In this document: piece by piece, positions 1 through 64,000 of the stretch | How positions within the stretch are numbered: position 1 is the first letter of the stretch | Layout of the letters: the number at the start of each line of letters is the position of its first letter | From: Raillietiella orientalis | Taxonomy: Eukaryota | Assembly (NCBI GenBank): GCA_036172245.1 | Contig: JAYWIR010000013.1 | Coordinates: forward strand, 372,001-436,000 | Reading direction: 5' to 3' | DNA length: 64,000 bases | The notes under the pieces: model-generated | What the model saw: only the letters and a program-made list of their open reading frames with translations | Told to the model about the DNA's origin: nothing | Databases searched by the model: none | Program-made: the position numbers and the translations under genes

Positions 1-2940
1 TTCAAATCTGGTAACATTCCTGATAAGAGTTCTGTTCTTTCATACATTCTTTCATAAATTCGTTCAAATAGTATATAGGTATACTCTTTGAATGCAAATT
101 TCTGAGAGTACACATACAGAATTGTCTGTATTTCAAAAGCATTTTGGTCTTTCGGATAGCGTACGCTATCACTTTAGATTTTTATAGTTTGGAAAGAGTT
201 CAGATTCATCTGGAAAACCCTATGCTATGAGACAAACATAATGATACATAATTTTCATTCATTTGAAAATGCACTTCTATATTCAGCATTCAATGGTACA
301 AGAATGGTGAAGTTACATTATCCCACACATCCAGAACATCAGAAATGCATTTACCTTAATAATACACCCAATCTTGACAATTATTTATCGAAAAACAATT
401 TTAATCAAAATTCACATTTAGCATTTTTAATTGTTGGATTGATCTTACCTGGGAAAATCAGATTTTCCAGTCTTGGTAAACCTTTGGAATACTCCACAAT
501 TTGTTGCAGGCAATCCAATATTAATTCCTCAGTTTCCTCAATTGATGGATGAAATTTGATTTCTGTGTCTTTGTGAAGAACAACCTGGGTTAGTAAAACA
601 GACTGTTTTAAGAACAGGAAATCGTTGTAAACAGAATAATCATTTCCATGCTGCAAGACAAGAAACCAAGGTTAACTGAATTCAAGCATGTAAAATTCCT
701 ACCTGATGGTTCATAAAAAAATACAGGAAATCATCTAAGGAACAGTATACTAGTTTATGTAAACACAGTGACATGAAAGCAGCAATGGTAGAAAAATATC
801 TTTCAATTACTACAGTAGACTTGTTAGATGCTGAAGGCAATAAATGTCTCCAATGTGCAGAATGCTCTTTAACAACTTTTTCACACATGGGAATCCAACT
901 GAATTAAATAAACAAGCCAAGGAATCACTATGTTATTACTTCTTCAGGAACAAAATTGATTTTAAACCATGAAGCAATGGGATTATTTCTATCAAGTATT
1001 TGCATGGTTATTTGTTTACTCATTTTCAATAATGTTTTAAATATAGTAATTTTGAAGTGGACATATATGAATGAATTAAAATTTAAATGTTCATCTCTAA
1101 ATACATAGAACAATGAATGAGTATGAATGGAAAATGAGTTACAAAATGGATTTTTTCAGTGCCATATAATTTTGCCTGTCAAAAACATGCTTTACATGAA
1201 AGTTACATATGTTTTTGGCTATTGTTCATTAAAAGCAGTATGGGTCTCCAGAAATTTCAAGTAATTTTGTATACCTAGTTAGCAGATTGGAACAATGACC
1301 TTGAGAAAATTTACAAATCATTTTCCACATTGATAATTTTTTTGCAAGCATCAGTGAAAGATTTAATGTCATAAGGCAATACTCATTTCAACACTGCTTG
1401 CTTTTACCTACATTGCAATGGAAATTTCAAGTTGGACACAATGTCATTAGTTGTAGGTTACTTTAAAATGAGTTACCAAAGTTAATGATTACCAAGTTTC
1501 AAGTTTATGTGCTGACTGTATATTTACTTTCACAAAATTTTCCATTCATACCTTAAACAGCAAAGTCCCAATGACAATATTTTTCGACAAACAGGTGATT
1601 CACTAATACAATAAAAACTAGAACCACCAAAAGAGCTCGTGTTATAATGTCTCTATATTTACTTATGATGAGTTGTTTGTTAAAATATCTTTTGCCGTAA
1701 ACATCTTTCTCTGAATCTTCTTCCTATTGAATTTTGTTTTTCAATGAATTCTTGAATTTCTTAAAATGAAGTGCCTTTCCTATACATAACAACTAATCAA
1801 ATCACACAGCTAAGTTTAAACAAAAGTTTTCAACTAGGAAATGCTCTTAACATGGTGGAACAGAAATTCTCAATGTCATTGCTTTTACCTATATTGTAAT
1901 GGAAATTTCAAGTTGCATATAATGTCAAAAACAGTAAGGTTTCTACTTCTGATAAATACCTGTTTAGAAGCATGGATTTGGTTTCTGCACAACTGAATTC
2001 AACATAATGTTTAAATGCACTGGCAGACATAGGAAGATTCGCACTTTCCAATTTGCTCACAAATCTAAGATCATAAAAGCTAAAACATTTAATGCCAAAA
2101 CTGCATGACATTCACATGTGATCATACTTTTTACTCCATATTGTATTTAAAGCTACTAGAACTGGATCAGAAACAAAGAATTCATGCATCATGAAGTCTT
2201 GTGAATGAAGGATCATTTGATGCCAAGGAACTGGAGCTCTTACTGTAAATGTTTTGAAATACCTTCCTTTGCGCTTGAGATTTAATCTCTGTGCTTGTTT
2301 TGGATCAAGAAGAACATATTCAAGAATTGATTTTTTCATAGCAGTTTCATAAATTACTTGGATCTCATTTTTTAAATCAGCCAATATACTAGAAAATCTG
2401 GAAGGGAATTTTAATAACAGACATATTGAGACCAAATGCTTAAAGAAAGACTGCATTAGGATTTTAACAATCAGACAATTACAAGTTCAATTTATAAAAG
2501 TTATTATTTTAGTGGGGGACTATGAACAATTTTCTTTTTCAGTGATCCACTAAAATGAAAATGTTTGTTTGGAACACTTAATATCATTGATACATACACT
2601 TTGGAATTTCTGTATTTTTGCAAATTCATGTCATCAACATTCAGCAGCTTTACTTCCTCTAATGGAGCAACAGCATTATCTCCAATTCCATATTGTACAT
2701 AAAGAAAATATTGATTCTCAAAGAGGTCAGTATCCTCCCTTTCATTTGGATTTTTTTGTTCAAAGGAATATTTCTGTCGTTCTGGACTGGTAGGTCTACT
2801 CAGGGCTGATGAGCTTTGAGACACTGATGTCAGAGGAATGACAAATTATTGTACTTACGTAAAGTCAACCATGTTAGTACATTCTGGCTGATGTATTTTT
2901 GGAACGATAGGTTCAACTTCAGTGGGCATAACATAGACAA
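1..2940 (-). CDS. DNAH3: Axonemal dynein heavy chain, N-terminal exons (DNAH3-like); gene continues off the left edge; 5' end approximate
   Basis: Exon translations RPTSPERQ..YFLYVQYGI..VAPLE, MKKSILEYVLLDP..RL..VRAPVPWH and WIPMCEKVV..HWRHLLP..YFSTIAAFMSLCLHKLV resemble the DNAH3-type N-terminal stem. GT-AG-bounded exons at 2128-2397, 1960-2079, 703-898 and 449-650. Confidence 0.8.
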
Positions 2941-4152
2941 TCTGCATCCAGGTTTATAAAACACAACATATTCTGAGCATGATTAGTAGCTGGGATTTTA
3001 GCAAATGGATTTTCTTTTTAAATCTGCCATTGTGTAGCATGACCAAAAAATATAGAAATAATTTAGTTTTTGACGTAAATATAATTGACGTATCTTAATT
3101 ACATTGAACTTTTTTTCCTGGCAATTTTTACACCTTCTACATACTATGTTGCATCTCAAGTTATGATTAAACACGCTTCATAAACTCATATGATTCAATG
3201 TGCCACAAGCACCATGTTTGGGAAGAAGGGAAATCTTTCGGTTTTTTTTTGTTTTATTTTCTGTTTTCTGTTATTGTTTTTCATGTTCTTGTTTTGCTAG
3301 GCTTTGTTTGGGATCAAATTTAATCCGAAAATGAGAAGGCAGCAAAAATACATTCATTGTGGGTAGTTGAACCTCATTTGAGCTTCGATTTAGCAGGGGT
3401 ACTACAGATTAGTAACCTTAATTCTACGAGTGAAATTCAAATCATTGAGGTACAATCAATTGTCCTATTGATTGCATTGGACAGAAATTGGACAGACTTG
3501 TGTACTGTACGCATCAAAAAGAAAAATTCGAAAAAAAATGAAAATCCCGAAATTAAATGGGAAAATCGGGAAAAAAACAAAAGGACAGAAAGGAAGACAG
3601 TACAGAAATGGCATTCTACACAAAACATTAGGAATGCTATCATCGAAGAATGCACACGTCCTTAGCGTACCAAAATGAACAAAACATTCACATGCAATAT
3701 GAATGCATTATACATAACTCCTATAATCGCTAAATTACGTTCTTTCACTTTAAGAGTTCATGGGCTCAAATTCACTTTTCCTCCTTCATTCCAGCTTGCT
3801 TAAACTACCTAGCTATCTTATGATCCAGAAAGGTGTAAAAAAAAAAAAAAAAAAGGAAAAAAAAATTGACTGAAAGCTTTCATTTGATAAAGGTAAAAGT
3901 CCTTCAGAAATCTTCACACTGAAGGCCCAATTTTTCTTCTCCTTTGGGATCTACCTGTTCATCAGGGTTCCGTTCGGAGGAACACGTGGTCACGCGCTTG
4001 GATACTTCAAGGCGCAGTTTGACACATGCAACAGCCACCCAAGGGTACCACCACGCGACCTTCCCTGATGTGACTTCATTAATGTTTTCAAATGCTGTGC
4101 TTTGTTTCCTGTGGCTTTCGTAGAGGATTTCACTTGCTACTTAATCTTACTA

Positions 4153-4615
4153 CAGGTGTGTCAAACTCAACCGCGGTCCACTTAATGCGACTGGCAAGAT
4201 TCACGTGGGCCACATGACATTTACAAGTTTTCTTAAAATACAAAAAATAGGGGTTTAGTATAAATTTTAAAAATTCAAATAACCGCAAGTACTTACATTT
4301 TTTTTAAATGAGTTATAAAACAAATACATCCTACAAATCTTAGACACGCCGATCGAGACAAAGAAACTAGCGCAAATGCCTTTCATTAAGATTCGTTAAA
4401 TCAACAAAAACTCGGATTATATTTAACGCTGCATTTGGACTTTGTCTCCCCCGGTTGACCAGTGCATCATAGCACATGACATGGCAACGACTCGACGGTT
4501 ACTTGCTATTTCATTCGTAACATATGCTTCTGTTTTTTCATTTTATTTCAGAGCATCGCGGGCCACATAAAATCACATCGAGGGCCACATGAGGTCCGCC
4601 AGTATGACATCCCTG
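4153..4615. mobile_element. Non-autonomous hAT (Charlie-like) DNA transposon / MITE, 463 bp
   Basis: TIRs CAGGTGTGTCAAACT (4153-4167) and AGTATGACATCCCTG (4601-4615) are 12/15 complementary. Perfect 8-bp TSD TCTTACTA at 4145-4152 and 4616-4623. Subterminal GGGCCACA repeats; no transposase. Confidence 0.9.
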
Positions 4616-6489
4616 TCTTACTAGAACACATGCCCTTTTTCCGAATGAATGGGACATCGCCGGGTATGTTTATTGTGCAAAAACAAAACGAAATGAATTT
4701 CGTAGCAACTGCATTTTCTTGATTTCTCATCGAAATCAAACTACTTCGATCCCTTCATTAAGGGCAACATACGACTTCTACTGCACCGAGATGACAACAT
4801 GAAAGATTTTGAATTAGCCCATGGTTATTTATCAGTACATGCTTATTTATTCCATCTTGTTAATTCCTTTTTTCAGTCTATTTTCCTCTAGCAAAGATGA
4901 TTTGAAGTTCTTAGATTACATTTCTGAAACTTTGGATGACTAATCCAAAATACGAACTAGTCTCAATCACCAAAGACTCGTTCGGCTGAATTTAGGTTAC
5001 CTTGACCTTAAGAAATTCCATCATATAGCATAATTTCAGGTAGCCATTGGTTTTCTAAGCTATTAATTAGCTGCTATGATTGGGATGTGTTTTCGGGAGG
5101 CATTTGTTCCTTTGCTGATTTTCACCAGCTGATGATATGGAGGGTACGTTGGAAAAATCTCTAAACACTTGTTTCTGAGTTATTATGGAGTATACGAAAA
5201 TTTTGCTTTAACTGTAGTGCATTTCTCCAGGCGCACCATGAAAATCTGTCTTTCTTCATTATGAATGCGAAAGCGAGAAATTCATTTGGTTGAAAGCAGT
5301 CGAAGAACTTTTCCAACATTGTTTTCTTATTTCTATTTATTTCTGTTTTTCTCGAATGCCACGTTCTGCTGATGATTCATGAATTTCAAGTCTGTAACCT
5401 AATGTTCCGCGAGCTACTGTTTTTTGCATTTCAGTAGAAACCCAACGAAAACAAACCTTGCGACTGGCTCTACCTTGTTTATTTGTTTGTGCATCTGTAT
5501 TGTCTCCTGCATCCCAAAAGTAAATTGCAAGCAGTTATTTCACGTGTGCGTGCCGCGGAATCGGTCGCGATGATACTTTCTAACCTAATCTCCTTTTGTT
5601 ATTGATGTTTCGTTATGGCAATACTTACAAGTCCATGAAAACTTGGTAAGTTCCAAGTTTGGTAAATAGAAAGTTATTTCTGGGCATCAAAGATGTTACG
5701 TTGATGAAGTGTAATCTTCTTAAGCTTAAATACTTAATTAATTCAAAGATACTGTTCAAAGACACTGATAAAAAAAACTGTTTGGGATTTTACTCGAAAA
5801 GTAAGTTATTTACACGATCAACATCTAATGTCAAGGTTGCGTAACATCGCATTAGTGATTCAAAGTAATCAAAACGTTCTGAGAAGGCAGTCTTAGGAAT
5901 TAAAGGAGGAATTTCCTAAAATCAAGAATCATGGCAGTGAAATCAACAAAAAATTATAAAAGCCAAGAAACAAGACTCTATATCCAGGTTGAACCTTTAT
6001 CTTTGGATCCGTGGAAGAGAGCAACAAGAGAAAGAACGTGATTTCTAAGTACAAGGGGAGAAAAATTGCAGTTCAGATGTGGAAATCAAAGACGCAGTTT
6101 GCCTGTGCTACCAGTTTTGTTTTCAACAAAGAAGGTCTTCTCAAACGAAACGCTGTTTTTAGCACATTACCAGAGTAGATCCTAGTATAGGAAGCATTAG
6201 AACATATTCAAAGAAAAATTAATATAGTAATGTTTTCAAATATAATATATTCAAAGGAATAGTAATATATTCAAAGGAAGAGAACCTTTCATTCCAACGC
6301 TGCAGCTGACCTAAATTTCACCTGCTTTGCCGGTTTCCTCAAGGATGTTTAGGGCTATTGCAAAAGAAATGATTCAGAAAGTTTTCAAAATAAAAAATTA
6401 AAATTCTTCAAGCCCTAGACCAGAACAAGCCCCTGACTCGCCTGACTCCTCCTTAAGTACCCTGTCACCCTCCAACAGTCAAATCAGCC

Positions 6490-6507
6490 AATAAAATGCT
6501 TTTATTA
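6490..6507. terminator. Back-to-back viral polyadenylation signals overlapping the stop codons
   Basis: Plus-strand AATAAA at 6490-6495 contains TAA 6492-6494. Minus-strand AATAAA at 6506-6501 overlaps the cap stop at 6507-6505. Confidence 0.7.
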
Positions 6508-7413
6508 CGTATACATGCCTACATCTCTACTATGTTTGAAAATCAAATACAAATTTGGGTTATTCTGTATGTAGGAAAACCCTTATTTAAAGTTCCTTGC
6601 TTTGGTCATACACCTCTCTGGAAGTTATCTTTCAACTCATCAGGGATGTCAATTCTTGACATATGCTTCAAAATATGCACCCTACTACATCCAAACTGCA
6701 TATCCGTTTCCACATCCACACCTCTTCCACTTCCACTATCTATCCACGGACATCGCACGTACTTCGAAATAAGCACATTGCCCATCGTATCCATAAGCTC
6801 CAAGTACGCTCCAGAATACCAACGAACGCCACGTACTCCAAAATACTTAAACCAACAGCCAGCGGCTTCTTGGTACGCTGCTGTACTCGCATTAATTTTC
6901 TCGTCTTCCACATTCCATGGCTTCCCGAAAAACTCAGGGCGATTCGCGCTTTGTACCAATGCTACATTTCGATAAGACACCTTCATCCCTAACTCCTCGG
7001 CCATATTTCCGACAGATAATCCTAATGTCAAAAGTTTCACCTTTAACGCAAGACCTTTTCACTTTCACATATCCGAAATACCTTGCCATTTGCTCGAAGT
7101 TCAATAACTTCAATAACTCCGATAATTTCCAATACTGCTCGAAGTATGTAAACATCCACGAACAATTTATAGCATCACCATCCATAACCATCTGCGAACT
7201 ATAGTGCGTAGCTTGCAACAAGCCAGATCGTTCCACCACGCGAGTTACTTTGCCATACTTCCAACGAGGGTTCCTAATAATTCTCATACACCTACGCTTA
7301 GGATTAAACCTACGTCGCCTCTTGTACGTATTGTATCCTTTACGAACTAGCCTCTTTCGCTTTGAGACGTACGACGCCTTCCCTAACTTCCGCTTTCGGG
7401 AGTGATACGACAT
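6505..7413 (-). pseudogene. cap: CRESS virus capsid protein (frameshifted)
   Basis: Arg/Lys-rich N-terminus MSYHSRKRK..YKRRRRFNPKRR; FEQMARYFGYVKVK, KYVRCPWIDS and C-terminal YRIT/LYLIFK segments typical of circovirus-like capsids. Frameshifts near 7040 and 6555; internal stop at 6606-6608. Confidence 0.82.
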
Positions 7414-7655
7414 AGATACTACCATTCGGCTGCTTGACAACCTACTGCCATTTTTTCCATATCCCCCCACCCCTTATTACTCCGACCCGGGTGGTGGTGA
7501 GCTACGCCCACCCGACTTACCAGATTCTTCCACGAGATCGGGTTACACCAGCCACAAAAAACTGGAAGCCCTCAAGGCTTTCCGCATACTTCAAGCCCCT
7601 CACGATTGCGGACTTTCGCCACATGGCCACTATCGCGTTGCCAAGATCGGTTACT

Positions 7656-7687
7656 CAGCAATCTGGGTAATACTCGCCAGATTGCTG
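7656..7687 (-). other. Rolling-circle replication origin stem-loop
   Basis: Perfect 11-bp stem CAGCAATCTGG/CCAGATTGCTG. The loop carries nonanucleotide GAGTATTAC (NANTATTAC) on the minus strand, 7675-7667. Iteron-like AGATCG(G)GTTAC at 7535 and 7644. Confidence 0.93.
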
Positions 7688-7712
7688 CGCCACAAACTAC
7701 CCACTTACGGAG

Positions 7713-7720
7713 TATATAAA
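7713..7720 (+). promoter_or_regulatory. TATA box of viral rep promoter
   Basis: TATATAAA lies between the ori and the rep ATG (7779). Confidence 0.55.
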
Positions 7721-7778
7721 CCACCTAAGACGACCGAGCCACAGTCATAACCTTCAGTGAATTTCAGCAACCACCACT

Positions 7779-8705
7779 ATGCCTTACGGTCTTTTCTTTA
7801 ACTGGTGTGTTACATTCAGTAATTACACAGAAGAAGAATTCGTTAAAATTAAATCACGGTGTCGCAGCAACCGCAAATTCTGCGTTTTCGGATGTGAAAC
7901 CGCATCCACCGGTACTCCGCACTTACAAGGTTACATGCAACTCAAAGAGCCAAGAACCCTGCCAGGACTACACAGGAAACCGTTCACCAAGTCACATTTG
8001 GAGAAAAGCCGCTGCACAGCACTTAAGGTACTGCACCAAACAAGATAAAACTGCTTGCACTTACGGTGCAATTTCAAATGCCGATGAACCAACATCATAC
8101 GAACAGGTTAGTCACGTGACCGCATTCTCATGCCTAACCCATTTCTCTTTCAGATTCTCGAACTCTTCGAATCTGGCGCAGAGGAAAAACTTATACTCAA
8201 AAATCTTCCAAAATTCTACGCCAGAAGCATTAACTTCGTCAAAGAATGCTTTCGGTTATCCAGGAATCGCACCCACACAATCGCACCCCCTAGCGAATCT
8301 GCGCCTCAGAAAATGACAGATGGATATATTCGACATTATTCGCAAACCACCAAGTGAAAGAATCATATACAGGTTCTATGATACGATAGGCAACGCAGGC
8401 AAAACAAGGCCAAGTTCTTATACTTGAAAAAAGGAGCCATTTACATGCACTCTTGCCGGAAAGCAGATGCAGCCCATATGTATCATGGTGAATCCATTAT
8501 AGTGGTGGACTTCACAAGAGACAATCAAGAGCGTGTACAGTACGGATTTATAGAGTCCCTCAAAAATGGCATCGTTTTCGACTCGAAGTATCAGGGATCT
8601 ATCAAATACTTTGACACACCCCACACCTTCATATTTGCCAACTGGGAACCTGATTACTCCAAAATGAGTTCCGACAGATGGGTTGTCAAGAACATTTCCA
8701 GACCC
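7779..8705 (+). pseudogene. rep: CRESS Rep (HUH endonuclease + SF3 helicase), spliced, with 3 frameshifts and 1 stop
   Basis: Motif I WCVTFSNY, motif II TPHLQGY, motif III YCTK; LRK*Q (probably WQ); Walker A GNAGKT (8389-8406); Walker B IIVVDF; motif C IFAN; SSDRW. Confidence 0.92.
8107..8153 (+). other. Putative 47-nt spliceosomal intron in rep
   Basis: CAG|GTTAGT donor, CTAAC branch point at 8134-8138, TTTCTCTTTCAG acceptor. Removal joins ..TSYEQ to ILELFESG.. in frame. Confidence 0.75.
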
Positions 8706-11700
8706 ACAGAGAGCCATAATACATCGTGGACTATGAATGAGGAAGGATCCATTCTCTTATATTTCGGAAAAGGTATCGATGATCAACAGCGATTCTGTCA
8801 ATATTATCTCAGTGAATTTACTTTCAATGACTTATACCCGGAATTGTCAAGAAAGTGACAAAGAGGGACTTTCATTCCTGAGTTCAACAAGGAGAGCGAC
8901 AACAAGTGTTTAGTGCAGAAGTATGCCCCCTTTGTTGCTCATGACGTGAAAAGAAACCTTAGCAACGCAGAAATGTAATTTATGACCTCAGGGATTCCAG
9001 GACAGAGCATCCTGTGAGCTATGAGATCTGAAATCGTTGGTGAATTTCAACTGTATGAGGCGAAACTAGGGAATCGACAAATTCTTTGTAAATCCTGAGT
9101 AGCTGCTTTCATATTTCTTTCATTCGCTTTCCACACTAAATTAAGGGCTACTCTTTGATGACATCCATCCAAGCAGCTTTCTAATTCAGACCAATGGAAG
9201 GTAGTTGACGCAAAGGTTTAAAATCACATAGGATCATAGACATATCTGCATCAGAAGTGGGTGCTCGCTTAATTGCTTCCTGTGTATATCCGTAAATGTG
9301 CAATCACGTCATACCATGAAAGGGAAAAGTGATCGTAGTTAATGCATTCATTCGTTGAGGTCATTCTGCATCTGTTTCATCGTTAAACTACAGAGGATCG
9401 TAAATCGTATCAAAACATCACGCATTCTTCAAATTCAATCAAAGTTTTCCAGGGAGGATGAAGGATTTGGCTTATTATAGTTGAAAGCACAAATTCATGT
9501 ATGGCAGAGAATTTGAGCAGAGGTTTTGAGCAGAGAATGACTGGATTATTGTAACCTTGTTTTATCTTCGATTCTCCAGATCTTTTGGAACTATGATACG
9601 ATATTTATAAGAAGGGCATGCTGCTCAATGAACATGTTGGTTAAAACAACTGGAGATCAAAATACGAAGAGTCACGACGTTAGGAGTACTCAGAAATGGT
9701 ATTCGGTCTGACATAACTGCAACAGTGTAGCGATTCTCATGAACTGTTTCGACTGATTACAAGTGCCAATGAGTCACTGGTTTTTTAATTTCTTTTAATT
9801 CCTTGCAAAGAGAACCATTTGTGTGGGCAGGGATAAATACGTTAATTCTCCGTTAATGTTGTTTACGTTAATACGTTAATGTTGCTTCCATTCAATCTTC
9901 ATGTTGCTTCCCTTTCCTATCTGGTCCTTCTTTGTGCCTACACCTCGTTTCTGGACGCATACAGATCTCTCATGGGCAGTGGTGCTATTCCTGTTTATTT
10001 TGTCCGTAGATTCATCATCGTTCTAGCGTCTTCACGAGCGGAAATTCTCAGTGTTCCAGTTACTATTAGGTACGATCAGCATGAAAGCAAACACAGAACA
10101 TCAAACATATCAGCATGTCAGGAGAGAACAGCAGAATTCTACAATGTGACGGTTTGATTTTATAGATTCGATGACACGCAAAAGCCACTTGGTGGTACTG
10201 CCTGAGACGAATTCTCATTTTGCATGCCCCAGTCCTTTTGTTTCACTTAAATCGAAACATAGACACAGAGTTTCTGACAGATCAGGCAATGATTATGCCC
10301 CAGCAAAATGACTTGTCCCTAGATGGAAGTCGGAATGCGAAAGTGATCAAACTGCTTTTTACCGAGATGCTTTCCTCTCCGTTGAAGTTGTGAGTTAAGA
10401 CGTATCATGATTAGAGAACATTTAACACACCTCTTTAAGATTTTTCCATAGAATTGAAAACTTGTTCTTTCCCTGTCTTGCTGAAAATTATTCAGGTGAT
10501 ATCGGGCCACGCGTAGTCTTGGAATTCTTTTTAGAAGCCACTATCATCCCATTTTCAGTTTAGATAACTGTTAAATTATTGTTTCCAATATTTTTCATGC
10601 GTTTGAAGAAAAAAAAAGGAAAGTCTAGCATCGGAATCTCAAAGGGTTACCCCCATCTACTGCACTTCTTCTATTTGTATGAAGGAAGCAAGCAAAGAGT
10701 TCCTGTACAGCATATATCGTTAACAGTTCTGAAAGCAATTTCAAATAACAGGGAAGGAGAAAAAACGGGTACTGAAGAGCGAGATGTGAAACGAATGAGA
10801 TAGCAGAAGCTGAAGTAGGCGAAGGAGGAGCAAAGAGAGTTCCACTTGAGGAGTGTGAGAGAGTCTGCTCTATTGAGCAGTTTCCAAGGATACCACGGTC
10901 ACGGGCTTCTGAGGATTAAACGCTCAACAAGTCAGCAGAGATGCTCGAAAGAGAATGCAGTGGATTAATGAAACAGCCTTTACTGACGTGACTCATCCTT
11001 GCTTTGCAGTTGTTGTTTTTTTCATCAAAGATTCTGGCTTGGATACATTTAAAGGGGGCTGCAATCATTCATATATATTTTTAGATGCACATGACAACGG
11101 ACTGCATGCGAAATTTCCATGGATAGTATTCTGGAGCTACAAGACGAATCGGAGTTTCCTTTGGTTACTGTGCACGTGAGGAAGACGGCAGTTCCATTAA
11201 GAGGGAATCGAGAGTGAAATCGGCAACGCACTTGCAAACTTCCCTTCCTTTGCAAGTTGTGGAACGACCACGCACAAACACCGTTCGATTTTCACCTTTT
11301 GACAGTCATTCTGCTTCTTTTGTGGAACCTGCATTCCAATTAATCCCGTGTTCACAACGAATGCCCCGAAGAACTCCTCAGGCACGGCCGCCAATAAATT
11401 CAGTCCACATTGCCACCGATGTCCACGCGGTTTACGCGAAACAACCTTAAGAGAATTCCAAACGGAAATTCATTTCGTTTGCTAGTTTTTCATTCAAATA
11501 GTCGATGTGCGATTCAATGATGATACTAAATCTGCGCTGGACTTCCGTCTTAAGATCGTATCCGAAACCGAACTGAAAGCAAATGAAAGTGATGTTTCTC
11601 AACGAGAAAGAAATGGAACATATGAATAGCGATGAAGAGTGATTTCAGTGTGTACGAGAAATAGTAGAGTTTAATTCTAGAAGAAGAAATGAAAATCAAA

Positions 11701-14700
11701 TAATGCAGTGAATATGAATTCCTCTAGCTGTAGCAGAGAGCAATTCCTTTGAAATTCCTTTAGATCATAAGAGAAATTGCACACCTCTTTTAATTAGATT
11801 ACAGCAAGCGTTCGTCCCCTTTTGTTTTTGGGTAGACAATAAAGTTTCGAGAAAATGCTCTAAACACTATTTTCTAAGGGTGGGGTTGCCCCTTGAAAGG
11901 TATTCTTAGGAAGCCTATATAATGGTGAGCTAAAAAGTGCTTTAAGGGATGAGTCGTCTTGGTGGCGTACTTCAATCAACTTTTTTCTTTCGATTGAGTT
12001 GAGATGAACCGTCATTTTATTTTGTTTTCGTTTGTTCGAAAGGACGTTTAATTTTTCGACAACGTTAGAAATAAACTGAATGTGCTCTGATAGGAAGATA
12101 TCCAAGGTCGTTGTCGATAAGGGACGACATTAATTCTTACATATGTTTTGTTTCATTTACAAGGAACGAAAACTCGTATCGAATCAGCTGATGCTTATAA
12201 CTATTCTATTCAGATACTAAGTTTACTAAAAGATACTCGTAAATTATAAACATTTGCATAATTCCGAGTATCATTCATAAAATCATATAAAGCAAAGAAA
12301 ATCTGTCTCACTTTCTTGGGTTGATTTCCATGCCTCACGATGCGTCTTGAATCTATCTGGACCATTCTCTTTGGTCTGCCTTTAGTTACGCTTCCATCAG
12401 CTGAAACGATTTTTCTCGTTTCTAAGTGGGAAAATACCTTAGCTTGATCTTTTAATTGGTTGTATACGGTACCAGTTTTAAATTCCACCTTCCTTGGAAT
12501 TCTTGGTTCAAGATCCTTGCCATGAAGACTCGATGGGGAATCAATGCTTGAGAGTTTTATGCACTAGAAATGTGATTCTTTTAACAAACTTTCATAATTC
12601 TCTTTCAAAGGAAACTCTCAGAAGTGATTGCGACCCGTGTATCAATTCAGAAAGCAAAACTTTTTATTGGATGTAATCGAACAGTTTAAGCATAATCGGA
12701 TTCGTTCTACGGAACTTGAATAATCTGCATTATGCTACAGAAATAAAATGCAAGGGAACAGTAAACTTGGATCCACGTGCAGTTCTATAGAGTAATAAGC
12801 CGTACTGATACAGTATGATCTTTGTTGGTTTGTTTTTTTATTTCAGATACAGGTGGTTTGCATTCTTCCTGTTCACGAGGACATCTGATGTTTGCTTCTT
12901 CCTGCAAGAGTGTATAGAAAGCACCGACAAGGATGGCATTACTCCTTTCCCGAACAGATGGGAAGAAGAAGGATAGACTCGAAAAACACATGTTGCTCTG
13001 AGGTCAACATGAATGTTTATGAATGTTTTGGTCATTTCCTAAACTCCTCTGTTTTCATGTTGACCCTTCAATGTGTGCCGGGTGAGCGCACCATCACTGA
13101 TTACTTGGTGAATCGGGAGCCGAACATGAACGCATGCATTCTCCATGTAACATTTAATACTTTGATTATCGAAAAAAAAAAAAAGAATACACAAATTTAC
13201 ATTATAGAGAAGATTGATATCCAAAACCAAATACGGTTTGATTTTGAATACTTCGCATTTACTTCCCATTTTATTCACGGGATCTGTCGTATCAGCATCC
13301 CGAGTAATGTAAGTTTGTGAGAAGAGGTTTGAAAATGGCTTTTATTTGGGTTCATACTTCGTCGTCATACCACGCGCTTCTGCAAGCGAATGAAAGAACT
13401 GTTCCAACTGAGATCACTGTCCTCGGATTTCCATCTCAGCTGCATATTTTCAAAGGCTAAGCAGTGTAGTTTGGAGGAGTGCCACACTTCAGCTTCTGAG
13501 ACTGTTTCGCAATCCTCCCGAAACCACTGTAACCAAGAATCCCACAGTATGCATGCCTGGACTCTCGCAACATTTTGCTGATGCTTCTGCGTATTGCTAC
13601 GCACACAACGCATCATGTGAGGAATTCTCATCGCTCTTGGATTTTTCATCGTGGATCCATAAACTGTTCACTTGGTATTTCAATGGTTCTTTTGCTTTTG
13701 TTTGAACCTCTGGAAAAATGGCATCGACAGACCCTCTGTGTGGACACATCCGGTATCCGACACTCACTATCTATTAAATAGCAATATGTACCCCATAATT
13801 CTTGTGATTTAAGCGTCCAAAGGATAGATTGGGATCAGCCTGGGCTTACGTAAACTACCCGCGTTTGAAGAACGGAGACGCCTCCTGGATTCAACCAGTC
13901 GTTCGCGCATGGTAGTTGAGTATGGAAACAAGTGTTCATGCAGCCGGATCCACCGTTCCAATTTTAGTACATGTACAGCCGAAGCGTGTACAAGACAAGT
14001 TATGTACAGACAAAGAATGCTTCCTATTCTAGAGACAAAAAGCTTCCTTTTGAAACCTTCATTCCTGTCTTCCAATCTTGTATCTTTGTTTGTTTTTTTC
14101 TATTTTTTTGATGTACACCAGCAGTCAATACTGGAAACTCGCGGTCATTAGCTGATACGGGCCTGGTTATGGATCCTCACTCAGTTATATGACTTTTTTC
14201 CCCTTCTTCACTTGAGTATTTTTTTATGACCTCCAAATGCAGAATCGTTGTTACTATAACACTTGCAAGCTTCCGCAGATTCGATTCCATGTTATAACTT
14301 GCCATGCTTGCATCAAGGTTATCGCATTTCTGAAGCACCTCGTTTAAATTTATTGAATTTCTATGCTTTCATCAATTAGAGAGGACGAAAAGACACTGTT
14401 TTTTGCTTTTTTTTGTTTTTTTTAGTTGTGTAAACTTTGGGTTCTTTTTTCAGCAGAAATCTACTGTTCTCTTAGAAAAAGTATCCATTACTATAAAGGA
14501 GAAGGATCACTGATGATTTTCAGCTGCTTGAAAGTGTACTCGATACTTTGCAGTAGCCATGTAAAAAATGGATATCAATCAGCAGGAAATGGAAAAACAA
14601 AACAAAACAAAACAAAACATATGAGGCAGTACATTCACTGTCATCATTTCGAGATTATGTCTGCATGCAGAAGTCCAAGAAAATTTCCTTGTTACAGAAA

Positions 14701-17700
14701 CCCGAAACGGAGAAAAAGTCTCTTAAGATGTATTGTGAGAGCAACAACCTGGGTATGAAGCAACGGAGATATTATTTTGGCGGAGCGAGCGCCTTTTCGG
14801 TGTTTCTATGATTCGTCACCAAGAGACTCTCCGCAGGCAGATGCCTTTTCATATGCATTTCATATCCCTTCTCATTCAGTCTGTATTTACCTTTTTTCCA
14901 GTTAAAAGTAGAGGTAACAACAGGTTCTCTCTTTTGTGCTTCAACGCTTGCCTTTGTGATCTGGTAGCAAGCTCATCCTTTAGTGGCAAGGAATAGTGAC
15001 TTCCTATTAAATCTGTAGGTGACTCGTACCACCTGCTTTCCTGGAAAACAAATACACTGCACAATGGAAAATTACGGAAAATCTAATTTTGGAATTACGA
15101 CATCGCATTTTCTTGAACTGATCTTTCTGCAAATACCTATTACAACGGAAAGGGAATCAAAGGAATTTCACTATTCGTAATCAGAAAGAATGCATTTGGA
15201 GCCATGCGTTTAAACTCATCGAGTTTCGTTCTTGAGAAAATCAAAAACATACCTCTCAGTTCTTACAAGAATGCCATTATCATGATAATGCAAGGACTGA
15301 GTGCATTTTCTAAACACGAAATTCCTGAGAGAAAATCGATTCCTGAGATCAGGTTGCATCACTCTTTGGAAAGTGTTGAGTTTAAAACCAAAATTCAATT
15401 ACATTGGTGGCAACAGCCATTGACAACACAAATGGCTCCACATTTGTGTTGTCAAGGGAGAAAGACGTTCCCAAATGCCCCGTCGGATTGCAGTTCTTAG
15501 CATGAAATAGTCGGACGTAGCGTCTACAAAGAGAGCAGCTTGAGACGCTACGAAACGATTTACAACGATTGACTGCAATTTCAGATAATGGCATGCGAAT
15601 TGCATCTGCAGCCATAGACCATAGACACCGCTTTCGACAAGTCAAATGCTCTCGTTTCAGCGCACAGGAAAAGAGTAATAATCGACGAACATGCAGGTGT
15701 TTAGAAGAACAAACTAACTAGGTTGTCAAAGTGACGGCCATGTTGGATCCAAACAACATAACCCTTGGTATGAGAAAATCTTAGTTGACCTCAAAACACC
15801 TTCGGTTTCTAGTTCTTTGCATCATCATTTATTGTTGATATCTTGCAAGTAGATGATTGAAACACAAAAGTAGTGCTCTCAAGGTCTCACACGTTGGGAC
15901 TTCCATTCGCCCAGATAACAGCGAGCCAATTGCTAGTTCAGAAATGCCTTGAAAAATCATTGTTCCATAAAAAAACAAATAAACAAAACAAAAACTGCTA
16001 CCACTTCTGTTCAATGAATTGTGAGTTTGAAAGCATGATGAAAGCACCGTTCCAAATGCTTTCGTGTCTTTCCGAGTCAAAAAGAAAGTTCTTGGAAGTT
16101 CTCCTATCACACGTTTTCACTTGTCTTGCACAGCACCTCTACATCTTCATGGCAGTCTACAGTTTCATCTGAAACAGTTTCATTTTTCCAAGTTCTCTGT
16201 CATGTTCAAGCTCCTGCAAAAATTGTCTTGAAAAAAATTTCAACTGCATTTCGGTGTGCAAGGCTGGAGGAAATAATTTCTCTCAAAACACACAACTTCA
16301 GGATTCAGGGGCAGGTAGAACCTCTTCAGGACTTTCGAGCAGTCTGGAAGCTCACACACACACGACCCTGCACAGCTCTATTTTAAATGCAACTGCGATT
16401 CACGTGATTCCTTTTTCTTTGTTTTTTGGAACCTTCGAGATGCCATTGACATGATAGATTCGTGTGCAATGATTTGTTCCAGGAAACGACAGTCTCGAAT
16501 GGGCGACATCGACCACAGTCTCGAATCAAACTTCGGAACTTTACCAGAAAGATCTATCTAGAGATGAAGATCTTCAACCAGAGAAATCTCAAACTCGTTT
16601 CCATTTTTCGACTTGTGATGCTTTGAATAGAGAGGCTTGAGAAAATTCAAAATTCAGGTCAGTTCCAAACTTCAGAGTTGACAGCACTCAGCTACACTCA
16701 ATTTCCCCCTGCTTCCAAGACAGCATATCAGTGTCACTTTCAAAGGATGAAAGTTCACAAGATCTTCGCCTCAACTTTAACTTCGGCACAATTACCTACG
16801 GCGCGGTCAAGAACATTGCAAATTCTGGTCTTCCTTCCTATAATCGAACGGCAACAAGGCAACCCTTCATTCAAGTCATAAACAAAATGCTAAAATACCA
16901 ACACAACAAATAATACAGGCAAGCAAGCTGATACTCAAGCAGCTGTCTGCATAAAGCGAATGTAGTACTGGAGAGAGCATCTGTACGAGAAAGCCGGATG
17001 TGCGCGCTGCTGTGGACCTTTTGAAAATGGTGTTTGGCTTATGTGATCCACATAGTCAACCTTGCCTTAATTATTAAAGACAAAAAAAAAAAAGAAGCAC
17101 GGTATAAAGGTTATTGTCATCCCTCAGTTCTTTTTTTTTCCTTCTAGCAAGTGCAACGTGCCACAATAGAATGCATGAGGATACTTGCTTGAAAAAACAG
17201 AAACGATCGGGATACTTTTTGAATATTGTGTCTGACGTTTCCACCATACAGAGAGGCTGCGGACATATCGATCAGTAAAAGGCTATTTATTGACTAAACT
17301 GAATTAGTGATCCACTTTGGTCTGTTTTGATATCATAGGTGTACTCTTTTGAGAAGGGATGGAAACAAGTTTGTCCAGACGAATGTAAGCTGACCAACAG
17401 AATGGATCTGCACGTAGAAGCGAAACCTGTACCACTTGGAGAAGTACCATGGTGAAAGGTAAATAAGATGATACGCTAGGTTGGCATACAAAATCTTTAA
17501 TGGTTTTTTTCTCCCAGGTAATGTGAACCACATGGATCTGTCGAACCTGATCTAATGATAGATACAACCTCGGTACGTTTATTCGCACCCCATATCTTTT
17601 CCTATGGGAAATCCTAACTAGTTTGAAGCTATCTCATTCAAGTAAATGAACATCGGTGATTTTTATTTATTTTTTTTCCAGTGATAGTCTACTGTAAGGT

Positions 17701-20596
17701 ACGCTGTGGAGTGTTAACTGGCAATCCATTGGAGAAAAGGAAATTACAGCTTATCTGGAAATTTCGTTACTTATTTGTTCGCTTCTTCAGACAGCACCGA
17801 TACAGTCAAGAAGAATGCCGAATAAAAGAGAAGACTCTTTTTCATTGGCAAAATCCGACAAGCGATGGGTGAAGAAAGCTGGTTATGAAAAAGAAACCAG
17901 ATGATCAAAGCATCAAGGTGAACTTAATAATATCCGTTGCATATGAAGTTTGATTGAGGATAACACATCAATCGTGCACTAGACACCAATAGGAAAAGCC
18001 TGCTTCGAAAAGGCAAGAAGAAAGCAATACAGAAGGTTTACAAGTTGCCACTGAAGTCTTGTCAACCCCAATCTTTTGACACGTAACTATGCAAGAATTT
18101 ATCAGAGAATCGGCGATTCTGTGTTAAGTGTACAGTACTCACCATTGCAGCTTATTGCACAGTCCATTATGCAGTAATATGCATGCATCATGTAAGAAAT
18201 GCATTCTTAACAGTATGTAATCTAATCCAAAATCCTGGTGGGATTATATCCGCTCTTGTTAAATTCGTAAGCTATTCGATGTAATAGAAAGTTGGCAATG
18301 CTGAAGTGCTGTGAAGGATTTAATGAGGTAATTTTCAGATTGCCTTTATCTTTTGAATTTTGCATTATCGAAAATTCCACTCACATTAGCCGTCAACGAT
18401 TTCTTTTCCACTTGTCAATTCTGGAATGAAAGTCTGCCAAAGGGAAACTTCTTGCATAGGAAATCTTCGTTTCTGTGGGAAAGAGACCAAGTGATCCTCA
18501 TTATCTTCATGTACTTGGGGCGGCTCCAAGCATGCCATACAAGAAGTCCGTGTGAGCTTTTCGCAGGTGATACGGTGAACGCTCACCCCATGTCAAAACG
18601 GAACTCTCATCGGTGGGAGGAATACTGCTCTGCTTTTGTGAACCAAATGGCACGAGAATTGAAAAAGCCAGGCACGAGTTCAAGGGAAGCTGATTATATT
18701 GGTCTATTTTAGATGTAGCTATTCTCTCCGGAGCTTTGTGCTTGTCTGTGTTTTATATTATTGCAAATTCCAATAAAAAGGTGATAAAGTGCATTCAAGG
18801 GATTCTGAGCCAGGTTAGCAGGCCTTGGGAAAAAGCAAGCCTTGGTTCGGACCCCGTGGCCACCTCCTTGAACTAGGTGATTCCCAGTCTCACAAGCAAA
18901 CACAAAAGGTGAACTCTTAGATTGATGGTGTCTCACAAAAAACATCGTTGTGCAATTCCTTCCTCGAATGCATTTCCTCAAAATGGCAAAAAACTTGGGA
19001 AAGTCGATGTTTTTTCCCCTTCCAAACTCCGTGGTCCCTCGCTGCTGAAACAGCGCTCTTATTCTGCAGTATTAAATGCCTGCGAGGAAGAATAACCTAC
19101 AAGACGAGTCAGTTTTCGTTCCTTCTTTGAACGCTTTATCTTCTTCGGGGCTTGGTGGGAATGTTCCCAGTAACTTGGGAAACAGAATGATGGTTCTTTT
19201 TTGAAAATCTCCTGTCACTGGGCAACACCTCCAATTAGAATTTCGCACGGTGTGGCTCGATGTCTTACACAGCAGTTATAATTTCACCACAAGAACCAGA
19301 CTCATTATGTTTTGAGCAAGGAACCTGGGAGTGCTGTGAATTCCATGTTCCCCAAGCATTTGTTTCTTTGATTCTTGGTCTGCTGTCCATGTTTGTTTTA
19401 AACTTTTCATGGGTTTCTTCTATATAGAGATTGTATTAGGAAAATAAATCAAGCAAGTTTTAGAGTGCAAAAGATTTTCCTAGAATGAAATTTGAAAGGA
19501 AGAAAAAAAATTTTTTTTTTTTTTTCTGGCACTTTTTCCACATACATAGGGGAGGGAGAGGGTAGCTGCTGAAGGATACAGAGAAGTGGTTGAAGGCGCA
19601 ACGAATTTTTCAGGCAAAAGTTCCGGAAAAAGCCGCTGTGTGCAAAAATTGCCGTGCTCAAACCGCAATCAGAAATGGAATTTTCGTTTTCGGATCGGAG
19701 CTTCGCTCCCCGACTCAGATCCAAATGAATCGAAAGACCTCCACTTTTTGAAACGGAACAAAAGCTAACGACGTCTTTCCAAGTCGATGATGGGGAGGGA
19801 GGAGGACCCCCCTTGGACAATCGTTCTGTAAATCAATACTCATCGAAACTCGATTCGACCAGAATATCATTTACAAAATTGAAATCAGCAAGTAGAATGC
19901 TCATAGAATTTCCTAACGCCACTTCCCCCCTTCCCTCAGCAAACTTAAGAAATCAGTGCAACGTGGAACCAGAATGATCATTTTACGTGCGGTACGGTGA
20001 TCTTACTGTGTACGGGACACCGATAATCCATGAGTGTGGCTCTAAAACAGGCAAGCATCCCTGCGATGATTGGAAACTTGGGCTGCTGGACCCTGCATCA
20101 AGGGTTTTGTCTTCTGCGATCATCTTCCGTTCACTGGTCGCCCTTTGGACGAATTTTCTATGGGCGAAAATGACGCTTTGGCAGAAAGAGGCTCTCTTGG
20201 AGTTTATCGATCAAGCTTTGAGGGCCTCTTCTGGAGGTTCGTCATGGAGGCCTCTCTAAGACGGGGAAGCCTGGCTTTGCACAGCACTTGGCAAGCATCC
20301 CAGTGCACAACTTCGGGAATGGAAACGTCCTTCGGAATGAATCCGGTTTTCATCAACCTCGACTACTTTGTGAATGTTTTATGAATTCAGGCTTTGCTTT
20401 CTGATGCTCGTATCATTGGCTGCCAGCTTAGAGAGTGCCAGATACATGCGAGGGGATGCATTGCTGTTTGACAAACATCTTGCTTTGTCGACACCGAGTT
20501 GGGGGATTATAGAAAAGTGTACACGCAAAGTACGCTTGTATGCCGACATTTGTTTGATTCGATCATATGCTTGAGTTGGGTAATGAGAAATCCATT

Positions 20597-20712
20597 GCAC
20601 ACGCTTCGGCTGTACATATACTAAAATTGGAACGGTACAGAGAAGATTAGCACGACCCGTGTGCAAGGACGACACGCAAAATCGTGAAGCGTTCCACTAA
20701 AAACAAAAAAAA
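20597..20712 (+). ncRNA. U6: U6 snRNA retroposed copy (probable pseudogene)
   Basis: Full-length U6 match (ACATATACTAAAATTGGAAC, ACAGAGAAGATTAGC, GACACGCAAAATCGTGAAGCGTTCCAC). A-rich tail instead of a T-run; flanking direct repeat AAATCCAT at 20588-20595 and 20710-20717. Confidence 0.9.
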
Positions 20713-20829
20713 TCCATGCCAGACAGCGTCTCTATTTTTGTTTCGGATCTACGCAGCTGCTGTTTCCGATTCCTTATTTATTGATCCGAATAGTCTCTAG
20801 AAACACGGACCAACACGGTGTACCTTCAA

Positions 20830-21845
20830 GGTGGTTTCTGCAGGGGTATTTATCGAAAATAATGAAGATGCATTCCTGTGGAGGAACACGTAGTTTCACC
20901 ACGTACTACAAAAAAAAACACACATTTAACTTGCGAAACAGTGGTACGCATACCGGCGAGGTTCACATGGGCAGCAAAGGGAAACAAAAAACCGAAAACA
21001 AAAACAAACAAAAGGACGGTAAATTTTTTGTCGGGGATGAGTGGAGGGGAAATCGAGGAAGGGATCACTGTCTGCTGCGAGGTGCCCTCTGCATCCTGTC
21101 CAGGATGTTGGCAAGTTTGCTCCGGACATTGTCCAGGTGAAGCCATCTCGTGGCGGTTCTCAAAAAGATTCTCGTCCAGTGGACCGCGTCCCTTCCATTC
21201 TGGCCCCTTCTCCGGGCGTTCCAGGCCGACGTGATCCCTCGAAGACAGCAGAGAACTGCAGGGGTCGCGGCTGGCGGCAGTGTGGCACGCACGAAAAGTT
21301 TCAAAATGTTCCTGGGGTGCCCAGCGGGATTCTAAGGGTCGTCGCAACGCGATCCCAAAGGGGTCAGAGGGCAGCACAGTCCAACAGCAGGTGCGAGAGG
21401 ATCTCCTTCTCCTCGCACCTGTCGCACTGAGCTCCACATTCCCCAGCGTCCAGTGGTGTAGGTGCTCTTTGCATGGGATTCCCCCATGCAACACCAGCAG
21501 CTCCAACTCCTCCCACTTAAGGGGGAGGGCGCCATTGTTCCAGCACGCTGGGGGTCACTTCATGTCCCCTGGAAGGATAGAGAGCAGCTCGCCCCGGCGT
21601 GGGTAAGTCCTTGGGATGGAGCACGGTGTCGCAGAGTCCGTGATTTCTCGAGTTGTCCACAGACCCAGAAGTTTTTTCCTTGCTGTGATGCAGCAACAGT
21701 ACACCTTCCACATTGCTGGATCGTCGCTGTCCCTTGCTTCCTTCAGAAAGGACAATGCTAGGCTAAAAGGGGTAAACGAGAAACACAGCATCTTCCATGG
21801 GTTGCTGACGATCTTCTGCAGCGACCGACTAGCGCTCCTGCCACG
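20830..21845 (-). mobile_element. Tx1/L1-clade non-LTR retrotransposon, 3' fragment (copy A)
   Basis: Degenerate LPLKW..LLVLHGGIPC..HHWTLG zinc-finger region, LCCLRGI, CAGTGATCCCTTCC motif and the family 3' UTR. Confidence 0.8.
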
Positions 21846-21859
21846 CTGAAAACAACCGA

Positions 21860-22350
21860 ATTCCGCCTCGCGGCGCGGTGGTTGCTTCTTTATTAATCCG
21901 AATGGTTTTTAGAAACACGAACCAACAAGGTGCACCTCCACATACCGTCCTTGGAGCTCCCACTGGGGGCCACGCTCTCCAGAATTCATTTCGAACGCTT
22001 TTCACTTCGGATTGTTCCACTTGAAAAATGGGGGACAGCAGGGCGTTTGGCACTCGGCTGGCCACGTATCTGGCTACTTCACAGGATGTCAAGTCTGGTA
22101 CACATCCGCCGTCGCGGATTCCGACGTCTTTCAAGAGCAGTGCTCGCAAGATCTCTGTTGCCAGCGCACCCTTCTCGCCTTGGAGGAGGTGGAAGCACGT
22201 ATGGTGCATGGTGCTTGTAACGAAGACCAAGGTCGCTCGTGCCACCGCGGAGTTATTGATGGAACCACTCCATCGACGTGGAAGAGACCACAGTCTTTGC
22301 CTTCTGCTTGTCTTGTGGGCCCATCACCTGTCGAGCCACTCTCTATCCTT
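21860..22350 (-). mobile_element. 3' end of a probable second, divergent non-LTR family (copy B)
   Basis: ORF ending ..NEFWRAWPP.. followed by AATAAA. Its terminal segment 21890-21940 recurs at 20778-20828 (43/51 identical). Confidence 0.4.
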
Positions 22351-23269
22351 GGTTAGAGGTGCAGTGAGCAGTGGGGGTCCCCTTCCTTCTCCGCACACAC
22401 TTTTTAGGGCTCCACCTGCACTCTCCCGGCTGGGTGTCCGAGTCGGGAGCCGACAAAACCATTCCCACCCATCCAGCAACAAAGTGATCGTGATAAACCC
22501 CATCTTCTCTACGTTCGACCTTTCACCCTCTTCCCACTACTGCATCTCACCACATCCATCATCATCGCATGTCCCATACGAATTCTCCCATCAATAACAG
22601 CACTTGTTTTGACCCAGTCAGATAAATTTCCATGGAAAGACACTGGAAACGACCTCGTACTCTCGAACCACTCCCTCGATCAGAAATTTTCATTTCCCTG
22701 TTTTTCACTCCTATCCTCATTTACTAATCGGAACTCGCTCCGTACGCATTCCCCCCATCATCTGCACACCCTCTCATATCCCTAGCCACCCAACCATGAA
22801 TCCTTAAGCAAACTCTTCTCCATCTACCAAAAACCTCTCTCAGTTCTTCACCCACTTTCATCCCAAAAGTAACCTCGGTATTTGTATCCCTCTTTACCAC
22901 TTTCTCTCTCTCTCTCCTGGAAACCACAAGGTCCCCTTTACACAAAGAAATGACCACGGTGGCACGTCTCCAGCCATTTCTTCCTCCATTCGCTGCCGTT
23001 CTGCGACAGCAGCGGATCGCTTCGCGTGTCAGGTGGTGATTCCGTTCTCCGGACCACCATGCCGATCGCTCTGTAAATCATCTGAGCCACAGTAGCACCG
23101 CCAGCGGGTGCCACGGCTTTTTGCCCTCCCCTCCTCTTCAGTGGATGCCGTCGAAGGTGGTGAATTCCAGGCGACGACGACGTATCATCCAGAAGCTCCC
23201 ACGGAGAGCTCCAAAGCTTTCGACGTCCTCGGTACGAATGAAACAGAGACAAGAATTCGCAACCCCACT

Positions 23270-25455
23270 TTGGGGCCGCCAGCCGGGCTGGGAAGGGACA
23301 CCGGGGAGGGGAAGGGGGCCCTAGCGATCGCGGTCGATCTCCACAAGGCGTTCGACTGCGTGGACCAGGATCTCCTGCTGGAGCTCCTGGGTCGCATGGG
23401 CTTCCCACCCTCTCTACTCTCGTACCTGGGCTCCTGCTGGCGGAATGCGTTAATCAACGTCTCTTTCAGTGGACAAATAGCGTACGTGCCGGTACGGCGG
23501 GGCATACGGCAGGGCGATAGCCTTAGTCACCTGCTCTTTAGCACCTACTTTGAGTTGGTGCTGAGAGCGTACAGGGTGATTTTGGCTGCCTTGCCTAGCT
23601 CGTGCCCCGGCACGCCCGCTGTAGCTGCATACGCCGACGATCTTCTGCTGATGTTGCCCATGTCCTCCCCGGCAGCCGCAGTCGAGGATTTCTTCGATCT
23701 GCTAAGCCGTGGGACTGGACTCCAGGTAAACAAGGCGAAGTCATCGGTGGTAGCGGTGGGTGCGACGTGGGTTGGACGGCCTGACTGGATCCGCTTGGGG
23801 ATCCCCACGGCCAGGTACTTGAAGTACCTGGGTGTCCCGTTGGGGGACTTCTGCCTCGCAGAAGCCTGGTCAGGTCGTCTCCAAAAAGTGGAGTTGGCAA
23901 TCGGCCCGTTCCTGGAAGGCAAGTTCCTTCTGCCGGAACGGGCCGCGGTGTGGAACGCTTCGCGGCCCTCATCCTCCGCTTCTTGCTTTTTGTTTGCCCC
24001 GCCCCCCCCCAGTTGAAGAAGAGGACTAAAGACCTCCTTCGCATAGCCCTCTGGGGCAGCGGGAGGCCTCGTGTGCCTCTGAAGGATTTATGTGCTCCGC
24101 GTCGGGACGGCGATCTTGGCCTCCTGACACTGGAGCGCTTGTGAGATCCAGCTGCGATGGCGCACCCTCGCCATCGCAGCGAAGTTGTGGAGCACCCCTT
24201 GATGCGTTCCGGCCCGCCTCCTCGCCAGCCGTGTTTCCAGGACGCAAGGGCTTGCGTCCTATCTTCTGTGCCGCGGCCGGAAGGTCAGAAGATGCGGCCT
24301 TCTCCTCGGACGCATGGAAGCCCTGGTGAGAGAGAACGGTTGGATAGTATGCAGCCCAGCCAACTGCTCCGCCTGGCTGGAGGAAACCGTTGGAACGTGG
24401 GCAAAGTTGAACAACAGTAGAGAAGAAAACTGGAACCGCTTGCGATTCGGCCCCAACGCCTGCTGCACACTGCGGAGCACTCTGGAGTGTCCCGCCAGGA
24501 GCACGTGGGCGGAGACCACCCCATTAGCTTCGACGCTGCCCTTTCTACGGAGGGCCCTAACCAGCGGCCGGAAGCCGAAGTGGCAAGTCTCCTGCCGTAT
24601 CGCAGGCAGAGAGAAGAAAATGAGCGGTTGGACCATGGGAGAACTGGCAGACGCCACGACCCCGAGTGCCCTCCCGCGTGGAATTCTAAGATGAAGTGAG
24701 CTGCTCAGCATCCCGACGGATGACCTGAAGTGGCCCTTAGTTCTCATCGGATCCAGGCTTCTCCCCCTGAAGTGGCAAGAGTCGGCGCTGCTACTGTTGT
24801 ACTGGGGCTTACCCTGCAACGCGCGCCGCTTCCACTGGACGCGGGGAAGTGTAAGGCCTGAGTTTGCGAGGTGTGGGGAGCGGGAATCGCTCCCCCACCT
24901 ACTTGTTGACTGTGCTGCCCTCCGAACCCTATGGGAACGGTTCGGGACGACCCTCGGGCTCCCGGTGGGCAGCCAACCCAGAGACGTTTTCCGTCATCTC
25001 TTCGTGCGTGACGCCCTGCAGCCAGCCGCAGCCGTGGCAGCACTCTGCTGCATCCGAGGCATCGTGGCGGCCTGGAGCGATGCACGCGACGGGGATTGGA
25101 CGCTATCGAGAGGGATGTCATCCCGTATGCGGTCTGCTTCATGCGGAGAGCTGCAGGATGGCCCCAGCTGGGTTCAATGCTGATGGACCTCGAGGGAATC
25201 CTGAGAAGGTTGGACCCTCCTAACAGTGGAATGTGATCCCTTCCCCTCCCTCCAAACTCTTTTTGTTTTTTCTTTGTTTTTATTTTATTCTTTGTTTCCT
25301 CCCACATCCCCCTCCACTGCCGAGGAGAGTCACGGCGGGCTGCGTCCCGGCGTCCCGGCAGGTCCGGCGTTGTTAGGCCGTTAGTGGGGCCTCGTACCAC
25401 GTCTTGTAGAGTTTTATTTTTTCAATAAACGCCCCGGTCATACCCGGGTGGAAAC
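23270..25455 (+). mobile_element. Tx1/L1-clade retrotransposon, 5'-truncated (copy D): RT + C-terminal zinc finger + 3' UTR
   Basis: AVDLHKAFD, RRGIRQGDSLS, AYADDL, KYLGVPLG, CARCGERESLPHLLVDC; several frameshifts and stops. Confidence 0.92.
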
Positions 25456-28249
25456 CTCGGGCTAGCTGCAGAGGGGAAGGGATGAGGGGAAGGGTTGGAC
25501 CTTGAGAGTGACGGCAGAGGCGCCCTTCTAAGAGCTGGGCGTCAGCATGGCAACGGTTCTGAGTCTGTTGCGCTTCTCCGTGGAGACCAGCCCCTCGATG
25601 CTTGCGCTCCGCCCGCGAAACGTCGTGCAAGGAGCGCTCATGACGTCTTGCGCTGCCCCGGAGGGTCGTGAGACTCTACCCAAGGCCCGCTCAAGGGAAC
25701 GCAAGGATAACAGGGAGAAGGGGACACAATCTTGGAGGCGTCACGAGCAGCGATCCTCCCAGGGCGGCGGAGCCTTCCGTCCTGTGGGCTGGGAAGAACC
25801 TGCGAAGCACCCCGCATCCGAGCGGAGTTGGCCACTCGCTCGTGAGGAGCCCTTCCCATCCTCTCTAGGCGCCATGCAGGGGTTCACCGACGATAAGCGG
25901 AGAAGGGAAGAAGAAGGCGCGTGGCCTCCCGGGAGCTCCCATTCCAAGCTCGGGCGGCGGCTCTGTTGCCTTGGCAATGGTTTTGCCACCCGTGACAGGA
26001 GCAGCTCGGAATCGTGCACGCGCACCCGCAGAGCTGCCGGGCTCCCTGCAGAGCCCGGAAACCGTGAGCCACAGCCGCTTTCGAGTCCTCCTCCGGAGAG
26101 TGTCCGTGCCCGCGTCTGCGGACAAGGAGGATCGCTCCCGACGCCTTCCCTGCAGTTGGCACGCCGAAGAGCACGAACCGCGAAGCCGCTCCTCTCCCCA
26201 GCCTTCAGGAGCGCTGGCGACGGAAATACGACGTTGGCCCCACCTTTCCCTCTTCCTCCTCCATTCCTCTTCCCAGTTTGCCATAGTCCTGGGGAACGCG
26301 GGCAGGCGTCTTGCCGATCCTGCGCGATCCGAGGGAGATCGGCAGGGCAGGGGGGTCTAAGCTGGAACGGGGGAGGAAGACTGCAGCAGCAGGGACCCCA
26401 TGGGAAGAAGGAGATCCGGACGATTCGGTCCCAATGCGGCAGCAGCACCAGCGTAGGCTACCCCAGCTTCCACGGAGAAATCCACGGGAGCCTCACAGTA
26501 ACCCGCACCTGCGAACAGTCCGCAACCCTGCCGCAGAGGATGAACGCGGCGCTGCTGCCGCCGTGTCGAGGAGGAGGCGAGCGGGCGGCAAGGCATCGGC
26601 GGCGGCCTCCCCTTACCGACCCGGATTTCCGGGAGAGCTTCTACTCCCTGCTCCCGGAAGGTGAGGAACCATGAATCTTGGAACCCTTGGAACCGCCCTG
26701 CCGGAGTCTATGAAGCGTGGGTCCTCCCGGTCCATAATGCTCACGCAGCAGATCTTTTGTGCAGACGCAGTCCGGCGCTGCTGAGGTTCTAAACTACCTC
26801 TCCTATCCCTGCTGGAGGAACTGAAGTTCAAGGGCTTAAATCGACGATCTTTCACCCTCTGTCCCCCACTCATAGCAACGGGCGTTTGCATCTTTCGGAG
26901 CAAAGGACCAGGACAAACGCAGCAGCAACCGCTCGGTTCCACGGTTTCCTCCACGGAGACAATTTCGGAGATGCTGCACATCGAGTCCTCCTTAAGGGCT
27001 CCAGCAGATGGCAGAAGATGCACAGCGCACTATGCGACCATCGTTTGCGCGGGGGGGGGGGATGAATAGGTCGGAGATGCAGTAGGAGGGACTGGTTCTT
27101 GAGGATATGTGTGTCGCAGGGAGTCGATGTGGAGGCGATTCGATCCCACGGGACGCAAGCAGGGCTGCCAACAAACGTGCCCACTTGTCCTTCGGCTGCT
27201 GAGGATTCTGAGGGCTCCAACACTGACTCTGCCAGGAAGGCCAGGAAGGTCGGCACGCGCAGGAAGTGCAGGAGACCTCACGGGAAAAGCGGGCCACCCC
27301 AAGGATGCCTCTGGAGGTGACGAGAAGGTGGTCAGCTGAACGGTCTGCTACCAAGGAGTACATGGCTGCGTGCAGGTCGTGGTCGAGGAGGAACCTGTAG
27401 ACCCCCCTGGCGGGGCACGCAACAGGAGGTCGTGGTCCGGCGCGGCCGGGAAATCCGAACACAGGTCTACCACAAAGCCGAAGGGAGGCTAGGGAGGAGG
27501 GGTGCGCGAACCGCGGCAACCCCATCAGCTGGACCTCGTCCGCGTTCGCCTTGCTCAGACCGCAGGAGGGAGGGTCCTGGGGAAATCTGGTTCCCCGAGG
27601 TCGGGCCGGACACTGAGCACTGAACGTCACAGGGCAGGAAGAGCAGCGGGAAGATCCGCGGACGGAGGTGCAACAAGTCCTCTCTCACCTCTCGCGCTCT
27701 CTTCTGGATAAAAGAAAGACGAGACTGGAAGCCGTCATTTTCGCTCCGGTACCCTCCCGCGATCCAGCCCAGTGCCTCTGGAGCTGCCGCGACCGTAATT
27801 CTGGGGGAGCCGGGAAGCGATCACTGACCTCTGTCGGGATTTGAGGTCGGACCGGCCATCAAAGTGCACCGGGAAGGAGGAAAGGCAAAGAAAGGTCGGC
27901 GGAAAAACGCCGGTGACCGCGAGAGCGACGACGTACCTCGTGCGCGGCGCTCCGTGCTCTTCAGGAGGCGCGCGGAAGGGGATGGAAAGGGATCGACTAT
28001 GGGGAGAGGGGGAGCGTGTCGCATCGCGCGAGCTTGTCTTAGAAGCCACTGACTCGCAGGAAGCGCTGCGATCCGCCTCGCCTTTCTGGTCAGCACCTCG
28101 CGGTGCACAGGGCGGCTACCTGCCCACCACGGGGAGCTTCGCTCATGCCGCGGAGCTGCCCAGCTTCCGGCGCAAGAGCGTCTTCGGGGAGGGCTGGGAC
28201 GACGCTAAATGAAAGAGAGGGGGACGTCGTGGCGGAAGTCTTTATTCTA

Positions 28250-29414
28250 TTAATAGGAGATAGCCATGAAACTCCATTTCCCTTGGAGCTCCGTCCCATT
28301 CGAAAACAAGAACATCCTTATCGGCTCCCCTTTGTGGATGTCCTGCATGATGTCTCGTGCTTCTATCTTCGAGGGCCCCTCGAAGGTCTTGGGGGTGTAG
28401 GGGATGGGCATGCCCACAGGGTACATGCTGATGAGCATCTTCTCACCAACCATCAGCTCTACTTCTATTATGGTTGCTACATTGAGGTTGTGCGGACTCT
28501 GTGGGAACGAACGGCTTATGGACTGCAGCGCGTGGGTCAGGTGGGGCTCACCAGAAGGCGGTACTCGATGAACCTGGGAACTCCCTCGTTTCCTGAAGTT
28601 AAGAAAGTAGGCTTGGGTACTGCCGTCCAGGTGGCAGGGACTGTCATCCCGGAATGCTTCCGTGTTACATCCATGGTCAAGTGGAGGTCGGCCTTGGACA
28701 TGGTGAAGAGCAGCGGAGGGATCAGCGCCAGCTTGCCACTGAAGCCTCTCTGCAAGCTGGAAAAAACCGGAGGTGATATTCCCTTTTCTCCCTCCTATCC
28801 CTCTTCTGGGTCCCGTCCCTGGACCGGGAGGAGGCACGGCGGGAGAGCTACTCACGTTTGAGTGTGGTAGGCGTCGTTGACTTCGAAGGAGCCGGATCTG
28901 AAGGAGCTGACCGTGGCGACAATGTGGCCGACCTCTGTGTCTCGATACTGCCCGAGCTGACCGCAATGGAGACGTGAGAGGGAGATGCGCGGGCCTCCTG
29001 CCCCCGTTCCCTACCTTGGATCTCAGCAGGCAGTCTTCATCCTGCACTCTGACCGAGTACCTGCCGTCTTTCCTTGAAGGAGGCTGCTCCAGCCTGCTGC
29101 AGGACGTGGTCATTGTCGGCTTTGAATTCCTGAGGGCGGTTTCGACGGAGGATGGCAGCTTGGGAATGGCGCTGGGCGCCGCCAAGACCTCGAGGACGGC
29201 GGAGAGTATTGGAGAGGGCAAGTCAACGCTACACCCCTCGAGTGTTTAGGAACGCGCTTCTCCCTCCCCTGACCCTCCTCGGAATCGTCATCCCTCCCCC
29301 CTTTCCTGTCCCTCCCGGGAGCGCGCCGCGTAGACACACCGGGACCGTTACCTCCAGGAGGCAAGCGAAGGCTGCCAAGAAGCGGAGAAGCGGAGTCGGC
29401 GGCATCGTCGCCAT
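28250..29414 (-). CDS. Predicted 5-exon secreted protein of unknown function (263 aa)
   Basis: Exons 29414-29352, 29188-29015, 28956-28856, 28756-28552 and 28498-28250 join into one stop-free frame. Donors GTAACG/GTAGGG/GTGAGT/GTGAGC; signal-peptide-like N-terminus; TATAAA at 29479-29474; AATAAA at 28246-28241. The first acceptor is an atypical GAG. Confidence 0.62.
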
Positions 29415-29473
29415 CGTCGCGCAGGAGAGGAGAAGCCGCTTCGGAGGACTGCGCACTCCGGTGGGCAGACACA

Positions 29474-29479
29474 TTTATA
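29474..29479 (-). promoter_or_regulatory. TATA box about 29 nt upstream of an Inr-like GCAGTC
   Basis: TATAAA with Inr-like A at 29450, upstream of ATG 29414. Confidence 0.5.
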
Positions 29480-29829
29480 CATCCCGCCGCCCCTCTGCGA
29501 TCCACCCCCGCCTTCTCCTCTGGAACCAGAGCGAAGCCCGGCTTCATTAGGAGGAGGGGGGAAGGAAAAGGAGGCACATGTGTCTCGAGCTCGTTATATC
29601 GAGAAGCGAGCGCGCCCGACATTGCCAAGGTCACCATCGGAGGCGCACTCTTTCTCACACTTTCCTCCTTCCTCCTCTTCTTTTTCTTCCTCTTATTTTT
29701 CTCCCTTTTCTTCTTTTTTCTCACCTCCTTTTTGTCCACTCGCTTCACTAGCATCCTTCGAGGATACCTATCCCCATTCGGCTCGCCACTTCGAGCCTTT
29801 TTTTTGCTTTTTCTTTATCTGCTACTGTC

Positions 29830-29938
29830 GGGACCGTTACCTCCAGGAGGCAAGAGAAGATTACCAAGAAGCGGAGGAGGAGCAGACTCGGAGGCATCGT
29901 CGCGCAGGAGAGGAGGAGCCGCTTCGGAAGACTGCGCT
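29830..29938 (-). repeat. Paralogous copy of the 5'UTR + signal-peptide exon + donor
   Basis: Homologous to 29340-29455; encodes MPPSLLLLRFLVIFSCLLE|GTAACG (29897-29841). Confidence 0.7.
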
Positions 29939-32900
29939 GTATCTTGATGCTGCTGCTCCGCTCACTGAAGAAATCCTGAGACTTCTTCGCCTCGCGCTAA
30001 GGGGAGCACGAGAAAAATTCCGAAAGGCAGCTCAGGGTCCCACCAGAATGCCGAAGGAAAGGTCGAGAGACTTCTAGAGGGATGGGGAGGGGCATCTGGA
30101 TGATGACGCGCAGTCTGTCTCGAGAATTCCTCCGCGGCAAGGCGATGGTGGATGCAGCCGCTACGGAAGAAGACGCATCCCTCGCAGCAGCCCTGGGAGC
30201 TGCTGCCCTCCGCCGCGAGGGCCAAAGACATCCGAACGATTTGCAGAAGGCCTTGAGGGAGTCACAATTCCTCCCACTGGCTGCTTCCGATTCCGCCTCC
30301 CGAAGAATCGCTCGTCATCTGCTGAGGGGTGCTAATTCGAAAGAGGTCCCAAGATCTTCTCAGGGAGGGAAGAGGAACATTGATGCCGGCAGGGGATGCC
30401 GGCAGAAGTGCGCAGGACGCGGCCGGAAGCCGCCGTGTGGAGCCTTCTCTCTTCAGGGATGCCTGGCCAACCGAAAGCTCCTGGGAGGAGGGGAGTCGAC
30501 CACGGAGAATTGAGACCACCTCTGAACGGGAATTGGCGCTGCTCGGGGATCCTTGAAGGCAGAAGGAGCGTCGCGAGGCACCTTGGCGCGCGCCCGAAGT
30601 GTGGGTCGCGACGCACAGGGAATCCGTTCTCTCCCTCTCCTCCAGCCCTGATTTTTTCCCTGGTTTCCTCGTTCGGGGAGCAATTTCCGGGAAGGGGAGA
30701 AAGGACGTCAGCGACCCGTACGTTTCCTACGAGAGACCACAGGAGAGAGGGTTTGTAGAGGGATGCCAGAGGGCATTCGGGTTACCAAAGGAGGAGGAGG
30801 AGAAGGGTGCCATCCCCTCCGTTCCACTTGCTTCGCACCTCCCGTCCTCTCTCGAAATAGCAAGGGCACGGGGAATATCGTCAGGAAGAGAGGGGAACGA
30901 CCAGTAGAGCCCGGAGGGGAGGGAATGGGAATCGGAACGGGAGAGAGGCAAGGGATGGGCCCTCCAGATCCTTCGGAGGCTTCCGGGAAAAGAACGCGGC
31001 CGTCGTCCGGGTGTCAGGCGCGTTTCCGGGAACGGACGCGAAGAGAAAAGAAAAAAAAAATCTTCCCGCGGTGCGGCGGAGCTCCCTGATGAGGAGACTG
31101 CCTCAAAAACACGCTGATGAGGATCCAGGCGCTCTCGAAAACACCACACCGCATTTGCACGCCCTCGCACGACCCGGTCGTGGCGGGCAACCTCCTTCCT
31201 TCCTCAGAGACACTTGCTGGAGAGGGGCGGCGGCTCGTTAGCGCGCGTTGCAGTTGTTTCTCCTGTAGCAGCCCCTGCGGCAGTGGATGGGGAAGCCAAG
31301 GGTGCGCGTCCTTCCCGCTACAGCTCTCCACGCATCTCCCGCCTCCGCCTCTTCAAGAGGGTCCCGCCGGCGGGCACGGGGAACTCGGAAACCAAGGCTG
31401 CGGTGTCCCCCAAGGGCGGTGGTCCGCTTCGGGGCAAACGTCGGGTCAGCTTAGGCATCGTCGGGGTCTTTCAGACAGAAAGGGCGTCCGAGGAGACGGA
31501 GAGACCTATGAGGGGAAGGAGCGACAGCTCCCTTCCCTTTCCCCTATGATCCCACAATCAGCAGCTCAGTGCGATAGGCGCTCTAACCGCATCCGGGAAG
31601 ACTTGGAGGAAACGACGGGCCGCTCCAACGACCAGGTCATGGCGCCTTCGTCCTGGTCAGATAAAAAAAAAAGACAGAGACGCAGAAGGTCGGGCTGCAC
31701 GAGCTGCGTTCGGAAGAGACGCCATGCGCAGAACCAGTTCCGGGCATTTTGGCTCTCTAGGCAAATTCGTATGCTGGCGCTCCCTGCACTTCCTGGCATT
31801 GGATCGCCAAGTTTGAAGAAGCCAAGCGCATCAGCAGCCGCATGCTTCATTGCAGGAAATACGTGGCGTGCACACATAAAACACGTGTGCGCATTTGTAC
31901 CCTCCGGTTTGCAGCCGCGCCAACGTCGAGCGAGCGCACCCGTCTGTCCGCCGGCTTCGTCCTCACGTCTGCGTCGGTGCGATACCAGCGGTCCCTGCGT
32001 CGTCCGCCGCTGGCAGGATTCACCGGACGTCCTCGGAAGGGAGAAAGACGTCCCAAAGTCAAGTAGGAGGAGATGACCGAATTCCATTTTCGAGGTCTTT
32101 TCCACTCCAGTGCACCCGGCGACTTGCGAGGCCGCGCTCGAAAGGTCCGCCGTGCTGGGACCGCAGAGAGCAGCCGAACGGCCGCGGCTATCACCACGGC
32201 GTGCCTCGTGCTCACGCGTCACGCCGAAGGAACCATCCAGACCGGACCGCAGACTCGGCGCGATCCACGAGCTTTTTGACCTCGTGTCCACCACTCCGGG
32301 GCAGCCGTGAAATGGGATGGCAGGTCTCCGTCTCTCTAGACAGCGGTTTCCCTTCCTCCCTCACGGACAGGAGGGAAAACTCGAAGCCACTCACCTGGCG
32401 ACTCTTCTCGTCAGTGTTCACACTTGCGTTTATCCAGCCAATTAAATCTCCAGCGGAATCTACCAGCAACAACTTCCACACTCGGATCACCCCCCCCTCG
32501 ATCGGGATTTTCGCTTTTTCCCTATCCCCCGCTCCCTTTCGAATTGATCTATCGGAGGTTTGCTGACCGAAATGCACAAAGCGTCTAGGAATCAGAGGGG
32601 GGAGGGGGGCCGGGAGAACGAGAAGCAGCGGGTAGCACGACTGGATGCTTCTTCCCCCCTGGAAAGCGAGTTCCCTCCCTCCCAGCGTTCCGAATCGCAG
32701 GCGGTCGCGACCTCCGCCCTCGAGCGGTGGAGCGACGGCCTTCATCCCCAGCGCGGGAAGGAGAGCTCGCGCTTTCTCCCGCGGGTCCTTGAAGGCTCGA
32801 ACGCGGAAGTTCGTTGCGCCGCGCCGCTCCCAGAAGCATCCCACGTTCCTTCCTCGGGGAGGCGGTGGCTGCCCCCTCGCTCCAGGGACAGAGCCAGGGA

Positions 32901-33072
32901 CAGCCCGCGTGCTGCTCGCGTGTTGTGCCTGGACCCGAGCTAGGTGAGGACGGTGCGCGGGGACGAAGTTCGGTGACGGTACGCCTGGCATTCGGGGCAG
33001 GCAGCAAGAGGACGTCCCCTTCCGGAGCGGGAGGAGCCGTTGCCGAGAAACGCCGGCCACCAGAGTGCTCGA

Positions 33073-36000
33073 TTGAAACCCGGTTGCGCCGGGACGTTTA
33101 TTTTTTCAAATGAACTTATCTAAACTGTGACTGGACCAGTAGTCCAGCCACGCCCTAGAAAGTATCAGCTTGTCGGGCTACCGGTGCGCAGACCGGCGCG
33201 GTCAACCTCGGCAGCAGAGGGGAGGGGGAATGAAACAAAAAGAAAACAAAAAAATAAACAAAACTGGAGAGGGAGCGGGAAGGGATCACTGTCTGCTGGG
33301 AGGGTCCGTCATCCTCTGGAGGATGCCGGCAAGCTGTTGCTGAATGGTGGATGTCAGATGGGGCCATCGCGTCGCCATCCTCAGAAAGCGGGCGGCATAC
33401 ACGGTGGTATCCCTGTCGCTGGATCCTCCCGTCACTTTACTCCATGCCAGGACGATCCCGCGTAGGCAGCACAGGGCTGCAAGCGACGCCGCTGGAGGCA
33501 GGGCGTCTCGGACGAAGAGGGGGTGCAAAGCGTCTCTGGGGTTGCCTCCGGGGATACCCAGGGCCGCGGAAAAGCATTCCCACAAGGGACGGAGGGCAAC
33601 ACAATCCACTAACAGGGGGGGGAGGTATTCCCTCTTCCCGCACCTGACACAATTGGGGTTGACATCCCCCCGCGTCCAGTGGTGTCGGCGGGCGTTGCAA
33701 GGGAGGCCCCATTGCAACACCAGGAGTGCCGACTGTTGCCACTTCATGGGGAGGGTGCGCGAGTCCATGAGCACCGAGGCCACTCAAGTAGCTCGCCCCA
33801 GCGCAAGAGTCCGTGTGGGATGGTCCTCGGGGTCGCAGCTCTGGTCAGCTGACCCGTTCTCCAAACCCCGATCTTCTGTACCCTGTCGGCGATCTTGAAG
33901 GTAACCTCCCATTCTTTCACGACGTCGCTGCCCAGATGTTTCCATAGGGTAGACAGTACCGCAGCAAGGGAGGTTCTTTCTGCCCACGCTCTCCTTCGGG
34001 GATCCTCGACGATTTCTCGGAGCGTACGGTGGGCGTGCAGCCCGAACAGAGCTATTCGCTCGTGTTGCGGGCTCTGCTCTCGAGTCATCGCCCACGTGCG
34101 AACGGTTTCCTGCAGCCAGGCAGTACCATTCGCGAGGCGTACGAAGATCGATCCCGTGTTGGTCTTCACGAGTTTGACCGCCCTCCGAAGCCGAATTCCG
34201 CAGTGGCAGATGGGCCTTCGGAGTGCAAAGTAGGACGAGAGTCCCGCATTGCCGGTGGCCTGCTCGACGAGGAGACGTGCAGGGACGCACCAGGGGGTGC
34301 ACCAGTTCTTTGCCATAAAGGCAACTATCCGAAACCGGAGCTGAAGCTCCAGTCGCTCCAGCGTCAGGAGGCAGACCACCATCCCGACGCGGAGCGCACA
34401 AATCCGCAAGACGGACTCGGGGTCTCCCTCTTCCCCAAAGGGCGATCCTTAGGAGGTCCTTCGTCCTTTTTCTTGACTCCGCTGAGGGGGGGAGAACAAA
34501 AAGCAAGGGGCGAAGTAGCGGGGCCGCAAACGCGTTCCAAGCCGCAGCCCGTTCCTGCAGGAAAAACCTGCCGTCCTGGAACGGGCCGATCGCCGCCTGA
34601 GCCTTCTGAAGGCAGCCGGACCACGCTTCCGCAGGGGAATAATCCCCCAACAGCACACCAAGGTATTTGAAGTACCTCACCGTGGGGATCCCCAAACGGA
34701 CCCAGTTCTGATGCCCTGCCCACGCCGCTCCGACTGGCATTACGGACGAGTTCGCCCTTTTCACTGTTAGTCCTGTTCCCCTATTCAGCAGGTCGAAGAA
34801 CTCCTCGACCGCCGAAGCCGGGGTGGACACAGGAAGCAGCAGCAGCAGGTCGTCCGCATATGCCGAAACCGCAGGTGTACCGGGACAATCGCGCGGCAGG
34901 AGCGCCAGAGTCTCCCTGTACGCTCTCAGCACCAATTCGAAATAGGCGCTGAAGAGCAAGGGGATCAGGCTGTCTTCCTGCCATATGCCGCGTCGCACCG
35001 GTACGCCGTGCACGGTCTGCCCGCTAAAAAAGACGTTAATGAGCGCATCGCGCCAGCTGGAGCGCAGGTAGGCCAACAAAGAGGCCGGGAAGCCCAAGCA
35101 TTCCAGAAGCTCCAGCAGGAGATTCTGGTCGACGCTGTCGAATGCTTTACGCAAGTCGACAGCAACCGCAAGGGCCCCCTCCCCCACCCGACCATCCCGT
35201 CTCTCACCGACGGACGCACCGGAATTCCGGTTGCTCAATAAGCCCCTTCCTTGTTGGAGCTCTAACCATGTGGAAGCGTGGAACAGGTTCGCCTCCATGC
35301 TTCGCCCGGGAAGAGCAAATGTCTGTTCCGAGCTGATGAAGGAGTTGGCAACCCGTCCCAGACTCTCTGCCACAGCTTGGCTAGCAACTTGGCGTCCGCA
35401 TTCAATAGTGTGATGGAACGCTCAGATCTCCTCCCTTAGGGAGGAGCCGCACCTTTGCTGAACAAAACGAGGCGGGAACGTGACCTGTCTCGCGAATCAG
35501 CAAGGTGAGCTGATGTACCAGGGGAGTAAGCTCTGCCGAGAAAGTTTGATAAAACTCCGCAGGCAGGCCGTCCTCCCCTAGAGCCTTCCGCCTCTTGAGC
35601 TTTCCGATGGCCGAGATGATCTCGCCCATCGTGAAAGGCTCGTCGAGGCTCCTTTTCTCCTCCTCCCCGGTCGCTGGAGCACCTTCCGGAAGCAGAAGTC
35701 GTGAGACATCCTGCTCCGGAGGCGCCCTCGCGTACAGAAGGGAGTAAAATTTTCGTACAATCCCGCGCTTCTGAGTAGGAGCCGAGTGCTCCCGGCCCTG
35801 GTCGTCTTGCAAGCTGGCCGACCCGGATTGCCAGGTTTGCCTCTCGGCTCTTGCTCGATACTCCGCTAACCTGCGCATGTCGGGGGTTCTCGCGTAACGT
35901 CGGGCCTGAAGATAGCACCTTTCGTTACGCGGCCCCTCCCCAAATCCCACAGGTAGGCGATGCAAAGGGAACTGTTTGCAGGGATGCTGCGCGGGTATGC

Positions 36001-38200
36001 ACTCGTCCCGTCTTCGGGGCAGTAGGTTCGTGATGGGGGGTGCGGGATCCCGGAAATACCTGAGTTGCCGCTCGCGCGCTTCTCCCGTGTGCTGCGTCGA
36101 AAGCGTGCCTCGTTGAGTGAGCGCGTGACTAGGCCTGATGTTCGTAGCGACTGTCATCTTTGTGCCTCCCTCGCGACTGAAATCGTTCCAGCCCATGGTG
36201 GGAGATCTATAGAAAAGCAACGGCAATCCTCGGCAAGATCCTGGCTAACCTTTTTGTTTCTTCTTCTTTTCTTTTGTTTGAGGATCCTTCTGTCCATTGG
36301 GAAATGCGAGCGGCGGATGGCAAGGTCAAGAAAGTTTCAAATGCCCCTGGGGTCGACGTGGTCACGTCAGTGGTGCAGCTTGCCGGTTGCTGCCGAACTG
36401 AAAACCTCTTCCAGGGGAACGGGCGAAAGCAGCCCAAGGGAACCTCAAGTGGGAACGAGGCTCCTAACGGAACGATGAAAAGACAGCTTCGGTCCAGGAA
36501 GCTGGAGGATCGTTCCGAAAGGTCTCCTTCAGGCTGTCGAATTCGCTCCAGACCATAGAAGGCATCAAAGGCGGCCGTGGTTGGCTGTGGTCGCTCCGCG
36601 CCTGGCAACACCAAGCGTTGCGGGTTTGAACCCGCCCGGGGACACCGGAGAAATGAGGGGGTGGAGGGGGGTGCGTCGCGGGTTTCGAATTCCTCCTCCT
36701 GCAAGATGACGCTGATTGATCTACATTCATTCGGGTGCGGCGGCACCGGAAGCTGTTCAAACCGGTTGCCCTCCTCCCCGACGAGTGTCCGGGATCAGAA
36801 GTCGACCCTCCGAGGTCCTTCCAGGAAGCAAGGAGTGGAAATTCTTTCCCCTCTGGTTGTGCAAAGGAGCCGTCCCTCCCCCCTCGTGGATGGACCCTCC
36901 GTCTCGTACCGTGGAGTAGGTGTGGTACCTCTACAGAGTGCAGAGAAGCGTGCCGCTTCCTTCGACCCTTCAGAGAAATCGGGAAGCAACACTTCGGGAT
37001 TCTCTCCAGAAGAGGAGGAAACAGGGAGCGGTTCCCTTGCGGATTCCCTCCGGAAAAGAAATTCCAGGAGCAGATCCTTTCCAGGTTCCCTTCGAAGACA
37101 GCCAAGGCTAGGAGGTTCCCTCCAGGGTTCGCCTACCGAGAGTAAGGGAATGAGAAGAGAGGAATGGACTCCTCCCTCCCCTGGAGCTCTTCCCGGATTC
37201 ATATGATGGTCCTCACCCGGGGTATCTCACCCTCCTAACCTGAAGATATACCCAAGCACCCTCGGGTGGCGTGTACGGTGCCAAAGAGCTTCGCTTGTCC
37301 CCCATAAGGAGGCCAACGGTTCTTCAGTACTTAGCGGACCACCAGAGAGGTTGAGAGAAGCTGCCGTGGATGCAAGAGAAGCGACCTTCATCGAAGGATG
37401 CCCCGGGCATCCACCTACGCTGCTCCTTATGCGTTGGTGGTATGACGCTACCACACCCTGCTGATTCCGGCTTGGAGGAAACTTGTACTCGGAAGGCGAT
37501 CCGAAACGCGGCTTTCGTGTGACCTTCCAGGACATTTACTCTCCTTCGCACGTCGAGGCGGGAACACCGGCTCGCACGAATCAGTCATCGGCAAGGCTAG
37601 CGCGCCGTGGTCTTCCATAGAGGAGGCGTTCTGGAGACCACTTCCTATCAGGAGGAGCTCCTTGCGGACCCGCTGACTAGTGTCAGTCTTCCTTGCCAGC
37701 TGAAGAAACCCTCTCTCCTTCTGGACTCTCGCTCTGCAGGCGCTGCCGAGTTTCCATCTTCAAGAGGAGAGGAAACCAAGAAAACGTCCAGAGAGAGAAG
37801 AAGAATTTCCGGAATGTCTTTTTTTACTCATCCGCGCCAGCGACTCGGCCTCCCATCCTCACGACCAAGAACATCCAAGTGGCGTGGGTCGGCAGCTCAT
37901 CCCTGGCTGCCCCTGAAGCCAAGCGCCGAGCGCTTCTTCCTTCTACGCATCGCGGCCCCCGCGAACGGGAATCTCGTAGCCTCGAGAATGGACCTTCTCC
38001 GCAGTCGGCCCACGAAGAAGAGTTCTGGAAGCCTGCCCGGCATCCTTCCCGCTGCCAGTGTTCTGAAGGGCTCGGGATCCAGACCGTTTCCCATGCGTCG
38101 AGAATGGGCGCGGAGGCTCTCACTGGGCAGTGGCGCCCTCTCACGAGGCACTGCGAGGGACGCTCACAAATATGACTGATGAATCAGCTGCACCCAGGGT
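33073..38200 (-). mobile_element. Tx1/L1-clade retrotransposon, longest copy (F); 5' boundary uncertain
   Basis: LDEPFTMGEII..KALGEDGLPAEFY..LLPKGGD (35402-35700); RT with AVDLRKAFD, AYADDL, KYLGV (34500-35373); CVRCGKREYLPPLLVDC; family 3' UTR at 33073-33295. Upstream low-complexity ORF1-like sequence is shared with 39800-40850. Confidence 0.88.
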
Positions 38201-38399
38201 CACGGGCAAAGGCGTGTTCCATTCGCTTCTCCCGGTTCCGCATGGTGGTGGATGAGACGGCCATATCATATAATATGTATGCGGATAAATATGTAAAGAA
38301 GTACGAACGAATTTGTACATAATAGGTACGTGTATTTATTTTTCATGATCTTTATAATATACATTAATGTACACTATGAGCATGTGTATTTTTCACGAT

Positions 38400-41050
38400 C
38401 GTTCCCGACTCCCTGAGGATGTCCCCGGGAAACCCACGGTGCGGCGGACAGGTGCCCGGAAGCCGCACCGTGACCTTCCCGACGGGAGACTCCAGGGCGG
38501 GCAAAGGGGAAGGGGGTGCTCCGCCCTGCGGGCTGCTCCGAAAGACGCGATGGAAGAATCTGGCCTTCGGCGCCCTGCGCCAGAGCCGCCTCCTGGGCGC
38601 GGAAGGCGTGGCGCGCCTACACGGAAGGTCCTGCTCCCCGTTTCCTTCGCAGCCAGAGGTCACCGAGACGACCTTAACGTTGCTCCCCTTCCCTCTGTCC
38701 TGCCCGGAGGAGAGAGCTGGACAACGGCCGGACCGAGGTGTACCCAGCATTCCACACCGGCTGCTCCCTCGCAGGCCCTCCGCGGACCTGTTCTGCGCCG
38801 GCACCTTGCAGTTCCTGGAGCCTTCCCGATTCAGGGAGAGGAGGAGCCAGGAAGGGGGTGGTGGTGCGGGGTTCGCCATCCCGGAGGGCCAGCTCGGAGT
38901 GCTGAGACTCCACAGCCCACTGCGAAACCTGCCCTCCTCGCAGTCGAAGCTTCGGTTGCCCCGGAAACGGAGACGGATGCGCACGCGGCCACGTGCACAT
39001 CCTACCCTCTCTCCAGAGCGCACGGACGGACCCTGGAAGCATCCCAGGGATTAACCGGGAACGCGGGGAAAGAGGAAAGATGTTTCCGAGAGAGGACGCG
39101 GCGCGTCTTCTTAGCCGGAAAAGTGAACTCCTGGGACGGAGGGTCCTCCGCTCCCTCCTCTTCCCGTTCCGGCTGGAAGAGTTGGAGGGTCTTCCAGAAA
39201 CCCAGCCGATCGAGACCCAGGCGAGCTGTTCGGAGCTTCCTGAGTTTTCCACTCCCCGACTGAGCGAGGGTGCTCCTCCCCTCCCACCAGAAGGCGATTC
39301 TGATAGTCCCGTTTGGCAGAAATATTCTCTCACTTTCGGGTTCGTGCGAACTTGCAGGGACCACCGCCAGAGGAGCTTTCTCCCTCGAGCGAACCTCCTC
39401 CGTGCAAAAAAAAACCGAAATCGGAATAGGAAGGTGACACCTGGAAGAAGAGAAAGAGAGAGAGCGAAGGGAAGGGATCCAGGAGCAGCCTCGATCGTTG
39501 CCTTCGCGACGGCGCTGCCCCGGAAGATGCCGTCTCGTTCAGGAAAACTTCCGCCCTGCAGCTACCACCATCCGGCGGAGGGACCAGGGAGGGTGATGAC
39601 GCGGTAACATCGCAAGGTCGCTGAGGGAACCAGCGCCCGGAGTCTCAAGCGGGGGATCTGCACGCAGAAGGCGTGAGCGCAATCGCAATCTTCCAACATT
39701 CCTGGACTAGCTGCACGTGGGTTCCTTGCTCGGCTCCGAAAATCCCCCTTCGTCGGCGTGTCCCGTTACTCCTGCCGCCTCCCCTGAACGCCACTGGTCG
39801 CTCTTCCAGGAGGGGTCACCTCGCCAGTGATCCAGGAAAGCTCCTGTCGTGCCACTCCGAATTCCCGGAAAATCGTCGAGGAATCGCTCCGTTCCTTCTG
39901 CTCTTATCTACCGGCTCCCATGCCTGGCGACCCTCCGCCCTCCGTAGAGAATCCCCAAGGGAACCACCTCTTCCTTGTTGTCTCCGGAGGGATCCCCCAG
40001 AAAGCATCCTCTCCTCTTTCCCTTTTTTTCTTCCAGGGGGAGGGGGTTCTTGGGGGAAAATCCTTCAAAGGTGCTGTTGGATTCCCGGCCACGCAAAGAG
40101 TGGCACTCTTGGGCGAGGTGCCTGCGCGGTGGGGTCTTGTGGGCTATTGGCTGGCGAGGCCGAGATCAACGCGTGCTTATCACAACGCATGGTTGGCATG
40201 GCCGCTGCCGTGGCGACGGCGTCCCGTCGCGGAAGGAGGCGAAGACTGGCTCGAAGTCATGCGGTGGGCTTGGCCGTCAACACGATGATTTCGCGGATCA
40301 CCCGGCGGTTTCTGGCCGTGGCGGCGTCGCTCTTGGGCTCCACCCCCGTACCGCTGCCGCCAAAAAAGCACTTCTTGTCCACGCTTTGGCCCGGGTACAG
40401 TCGGGAAGGTGCTCTGGTCGGGTACGGGTTCAGCTCTGGAAAAAGTGATCACTTTTTGTGTGGGAGGCGACAGCATTCGCCTCCGATCCTTCCCATCGCC
40501 GCCAGCAGCCACTACTGCTGCGCGAACGCCTTCGCCACCTGCTGGGCGAACAACTCGTCCGCCGCTGGGGGCTCCAACCTGCAGCCGTACTGCTGCTGCT
40601 CGCACACGGAAGTGCCTCCCCCTCTCCCCGTCTCCTCTTCCTCCGAAGAGAACCTCGAAGGGAAGCCTCCCAATTTTTCTCGGAAGGGTGTGCTCCTGGA
40701 AGGGAGCAGAGCGCTTCTTTACACACTGGAGAGGTTCCATCCACCCACCAACTCCACCCGCTGGAAAGGTTCCTTTGCAAAGCCCGAAGAAAAGGAACTC
40801 CCCTCACTCCTTGTTTTCTAAAAGGACCCCGGAGGGTTGACCTTCCCGTCCCGGCCACTCATCAGGGGTATCCGGTTTCATTCGCTGCCAGTGCCGCCGC
40901 ACCCTAAGCCATCAGAGGCCTACCAGTGCCATCCTGCGAGAGGAACTCGAAACCACGAAGCGCCCCCTATTTCTCCGGCGTCAGGGCTTCCCCCTGGGCG
41001 GGATTCGATGCTGCGACGCTCGCTGCTGCCACACGCGCAGACTGGGTAAC
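38400..41050 (+). mobile_element. Degraded ORF1/5' region of the same retrotransposon family
   Basis: 39930-40030 and 40620-40850 are homologous to the reverse complement of 36790-37110. The TTLTLLPFPLSCPEE segment resembles similar pieces at 49340 and 43440. Confidence 0.5.
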
Positions 41051-41879
41051 CGCATGACCCCGGACGCGGGTCTGCGTTCTAAACTCTACGGTCCATGCAA
41101 CTGCAGCTTCCTGTACTTCAGTGGGTTCCCTGAAATGTCCGCTCACTCACTCGCCACCACCACGAATCGCTTCGGAAGGTGCGTTTCCCAGCCCCGACCC
41201 AGACCCCGCTCCATCGCCGAACATGCGCTGGGTCGGGGTAAGTGGCCTTGGTTCCCAGAGGAGTCATCGAATGCGTCCAGTAGGTTTCTCTTGCTGCGTG
41301 AAAACAGTAGCACCCGTGCAAGGCTCCATACTTCGGGTCCTGTGCGCAGCCTCCTTTCGCCAACTGACTGCTTGGCCCTTGCGGGCGAAGGAGAGCGGGT
41401 ACGGGATCGACCTGGCGAAAATCTTTTCAATCCGCCCGCGTTGGCGATCGCGCGGCTGTGGCTGTCTGGAGTCGAGGGCTCGAACCTCCTCCGGGAAGGG
41501 CCCACGCTGGGAACAGGGGCTGCGCCGGGGGTTTCCCTTCCTTCCCAGCAGGGTAGCGCTATCGGTCCATGGGCTTCGGGTTCGGCGGTGGTACTGGTGG
41601 GGCGCGTGGGCTATTTGGACGCCGGATGACCGTCGTTGACTGGCCGGAACTCGAAGACCTTCCGGGGTCCTTCCAGGAACTATGAGCAGCGGTTACCTTC
41701 CGAGTTCCCTCCCAAGAGGAAGAGGAACGGACTCCTTCCTCCGGAACCTTCTTGGATGAACCCTTTGGACGTGGAGCTCACCAGATTGAAAAGCTCCGTT
41801 GACGGCACGAATCTCAGTTCGGACGGAGCAGTTTTACTCCACCGCGCTCTCTATCGAGGTATCGATCGACTACGGAAAG

Positions 41880-42780
41880 TGCTGAATCAAGTTACTATTG
41901 TAATTGTTTATTTACACCACATTAAATAAAATATTCTAGAACAAATATTATTTGTTTAAAAATTATAATTCCAATAAAATCAATAATTCATTCACATTTT
42001 TAAGGTATCACAAAGATAAAAAGCAATCTAATAAATTATATACGACACCGAGAAAAAACGAGAATAGTTAGCCGATATATAGATAGAATTTTGTTTACTA
42101 TCGTTGCTAAGCAAATTAGAAGAACGTAAGTCTATGTGCCCATCTCAAACATTGATCGTATGAACTTGCGTTGCGAGTATAAGGTCAAAACATTTGCCAA
42201 ACGCATGGATGCGTCCATAGCAGTCAAAAGGTTCGTGGCGTCATATATAATTAATGTGTACATTGAAGATTGTAAAAAATAAATAAATGCGTTTATCATG
42301 TATATTAATAAAGATAAGAAGTATATGCATTAAATGAATATATGAATGTGGAATTAGAAACAAACATATTCACCAAGCGATCTGGAAAAAGAATCCATCC
42401 ACTGTTGAGCAAGCTCCAGTTGCTGAGTGATGGAAAGGACACGAAAAGGAATTACCAAATGACTTTTTTTTGTTTTTGTTTTTTTTAAATTCGCTTGCTG
42501 TTTAATTTGTTTCTCCACTCTTTTTAATTGCCACCGTTATTTTTCACATTTTTATAATTCGATATTTATATGTTCATTCAGTATATATTTATTATGCATA
42601 TAGATATATATTTATTTTATATATATATATATGTGTGTAATATCAATCATCATGTGTGTTCATGTTAATAAATATTAATAAATGAGTATGTTAAAATAAA
42701 TATGCATATGAATCTTTATACAGATATATATTTTAATATACATGATAAGAATTTATATTTATTTCTTGTGATCTTTCGAG
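41880..42780. repeat. AT-rich island with dispersed RCATTTATTTTTYAYRATC motif (related islands at 38260-38400 and 43690-44120)
   Basis: Motif copies near 38330, 42270 (reverse), 42755, 43760, 43925 and 44090. Confidence 0.55.
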
Positions 42781-45700
42781 GTTTCGGCGTTCGGAATTTG
42801 TTCGTACAGGAGGTAGGAACCAATGCCCATAGTCAGCCAGGAGAACCTGAGGTCAGCTGAGGCGATTTCTGCTGGTTAGCAGATGTTTGTTTCCGGACCA
42901 AGAACGAAAAAGGGAAGCAAACGCTGCAACATATACATATACATAAACCCTATGACGTCATACGTGAAGGACGTAATGAACAATTTCAGATGGTACAGTC
43001 GAAATGCACCTCAGTATTTGTGATTCTGACACCATGATTGCCTAAGGGAATTGCTTTGTCCACCGAGGAGTAGCCGTTGAAGTACGAGCGCAGCCTGGAC
43101 AGGAGCAGACAGCTGCATGCTTTCGTCGCTCTGTGCGCTCATCCTCAGGGCTGAACGAAGGAATCTCGATGCCTCTTCCAGAGCTATGATCCTCCAGACG
43201 CGAGGATTCACCCACACGGATCCAGCAAATCTGAAAAGGGGAAACGAAAGTGCGTTCTGGCGACGGGAAAGCTCTCGCTGGGGAGCACCAGTCCGGGAGC
43301 GCGCGGGCAGTTTGCTCGAGTTCCCACTTCATGCTGACTGGACCGCCTTCGTGCTGACAGCTGCAGCCTGCGGGGGAGGATCTGAGAGGGGGAACACCTC
43401 CCCCTCGTCCGCACACTCGACGGGAGCGACATTGGAAGTCGCCAGAGGGCACAGTAGAGAGAGAACCTTCCGAATCCTTCATGCCGGCTTCCCTGTGGGA
43501 CGACTCCAGCAAGCACCGAGCTCCGTTCCACTTCTTCCGTCCTGAAGGATTCCATCTGCGGAGGAGCATCTCGATTTTCAGGCGGTGCCCTCGAAAGAAG
43601 GCCCTCTCGGATCGAAATCCCGGAACTTTTTCAACAACTGATGGATTCCGCTTTCGGGATTCTAATCGTTTGGTAAATGCGCGTGTTTAGAATTCGGCAA
43701 TCACATATTCATTTCACTTACGTTTCTCGTATGTATAGTAATGTATTTAATAAACTTGTGCATTTATTTTTCATAATCTTTAATGTATGTTTTGATTGAT
43801 TATGTGTATTAATGCATATCGTTAGTTAAATCAATACTATGTATGTTGATAAATGTTTATGTATACCTATGTTTAAAATGAATTTGCATGTTAATCTATA
43901 CATTGATACACATAATCAGCATACATGTATTTTTATGATCCTTATAATGTAAATTAAAGGTATGTATTTATGCATATTATTAATTATATTAATAAATATG
44001 CATGTTGAATAGTCCATGTATTGAGATAGATAATAAGCTTGCGTATTTATTATGTGTACTATATTTAAATACATAAAACGCACTCATGTACGCATTTATT
44101 TATTTATTTATTTTTACGACACTCCGGTGTTCGGGATTTCGAGCAGGACCGCTTCTTGGAGCGGCAGCTGCCCTCCTGGCAGACAACGACCCAGGACGCG
44201 GGGGATCCAGCTGCTCATCCGGACTACCGCTCAAGGGAGATCACTGATGCCCTCGGGCCAGCGAGTGCCTTGCTTGGGTCGGAGGCTCCCGCCCCGAGGC
44301 GGTGCCGTGAGACCTACGCTCGTCGCAGTCCGGAAGACTTCTCACCGGGACGCGCGCGTTCCTCCTCCCCGCGGCCAAGGGGGCCCAGTTCCCCCACTTC
44401 GAGCGGGAGCCGCCCTCCCACCCCTCGATCCGGAAGGAAGCCGGGGACGGAGACCGCTCCCCGCTGCGCCAGGCGATCCAAAAGGAGCCGGTGGCTCGGA
44501 GGGAGGAGCTGCCGACGAGCCGGCGTCCCTCCGGTGCTCTGGAAGCTCGCTCCGAAGGTCGCCGCTCTTGCAGCCCGTAGGCGGGGGAGGGAGGAGGGGG
44601 AAGAAGAAAGAGGGATCAGGGGCAGATCCTCCCAGAATGGACCCGGACGGGAAGTTGGCCGGAGGAAGGAGGGCTGATCGTCGCGCGAGATGACTGAGGA
44701 CGCGCCGTTGCCAGCATCCACCAGGCCGCCTGCCACGTGGCGGCGAGGAGGGAGGGCGGAACGTCGTGGCCCGGTGACCGCTTTTCCGCCGATGCCCTTC
44801 GCCACTGCAGATGCCGGAGCTGCCTGAAGGAGGAAGAAAAAGATCCGTCGGTTTCCTCCCCGCTGCTGCCAGTCAACACGGAGATTGGAGGCGGGGAGAT
44901 CTGGGGAGGGGGAGACCGCTCATTGAGAGGGCTGACCCCTCGAGACAGTCACTCCCCACCCCGCCTTTCCCCCCCAGATGGCCTCGTACGCCGAGGGAGG
45001 AGCAGAAACGGTCTGCTCAACGGCCCTGCGGCTTTCGCGGCTGCGACGACAGAGTCGTCCCGCCCTTCCGGTTCCGCTCCCTCCGGTGGTGCGCCTTCGG
45101 AGCGCGGCGCTGAGGCTGAAGAATGAGCTCCCTTCGAAGAAAGTCGTAGTGGAAATCGTGCTTCGAGGGGCGCAGCGTTCCCCCCCTGAGGCTGCTGCCT
45201 CTTGAAGACCTCAGACGCAGGTTGACGCCCCTCCCCTTCCTCCCCCAGCAGGCTGCGTCTCCAGAGTGACGGGAAGTGTGCGCTGTTCCCTCCGCAGCAT
45301 GGCCCCTCAGGGTTCTCTCCAGAAGAGAACGGGGAAGATGCTATTCCCTTTGGAGTTCCCGTGCCAAAATGTAAGGAGTACCAACACATACCTCCGTCCG
45401 GAGTCTCCTGGATTCGTAGGGCGGTCCCCTCTCGGGATACCCTCCCCCCCAGCCTGAAGAGCTACCGCGCACCCCCGGTTGTCACAGGCGTCGCTCAGAG
45501 CCCTCCGTAAGGCGCCCAACAGTTCTTCAGCACTTGGCTAAACCAAAGAAAGGAGAAAAGAAGCAGCTGGCAGGAAAAAAAGGGAGGTGGGGGGAGAAGA
45601 AGACCCTAAAAGGGATTCCCCGCCATCAACGCGTGTTTGTTGCCAACGACGACTCAAGTGCGTGCCGCGCACGCGAAAAACTTTCGATCAGTTCGAGAAT

Positions 45701-48700
45701 CCCACCGCATGCGTAGCCACGGCAACCGTGCGTAGTACAGAATAGCAGGGAGGAAGAGCATGCAGGGGGTCTTTCCCGCTCGAGACGAAGACGGCGCAGC
45801 TCCCTCCGTGACTGCCAGCCCGCCGTCCACGAAAACTCCAATTGTGAATCGGGGACGTCCCGGTCCAGGAGGGTTAACTTGCCTCTCAGGACGGTGACCT
45901 CCTGACCCTCTGCCGCGGAGGAATCCCGAGAGGCTCCAGAAGGAAACACCGGACAGGCAGCAGCCGTGGAGAGGCCTGCAAGGCGCGTGGAGCCAGGGGA
46001 ATGAGACGCCACGTCCTCGCCTCCCGACGCTGCTCCAGGGCTAGACAACGCCGATGACGGTGACCTACCTGCAGGCGGAAGCGAATTCGAGGCGCCGATT
46101 CTCGGCGGGAACGCACTCCGCGGGGGCCTTGCCCGCTGCGGTCCACGCCACCCTCTTCGCCACGAGCACGGCGACGAGGTCAAGGAGCACGGAACGCTGG
46201 CGCGGCAACTGCCTGCGGCCAACACCCCCTGACGGGGGGGGGAGGGTAGCGCGAAGAGAAATCGGGGAACCGGTAGGACAGAGAGCGCGCTACGCATTCA
46301 CCTCGAAGATGGCAGACGTCGCCTGAGAGAGCGAAGGGCCTCTCCGGAGGTCAACTCCGGAAGCGACCGCCGGAAGCGACACGCGGCGTCTTGAAGTTTG
46401 GCGCGTGGGAATGTCGGGTTGCGTGGGTGTTGCTCGAATGAACTCGCCCCGCCGTCGTACGTCGCGCTGGAGGCAGTCGAGAATTCCTATGGTAACACGT
46501 GTTCTCATGCACGCAGAATCATCAGCAAACAAATCGACTCACCCCCCCCCCCCTCCCTTCCGCCATCTTCTTCATCATCATCATGTGCAGTTTCGTGTAC
46601 GCCCACCCATGCTCCCGGCATCCGTGGTGTTCATGGATCCAGGAGCGCTTTTCTTCCCTTCCTAAGACATCGCTGGGGATGTCGCACCTCGCGCCAATAC
46701 GAACACGCCGTATAAAGAAGAACCGTTCAATCAGATGCAGTGCGCTGTGTGCACCGACGGACGTGTGCGAGACTTCCGCTACCAGAGAATCAATTTGGAT
46801 GAAAGCGCTCCTCTGAATCGTGGTCCAGTGGGAACCGAGGGCTGGCACCCTCGTCCTGCTTCCGGTGCCCGCGTGAGGGAGCGGCAGTTCGCGAAAGCGG
46901 GATGCTCTCTGCAGACGTCCACCAGCGCCGCGAGCGGACTCCCTCGGCTTTCAGAACGCGCGCCGGACGGGCGGCGGACGACCGGAGAACTGGATGCGGA
47001 CTGGCCAGTTGCCTCTCAGCTCAACGCTGATTGGTTGTTGGAGGGCTCTCGCACTTCCAGTGGCTGCGTGTCCTTGCTCCCTCTTTGGATTGGCTGCCTC
47101 CTCCCACGGAAAGGACCGCGGTCGAGTTCCTTTCCGTGACGACCGCGCCGACGGGCTGCCCCGTGGCTGCAGCAGGTCTCGTGTTGGACGCGTCAGGCAG
47201 CAAGAAGCCGCGAAGGGACCCCTCCTGAGGAGGAGGAGGAGGGACACACGCACTCTTCGAGTTTCGATCCCGTCCTCGGGAGAAAGCTCATCTCCCTGGA
47301 GACGCGTCACGTGGAGCTCGCGTTCCGATCGACGACGGGCTTCACCCCCCCCCCCCCTTCACTTCTCAGACGAATCGATGCTACCTGGACACCCCTGGCG
47401 CCCATCCCGCGCACTTCGCCAGCTGACGTGCGAGGGGCTGAAGCATCATCCCGAGTCTCCACGGAAACCGACTTCCCTGGCTACGGGGACTGCAGGGGAG
47501 GACTCGGCCCTACACTCTTCCCACATATACACCTACTTTTTGAGGTGCAGCTATGAAAGTCGTGCAGCCAGAAAAGGAACCGAAAAAGTGATTCCTCAAC
47601 AGGCTGTCGACGAAGAGGGCTGGCAGCTGGTCACCTACAAAAAGAAAAGCACAAAACAAAATAAAACAAATGCGAATACCGCAAAAATCCGCGAAAGGGA
47701 AGGAAAAAACCTCTCCGTGCGGAATAATTAAAGAATGTTGCGTTTCGATCGAACGCGTGCCACCGAGAGCCGCGAAGGGTGTTCCCGGGGTCGCTGATGG
47801 AATCGCACCCTGTGGCGGAGCTTCGTCTCTTTGCCAGGAGATCGCTCTGCAGTGACGTGAACCTCGTCATCACTTCGCCTAAGGCATCGCGGACCACTGC
47901 CATTCCGTTCGTTCCCGAGGAGACCCTGCGTCTCGGTCTCGCCGCGGCGGAGGGACGCGTCCGGCGTCGGTTGCCTCGGGCAACCCGGAAGCGCCTCCCT
48001 TTTGTTTTCCCTTCCTCCCACGAAGGTTCAGAAAGGGGGCGGTGGAGGTCCGGGGGCCGTTCCATGAAGGCGCCCCCATCGCCCCGTGGTAACGCGGGAT
48101 CTCGCACGCCAGCGAGTCACGACCTCGGGGCATGACCCGCTAGCGTCCCACTTCACCACGCGTGACCGCCGCCGTGCAAGCCGAGGGAACGCAGCAAAAT
48201 GGGAGAGGGGAACCTCTGGGGACCACGGAGGACCGAGCTGCAGGAGACGCAGCTTCCCTACTTCCCGAGGAGCGTTGGAGGTCCCACGCGACCCTTCCGC
48301 GGGAAGCTGAGGGAATCTCGACTGGACCCCCAGCATTCTCCCTCGGCGCGCGCTTCGAGTCCACCCTGGAGGCGAGGCAGTACCTTGCGAGTTTGCGCGA
48401 CCGGAGGTTAGCTCCCTCCCCTCTGCCGCAGGGAAGCCTTCCCTCGGGTGAAGAGGAGGAGAGGGCAGAGAGGGCGCCATCCGGGAAGCATCTCCAGTAA
48501 GGAGAGATGGCAGCACTCGGTTCTTCTCCTCCGCGGCCGAGATGCCGCCAGGTGGTCAACCGACCGGGGACGCCAAGACTTCTGGGCATTCCCCCGGAGC
48601 GCGCACGCGCGTCCTCGTGATCCCGACGCCCCCGGGCCCCCCTCTCTTTGAAATAGTCCCGTCCCCGTTTGTAGAGGAAAAAGGTGACCTCCGGGGTCAT

Positions 48701-49950
48701 TCCCCGACGCTCTGAAAAGTCTCCTCCCGCCTTCACGGGCAGCGGAACTCAGCAGCAAGGGCGGCCTGCTGCCAAGGGCCCGCGTCCCTGGGAGGAGCCC
48801 GGGGCGGGCCCTCGGTTCCCGGCGTGGGGAAGATCCCCTTTCGGATCGCCGTGGGCCAGACCGCCTTGCCATTCCGCCGGCGAGGCGGTGTGGTTAGGAC
48901 TCGAGGGATAGCCACAAGCCATAGGAGTCCAGGGGGAGGGCGGAGGAGTGGACCCAGCGAGAGCCCAAGTCTGGTGCGCCTTTTCCTGCGCATATGGTGA
49001 CCTCAGAATGAGAGCCCCTTGGCACCGACTTCATTCGTTCCCGCTGCAGAAGAGCCAGGCACGCTCGAGGGTTTCCAGCAGTCCGAACCGCAGGACGGAC
49101 AGTGAGTTCGTCCGCGGAAACGAAGCTCCCGATGGGAAGAACCCATTTCAGGAGCAAGGAGCCAATCCGAGAGGATGCTGCGAGAGCTCGTCCAATGGGA
49201 GCGTGGAGGACATAATGGACAGCCAATCAACGCGGGAACCCTGAGGATTCTGCCTGTCCGCGCTTTCCCGGACGTCCGGGATTCGCTCCTCACCAATCTC
49301 CGGAGGAGCGGAAGCTCAGGTTCATGTATCTGAAGCAGTGATCTTCCTTCCTCTACCTCGAGACACGTCTGGACATGGAATTGAGATTGATGAAGGTCAT
49401 TGGTCAGAGACTGGGCGGTCCGTGCACTTGCATTGGGTCATGTGGCTTTGCCCCGCCTTCGCCATCTTCACTGGACTGTCGGCACAGTTTTCGAGGTGGA
49501 AGTCACCTTGCGCTCTGGGGGATCAGATGGGTGGTCAAATGAGGACGTGGATGAAGGAGGGATGGAGAGCCTCTGCGTGGTCTCCAAGCAGCTGTTCACC
49601 GCCAGCGGGGACGCTTGCTGGGAACTGGAGCAGCGGTGGTAACGCTGCCGGGGTTCGAATGAAGCCGAGGGCCCTGGGATAACGAGCGGGGAGGCGAGGA
49701 ACAAACCTACTCTCGTCCCAGAAAGGCAGCACTGCCATGGGTCGCTTCCCGGGAAGCGTCGGAGGAGGCACCTCGGGAACAGTACGAGAACTGGGCAGGA
49801 GCACGTCCTCGGACGTGGAATCCACCCGACCTTGGCCCTGCCCGACCAAGCGCTGGAGCAGCCAGAGACAGCTCGTTTCTGCCTCGCATCTTCGCTGAGA
49901 GCTCAGGTCACCCTGCTGACCTCCTCTTACCCCTTCTCCCTTCAAGGGAG

Positions 49951-51289
49951 ACCTCACCCGGTCACGCCGGGGCGTTTATTAATAAACACTGTGCATCTGC
50001 GGTACTAGGCCCTGCTACGGCCAATAGTTCATGGGACCTGCTAGGAAGCCGGTTCGCAGACCGGCTTGACTCTCCTCGGCAGCGGGGGGGGGGGTAGGGG
50101 GTAAAACAAAAAGATAAATAAATGAAACAAACAAAAAAAAAAGAAACTATTTGGGAGCCGGGAAGGGATCACTGTCCACTGAAGGAAGAGACAATCCTTT
50201 CCAGGATGCCCTCGAGGTCCCTTTGCACGGCTCCCAGAAGGGACCAGCCGATCGCGATTCGCAGGTAGCGACCCGCGTGTACGATGGGGTCCCTATCGCT
50301 GCTTCCTCTGTTGGCTGCGCTCCACGCGGCGGCAATCCCTCGGAGGCAGCAGAGCGCTGCCAGGGCTGAGGCTGGTTGCAGGGCGTCTCGCACTAAGAGG
50401 AGTCTCATAACGTCTCTGGGGGTGCTGCCTACCGGCATTGAAAGGTTCGTAGCAAAACGTTCCCACAAGGGCCGGAGGGCACCGCAGTCCACTAACAGAT
50501 GGGGGAGGGATTGCTTCTCCCCGCACACTGCACAGTTCTGTTCAACATTCCCCCACGTCCAGTGGTGGCGGCGCGCGTTGCAGGGAAGACCCCAGTGCAA
50601 CAACAACAGCGCCGTTTCCTGCCACTTTAGGGGTAGGATTGATGAATCAATGAACGACGGGGGCCACTCTAGGTCATCCGTCGGGATGCCAAGCAGCTCG
50701 CCCCATCTCCGTAGTCCATGTGGGTGAATTCTTGGGGTCGCGCCGTCAGACAGTTCCCTCATGGTCCACCCAGTCAGATCCTTCTCTTTGCCCACTATCC
50801 GGCAGGAGACTTGCCATCTCGGCTTTCGAATATTTTGAAGCGCCCCACGTAGGAAAGGTAGCGCGTGGCCAGTGGGGTCGTCTCCGCCCATGTGCTTCTG
50901 GCGGGACACACGATCATGTTCCGCAGCGTGCAGCGGGTGTAGATGCCGGTAAGCAGGCCGTTGCAGGATTCTTCACTGATATTGTTTATCTTTGCCCACG
51001 TTCCAACTGTTTCTTCCAGCCATGCGCTGGAGTTGGCAGGGCTGCAGGTCATCCACGCGTTCTCCTTTGCCAGGGTGGCCATGCGTCCCAGGAGAAGGCC
51101 GCATCTTCTTATTTTCTGGCCGGGGCACAGAAGAAAAGACGCAAGTCCTTCAGTCACGGACACACGTCTGGCGAGGAGGCGGGCCGGAACGCACCAAGGG
51201 GTGCTCCACATCTTCGCCGCGATGGCTAGAGTACGCCACCGCAGCTGTGTTTCCACGCGCTCCAGCGTCAGGAGGTTAAGACCTCCTGA
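49951..51289 (-). mobile_element. Tx1/L1-clade 5'-truncated copy (G) with 15-bp TSD
   Basis: LPLKWQETALLLLHWGLPCNARRHHW..CAVCGEKQSLPHLLVDC and the family 3' terminus. Direct repeat CTCCCTTCAAGGGAG at 49936-49950 and 51290-51304. Confidence 0.9.
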
Positions 51290-51299
51290 CTCCCTTCAA

Positions 51300-51900
51300 G
51301 GGAGTGTGGATGCCAATTGTGAAGAGTGCGGGAAAGGGAGACCCTCCCCCACCTACTTATCGAGTATGTCGCCCTCCGGTCCATGTGGGATCGACTCTCG
51401 TCGATTGTGAACATTCCGGTGGGCGACACAACAGACATTTTCCGTCGCCTCCTGATGAGGAACGCCCTGCCAGCAGCCGCGTGCGTTGCAGTTCTCTGCT
51501 GCATAAGCGGAATACTCCAAAAGTGGAAGGCATCGAGGAGAGGACATAGAAGCCGGAACGCCATTCCTTGGGCAAGCCTCTCCATGGAGATGCCACCCGG
51601 ATACGCCGAGACGTTTATTCAAACTGTCCTTAAGGTCATTACAAATACGTGGTACAAGGCCCCACTAACAGCCAACATTTTGCAGGATATTCGTGAGGAA
51701 GATCCTCTCCATGGAGAAGGCATGCCGATGGCGCCGGTTAAGGGCAATTCAACCGGCACTTGCCCGCATCCGAAACCGGATTCAGAGGACTCCTCCCGGC
51801 GACCAGTGATCCCATCCCATCCCTCCCCACCCCATAAAACTTTTTCCCCCTGGCGTTTTTTTTTTTTTTTTTTCGTTTTCCCGTCCGTTTCGCCCATGGA
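51300..51900 (+). mobile_element. Tx1/L1-clade 3' fragment (copy H), interrupted by a 113-bp insertion
   Basis: VDANCEECG/ETLPHLLIE..VAVLCCISGI; CAGTGATCCC motif near 51805 followed by a T-rich UTR. Confidence 0.8.
51591..51703 (-). mobile_element. 113-bp extreme 3' tip of the same family, inserted antisense into copy H, with 14-bp TSD
   Basis: TSD CCTCTCCATGGAGA at 51577-51590 and 51704-51717. Insert ends AATAAACGTCTCGGCGTATCCGGGTGGCA. Confidence 0.88.
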
Positions 51901-52799
51901 GAGTATGTGTTCTGGAAGAAGCAATGCCCAAAAGACTGAATTTTAATATAACAAATTATGTACATTCGTAGGCGGCCGCCTGGATCGGCGGGAAGGCGCC
52001 ACTCCGCGGGCGCCGCTGGTGCAGCTGGCGCGCGTTCCCTTCGTCTTCTGGGACACCCCCAAACAGGCCCCGCGTCTTTAGGTCGCGTTGTACCCGCTCG
52101 CGCTTCGAGGAGGGAGGGGGAGCACCTTCCACCCCCTGTGGGTACTTCCCAATGAGCTGCAGGGCTCGCAGCCGGGTCACCGAAGGGTTCTCCCTGAGCC
52201 ACAGCGCGTGAGCGGCGTTGGCGGTGCAGGCCGACAGGAGAGCTCCCGTTCATACCTCCTCTGGCCTCAACCAGCTGCGGGGGGCAACCTCCTGGGGTGC
52301 CGGAGAGCCAGCAGGCAGTGCTACCCTCCTGCCCGGAGGCGCAAACAAAGGGGGTGTAGCCGCTCATCGGTAGGCAACGTTTTTAGGAGCGCCACGTGAC
52401 CGCCGCAGAGCGCCCCCGCTGATCAACGCCGCAGCAATACCCCCCCTTTCCCCCCACACGGACCATGCACCAACTGGGCTCTCACATCTCCGGCAGCGCC
52501 TGACCGCCTCCGGACAGGAGGTTGCGGTGCCTGGTCAGCTGGCAAGAAACCGTGAGGTGGTCGACCGCCTGCGTTCCCTGCACGGTTGACTGCATTCCCC
52601 GTGAAACGAAGAGGCGAAGGGGGGACGCCAGCGAGCGTCTCCCAGGGGCGACCCCCCACATCCAGTCAGCAGGAGGCGGGTCTCCCTTGGCGAGCCACCC
52701 TACTGGAGAGCAGCGAGTATCGGCGCCCCTCCCGCGCAGGCGCAGGCGAGGGCGGGGTCAGGACTGCGCTGCCCGGCCCGCCCTATCGCGTCGCCGTTT

Positions 52800-53715
52800 A
52801 ACATTCGGGTGCGCCGGGGTGCTTATTGTAACAATAAACAAACATGTGTAGGACCATCGACCCTAAAACGTCCGAAAGAGTTCGGAACTTGCCGAGTGAC
52901 CGGCACTCAGGCCGGCGATGTTAGACTCGGCAGCGGAGGAGGGGAGGACAAACAAAAAGAAAAATAAATGAAAATGCTATTTACAAAAATAGTGAGGGCT
53001 GGGAAAGGATCACATTCCACTGCAGGCCGTCCTCTACATCCTTTCCAGGATGCCAGCAAGTTCCATCTGCGTATGTGCCAAATGGGGTCATCTGGCTGCC
53101 GTCCTAAGGAAGCCCAGGGCGAAGCAGATGGCGTCCTTATCGTGTTGTCCTCTTGTTCCGTAGCTTCAGGATGCCACAATCCCACGTAGGCAGCAAAGGG
53201 CTGCTAGGGCTGCAGCAGGCGAAAGGGCATCGTGCACAAAGAGGCGCTTGAACACGCCTCTGGGAGAGTTCACTGGTGTTCCTAGGGCCGTTGCGAAACG
53301 CAACCACAGGGGTCGGAGGTCAACAAGCAGGCGGGGGAGCTGATTCCTGTTCCCCACACCTGACATAGTTCGAGTCCACAGCCCCCAGATCCAGTGAGAT
53401 CGACGGGCGTTGTGGGGGACTCTCCAGTGCAACACCAGGAATGACAACTCCTACCACTTCAGGGGGAGGATCCGGTTCTACAGAGCTGGGGGCCACTAGA
53501 ATTCTTTTGGCGGGATTCTCAGCAGCTCGCCCCAGCGCAACAGTCCCTTCGGTGGGGCACTTGGTGTCGCAGCGTCAGTTAGCTGGCCACCTAACTTCTT
53601 CATCCGGAGACCAATTGTGCAACGGATCTCCTATTTGGCCTGCTGACTACTGCCCGGGTATTCCCTGAGAAAGGGCAGTGCCTCGGCTAGGGAGGTTCTT
53701 TGCTCCCACGCACAC
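52800..53715 (-). mobile_element. Tx1/L1-clade 3' fragment (copy K)
   Basis: LVLHWRVPHNARRSHW, LFVHDALSPAAALAALCCLRGIVA; structured 3' UTR at 52800-52935. Confidence 0.82.
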
Positions 53716-53734
53716 GTAGTGGACTACACGATAA

Positions 53735-55165
53735 CGTCCTGCAAGGAGCTGCCCTTTGGGGCAACGGGAGGCCCCGAGTCCGCTTGAAGGACTTGTGCGC
53801 TCCGCGTCGGCACGGTGGTCTCGGCTTCCTGACGCTGGAGCGGCTGGAGCTTCGGCTCCAGTTCCGAATGATGGCCGTTGTGCCGGAGTTGTGGTGCACC
53901 GACTGATGCATCCCTGCACGCCTCCTCGTCATACAAACCATCGGCAAGACGGGACTCGCGTCTTTTCTTGCACTCCATCGCTCCCGCATCAACCGACTGT
54001 TGCGGACTCCAGCTACGGTGGGTGGCTACTTTGATTTGGAAAAATCAAGGATTGATCACCTGTCGCCCGCGAACGGTAGTGCCTGGTTGCAGGAAACCGT
54101 TCGCACGTGGGCACAGAGCGGCATACAACCCGCCGAACAGGAACGATGGTTCCTTTTCGGGCGCTACAGAAGCTGCAAGCTCCGAGAGATCCTGGAGGAT
54201 CCGAAGAAGAGAGCGTGGGCAGGAAGAACCCCCCTCACTGCTGCGCGTTGTATGCCGCACTGGCCTTCCTAGCGGAAGATCAGGACATCGATGTTGCGGC
54301 AAAGTGGGAAGTTAACATAAAGATCTCCGGAAGGGAGAAGACGATGGGAACGTGGAAGACGGGCCAGCTAACTGACGCTGCGACCCCGAGTACACCTCCT
54401 CATGGACTTCTGCGCTGGGGCGCGCTGCTCGATGTTCCGGTGGAACATCTGAAGTGGCCCCCAGTGCTAATGAACACCTCCACCCTCCCCTTAAAATGGC
54501 AGGAGTCGGCACTACTGTTGCTGCACTGGGGACTCCCGTGCAACGCCCGCCGACATCATTGGACCTGGGGAGCGGTGAACCCCAACTGTGTTAGGTGTGG
54601 GGAACGGGAGTCCCTCCCCCACCTCCTTTTGGATTGTGTTGCCTTTCGGCCCCTTTGGCTCCTCTTCGCCGCGGCCATCGGAATCCCCTGCGGCAACCCC
54701 AAGGACGCTTTGAAAGCCCTCTTCGTGTCCGACGCCCTCCAGTCTGCGGCCTCGTTAGCAGCCCTGTACTGCCTTCGCGGGATCGTCGCCGCTTGGAGCA
54801 AGGCTACGGGAGGACCTCGCGATAAGGGTACCATCCAGCACGCCGCCCAATTCCTGGAGAGAGCGACGCGATCCATCAATACGAAGGGAGCTTGCCGGCA
54901 TCCTTGAGGTCATCCACGAAGGATGCAACGGCCCCAGCAGCAGTGATCCCTTCCCTCACCCTCCCACGTTTTCTTTTGTTTTTGTTTTGTTTTTTCTTTG
55001 TCCCCCCTTCCCCCTGCTGCTGCCGTGGTGGGCCGAACTGGTCTGCGAACTGATGACCCGGCAGGCTCTGTGTTGTTTCTTTGGGTGTGGCTGGATCACT
55101 GGTCCGGCCACAGCACTTGTAAAAAGTCTATTTTTCAATAAACGCACCGGCGACCCGGGTGAAAA
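53735..55165 (+). mobile_element. Tx1/L1-clade 3' half (copy I)
   Basis: ALWGNGRPRVRLKDLCAPRRHGGLG, CVRCGERESLPHLLLDC; family 3' terminus at 55016-55165. Confidence 0.9.
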
Positions 55166-57400
55166 TCGAATGCTTTGCGCGTCGACTTCGACCGCGAGGG
55201 CCCCCACGCGCTCCCGGCCATCCCACAAACCACCAGCGGACATCCCGGAAATCGGGGTGCCGACCGTGTTCCCTTCGTTCGCTCTTCTCCGCTGGAACTC
55301 GAACCAGGTGTTCGCGAAGAGCAGGTTGGAGTCCATGCTCCGCCTGGGAACAGCGTAAGTCTGCTCCGGGCTGATGAAGCTTTCCGCCATCCACCCTAGT
55401 CGCTCCGACCGAAGTTTCGACAGCAGCTTGGCGTCCGGATTCAACACGGTGATCAGACCCCAGTTGCTGAGGTTCCTTAGGTATCCTCCCTTCGGGAGGA
55501 GACGCATACGTGCCGATCGGAAGGAGGCGGGAACGTCGCCTGTCTCCCTAATCAGCAGCGTTGAGCGCTGCGCCAAGGGGGTCAGCTCCGCCGCGAAGCA
55601 TTGAAAGAACTCTGCGGGCAGGCCATCCTCCCCTCGTGCCTTTCGCCTTCTGAGCTTACTGATTGCGGTGACGATTGCACCCATCGTGAAAGGCTCGTCG
55701 AGGCGAGCTCTCTCCTCCTCACCGATCGCTTGGGAGCCATCCGGAAGCAAAAGCCAATAGAATTCTTGGACCCTTGGAGTACAGGGAGGAATAATATCCG
55801 CACACTAGGCTACCTCTGCTGGGGCCGAGTGCTCCTGGCCTTCGTCGTCGAGCAGGCTGGCCGACCCGGATTGCCAGGCTTGCCGCTCGGCCCCGGCTTT
55901 AAACTGCCAATGGGCGGACATCGGGTGTTCGTGTGTAGCGTCGGGTCTGCAAGTAGACTCCTTGGGCGATCACGTTCACAACTGGGACCCAGACCTGGAC
56001 AGACCAACCGTGGCAGGGGAGAGGCGTCCCCAGCCAGCGAGGGTGGATGGGGTCTCCCGCCGAAACCTGAAGATCCCGGCGGGTGCCTCCGTCTTCAGCG
56101 GGCTGCCTCACCTCGCTGGTACGCTGGGTCCTCTCCTCCCGGAATGAGGGGAGCCACCACGCCCCGGCTGCAGCAGAAGCGCATCCCAGAGCTCCCACGC
56201 TGCCCCGCAGGGCTTGCCCGGGGGCGCGTTCGCTCCCCCAGGGTCATCTCGTCGGCGGGGTTCTCTTCCTTCTGCGACCGCCAAACTGCAGGAAGGGAGG
56301 CTTAATGTCCCAGTCTGGGTAGCAGGGCGCAAGAGAATGCGTGCGGCGGCAGTCTGACCCGAAACCGGCGAGGTCCGCTCCCTCCCGTCCATGACCTGCC
56401 CGACGCAGGCCCTCGGGGGTCAAGAGAAATGCCGAGATTCTGACCAGCCCTATTCGTTCATCGTCCCTCCCCTTCGCACCCTCCGCCCCTTCCTAGTTAT
56501 GTCCCCCAGGAGGAGTTCAGCCCCTATGAGTAGGGGCCGGCACAGGTCGCTAACTATTTCTTCATCGATTGGTTTCTTTCTAATGGGTGGGCCGGCTTCC
56601 AGGGATGAGGAAGGTCCCATAGGTCGGTGCTTCCCTGACGGCCCTCGTAGCTGGGTCTGGGACGCCGTTGCCTAGGAGCTCGCACTTCCGCATGGGCCCA
56701 GGAACTGTCCGGTTGCCGTCTCTGCAGGGACTTTCGGAGGAAACCTCCCTCGTGGGCTGGGATCCGGGGGGTGCCCGAGACCAGCCTCGGAACCCTGCTG
56801 GTCAGGTCAATGGCGCCAACCGACCCTGCCAAGCGAAGCGCCCGACGTAGAAGGCGGGGAGGCGCAACGAAAGCGGCGCGGACGCCCCTCGTGGGGTTCC
56901 CAGGAGGCGCTCTGTAGAGAAGCAGAGCCTGCGAGTCAAGCGCGCCACCTGTTCCTCCGTTCCCCTGGGGCGCGGAGCCAAGGGGCGACCGTTCCAAGAG
57001 ACGCCCGGGCCGTGCGTTGGGGTCTCCGAATGAACCCACGGCACCTCCGCGGAGCAGCAAGCTGCTTCTCCTTGGTCTTCAGTTGACAACCAGGATTGCC
57101 GCCCCGTGAGCCACTTGTCCTCGAGCAGCTGCAACGTGCAGAGCCAGCGCTCCCTCCCGGGGACAATCGGGAATCGGGGAACAGGAGTCGTCAGGGTACA
57201 CGCATCGCCAATCGGGCACGAAAGCCGCGCGGATTTTGAAACCGCCTCTTCCTCCGGGCTTCTTCCGCCTTTCCCCCAAACATGACTCTCGCCCGGAGGA
57301 GCAACGTGGACTTCCCACAGGGTCCACCGGGTTTGCTTTGGAGCGCTCCAGATTTGACCAAGCGCCTTCATGCGAGGGGAGTGGCCCAGTTCCTTCACAC
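55166..57400 (-). mobile_element. Tx1/L1-clade fragment (copy J): ORF1-like/endonuclease-linker region to the start of RT, truncated at the KAFD motif
   Basis: LDEPFTMGAIVTAISKL..GEDGLPAEFF..LLPKGG..NWGLITVLNPDAKLLSK..FISPEQT; right boundary approximate. Confidence 0.82.
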
Positions 57401-59094
57401 AGCCTTCTCAACGTTGAAAAAAACGTAAGCTGTGACTGCCCGTGGCCTCTTTCCTCCACAAAAGTGTCTGATGCGCCAAGTGCACGTCATCTGCTTACTG
57501 GCATCGAATGCTCTTCCTACACAGTAATGACGGTTGTTTGGTAGGTGCGAGCTCTCATACAGAATAAATCTTTACAATAAAGAAGAAATCTTTTCGGTAC
57601 CGACCTCATCCTACACTTTCCCATGCCTCGAACAAAAGGAATGCCGAGGAATGGCGCCTGTTGTTCAGAGACAGATGCCGAAATCTTATTCGCTGCGTCT
57701 CCTTTTTGATTTTACGCAGAAATGAGAGAAACTCCTCCTCTGCCCCCGATTTCTCCGAATGTCCTTTTGTCCTGACTTGCCATTGTCACATCGGTTTCCC
57801 GCTGTACACGGATAAGCGGCAGAGCTACTGCAACGGCAGTGAGGGGGAGGGGGGGGGGGAATCCATAAAAAAATTCTTCATGCACTCACGGCGGTTACTT
57901 CCCAACTCTTGCTAAACACCTTTGCTCCCGAAGTCATAAAGGGTTCTTCAAACTATGCACAATTTGGGGATTCCTTTCAAAGCTGCGAAATGAAATGTGC
58001 TTCCGCCCCAATACAAGGAACACACACATACATTTCCTCTGAGGGTGCAGCGCACCAGTTTCCGCTTCTCAGAAGAGAGCGGCGGCACGATGGCTCTCAT
58101 AAGCAGCACACAATAAAGCAAAAGCGTGGCGCTTCCTTCCTATCATTTACATCGTTCGCGCTACGGTACTATAGCGAGCAGCTCAGGAAGCATCCCTTCT
58201 GCCGCGGTGCTCCTTCTGAAGATCCAACGTGGCGTGTGGCGAGAAGCAAAAGGCTGCGGCCACAATGGCCACTCCCGAGTTCGGTGGAACCCCCCCTGGA
58301 TTTCCTTCGCAAGCCCTTACCCCAGTCATCAGCATGCAAAGGTTGCCACGAGTTTTCCATTTCTGCGGCATTTCTCTGAAACCGACACTTTAAAATGGCT
58401 GATGAAAAGAACGGCTGGACCATTCAGCCCTTTTAAAAATGCGTCCAACGCGGTGTTGTAGGGACCAGAATTCATGGATTCATCGACGATGCCTCCAACG
58501 CGGGGGGCACAACACGCGATTCCATGAATACGGCAAACTTTAATAAAACAACAGAACCACTGTTACATGTATATTTTTCTAGTTAATAGTAAGTCACAAT
58601 ACATTGATTCTAATTCATCGGGATGAAGATGATATAAAGTATAACTATTGCACAATCCTGTATGCTTTGGAAATACACATTCAAATATAGTGGAATGTGA
58701 AAATTAGGATTAGTTTAACCAAAACTTGAAATGCAGATTTCCCTGACTACAGCAGCCGATTACTTTGTTCATGAAAACTGAACAAATAAGGCTAACTCTA
58801 AATTGAGCTTACATGTGAAAACATACTTCTAAACATCACTTATTATCCAGCATCATTCTTTGCAAACAACACTGAATACAAATGATAGAAACTGTTGCTT
58901 ACATAGGGACAATCATCAGGCCAATCTATCCTAGATTGTTCTTTTTTCTACAACAATTGTCCTGAATGGTATGAAACACTCATATGGTTATAAATTTTTA
59001 TGACTAGATTATTAATGCATATCACATTGTCCAATGAGCATTTGATAAGTACTGGGAATCTAAAGGCATCCAATTCAAAATATTGAAATTGAGA

Positions 59095-62000
59095 TCAAAA
59101 GGTATCCATATTGGAACCATCAGTATGAACACTGACTGCAGTGGCTGCCATTCCACGAGCCATGCTTGGTTCTGTGTTACGTCTCTTCACAGATTTGTTC
59201 TTCATCTTTTTCAACATGGTGGCCTGGAAAACATCGTTTACCGGGCACACACCAAATGAAACTTTACTTTCAAAGCCGACTTTAAGACAACAACGTCTCC
59301 CACAGGCTGGATCCAAGGTTCACCATCCACTTGAATGGGAAGTTCTGATAACAGCTTAATTTTGATGTGACCACCCTATAACAGGCAGGCACACTGAATG
59401 AGGAACCAGAAACGATGCAGGGCATACCTGAGCAATGCGCATTGCAGAGCGTAATCCTGACTGTATTTGTCCTAGATGTACTACTCCAGTAACACCAACT
59501 ATTTCCAGCATTCCATCCCAGTGATTAGGCTTGTTAAAGTTGTCTTCCTTTTCAGGTCCCCAAGGATTGGCCCCAGACCCCCAGCTCAGAATATTCAGTA
59601 TTATGATTCCTTCAAGCTGAGGCAACTCAACCATTTTGCCATCAACTTCCAAACGAATAATTTTATGCAAGTCCTTGCATAACTTACGTCCAACCATTTT
59701 TCTCAAACCCATTTTCACATACACACTTTTATTGTGCAGTCTGAAATGGAGATTCAACAAACATTTTTGCACATCATCTTGTCAACCTGCTGTTGAATTT
59801 GTTGGGATTTTCTTCTCTTGCGTTATGGAAATCTAAACACAGATCAGCATCTATGCCAATCCCGAAGTAATTGTTCATAACGAAAATCTGTGTGTTGTCT
59901 TCATTGCTTTTACCTACACGTTGACAAGACATCCTATTAAAATACGAAAAATGGACGCTCACCTTGTTGCAGCATTATGTTATTTGGTAAAGAACGCTCT
60001 TCCACTTTTTCATCAGTATGGAAAACAACAGTCCAACGATCAAGCCGTATTTCCTCTGCATCAATCACATCTTGCAATAACGATAGCGGATCCTCTCCTC
60101 CTGTGTAACCAGTGCCCCAATTAAGGACTCTGGCTAAATCATTGCCTACAATCACAGATGCATTTAACGTACAGAATAGGGGAAAAAAGGAGCTGTTAAC
60201 CTGTTCCTAGAGGAACAATTGCGCAAGGAGGAGAAGAACATTCTGAATCTTGCCCCACATTATCCAAGCATTGAAGAACCCAGCCAATAGTCCCATCACC
60301 TCCACAGACCAAAATACGATAGTCTTTGATGTGTCGAAATACATAGAGACTAAAGTAATTGAAATGAAAAGAATAAGATAGCAGTCAAATTCAAAGACTT
60401 ACCCTGGAAGTGGACCTCCACTTTCCAGGTCATAAACTTGATGTGGATTGAGAAGTTTTCTAAAGCTACTAATTAATTCCAAACCCTGACAACCACCAGA
60501 TTTAACATTAACAAATACTAGTAAAGGTCTAACAGTAGGGAGAATCATGCGTGGAATAATATTAGGCAGCATTAACACTAAAAGAAACAAAAATAGCTAC
60601 TGAGACTTGTCAGTAAAAGGTAAAAAAATTACCAATTAGCTGCTTGTCCTCAATACAACAATCAGTTAAGGTACATACTGCTTTCACAGCTTCACTTGAT
60701 TCTTCATATGTAATAACCATAGAACCATATTCATAATATATAGGCCCAATTGTTTTGAATTTATTTTCTAACAAATAATTTAACAATAAATGACAAAACC
60801 GCATTTACCTCGTCCAAGAAAATTAAGAAGAATCTGTTCGTACTGGCGCTGCGAAAGATTAGCAGGTAAGTTTCCAACAAAAAGTGCAATAGTATTGCCA
60901 TGAGGATCTTGCTTATGATGCAGATAAAATCGTGTGAAATCCATTTTTCTAATAGATTCTTTGCTTATCTGTTTTAAAAGTTCCCAAGGTTGTTCATCCA
61001 ATCCCATCAAACGTTCAACTGTGTGAAGGTAAATGCAAATATTATATATTTTTTGTGTACCCGGAGTAAAATAAATAAATAATTACTTTTCCATATTCTT
61101 TCTAAAGGACGGGGAGGAGGGAACATGCACTTTTATGATGAACTATTTCAGATAAACATGGTAAGTAACGTAATAAAAAGACGTAACGAAAAAAGTTACA
61201 ATGAGCTCCAATAAAACAATCAATTATAATGACAATGTTTACAATTTTCGAATTATAAACGCTGTAAAAGACAGCGAATTAGGAGCGAAAACATTTTCAC
61301 AACTTCTGTGCACCAATAGGACCACTGACTTTTATGAAGCAAAAAAACTCCGCGTTAATTAAATTTCCTTTTCCTCAAAATTAATTAAATATTAGCTAAA
61401 TCTTACTAAAAATAGACTCAATTCAACTTTACTTACAATCCAGATGTTACCATTCCCTAAAAACAATTCAACGTAACAGTTAAGGTAACAACCAGCATGC
61501 ACATAGCAACTGCCTTTAAAATCCATTAAATCATTAACACCGAAATTTGAAACAATCATAAGAAACGAATTCATACGACTTCATTTCTGTTCATTTTAAA
61601 ATAACTTGGAATTCATTTCATGATGCTGCAATAAGACAATGACAGTTGTACCTCCTTTATCAAGTGAAACTTCATACAACTGATAATTGGAAGACTGTTC
61701 CCCTTCAAGCCCAAATTTAACAAATGCAGCATCAATCATAGCTGCAACTGTAGTCTCAGAGGAAACAGGAATTGAACATGGACTGTCTATCAGATTAAGT
61801 TTTCCAGGATACACATCGATGAAACCACTATCATTGCCTTCATCTCTAAATAAGAACCAGAAACACATCCAGACACATCAATCTACACTCACTTAAATCT
61901 CAAGAAAACTGCTGGTCGTTTGCCATCCTGCCGAGAAAGTTTTTGTACTGGGTCTGGGTCAGAAATAACGACTTCATCTTCAGTGTAGGCATCAGAAAGG

Positions 62001-63013
62001 TAAAATTTACTAAGATCTCTTTTAATATGAAACACTTTGAGAGCAGCAACTAATAGCATTTGATAAGAGGCACTTTTAGATACAGTGATGGTCCGGAAAA
62101 TTCTTCTTCTCAACGAACAATTTCCATCATACACTTTAATAACCTCAACTAAAAATAAATACTTGAGTTACACGAAATGATTATTACTTTCCACCTTCAA
62201 CTCTTTCATCCTTATCTCTAGTTTTCTCTTTGAAAGTCTCTTCATCACGAAACTTTGAATCTGTACTTGTAAAGTCTTCTGATATACTACGTGCTAAAAC
62301 AGTTACAAATGAGTAATAGTGGACCGATATAACAATTGACAAACTTCAAATTATTTTTGAAGTTGCGAAATTATACCACTGATTACCTAGTTTATGCGAT
62401 ACATTATTTTTTTTTTTATTCTGCATCACCAAAATTGCTTCCATTGGGATTTCAGTTCGTGGAATGCTGACAGCTGTAGGAGGTAACATGATAGGCTCCA
62501 GAAGACCAAAATGACAAAATTCAGAAATATTTTTGTAACAGCCAGAATGAGCCTAACATGACATGAAAATTTTATACTAACATAAAAAGAAACTCACTGT
62601 GATTCCACACCATTCACATTTGTAACTGGTCAAGCATTCAAATGAGCAACATGATTTTCTGCAAAGAAAACATTTGGAATTGCTTGGAAGATTGCCTTCC
62701 TGCCAATGATGGTGATGCACAACATCTTCTAAGTTTCGCTCAGGGACATATGTTGCACACTCAAGACAATTAGGAACAGCAAATTCTTGGCATTCCACAT
62801 GTACATAATATTCACAAACTGAAATCAATTAATAAAATCAAATCTCAATTCATGCTTGCATTTATAGATCTAGATTAAGACATCAATGGTAAAAAATCTC
62901 GAGATATTACTTTCACAACGCACAGCCCACATGTCATCCAAGCGTTTTCTGCAAATGTTACAAAATTTTCTTTTGAAATGAACTTGATCTGACCAACAAT
63001 GAGCAACTGGGTT
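59095..63013 (-). CDS. DGKQ: Diacylglycerol kinase theta, multi-exon; 5' part lies beyond the last recognised exon or the window edge
   Basis: C1 domains ([31 protein letters not shown]), RA-like and RRM-like (LFVGNLP) segments. Catalytic [54 protein letters not shown]. Stop at 59095. Confidence 0.95.
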
Positions 63014-64000
63014 CTAAAATGAAAATTTCAACACTCATATAGAAAAAATATTTTGAAAATACGCTAAACTTTACATTGCAATTTCGATTTCAAATTTTCA
63101 TACAATTTCCAAACCAGTTTTAGAGAAAAATGCACTATGAAGTACTACTATAAATGCTACTGTTTCAATCACTTGAATAGAATGAATAACGCTAAACTAA
63201 ATACAAATCATGCATTGAAAAATCGAAAGTATTGTACAATTTACGATAGTTTAATTCGTTCAAGGTTGCAAAGGAAATTTGCAAAACTTGAATTTTATGA
63301 TACAGCTCTGAAAAATGAAATACACATTACATCAGTCTACAACACTAACCAAAATGCACTACTTATTTTGATTTGATCGCTAATACATACGATCAGAAGC
63401 ACTAATTCAATATTTATACTTCTATATCTTTAATATTTTTATATAATACTTTTTTTAATTTTTATTTAATGTCCACCTACATAGATAAAAAATATATCAC
63501 TTCATCAATACAATACATCAGCAGAATACAATGAGCAAATCTCTAAACAATCAAGTAGAAACTTGAAAACAAAGATTTAAAAAAAAATAAAGGTTCCACT
63601 AAAAATTTCACTTGCTTTTGGCTAAAACATGAAGCTACGGATTTACAACCTCCAACCTATTATTACAAAACTACCTTCAAGGGGTACTTAACATACAGCA
63701 AAGCAGCAAGAGCAAAAAACAACTACTATAAGAATCAGTATTAATTTATAGAATTCCCATTTATATCATTTCAAAGTCAGATTATCATATCAAACTTTGT
63801 GCCAAATACAGAACATTCTTCCTGACATATTAATTCGATATAATCTATGAAAAAATCTTCAGGATTACAATATATAAATCTGATTTTAAATAGTACATGA
63901 AAAGTGAAAACTTTTCTGGTTAAATACACGAGAAATAGTTGATTAATTGATGCATGTTTTTGATCATCATCTAAAATAGAAACACAAATAGTCGCATGGT

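What the first reader, a model, noticed from the sequence alone, without database searches (positions are those of the whole stretch)
6402..8705. Whole CRESS-DNA virus genome integrated, apparently linearised inside the rep 3' end rather than at the origin
Seen: cap, ori, TATA, rep and both stop/polyA signals are present. Rep similarity ends at ..DRWVVKNIS (~8700). At the opposite end, a plus-strand frame NSSSPRPEQAPDSPDSSLSTLSPSNSQISQ* (6402-6494) stops inside AATAAA, directly facing the cap stop. Inference: this is the missing Rep tail, so circularising 8705 to 6405 rebuilds a ~2.3-kb genome. The ori is intact and internal, which argues against Rep-nick-mediated integration. Endogenous CRESS elements are more often rep-only, so a full genome would tie this lineage to a host.
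Basis: partly seen in the sequence, partly recalled or inferred. Interest (0 to 1): 0.82.

Follow-up and report, generated by a model that had tools for sequence, protein, structure and literature searches.

The report
Near-whole circular virus fossil in animal
Almost one full copy of a small circular DNA virus, now broken by mutations, sits in an animal chromosome with its replication origin in the middle, which marks the animal as a likely host of a poorly known virus group but is a known kind of viral fossil.

Summary
A ~2.3-kb segment (about 6406-8725) between host genes (dynein, diacylglycerol kinase) carries an ambisense CRESS-DNA layout: Arg-rich capsid-like gene, origin hairpin with GAGTATTAC on the capsid strand, TATA box, and Rep (Pfam Viral_Rep 4e-11; helicase at most 52% identical to free relatives). 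Both genes are broken. The origin lies over 1 kb from both borders, so the circle was opened elsewhere. [quoted passage not shown] Homology cannot show this: relatives' tails are unconserved, and Rep's frame also stays open to 8858. No reads or host genome were available. Best mechanism: host break repair captured a once-broken double-stranded circle; no target duplication or poly(A) was seen. An off-origin break is the null expectation, and whole-genome cressdnavirus insertions are published (carp, krikoviruses). The scan already noted similar fossils, a similar Rep intron and a nearly whole virus elsewhere in this genome. Verdict: new member of a known kind.

The parts
6406..8725 (.). Whole virus-derived segment, about one genome length (~2.3 kb); each border uncertain by some tens of bases
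   Evidence: composition change points in 8 of 9 models; seven free relatives with a convergent capsid gene have 2,127-2,351-nt units
6402..6494 (+). 30 open Ser/Pro-rich codons ending in TAA inside AATAAA; probable displaced Rep tail (inferred)
   Evidence: virus-like composition, 0 of 460 host windows as high in order-0 models; only one of the three + frames is open; no homolog
6490..6507 (.). Back-to-back poly(A) signals forming a 7-bp inverted repeat and holding both stop codons; likely shared terminator of convergent genes
   Evidence: read directly; 0 such patterns in 24,300 nt of flank; similar stop layout in L014
6505..7425 (-). Capsid-like gene, ~306 codons, Arg/Lys-rich N-terminal arm; broken (frame change near 7060, stops and a further frame change between about 6580 and 6610)
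   Evidence: Atlas score 0.91 to a cluster with 29% Circo_capsid members; profile score 11.3 bits, arm-driven
7426..7778 (.). Long intergenic region between the diverging genes
7656..7687 (-). Origin hairpin, 11-bp stem, nonamer GAGTATTAC at 7667-7675 on the capsid-coding strand; intact
   Evidence: fold z -3.16; 90-94% match over 31-34 nt to origins of three free CRESS contigs
7713..7720 (+). TATA box upstream of Rep
7779..8106 (+). Rep first exon: HUH endonuclease domain (motifs I-III); frame change near 8020
   Evidence: Pfam PF02407 4e-11; PDB Rep 7kii E 6.7e-8; profile positions 11-121
8107..8153 (+). 47-nt intron-like stretch (GTTAGT donor, CTAAC branch motif at 8134, pyrimidine tract, CAG); splicing inferred, not observed
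   Evidence: short introns in the same linker in 2 of 101 free relatives with a whole Rep
8154..8705 (+). Rep second exon: linker and SF3 helicase (Walker A, B, motif C, ending DRW); broken between about 8280 and 8316 and near 8410
   Evidence: profile positions 117-312
8706..8858 (+). Open continuation of the Rep frame; host-like composition beyond ~8730; rival candidate for the tail, probably flank
   Evidence: no homolog

Best explanation
A dead endogenous CRESS-DNA virus. [quoted passage not shown] Its double-stranded replicative circle was broken once, in the 3' tail of rep just past the helicase. Host double-strand-break repair (end joining) then ligated it into intergenic DNA. Shown: the layout, the internal origin, the host context, decay of both genes, and no target-site duplication or poly(A) tail. 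Inferred: that the captured molecule was double-stranded DNA, that 6402-6494 is the Rep tail (~75%), that the intron belonged to the living virus, and the repair pathway. The element now makes no working protein; any function would be at the RNA level and is not shown.
For: Promoter region, origin, both genes and an unspliced intron are present together, as in DNA but not in an mRNA. The origin is intact and over 1 kb from both borders. No duplicated word beyond chance at the borders: 5 nt, reached by 1613 of 2000 shuffles; 7 nt in wider zones, 146 of 200. The nearest LINE RT lies at about 23 kb, over 14 kb away. For the tail: among 43 convergent genomes out of 80 relatives, a Rep-strand AATAAA within 20 nt of the capsid stop occurs in 0 of 26 with intergenic gaps >=60 nt but in 2 of 13 with gaps <=15 nt. 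One of the two is L014, whose Rep stop is inside AATAAA 8 nt from the capsid stop after a 28-residue tail. In-frame stops and frame changes in both genes argue against a fresh contaminant. No near-identical free virus was found.
Against: No reads, no empty site and no sister copy could be examined. A 30-codon open frame arises in 7679 of 20,000 shuffles of that stretch. Its viral score is weaker in higher-order models (6-71 of 460 host windows reach it) and one of 9 models puts the borders at 6504 and 8841. Half of the long intergenic regions of relatives (13 of 26) are as G+C-rich as their genomes, so composition does not separate tail from intergenic DNA. The repair pathway leaves no positive mark here; it is reached by exclusion. 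The capsid has no significant homolog.
Confidence: 0.62

Rival explanations
1. Same fossil, but 6402-6494 is the short intergenic region and not coding; the Rep tail was lost at the break or is the open stretch 8706-8858. The circle was still opened far from the origin.
For: 26 of 43 convergent relatives have gaps >=60 nt between the stops. Rep's frame is open to 8858. 34 of 152 tblastn alignments run past 8702. One composition model puts the right border at 8841. Many relatives have tails of 12 residues or fewer (33 of 152).
Against: 0 of those 26 have a Rep-strand AATAAA next to the capsid stop, as the window has. 8705-8884 scores host-like in 8 of 9 models.
Confidence: 0.17
2. Rep-initiated or rolling-circle capture of a longer-than-unit (tandem) intermediate, later trimmed by deletions to the present one-unit, origin-internal remnant.
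For: Tandem whole-genome insertions exist in carp (PMC6372831, passage), and geminivirus-related elements occur as direct repeats with origins (PMC5014472, passage).
Against: No second copy of any part in the 64-kb window (blastn and tblastn). Two independent deletions would have to leave almost exactly one unit.
Confidence: 0.1
3. LINE-assisted insertion (reverse transcription of viral RNA, or L1 endonuclease target priming), as proposed for other copies in this LINE-rich genome.
For: L1-like RT copies fill 23-57 kb of the window. An A-rich run with a TTAAAA word lies at the left border. CVe-LINE association is published for carnivores (PMC6372831).
Against: No target duplication, no poly(A) tract, no LINE sequence at either border. 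The intron is retained and both promoters and both strands' genes are present.
Confidence: 0.06
4. Assembly artefact: a free circular virus in the sample was joined into a host contig.
For: No reads could be listed. The segment keeps a virus-like CpG ratio (0.98; free relatives 0.68-1.06; flanks 0.78-0.84). Frame changes could be sequencing indels.
Against: In-frame stops as well as frame changes in both genes. No terminal overlap, as collapsed circles show. The flanks are themselves hardly CpG-depleted. The scan holds 18 other CRESS-related notes on this genome (unchecked).
Confidence: 0.05

Closest known systems
[quoted passage not shown]
   Same: Highest summed Rep score among 248 fetched loci; helicase 45% identical; ambisense, nonamer on the capsid strand, Rep stop inside AATAAA a few bases from the capsid stop, short tail; name from P0158, identical to the L014 capsid; lineage
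   Different: 2,127 nt, TAGTATTAC (PMC6186406 passage); continuous Rep with no intron; no significant capsid similarity; not the window's neighbour in either Rep tree; free virus, not integrated
Whole-genome krikovirus (Draupnirviridae) insertions in reptiles and insects (PMC10193959)
   Same: Paired Cap and Rep integrated as whole genomes (17 of 36 Cap-like elements), decayed by stops, used to tie a lineage to a host (passages)
   Different: Different Rep lineage (inferred from the helicase motifs; krikovirus Reps were not compared here); there the insertions are dated by orthologs, here no ortholog is at hand
Endogenous circoviral elements (CVe), including tandem complete genomes in carp and golden-line barbel (PMC6372831) and invertebrate CRESS-type elements (PMC6069186, PMC3198968)
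   Same: Germ-line fossils of Rep-encoding circular ssDNA viruses; mostly rep only (302 Rep against 3 capsid in PMC3198968; all new ones rep-derived in PMC6069186)
   Different: Single permuted unit and not a tandem; helicase is not of the circovirus type; intron in Rep
Spliced Reps of mastreviruses, genomoviruses and some unclassified CRESS viruses (families recalled; intron-marked genomes in PMC6186406)
   Same: Short spliceosomal intron between endonuclease and helicase
   Different: Rep is not geminivirus-like; in free relatives L068 and L059 the introns end near profile position 110, about 7-9 codons upstream of this one

Membership tests
Cressdnaviricota (CRESS-DNA viruses) | Rep with N-terminal HUH endonuclease (motifs I-III) | tested here: met
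   Pfam Viral_Rep 4e-11; PDB Rep matches; broken near 8020
Cressdnaviricota (CRESS-DNA viruses) | C-terminal superfamily-3 helicase | tested here: met
   profile of 31 relatives scores 161 bits over positions 207-312, Walker A in the adjoining frame; 19 of 32 alignment members hit Pfam RNA_helicase, the window piece itself does not
Cressdnaviricota (CRESS-DNA viruses) | Stem-loop origin with NANTATTAC-type nonamer | tested here: met
Cressdnaviricota (CRESS-DNA viruses) | Jelly-roll capsid protein | tested here: inconclusive
   Arg-rich arm and Atlas 0.91 (recognition below threshold); second half 0.81 and uninformative; profile without arm 36 of 300 shuffles, second half 18 of 300; folds pLDDT 32 and 39
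Cressdnaviricota (CRESS-DNA viruses) | Circular single-stranded encapsidated genome | not testable with these tools
   only the integrated linear form is at hand
Endogenous viral element | Flanked by host DNA in an assembly | tested here: met
   dynein heavy chain 3/7-like exons, diacylglycerol kinase exons and LINE RTs, U6 copy
Endogenous viral element | Junctions confirmed by reads, PCR or an empty site | not testable with these tools
   no genome held; no run listed
Endogenous viral element | Decay after insertion | tested here: met
   stops and frame changes in both genes
Anicreviridae (Mulpavirales) | Rep falls in the family's clade (criterion recalled; no defining paper found) | tested here: inconclusive
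   L014 ranks first by summed score, but trees of each Rep half (236 and 167 rows) place the window elsewhere on long branches with weak support; only one named member was available
Anicreviridae (Mulpavirales) | Genome plan like the member seen: ambisense, ~2.1-2.3 kb, nonamer on capsid strand | tested here: met
   one member only
Circoviridae (cyclovirus-like plan) | Circovirus-type Rep along its whole length | tested here: not met
   the profile matches the 314-residue solved Rep 7lar (recalled as porcine circovirus 2) only over positions 7-158 of 330, not over the helicase
Circoviridae (cyclovirus-like plan) | Nonamer on the capsid-coding strand (cyclovirus trait, recalled) | tested here: met
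   shared with many unclassified relatives, so not diagnostic

The most novel reading that the evidence does not exclude
This is the most complete fossil of an unclassified, intron-bearing virus lineage in or next to Mulpavirales (the nanovirus order) that truly infects an animal, probably an arthropod, and has entered its germ line many times. It would give the first whole-genome host link for Anicreviridae-like viruses and, with its sister copies, a within-genome map of break points that tests whether such viruses integrate at random or by Rep nicking.
Probability: 0.3. Interest if true: 0.6.

Novelty: new member of a known kind. Interest (0 to 1): 0.38.

Why it matters
Most cressdnavirus lineages have no known host (PMC10193959: 14 of 57 had one, passage), and endogenous copies are the usual way to assign one. 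A copy that keeps capsid, origin, promoter, intron and terminator records the whole genome plan of a lineage with no close free relative (Rep at most about 52% identical in the calls made). It also shows one integration that did not use the origin. It does not reveal a new mechanism: whole-genome insertions and spliced Reps are known, and a random break would miss the origin almost every time.

Tried and rejected
Whole-genome search: no genome held. Sequencing runs: none was listed, so no reads were laid. Single-protein scans of viral contigs with the helicase and with both capsid pieces found no relative. Word-index protein searches gave 1 hit for the helicase and none for the second capsid piece. 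Pfam found no family for the capsid pieces, PDB only a chance hit. Single-sequence folds were unusable (pLDDT 32.2 and 38.7), so no fold search was run. Capsid profiles from 28 clusters of relatives' ORFs: only one cluster (7 capsids; 5 hit Circo_capsid below cut-off) gave colinear weak matches; hhalign probabilities 11% and 2.6%; a second candidate clade gave none. Tail homology: 0 of 151 proteins and 0 of 248 loci at E<1e-3 for either candidate tail. A 5-letter word shared by the border zones was rejected as chance. Motif III-to-Walker A spacing did not discriminate intron in or out (120 or 104 codons; relatives 104-126, n=76). Rep trees did not resolve the family. Pfam on 81 flank frames found only a BED finger. 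Scan look-ups by sequence and for relatives showed nothing. Literature: 9 searches; none of the listings or passages read described an endogenous Anicreviridae element or break points of whole CRESS insertions, but the library lacks most subscription papers and no supplements were read.
Full report
Context. The window is animal DNA. Axonemal dynein heavy chain 3/7-like exons lie at 0.4-2.5 kb. Diacylglycerol kinase exons with C1, RA and accessory domains lie at 59-63 kb; that domain set is the animal theta type, by my recall. L1-like reverse transcriptases fill 23-57 kb and a U6 copy sits at 20.6 kb. CpG is depleted in gene bodies (0.21 and 0.52) but not between genes (0.78-0.84), the mosaic pattern I recall for invertebrates. 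Earlier scan notes call the host an arthropod; I did not test that. No genome and no sequencing run were available.

What is there. On the plus strand Rep starts at 7779 behind a TATA box at 7713. Its first part hits Pfam Viral_Rep at 4e-11. Its helicase part has 4649 relatives at E<=1e-3; among the 150 listed the best is 51% identical, and among 80 viral contigs 52%. A profile of 31 relatives, built without the window row, places five separately scored pieces in order along the gene. Breaks fall near 8020, between about 8280 and 8316, and near 8410. A further frame change is a 47-nt stretch at 8107-8153 with donor, branch motif and acceptor; the pieces on either side meet near profile position 117, so the stretch is an insertion (two weak matches, E 0.0065 and 0.032). 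Short introns in the same linker occur in 2 of 101 free relatives with a whole Rep; 159 loci were examined, 98 continuous, 3 split, 58 partial or of another family. Splicing is inferred. The origin hairpin (7656-7687) is intact, with GAGTATTAC on the minus strand, and nearly the same stem occurs in three free circular CRESS contigs whose helicases are of another type. On the minus strand a ~306-codon gene with an Arg/Lys-rich start runs from 7425 to 6505 and is broken in several places. It is very likely the capsid by position and arm, but sequence support is weak. The Atlas gave 0.91 to a cluster with 29% Circo_capsid members, with recognition below threshold. A profile of 11 related capsids gave 11.3 bits (0 of 300 shuffles), but only 1.0 without the arm (36 of 300) and -0.9 for the second half (18 of 300).

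Borders and permutation. Markov models of viral core against host flank put the left border at 6406-6437 and the right at 8707-8733 in 8 of 9 models; the ninth gave 6504 and 8841. The segment is thus about 2.3 kb, within the 2,127-2,351 nt of seven relatives with the same plan. No part of it is repeated in the window. The origin is about 1,260 and 1,050 nt from the borders. The circle was therefore opened between helicase and capsid stop, whatever 6402-6494 is.

Is 6402-6494 the Rep tail? Homology cannot say. Tails after DRW in 152 alignments range from 5 to over 200 residues (median 29.5) and are unconserved. Neither 6402-6491 nor the open continuation 8703-8855 matches any of 151 proteins or 248 loci at E<1e-3. 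Layout speaks for it. Of 80 relatives, 43 have a convergent ORF of 200 codons or more; 9 of the 43 have the Rep stop inside AATAAA. A Rep-strand AATAAA within 20 nt of the capsid stop is seen in 0 of 26 genomes with long gaps and 2 of 13 with short gaps. [quoted passage not shown] The stretch scores viral (0 of 460 host windows in order-0 models, 6-71 of 460 in higher orders), while 8705-8884 scores host-like. Against: an open frame of that length arises in 38% of shuffles, and relatives' intergenic regions are not reliably A+T-rich. A rough combination (prior 1:2, about 4-fold for the signal, 2.6-fold for the open frame) gives 75-85%; I state 75%. A 5-letter word shared by both border zones is no more than chance (1613 of 2000 shuffles). 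The exact junction stays open.

Mechanism. The element keeps both promoters' region, the origin, genes on both strands and the intron, so it came from DNA. There is no target duplication, poly(A) tract or adjoining LINE. A Rep nick would put a border in the hairpin loop (established rolling-circle biology, recalled), and it is not there. I commit to capture of a once-broken double-stranded circle by host end joining (0.62), reached largely by exclusion. Rivals: a non-coding 6402-6494 (0.17), a trimmed tandem (0.10), LINE action (0.06), misassembly (0.05). The off-origin break is not surprising: the hairpin is 32 of about 2,310 bases, and Liu et al. note that no integrase activity is known for these viruses (PMC3198968, passage).

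Comparison with what is known. The element is a member of Cressdnaviricota by Rep and origin. The helicase is not circovirus-like. The best named relative is in Anicreviridae, order Mulpavirales, but trees of each Rep half did not group the window with it, so family membership is undecided. Rep-only fossils do dominate: 302 against 3 in PMC3198968, and all new elements in PMC6069186 (passages). Whole genomes are nonetheless published: tandem complete circoviruses in carp (PMC6372831, passages) and krikoviruses, with 17 of 36 capsid elements paired with Rep (PMC10193959, passages). Invertebrate elements are spread across the CRESS tree (PMC6186406, passages). I also saw single passages of PMC6668415, PMC13475009, PMC11945456 and PMC5014472. 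No paper was read whole and no supplements were read; supplementary element tables of these papers may list comparable cases. The scan itself holds 18 matching notes on this genome, among them 46- and 48-letter Rep introns and a nearly whole virus; these are unchecked leads.

Verdict. Real, well-preserved and correctly spotted, with an added intron. A new member of a known kind; interest 0.38. It rises to about 0.6 if proper phylogeny places the lineage in or beside Anicreviridae and reads confirm the insertion, since that would tie a hostless group to an animal.

Noticed in passing
window 4153-4615: Non-autonomous hAT-like DNA transposon (MITE): 15-nt imperfect terminal inverted repeats and a perfect 8-bp target duplication.
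   Followed up: partly
window 5588-5686 (-): BED zinc-finger remnant (Pfam E 4.5e-4, at cut-off), probably a decayed transposase about 0.7 kb left of the virus.
   Followed up: no
window 6239-6279: 20-nt tandem duplication about 130 nt left of the viral border.
   Followed up: no
window 20597-20703: U6 snRNA copy (Rfam 84.5 bits) followed by an A-run at the edge of the LINE block; possibly a retrocopy.
   Followed up: no
window 21000-58000: 37-kb G+C-rich (55-66%) block of decayed L1-like elements in a 30-42% G+C background.
   Followed up: partly
window 8706-8978 (+): Rep's frame runs on for about 90 codons with a single stop; no family or homolog found.
   Followed up: partly
L006:1354-1385, L007:113-146, L008:1754-1784: Free CRESS contigs with a different helicase type share the window's origin stem almost letter for letter, hinting at a shared or exchanged origin and endonuclease module.
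   Followed up: partly
L068 and L059: Free CRESS contigs whose Rep is split by one (L068) or apparently two (L059) short intron-like stretches between endonuclease and helicase.
   Followed up: partly
L025, L041, L060, L076, L077, L079, L080, L081, L085: A group of ~1.95-2.07-kb ambisense CRESS contigs whose Rep and capsid stop codons overlap by 4 nt and in which no standard nonamer hairpin was detected.
   Followed up: no

Follow-up and report, generated by a model that had tools for sequence, protein, structure and literature searches.

A structured, tail-less 3' end in diverged L1-clade LINE families

Stem-loops of the LINEs UnaL2 and ZfL2 are bound by ORF2p (PMC1636434, PMC4176376; the 'TX1' of the latter source is part of mutant names and not the element). 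Within L1, a covarying 3' hairpin has been described for a monocot lineage (PMC3472496), and Table 1 of that source also includes L1 families that lack a 3' repeat (9 of 233 in plants, 5 of 15 in algae). In the prevailing view, L1 gave up recognition of its RNA by structure for the more relaxed kind by poly(A), and the stringent L1-clade cases that we found in print rest on comparison of plant or algal sequences. A human L1 with a swapped endonuclease was not redirected, and poly(A) priming was suggested as a possible cause (PMC4014453). An L1-type enzyme with a structure-defined start, and with targets that differ among families, would bear on LINE retargeting.

Our analysis concerns a stretch of 64,000 nt ("the window") from the 210-Mb genome of Raillietiella orientalis. 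A preliminary description of its sequence had listed six copies of a conserved, covarying 3' structure in a Tx1/L1-like family with little or no poly(A), and had proposed a possibly undescribed module for reverse transcriptase (RT) recognition or 3'-end formation.

LINE copies in the window and their class

Between ~20 and 58 kb, the window is a GC-rich island (about 60%) amid AT-rich DNA, and this island holds nested LINE fragments. All six listed sites exist: 25316-25454 (+), 33215-33073 (-), 50085-49951 (-), 52935-52798 (-), 55016-55165 (+), and 20975 to about 20825 (-), the last badly decayed. Each is a 3' UTR on the same strand as the adjoining ORF2 fragment, and the six represent diverged L1-clade LINE families. 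A seventh 3' end was absent from the earlier list, and the terminal loop cGTAT ascribed to the listed copies belongs to it. The features are as follows.

23252..25227 (+): 5'-truncated ORF2, from RT to C-terminus, of the copy ending at 25454 (Pfam RVT_1, E=6e-14)
25233..25315 (+): 3' UTR start motif (GTGATCCCTTCC) and T-rich/C-rich tract
25317-25322 with 25356-25361 (+): outer stem P1, from fold and covariation (span 25317..25361 including a 5' bulge)
25334-25339 with 25346-25351 (+): inner stem P2, from fold and covariation
25340-25345 (+): CTGCGT hexaloop of P2
25384..25400 (+): hairpin P3, in the short, weak form of the 25-kb family (9-13 pairs in other families)
25424..25454 (+): terminal cassette, with AATAAA at 25424-25429, then 3 nt, then hairpin P5 at 25433-25448
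25449-25454 (+): 6-nt tail ending in AA, without poly(A)
33073..33289 (-): 3' UTR of a second family, with a T-A closing pair, a long P3 and AATAAA paired in P4
49951..51289 (-): 5'-truncated copy of a third family, with a 15-bp target-site duplication (TSD) at 49936-49950 and 51290-51304
51590..51703 (-): seventh 3' end, a truncated copy of about 113 nt running from P3 to the terminus, loop CGTAT
52798..53747 (-): truncated copy of a fourth family, with a C-G closing pair, loop CTGAGT and a decayed P5
53706..55165 (+): truncated copy of a fifth family, inserted antisense at about codon 587 of a relative's ORF2
20825..21824 (-): old, decayed copy of a sixth family, loop ATGCGT, P5 mostly lost

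The ORF2 fragment at 23252..25227 is 71% identical to an intact ORF2 (L043:5075-8719), and the ORF2 upstream of the UTR at 33073..33289 reaches at least 35980. The copy at 49951..51289 has the six-base tail, but its last bases are GT. The seventh end is accompanied by a 13-14-bp TSD and sits within another copy. The flank of the fourth-family copy is a relative's ORF1, antisense, and codon 587 or thereabouts is a recurrent insertion site of the fifth family. The decayed 20.8-kb copy is bracketed by a 59-bp direct repeat (83%; 20770-20828 and 21882-21940); the usual TSD measures 11-18 bp.

Copies with open frames elsewhere in the genome encode an ORF1 with CCHC knuckles and a 1215-aa ORF2, in which Pfam finds an APE endonuclease (Exo_endo_phos, 5.5e-11), an RT (RVT_1, 2.3e-22) and a weak C-terminal zf-RVT (0.021). 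Database relatives of ORF2 are 23-34% identical, the best named matches being L1/Tx1-type proteins of fish, frog and alligator (30-33%). The closest relative with a solved structure is human L1 ORF2p (E=8.5e-52); R2 reaches only 7e-16. In a quick tree without curated Tx1 references, five RT rows from this genome form one long branch (1.56) that has no firm sister group. Because the protein joins APE, RT and zinc motif, and because its RT matches L1 better than R2, these similarities place the families in the L1 clade in the broad sense. TSDs and variable 5' truncation, as in the L1 clade, are present, and so is the target-site preference of the Tx1 clade. The 3' poly(A) tail and T-rich primer of relaxed, mammalian-type L1 are missing. 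The tail has the conserved stem-loop, fixed loop and covarying stem of stringent-type LINEs, and a single 6-nt tail in place of the short terminal repeats that lie behind the stem-loop in L2-type elements (UnaL2).

The window also holds an endogenous CRESS-DNA-virus-like stretch (6600-8860), with a Rep N-terminus (+; Pfam Viral_Rep, E=5e-11 at 7761-8045), more Rep-like pieces to 8858 and, by eye, an arginine-rich capsid-like frame in two pieces on the minus strand. Short frames at 405-2845 (-) resemble, by eye, dynein heavy chain exons; Pfam gave no significant match for them. A diverged full-length U6 at 20597-20703 (+; Rfam, 84.5 bits) is followed by an A-rich tract and is retrocopy-like, and a 42-nt U6 5' fragment lies at 13952-13993 (-). 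If the LINEs studied here made the A-tailed U6 copy, strict stringency would be weakened. A U6-LINE chimera at 20.6 kb was considered and rejected because the two lie on opposite strands.

Conservation and covariation of the 3' UTR

The order of parts is as first described: T-rich tract, outer stem, bulge, inner stem with a CTGCGN loop, AATAAA and terminal hairpin. The T-rich/C-rich tract is mostly unpaired in family folds. At the window sites, the hexaloop is closed by G-C in the 25-kb copy, by C-G in the 52.8-kb copy and by T-A in the remaining four. For a broader comparison, 252 motif matches were taken from 220 loci and the window; 234 with a T-rich tract upstream were kept and clustered to 83 lineages. 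The hexaloop was placed automatically in 62 of these, and 21 in which it was absent or mislocated were left out. Over the 62 lineages, its letters are conserved in 60 (C), 62 (T), 61 (G), 54 (C) and 56 (G). The loop-closing pair is T-A in 25, C-G in 19 and G-C in 9, and 54 of the 62 rows pair. Its covariation (G_apc 57.9) exceeds the 99th-percentile maximum of 39 among 300 tree-based replicates. Thus, the change of closing pair noticed among the window copies is significant beyond a tree-aware null; under the same null and for the same lineages, none of the remaining eight tested pairs, the others of P2 included, is individually significant.

Covariation is also seen for the helices as a set. 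Cells of P2 are paired at 85%, compared with 76% when shuffled (a control that ignores relatedness) and 22-51% when slid. When 31 representatives chosen by hand were aligned without regard to structure, both sides had changed at 19 of the 29 pairs that make up the five helices, and pairing amounts to 70% for P1, 88% for P2, 73-77% for P3 and 94% for P5. Two of the helices go beyond those first described: P3, a hairpin of variable sequence, and P4, which pairs AATAAA in some families. Among 22 multi-copy families, P2 keeps at least five of its six pairs in 20, the loop being taken as the best-pairing motif candidate, and P3 is better than shuffles (z <= -2) in 11. The outer stem is recognizable in 15 and missing in 7; it is therefore not universal. 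AATAAA is predicted to be paired at >=0.9 in 8 of 17 scorable families, a count made without a shuffle control and after exclusion of 5 of the 22 for a mislocated hexamer. In one lineage of two copies, P2 has no 3' arm, and the distance of P2 from the element end is about 95-150 nt. Folded singly, the six window copies give z values of -0.45, -3.56, -0.54, -1.63, -1.30 and +0.17, no better than shuffles in five of six, with -3.56 being the value of the 33-kb UTR; thus, the support for structure is comparative.

The terminal cassette behaves differently from these helices. None of the five pairs of P5, which had been presented as covarying, changes on both sides; the hairpin is nearly invariant, that is, conserved but not covarying. 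Nor does AATAAA immediately precede it, as had been stated, since 3 nt lie between them. The exact terminal motif has 2,142 matches genome-wide and none for a reversed control pattern. AATAAA is exact in 143 of 172 ends and lies 23-25 nt from the end in 171. Between 21 families, the cassette is 82% identical, a value inflated because the ends were selected by the same motif, compared with 61% for the end of ORF2 and 53% for the adjacent 30 nt. A perfect P5 is kept in 15 of 16 family consensuses, even though it has decayed in 46 of 161 copies. Such an invariant hairpin could be a signal in sequence or DNA instead of a fold.

Most mutations of the terminal hairpin in 161 copies of 16 families are C>T or G>A (33 of 56), which fits decay by CpG methylation. 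In several families (for example, window 33095-33115), TTTATT lies 5' of AATAAA and forms a palindrome with a poly(A) signal on both strands, which could halt the host element's transcript in antisense insertions. A motif scan of metagenomes gave 17 matches; all of them lacked both ORF similarity and the upstream module, and they were taken as chance.

From family to family, P1 and P3 differ or are lost while the terminal cassette stays constant, as would be expected if the RT needed just the terminal 30 nt and P1-P3 had another role, in RNA stability, export, translation or the packaging by ORF1p. We find this division of labor improbable, in that known ORF2p-binding loops likewise keep their letters while the stem beneath them covaries (PMC1636434, PMC3472496).

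An end exact to the base might also be produced by a self-cleaving ribozyme. However, Rfam returned only seven matches at E up to 10 in the window, none from a ribozyme family and none overlapping a 3' end, with U6 alone above threshold; the comparison proposed in the preliminary description therefore gave neither a ribozyme nor a histone-type 3' stem-loop. The folds contain simple hairpins only, and by eye there is no HDV-like double pseudoknot. A ribozyme origin thus appears extremely unlikely. An ENE-type triple helix with the U tract was also rejected, because the folds show no G-rich partner strands. The conserved U tract may pair with an RNA tail.

The element end and choice of target

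The elements stop six bases past the terminal hairpin (TG-NN-AA). The run of A at the end is 2 nt in 142 of 234 ends and never exceeds 5. To sample copies independently of the motif, 53 UTR starts were drawn from the window, from contiguous blocks and from loci selected by RT; the hairpin end is present in 51 of them and a poly(A) tail in none. The two exceptions are the decayed 20.8-kb copy and one interrupted copy, and two long A runs in this sample are located upstream of the hairpin. The position-ordered sample comprised the first ~50 of 93 exact ends on contig C1. The claim of little or no poly(A) was thus borne out, and copies elsewhere, picked by RT or by position, do not carry normal poly(A) tails (0 of 53).

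A seeded search for duplications, in which at least 11 matches were counted, found them at 49 of 234 ends compared with 8 of 223 in the control. Of these, 25 begin directly past the six-base tail, 6 share one base with it, 16 begin one or two bases later (chance matches, decay or an extra A) and 2 are local duplications. Exact starts past the 6-nt tail number 39, with 11-18 matches and inserts of 132-5917 nt. AA closes the tail in 33 of these and is present in the target in one, a tandem copy. Therefore, the terminal AA is element-derived, either encoded or the first residues of an RNA tail. None of the 39 duplications begins with AAA. Pairing of poly(A) with T therefore cannot be the basis of priming, and a T tract does not serve as primer. 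The ends of one family read CAT, and the T is missing from the target in L217 (one case; two others are ambiguous).

These ends bear on whether the cassette is instead a host cleavage and polyadenylation signal, with AAUAAA directing cleavage about 22-24 nt downstream, the added tail beginning with the terminal AA, and the hairpin having a part in processing. The 23-25 nt between AATAAA and the end match normal cleavage spacing, and the A-rich ends and U-rich tract upstream also fit. However, a host signal leaves unexplained why tails are never copied, and AATAAA itself is predicted to be paired in 8 of 17 scorable families. The downstream element would need to come from variable GC-rich targets, and the CAT-ending family does not conform in its one clear case. 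This explanation, which we consider unlikely, is compatible with an RT-defined end but credits the conservation to a host factor.

Insertions are strongly biased in location. Of 224 ends with flank, 112 fall in relatives' ORFs, 81 of them antisense and 78 at 13 recurrent codons, and a further 16 adjoin another copy's 5' end; this sample is enriched for LINE islands, and in the position-ordered set 16 of 52 are in ORFs. When similar hosts are collapsed, 65 non-redundant ORF2 insertions give 86 same-codon pairs compared with 2.6 expected. The sites within sister ORFs are family-specific, several lie in conserved catalytic motifs, and tandem arrays carry a TSD between copies (L041-L080, L171-L220). 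Repeated amplification of one composite was rejected as the general cause of common sites because a single site can be occupied in hosts that are <85% identical (8 such at codon 311 and 9 at codon 1068), although some clusters with a single host type may be duplicates. Full-length 5' ends have in common a GGACGTG motif and then a pyrimidine run, 15-25 nt past the nick (L043:3286, L049, L051:3055, L054:3284, L060 and others). We take this motif to resemble the downstream promoter element of insect LINEs.

In off-site insertions, the first 2-5 bases match those of the family's hot spot. This likeness would be expected if read-through RNA carrying the donor's downstream target paired with the nicked primer, thereby fixing the end and reinforcing each family's target choice, while the hairpins merely recruit ORF2p. 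Annealing of the 3' UTR to the target has been proposed for SART1 (PMC7265360). The preference in our families, however, extends upstream of the nick, beyond the reach of read-through RNA: C occurs at -3 in 6 of 6 insertions of one family and at -2 in 6 of 6 of another. Because it lies on both sides of the nick, the preference points to the endonuclease. Target annealing reportedly plays a similar role in R1Bm. Among the 39 exact-start insertions, 3' transduction was not found, which also speaks against such pairing, and we give it little credence.

The reading that we favor, with moderate confidence, is that the module is a stringent-type 3' tag with a fixed start of reverse transcription, acting in cis in a radiation of L1-clade LINEs. 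ORF2p would bind its own RNA by the structured tail with its invariant AATAAA-hairpin cassette, probably assisted by the CUGCGN hairpin. The endonuclease would nick a site of about 7 bp that differs among families. The RT would then begin cDNA at a fixed point, six bases beyond the terminal hairpin, both on transcripts that run on as poly(A) and on read-through transcripts. A start set by the RT is favored because poly(A) priming would copy tails, and priming at the end of read-through RNA would transduce flanks; neither is seen. We infer from these patterns that the hairpins form in RNA, that ORF2p is the binder and that P5 sets the start. Covariation and tail-less ends thus make an RT-recognition or start-site module the best reading, partly in line with the first proposal, with the binding itself presumed.

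More speculatively, the terminal hairpin may serve as a ruler that makes pairing between RNA and primer dispensable, leaving the endonucleases of an L1-clade enzyme free to diverge while a shared cassette permits cross-mobilization. If so, sister endonucleases released from the poly(A):T-tract constraint could take different targets, resulting in a network of cross-ORF insertions, and the common cassette would let families mobilize each other's RNA.

No SINE partner was found among 229 ends, which are about a tenth of those in the genome. ORF2 precedes 211 of them; of the 18 others, 8 are near a TSD, 8 match ORF2 by tblastx and 2 are unexplained, and no shared non-LINE head was found among the 18.

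Comparison with known systems

The module is not described in the open literature that we searched; Repbase reports, subscription papers and supplements may describe tail-less Tx1 ends. The suggestion that it is undescribed holds for this combination of features only, in that a covarying 3' hairpin in the L1 clade has been reported (PMC3472496). At the level of sequence, the finding is real and well supported; its function is putative. The radiation provides open-ORF copies, a base-exact end and natural compensatory variants, making direct testing possible.

The closest systems are Monocot-1a L1 (LINE1-1_ZM with ZmSINE2/3) and Chlamydomonas L1-1_CR (PMC3472496, PMC3747384). They are likewise of the L1 clade, with a 3' end conserved far above the body and a hairpin with compensatory changes and fixed loop letters, and their function was likewise inferred from sequence. 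They differ in having, as described there, one hairpin in about 45 nt, a UCU loop and known SINE partners, and L1-1_CR has poly(A). In the families described here, as many as five helices span about 140 nt, the loop is CUGCGN, the end is fixed and tail-less, and no SINE was seen.

UnaL2, ZfL2-1 and ZfL2-2 share with these families a bulged stem-loop, a conserved loop and a 3' tail without poly(A) (PMC1636434, PMC4176376). However, they belong to the L2 clade, the loop is GGAUA, and the stem abuts the UGUAA repeats at which the RT starts. Our families have no terminal repeat, and their bulged stem-loop lies farther from the end, about 95-150 nt upstream.

Target-specific Tx1-clade LINEs (Tx1 in Tx1D, Tx1-Mar in Mariner-N4_AMi, Keno, Kibi and Koshi; PMC4494074) also have an APE endonuclease, fixed sites in other repeats and tandem copies with a TSD between them. 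Their targets, as given in that source, are DNA or LTR transposons, snRNA genes and microsatellites, rather than sister LINE ORFs, and their SINEU passengers carry poly(A); our families are classed only as broad L1 clade. Zepp and ZeppL of green algae (PMC8226300) are L1-type elements that likewise insert into existing copies and form clusters. Zepp differs by its poly(A) end (PMC3472496, Table 1) and by one cluster per chromosome, whereas here there are many families, each with its own site, mostly antisense and dispersed too. In the sources cited, covarying 3' hairpins are thus known from monocot L1s and L2 LINEs, and the precise tail-less end is the variant here.

Follow-up and report, generated by a model that had tools for sequence, protein, structure and literature searches.

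Structure of the gene

A small five-exon gene on the minus strand, situated among dead LINE copies, was analysed in the window, which denotes here the complete stretch of 64,000 nucleotides, and is a real, spliced, protein-coding gene. It spans positions 29414..28250 (-) with five exons and four introns, and had been put forward from the letters of the DNA only (hereafter referred to as the sequence-only reading), with a TATA box, an Inr-like site, an ATG, a stop codon and an AATAAA signal, all of which were found at the claimed places on the minus strand. The TATAAA box (29474..29479, -), to which a role is assigned from its position only, lies 60-65 nt 5' of the ATG. The A of the Inr-like CAGT (29448..29451, -), at position 29450, is the predicted transcription start and is located 29 nt past the first T of the box; transcription would be expected to proceed from a point some 30 nt downstream of the box. 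The start codon ATG is at 29414 (-).

The coding part of exon 1 (29352..29414, -) comprises 21 codons, includes most of the predicted signal peptide and ends in GAG|GTAACG. It is followed by the predicted intron 1 (29189..29351, -; 163 nt, GT..AG, phase 0), the acceptor of which is CTCGAG, and the reservation made earlier about a GAG at the first acceptor was correct. Nine frame-compatible GT-AG alternative pairs are present for this intron, one of them with an acceptor 48 nt upstream. Exon 2 (29015..29188, -) has 58 codons and carries the VLA|AP cleavage-like site as well as both Cys residues of the predicted mature protein. Intron 2 (28957..29014, -; 58 nt, AAG|GTAGGG..GGTCAG|, phase 0) is likewise predicted and has six frame-compatible GT-AG alternative pairs; however, since the frame of exon 3 lacks an ATG and meets a stop at 29013-29011, some intron ending at the start of exon 3 is required. 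Exon 3 (28856..28956, -; 101 nt), intron 3 (28757..28855, -; 99 nt, GTGAGT..TTCCAG, phase 2), exon 4 (28552..28756, -; 205 nt) and intron 4 (28499..28551, -; 53 nt, GTGAGC..CCACAG, phase 0) lead to the coding part of exon 5 (28250..28498, -), which consists of 82 codons and the stop codon TAA (28252-28250) and carries an NGT sequon. The TAA is followed by TAG and then by the AATAAA poly(A) signal (28241..28246, -), 3 nt past the stop. The joined exons give a frame of 792 nt that encodes 263 aa plus the stop, in agreement with the product that the sequence-only reading had stitched from the exons, and its intron lengths (163/58/99/53 nt) and phases (0/0/2/0) were also confirmed in the sequence, all four introns being of the GT..AG type.

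Transcript support

A 504-nt contig from the public run X1 aligns to 28247-28498, 28552-28756 and 28856-28902, and stops at 28247. Its joints (28498|28552 and 28756|28856) omit exactly 53 and 99 nt, and the ends at the joints are CT..AC on the plus strand and hence GT..AG when read on the minus strand; thus, two of the four predicted introns are base-exact and the strand of the transcript is fixed. The contig reaches part of exon 3 (the 3' 47 nt), all of exon 4, with no differences, and exon 5. Of the four junctions proposed earlier, those of introns 3 and 4 are therefore bridged exactly, while exons 1-2 and introns 1-2 lie in the uncovered part, 28903-29700, which carries no weight either way. 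The single difference between the contig and the genomic sequence lies at 28309, where a synonymous change, TTG to CTG, leaves Leu in place. The contig has a depth of 6.8 and constitutes the sole transcript support, from one run of unrecorded type. Judged from this contig, the apparent expression of the gene is low.

Coding signature

Stop codons are infrequent in the GC-rich island that surrounds the gene (0.019 per codon), and 12 open frames of at least 263 codons occur in an 18-kb sample of the island when all six frames are considered, so that the open frame alone is not beyond chance. One 331-aa open frame contains exons 2 and 5 and runs through introns 2-4. The earlier remark that the gene is not visible among the open reading frames holds in the sense that it is drowned out by numerous long frames without meaning, but not literally, as exons 2 and 5 are within this one frame.

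The GC content by codon position separates the gene from its surroundings. The values for the predicted frame are 0.50/0.45/0.73 at the first, second and third positions (exon 1, 0.62/0.52/0.81; exon 2, 0.48/0.55/0.76), with the third-position GC being highest in the predicted frame in all five exons and the introns being flat; exon 5 has the strongest third-position signal of the whole island. The background set comprised the 106 open frames of at least 140 aa in the island, and the third-position (GC3) excess of the gene, 0.25, is greater than that of every one of them (mean 0.01, sd 0.07, maximum 0.17). The fraction of R+G+P+A in the product is 0.26 as against 0.40 +/- 0.06 in the island frames, and the two other frames of the spliced sequence contain 15 and 2 stops. 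The splicing seen in X1, together with the periodicity and the excess of GC3 over the 106 frames, thus identifies a coding gene and not a chance open frame. The GC3 pattern and the ordinary amino-acid make-up indicate, on compositional grounds, an established gene under protein-level constraint and not a newly opened frame. In regions of this type, codon-position GC could act as an easy filter. Repeat blocks of high GC content can conceal genuine, expressed genes, as DNA poor in stops fills any view based on open reading frames with long frames that mean nothing. The present case also shows that reading raw sequence by eye can yield a base-exact gene.

Genomic context

The island extends over 38 kb at about 60% GC, which the composition of the gene matches, and has AT-rich flanks that carry axonemal dynein and DGK-theta-like genes, on the basis of which the host is an animal. 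The GC3 of the gene is 0.73, whereas the conserved host genes of the flanks, 20-30 kb away, show values of 0.22-0.39, a sharp difference in composition from the host genes, from which the sequence-only reading had set it apart by its GC-rich introns. The recurring LINE fragments (21-25, 33-36 and 50-56 kb) are not accompanied by a copy of the gene. The gene lies within 7.6 kb of non-repeated DNA, bounded on either side by the 3' end of a decayed LINE copy; its location inside a "retroelement graveyard", as described in the sequence-only reading, is thus accurate as to its position between LINE fragments but not as to its being within a repeat, and its intact, spliced state amid decayed fragments was confirmed. 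The fragment on the same strand carries a reverse transcriptase ORF at 33787-35421 (-), and its 3' end is followed by the gene at a distance of 3.6 kb.

The neighbouring open frames match RVT_1 and zf-RVT in Pfam. Among the 106 island frames, the only Pfam hits were two to RVT_1, two to zf-RVT that fell short of the curated cutoff and a single one to RRP7 under threshold, and no second gene was recognised in these frames. An endogenous circovirus-like Rep is present in the same window. In the comparison of the window with itself, the segment at 25.5-33 kb has no second copy save a 115-nt duplicate of the first exon, and 27.5-30.5 kb matches just itself and this duplicate. A tblastn search of the window with the spliced product likewise matched only the gene and the duplicate. 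Further tblastn matches at 48.4-49.6 kb (E 0.17-2.7) lack colinearity and were attributed to chance. Paralogs accompanying the LINE family, suggested as a possibility earlier, were not seen with the LINE copies within the window.

Search for homologues

The gene is an orphan, with no detectable relatives in the searches made. The four exon pieces and the 331-aa read-through gave no Pfam family at E <= 10; in particular, RVT, endonuclease and ORF1 domains had no match in the exons. PHROGs and NCBIfam returned nothing beyond noise (best E-values 0.15 and 0.2, respectively). A word-indexed protein search found no relative for exon 5, exon 2 or exon 4 (against longer proteins), and an exhaustive phmmer search with exon 5 against 1.84 billion representatives gave no match at E <= 0.001. 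The sequence search of the PDB with the exon pieces yielded none better than E = 0.9, the best score of exon 5 in the ESM Atlas (0.78) was at noise level, and no relative was found in viral contigs (exon 5) or metagenome contigs (exon 4). Known secreted toxins and pore-formers fall into families such as aerolysin/ETX-MTX2, actinoporin and others; the exon pieces gave no match to such families in Pfam, nor in PDB sequences at better than E = 0.9. The roles suggested by the sequence-only reading, namely effector, toxin, immune protein or cargo of a transposable element or virus, found no evidence in their favour. With exon 5 unmatched in about 1.8 billion representative proteins, the product may represent a secreted fold not seen before, or else an extracellular factor that evolves fast.

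Predicted product

The gene probably encodes a secreted protein, as judged from features of the translated frame. Residues 9-27 form the lone hydrophobic peak (Kyte-Doolittle, 15-residue window, 2.17), and inspection combined with hydropathy, a heuristic procedure, gives a signal-peptide layout with an n-region up to R11, an h-region F12-L20 and a c-region EVLA followed by AP. The hydrophobic leader with a VLA-AP cleavage-like site, noted earlier, was recovered in this way as the only hydrophobic segment, while the Glu at the end of the h-region was counted against a signal peptide. The first 24 residues would constitute a cleavable Sec-type signal peptide, cut before AP, and the predicted mature protein has 239 aa, 26.7 kDa, a pI of 9.0 and one NGT sequon. 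Cys residues occur at positions 18, 51 and 74, the latter two being the pair that had been claimed for the mature part.

The mature protein of about 27 kDa would be basic and mostly beta-stranded, and may hold one disulfide (C51-C74) and one N-glycan. The beta-rich character proposed by the sequence-only reading is weakly supported by AlphaFold models, each of a single exon from a single sequence, which are beta-rich at low confidence (mean pLDDT 58 for exon 5 and 54 for exon 4). The C-terminal exon may fold as an Ig/FN3-like sandwich; fold matches of the exon-5 model were none above noise. The product would leave the cell and, because no signature of a catalytic family was found, binding of a ligand or a surface is proposed for it by exclusion rather than catalysis.

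Alternative explanations

The locus is probably a transcribed and spliced animal coding gene of five exons and 263 aa, which has no detectable relatives and of which the predicted product is a secreted binding protein. A spliced non-coding or junk transcript of a repeat-rich region, with a 263-codon frame open by chance in GC-rich DNA, would be in keeping with the rarity of stops, the long frames of the island, the 331-aa frame that traverses introns 2-4 and the absence of a homologue from the searches, but is highly improbable in view of the GC3 periodicity, which falls in the right frame in all five exons despite the frame-shifting intron lengths (163, 58 and 53), the GC3 excess above all the 106 island frames, the ordinary amino-acid make-up, the signal-peptide layout at the start and the synonymous nature of the X1 difference. 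It is also very unlikely that the gene arose de novo and very recently out of GC-rich repeat debris rich in long open frames. Its orphan status in every search, its stop-poor, GC-rich surroundings and its low apparent expression agree with such an origin; however, a new frame in DNA of 60% GC should have similar GC values at all three codon positions, unlike those of the gene, and its product should be rich in R, G, P and A like the neighbouring frames, which that of the gene is not, and four canonical introns, a TATA box and a poly(A) signal are present.

The difference in GC3 from the conserved host genes, the embedding of the gene between LINE fragments, the lack of a relative among annotated proteins and the circovirus-like Rep, which shows that foreign DNA entered the region, would also suit a cargo or foreign gene derived from GC-rich LINEs, a virus or another donor in place of a long-resident host gene. 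This origin is considered improbable, as four introns are unlike RNA-mediated transduction or a retrocopy, the other LINE fragments of the window have no accompanying copy of the gene, viral contigs, PHROGs and metagenome contigs give no match, and the composition of the gene simply equals that of the local island. Some weight, although a small one, is given to the possibility that the gene is real but its hydrophobic N-terminus is not cleaved, leaving the protein membrane-anchored or intracellular, or that translation starts elsewhere through a different exon 1 or acceptor: intron 1 is only predicted, an alternative acceptor would add 16 residues, the h-region ends in Glu and a possible second first exon lies 485 bp upstream. 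Against this, the hydrophobic core of about 9-13 residues is not long enough to cross a membrane, the -3 and -1 positions are taken by small residues (V and A), and the duplicate first exon has the same layout. The gene is best read as one for a lineage-restricted secreted binding protein, located between LINE fragments and outside any repeat.

Comparison with known systems

Lineage-specific (orphan) genes for secreted proteins are common in animal genomes, and only the discovery of a function or a family would give the present one more than modest biological weight. Like such genes, it is short and multi-exonic, carries most of its predicted signal peptide on a separate first exon, lacks a detectable homologue and shows modest expression; with a single member, however, no family can be defined. 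Lineage-specific genes of mammals are treated in PMC5554394.

The gene 3.6 kb past the end of a LINE fragment of the same strand resembles a LINE 3' transduction, but unlike a transduced segment or retro-copied cargo it has kept four introns as well as a TATA box and a poly(A) signal of its own, and unlike LINE-borne cargo it does not recur alongside the window's other LINE copies. In filamentous pathogens with "two-speed genomes", genes for secreted effectors reside in repeat-rich compartments. The present gene is similar in being a small, predicted secreted orphan in a block that is rich in transposons, distinct in composition and set apart from housekeeping genes; however, the host is an animal, the island is GC-rich and not AT-rich, and nothing shows a pathogenic lifestyle.

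Upstream duplicate of the first exon

The duplicate (29829..29937, -) comprises the 5'UTR, the first exon and 12 nt of the intron with 83% identity over 115 nt. It has an ATG at 29897, 19 codons ending in GAG|GTAACGGTCCCG and a donor at 29840, and retains the layout M-P-P..L-L-R-F-L..C-L-L-E. The duplicate may serve as an alternative first exon, or may be no more than a relic. The repeated module was also considered as SL-RNA-like, an interpretation that was dropped in view of the ATG and the signal-peptide frame that it contains. A more elaborate and unlikely proposal is that the gene is the founding member of an unseen secreted family, which entered or arose with the GC-rich LINE island (possibly by horizontal gain from a GC-rich donor, with intron gain), that it would possess two alternative signal-peptide first exons and that the duplicate would have been copied, through RNA, from the 5' end of the gene's own pre-mRNA, to which the sharp bounds of the module would then be due. 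The similarity begins about 4 nt before the Inr-like site, and the duplicated module is sharply bounded: it reaches from the predicted start of transcription to a point 12 nt beyond the donor, after which a purine-rich tract follows.

Gene structure and transcript support

The candidate five-exon gene lies on the minus strand (29414..28250), and all the features listed in the sequence-only reading, a model's prediction made without database searches, were found there. A TATAAA box (29479-29474) and an Inr-like CAGT, whose A at 29450 is the predicted transcription start, precede an ATG at 29414; predicted exons 1 to 5 occupy 29414-29352, 29188-29015, 28956-28856, 28756-28552 and 28498-28250, and the TAA stop (28252-28250) is followed 3 nt later by AATAAA (28246-28241), these motifs having been read directly in the sequence. 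The introns measure 163, 58, 99 and 53 nt, carry GT..AG borders in all four cases and have phases 0/0/2/0, and the spliced frame of 792 nt encodes 263 aa.

Only one public sequencing run, of a kind not on record, was found to contain part of the stretch. Its 504-nt contig agrees with the window at 503 of 504 letters, is placed on 28247-28498, 28552-28756 and 28856-28902 (exons 5 and 4 and part of exon 3), and precisely leaves out the predicted introns of 53 and 99 nt, which have CT..AC ends on the plus strand. Since these joints match the borders that had been proposed for introns 4 and 3 without RNA data, two of the four introns are independently confirmed and the strand of the transcript is fixed; were the run DNA, the joined form would still derive from a spliced mRNA, as a retrocopy. 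The single mismatch (28309, TTG to CTG) leaves Leu unchanged.

Introns 1 and 2 are predicted. Nine GT-AG pairs for intron 1, one with an acceptor 48 nt upstream that would add 16 residues, and six for intron 2 keep the frame, and the pairs originally picked have the best donors (GAG/GTAACG and AAG/GTAGGG) and pyrimidine tracts. An intron ending at exon 3 is needed, because the reading frame of exon 3 is open only from 29010 onward and lacks an ATG.

Coding signal

The openness of the frame is by itself weak evidence in the GC-rich island around the gene, where the stop frequency is 0.019 per codon, the six frames of an 18-kb sample yield 12 open frames of at least 263 codons, and a 331-aa open frame spans introns 2-4 without a break. 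The question of whether the gene is more than chance is settled by the splicing in the contig, the codon-position GC, and the GC3 excess and composition. GC at codon positions 1/2/3 is 0.50/0.45/0.73, and the third position ranks highest in all five exons despite the frame shifts imposed by the intron lengths, while the introns are flat. The GC3 excess (0.25) is greater than in any of the 106 island open frames of at least 140 aa, which served as the comparison set (mean 0.01, sd 0.07, maximum 0.17); the R+G+P+A fraction is 0.26 in the product vs 0.40 +/- 0.06 in those frames, and the strongest codon periodicity of the entire island is that of exon 5.

Predicted protein and search for relatives

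The only hydrophobic peak of the product covers residues 9-27. By inspection, an n-region to R11, an h-region (F12-L20) and a c-region E-V-L-A followed by A-P give the apparent layout of a cleavable signal peptide, as the reported leader with its VLA-AP site had implied. The predicted mature part (239 aa, 26.7 kDa, pI 9.0) contains the two expected cysteines (residues 51 and 74) and a single NGT sequon (248). Single-sequence AlphaFold models of single exons showed four strands and one short helix for exon 5 and a long beta-hairpin for exon 4, at mean pLDDT of just 58 and 54; the proposed beta-rich character is thus plausible, though weakly supported.

Exon pieces gave no match in Pfam, PHROGs, NCBIfam or a PDB sequence search, nor did exons 5, 4 and 2 in word-indexed protein searches; an exhaustive phmmer search with exon 5 against 1.84 billion representatives returned 0 matches, viral and metagenome contigs yielded no relative, and the ESM Atlas score of 0.78 is noise. 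Distant homologues might escape such short queries (58-82 aa), and the gene appears to be unannotated in the protein collection, its own product being missing from it.

Interpretation

The sequence-only reading thus holds as an observation and in part as an interpretation. The evidence is best explained by an established gene, restricted to its lineage, that encodes a presumably secreted, basic, beta-rich protein of ~27 kDa; binding is the most probable mode of action of this protein, given that no catalytic signature turned up. Codon-position periodicity and amino-acid composition count against a chance frame within a junk transcript and against a de novo gene of very recent origin, making both unlikely. 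Carriage by a LINE, or foreign origin, is improbable: four spliced introns do not fit such cargo, the gene occurs once in the window, the searches made here found no viral or mobile relatives, and its high GC3 matches the composition of the local island. On this reading the gene belongs with orphan secreted-protein genes, a known kind, and the weight of the find is moderate to low pending the fold of the complete protein, the spread of the gene among genomes and data on where it is expressed.

Duplicated first-exon module

A 115-nt stretch (29340-29454) comprising the 5'UTR, first exon and donor is repeated at 29829-29937 on the minus strand with 83% identity. The similarity starts ~4 nt ahead of the predicted transcription start and stops 12 nt beyond the donor, so that the limits of the copy match these two sites. 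The copy lacks a TATA box and is followed by a 179-nt minus-strand tract of 83% purine (29650-29828). With its own ATG (29897), 19 codons in the signal-peptide layout of exon 1 and a phase-0 donor (GAG/GTAACGGTCCCG), it could serve as an alternative first exon spliced to exon 2; it may be a used alternative exon, a remnant of a tandem duplicate or an RNA-derived copy.

Genomic setting

The dynein and diacylglycerol-kinase-theta-like genes on either side, both minus-strand and conserved in animals, place the island between genes of low GC3 (0.22-0.39 vs 0.73 in the candidate gene). The former is represented by a DNAH3/7-like N-terminal region (2112-2845), including an axonemal heavy-chain exon at 2112-2486 (PDB phmmer E 5e-10; DNAH3 1.5e-8), with two adjoining open frames in different frames, suggesting a short intron or frameshift between them; the latter by exons at 59356-59781 (DAGK_acc 6.6e-31) and 60780-61082 (RBD_DGKtheta 2.8e-7). 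The AT-rich left flank also holds an endogenous circovirus/CRESS-like Rep fragment (7761-8048, plus strand; Pfam Viral_Rep E = 5e-11). By eye, the frame after it (8382-8858, plus) is helicase-like and an opposite one (6934-7473, minus) has an Arg-rich capsid-like N-terminus; neither has a Pfam match at E <= 5, and both perhaps belong to the same element.

The island extends over 38 kb, from 20-21 to 58 kb, at ~60% GC between AT-rich flanks (30-42% GC), with CpG observed/expected of 0.88 vs 0.53-0.76 in the flanks; two short, very AT-rich stretches, whose GC falls to 19-20% in 250-nt bins, break it at 41750-44250. Diverged LINE fragments at 21.2-25.45, 33.07-36 and 50-56 kb (mutual identity 65-74%) match RVT_1 and zf-RVT, the only Pfam domains found in the 106 island frames, and in PDB the R2 and L1 ORF2p reverse transcriptases. 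The 25.5-33 kb segment carrying the gene is unique within the window and has the 3' end of a LINE copy on each side, the two copies being convergent. The copies remain GC-rich although 26-35% diverged from each other, with no drift to the composition of the flanks; this could reflect GC-biased conversion, the independent insertion of divergent GC-rich lineages or some other process. At the left edge of the island, ~500 nt ahead of the first LINE-like segment, a full-length U6 snRNA match (20597-20703, plus strand; 84.5 bits, model positions 1-105) may be a true gene or a U6 retrocopy associated with a LINE.
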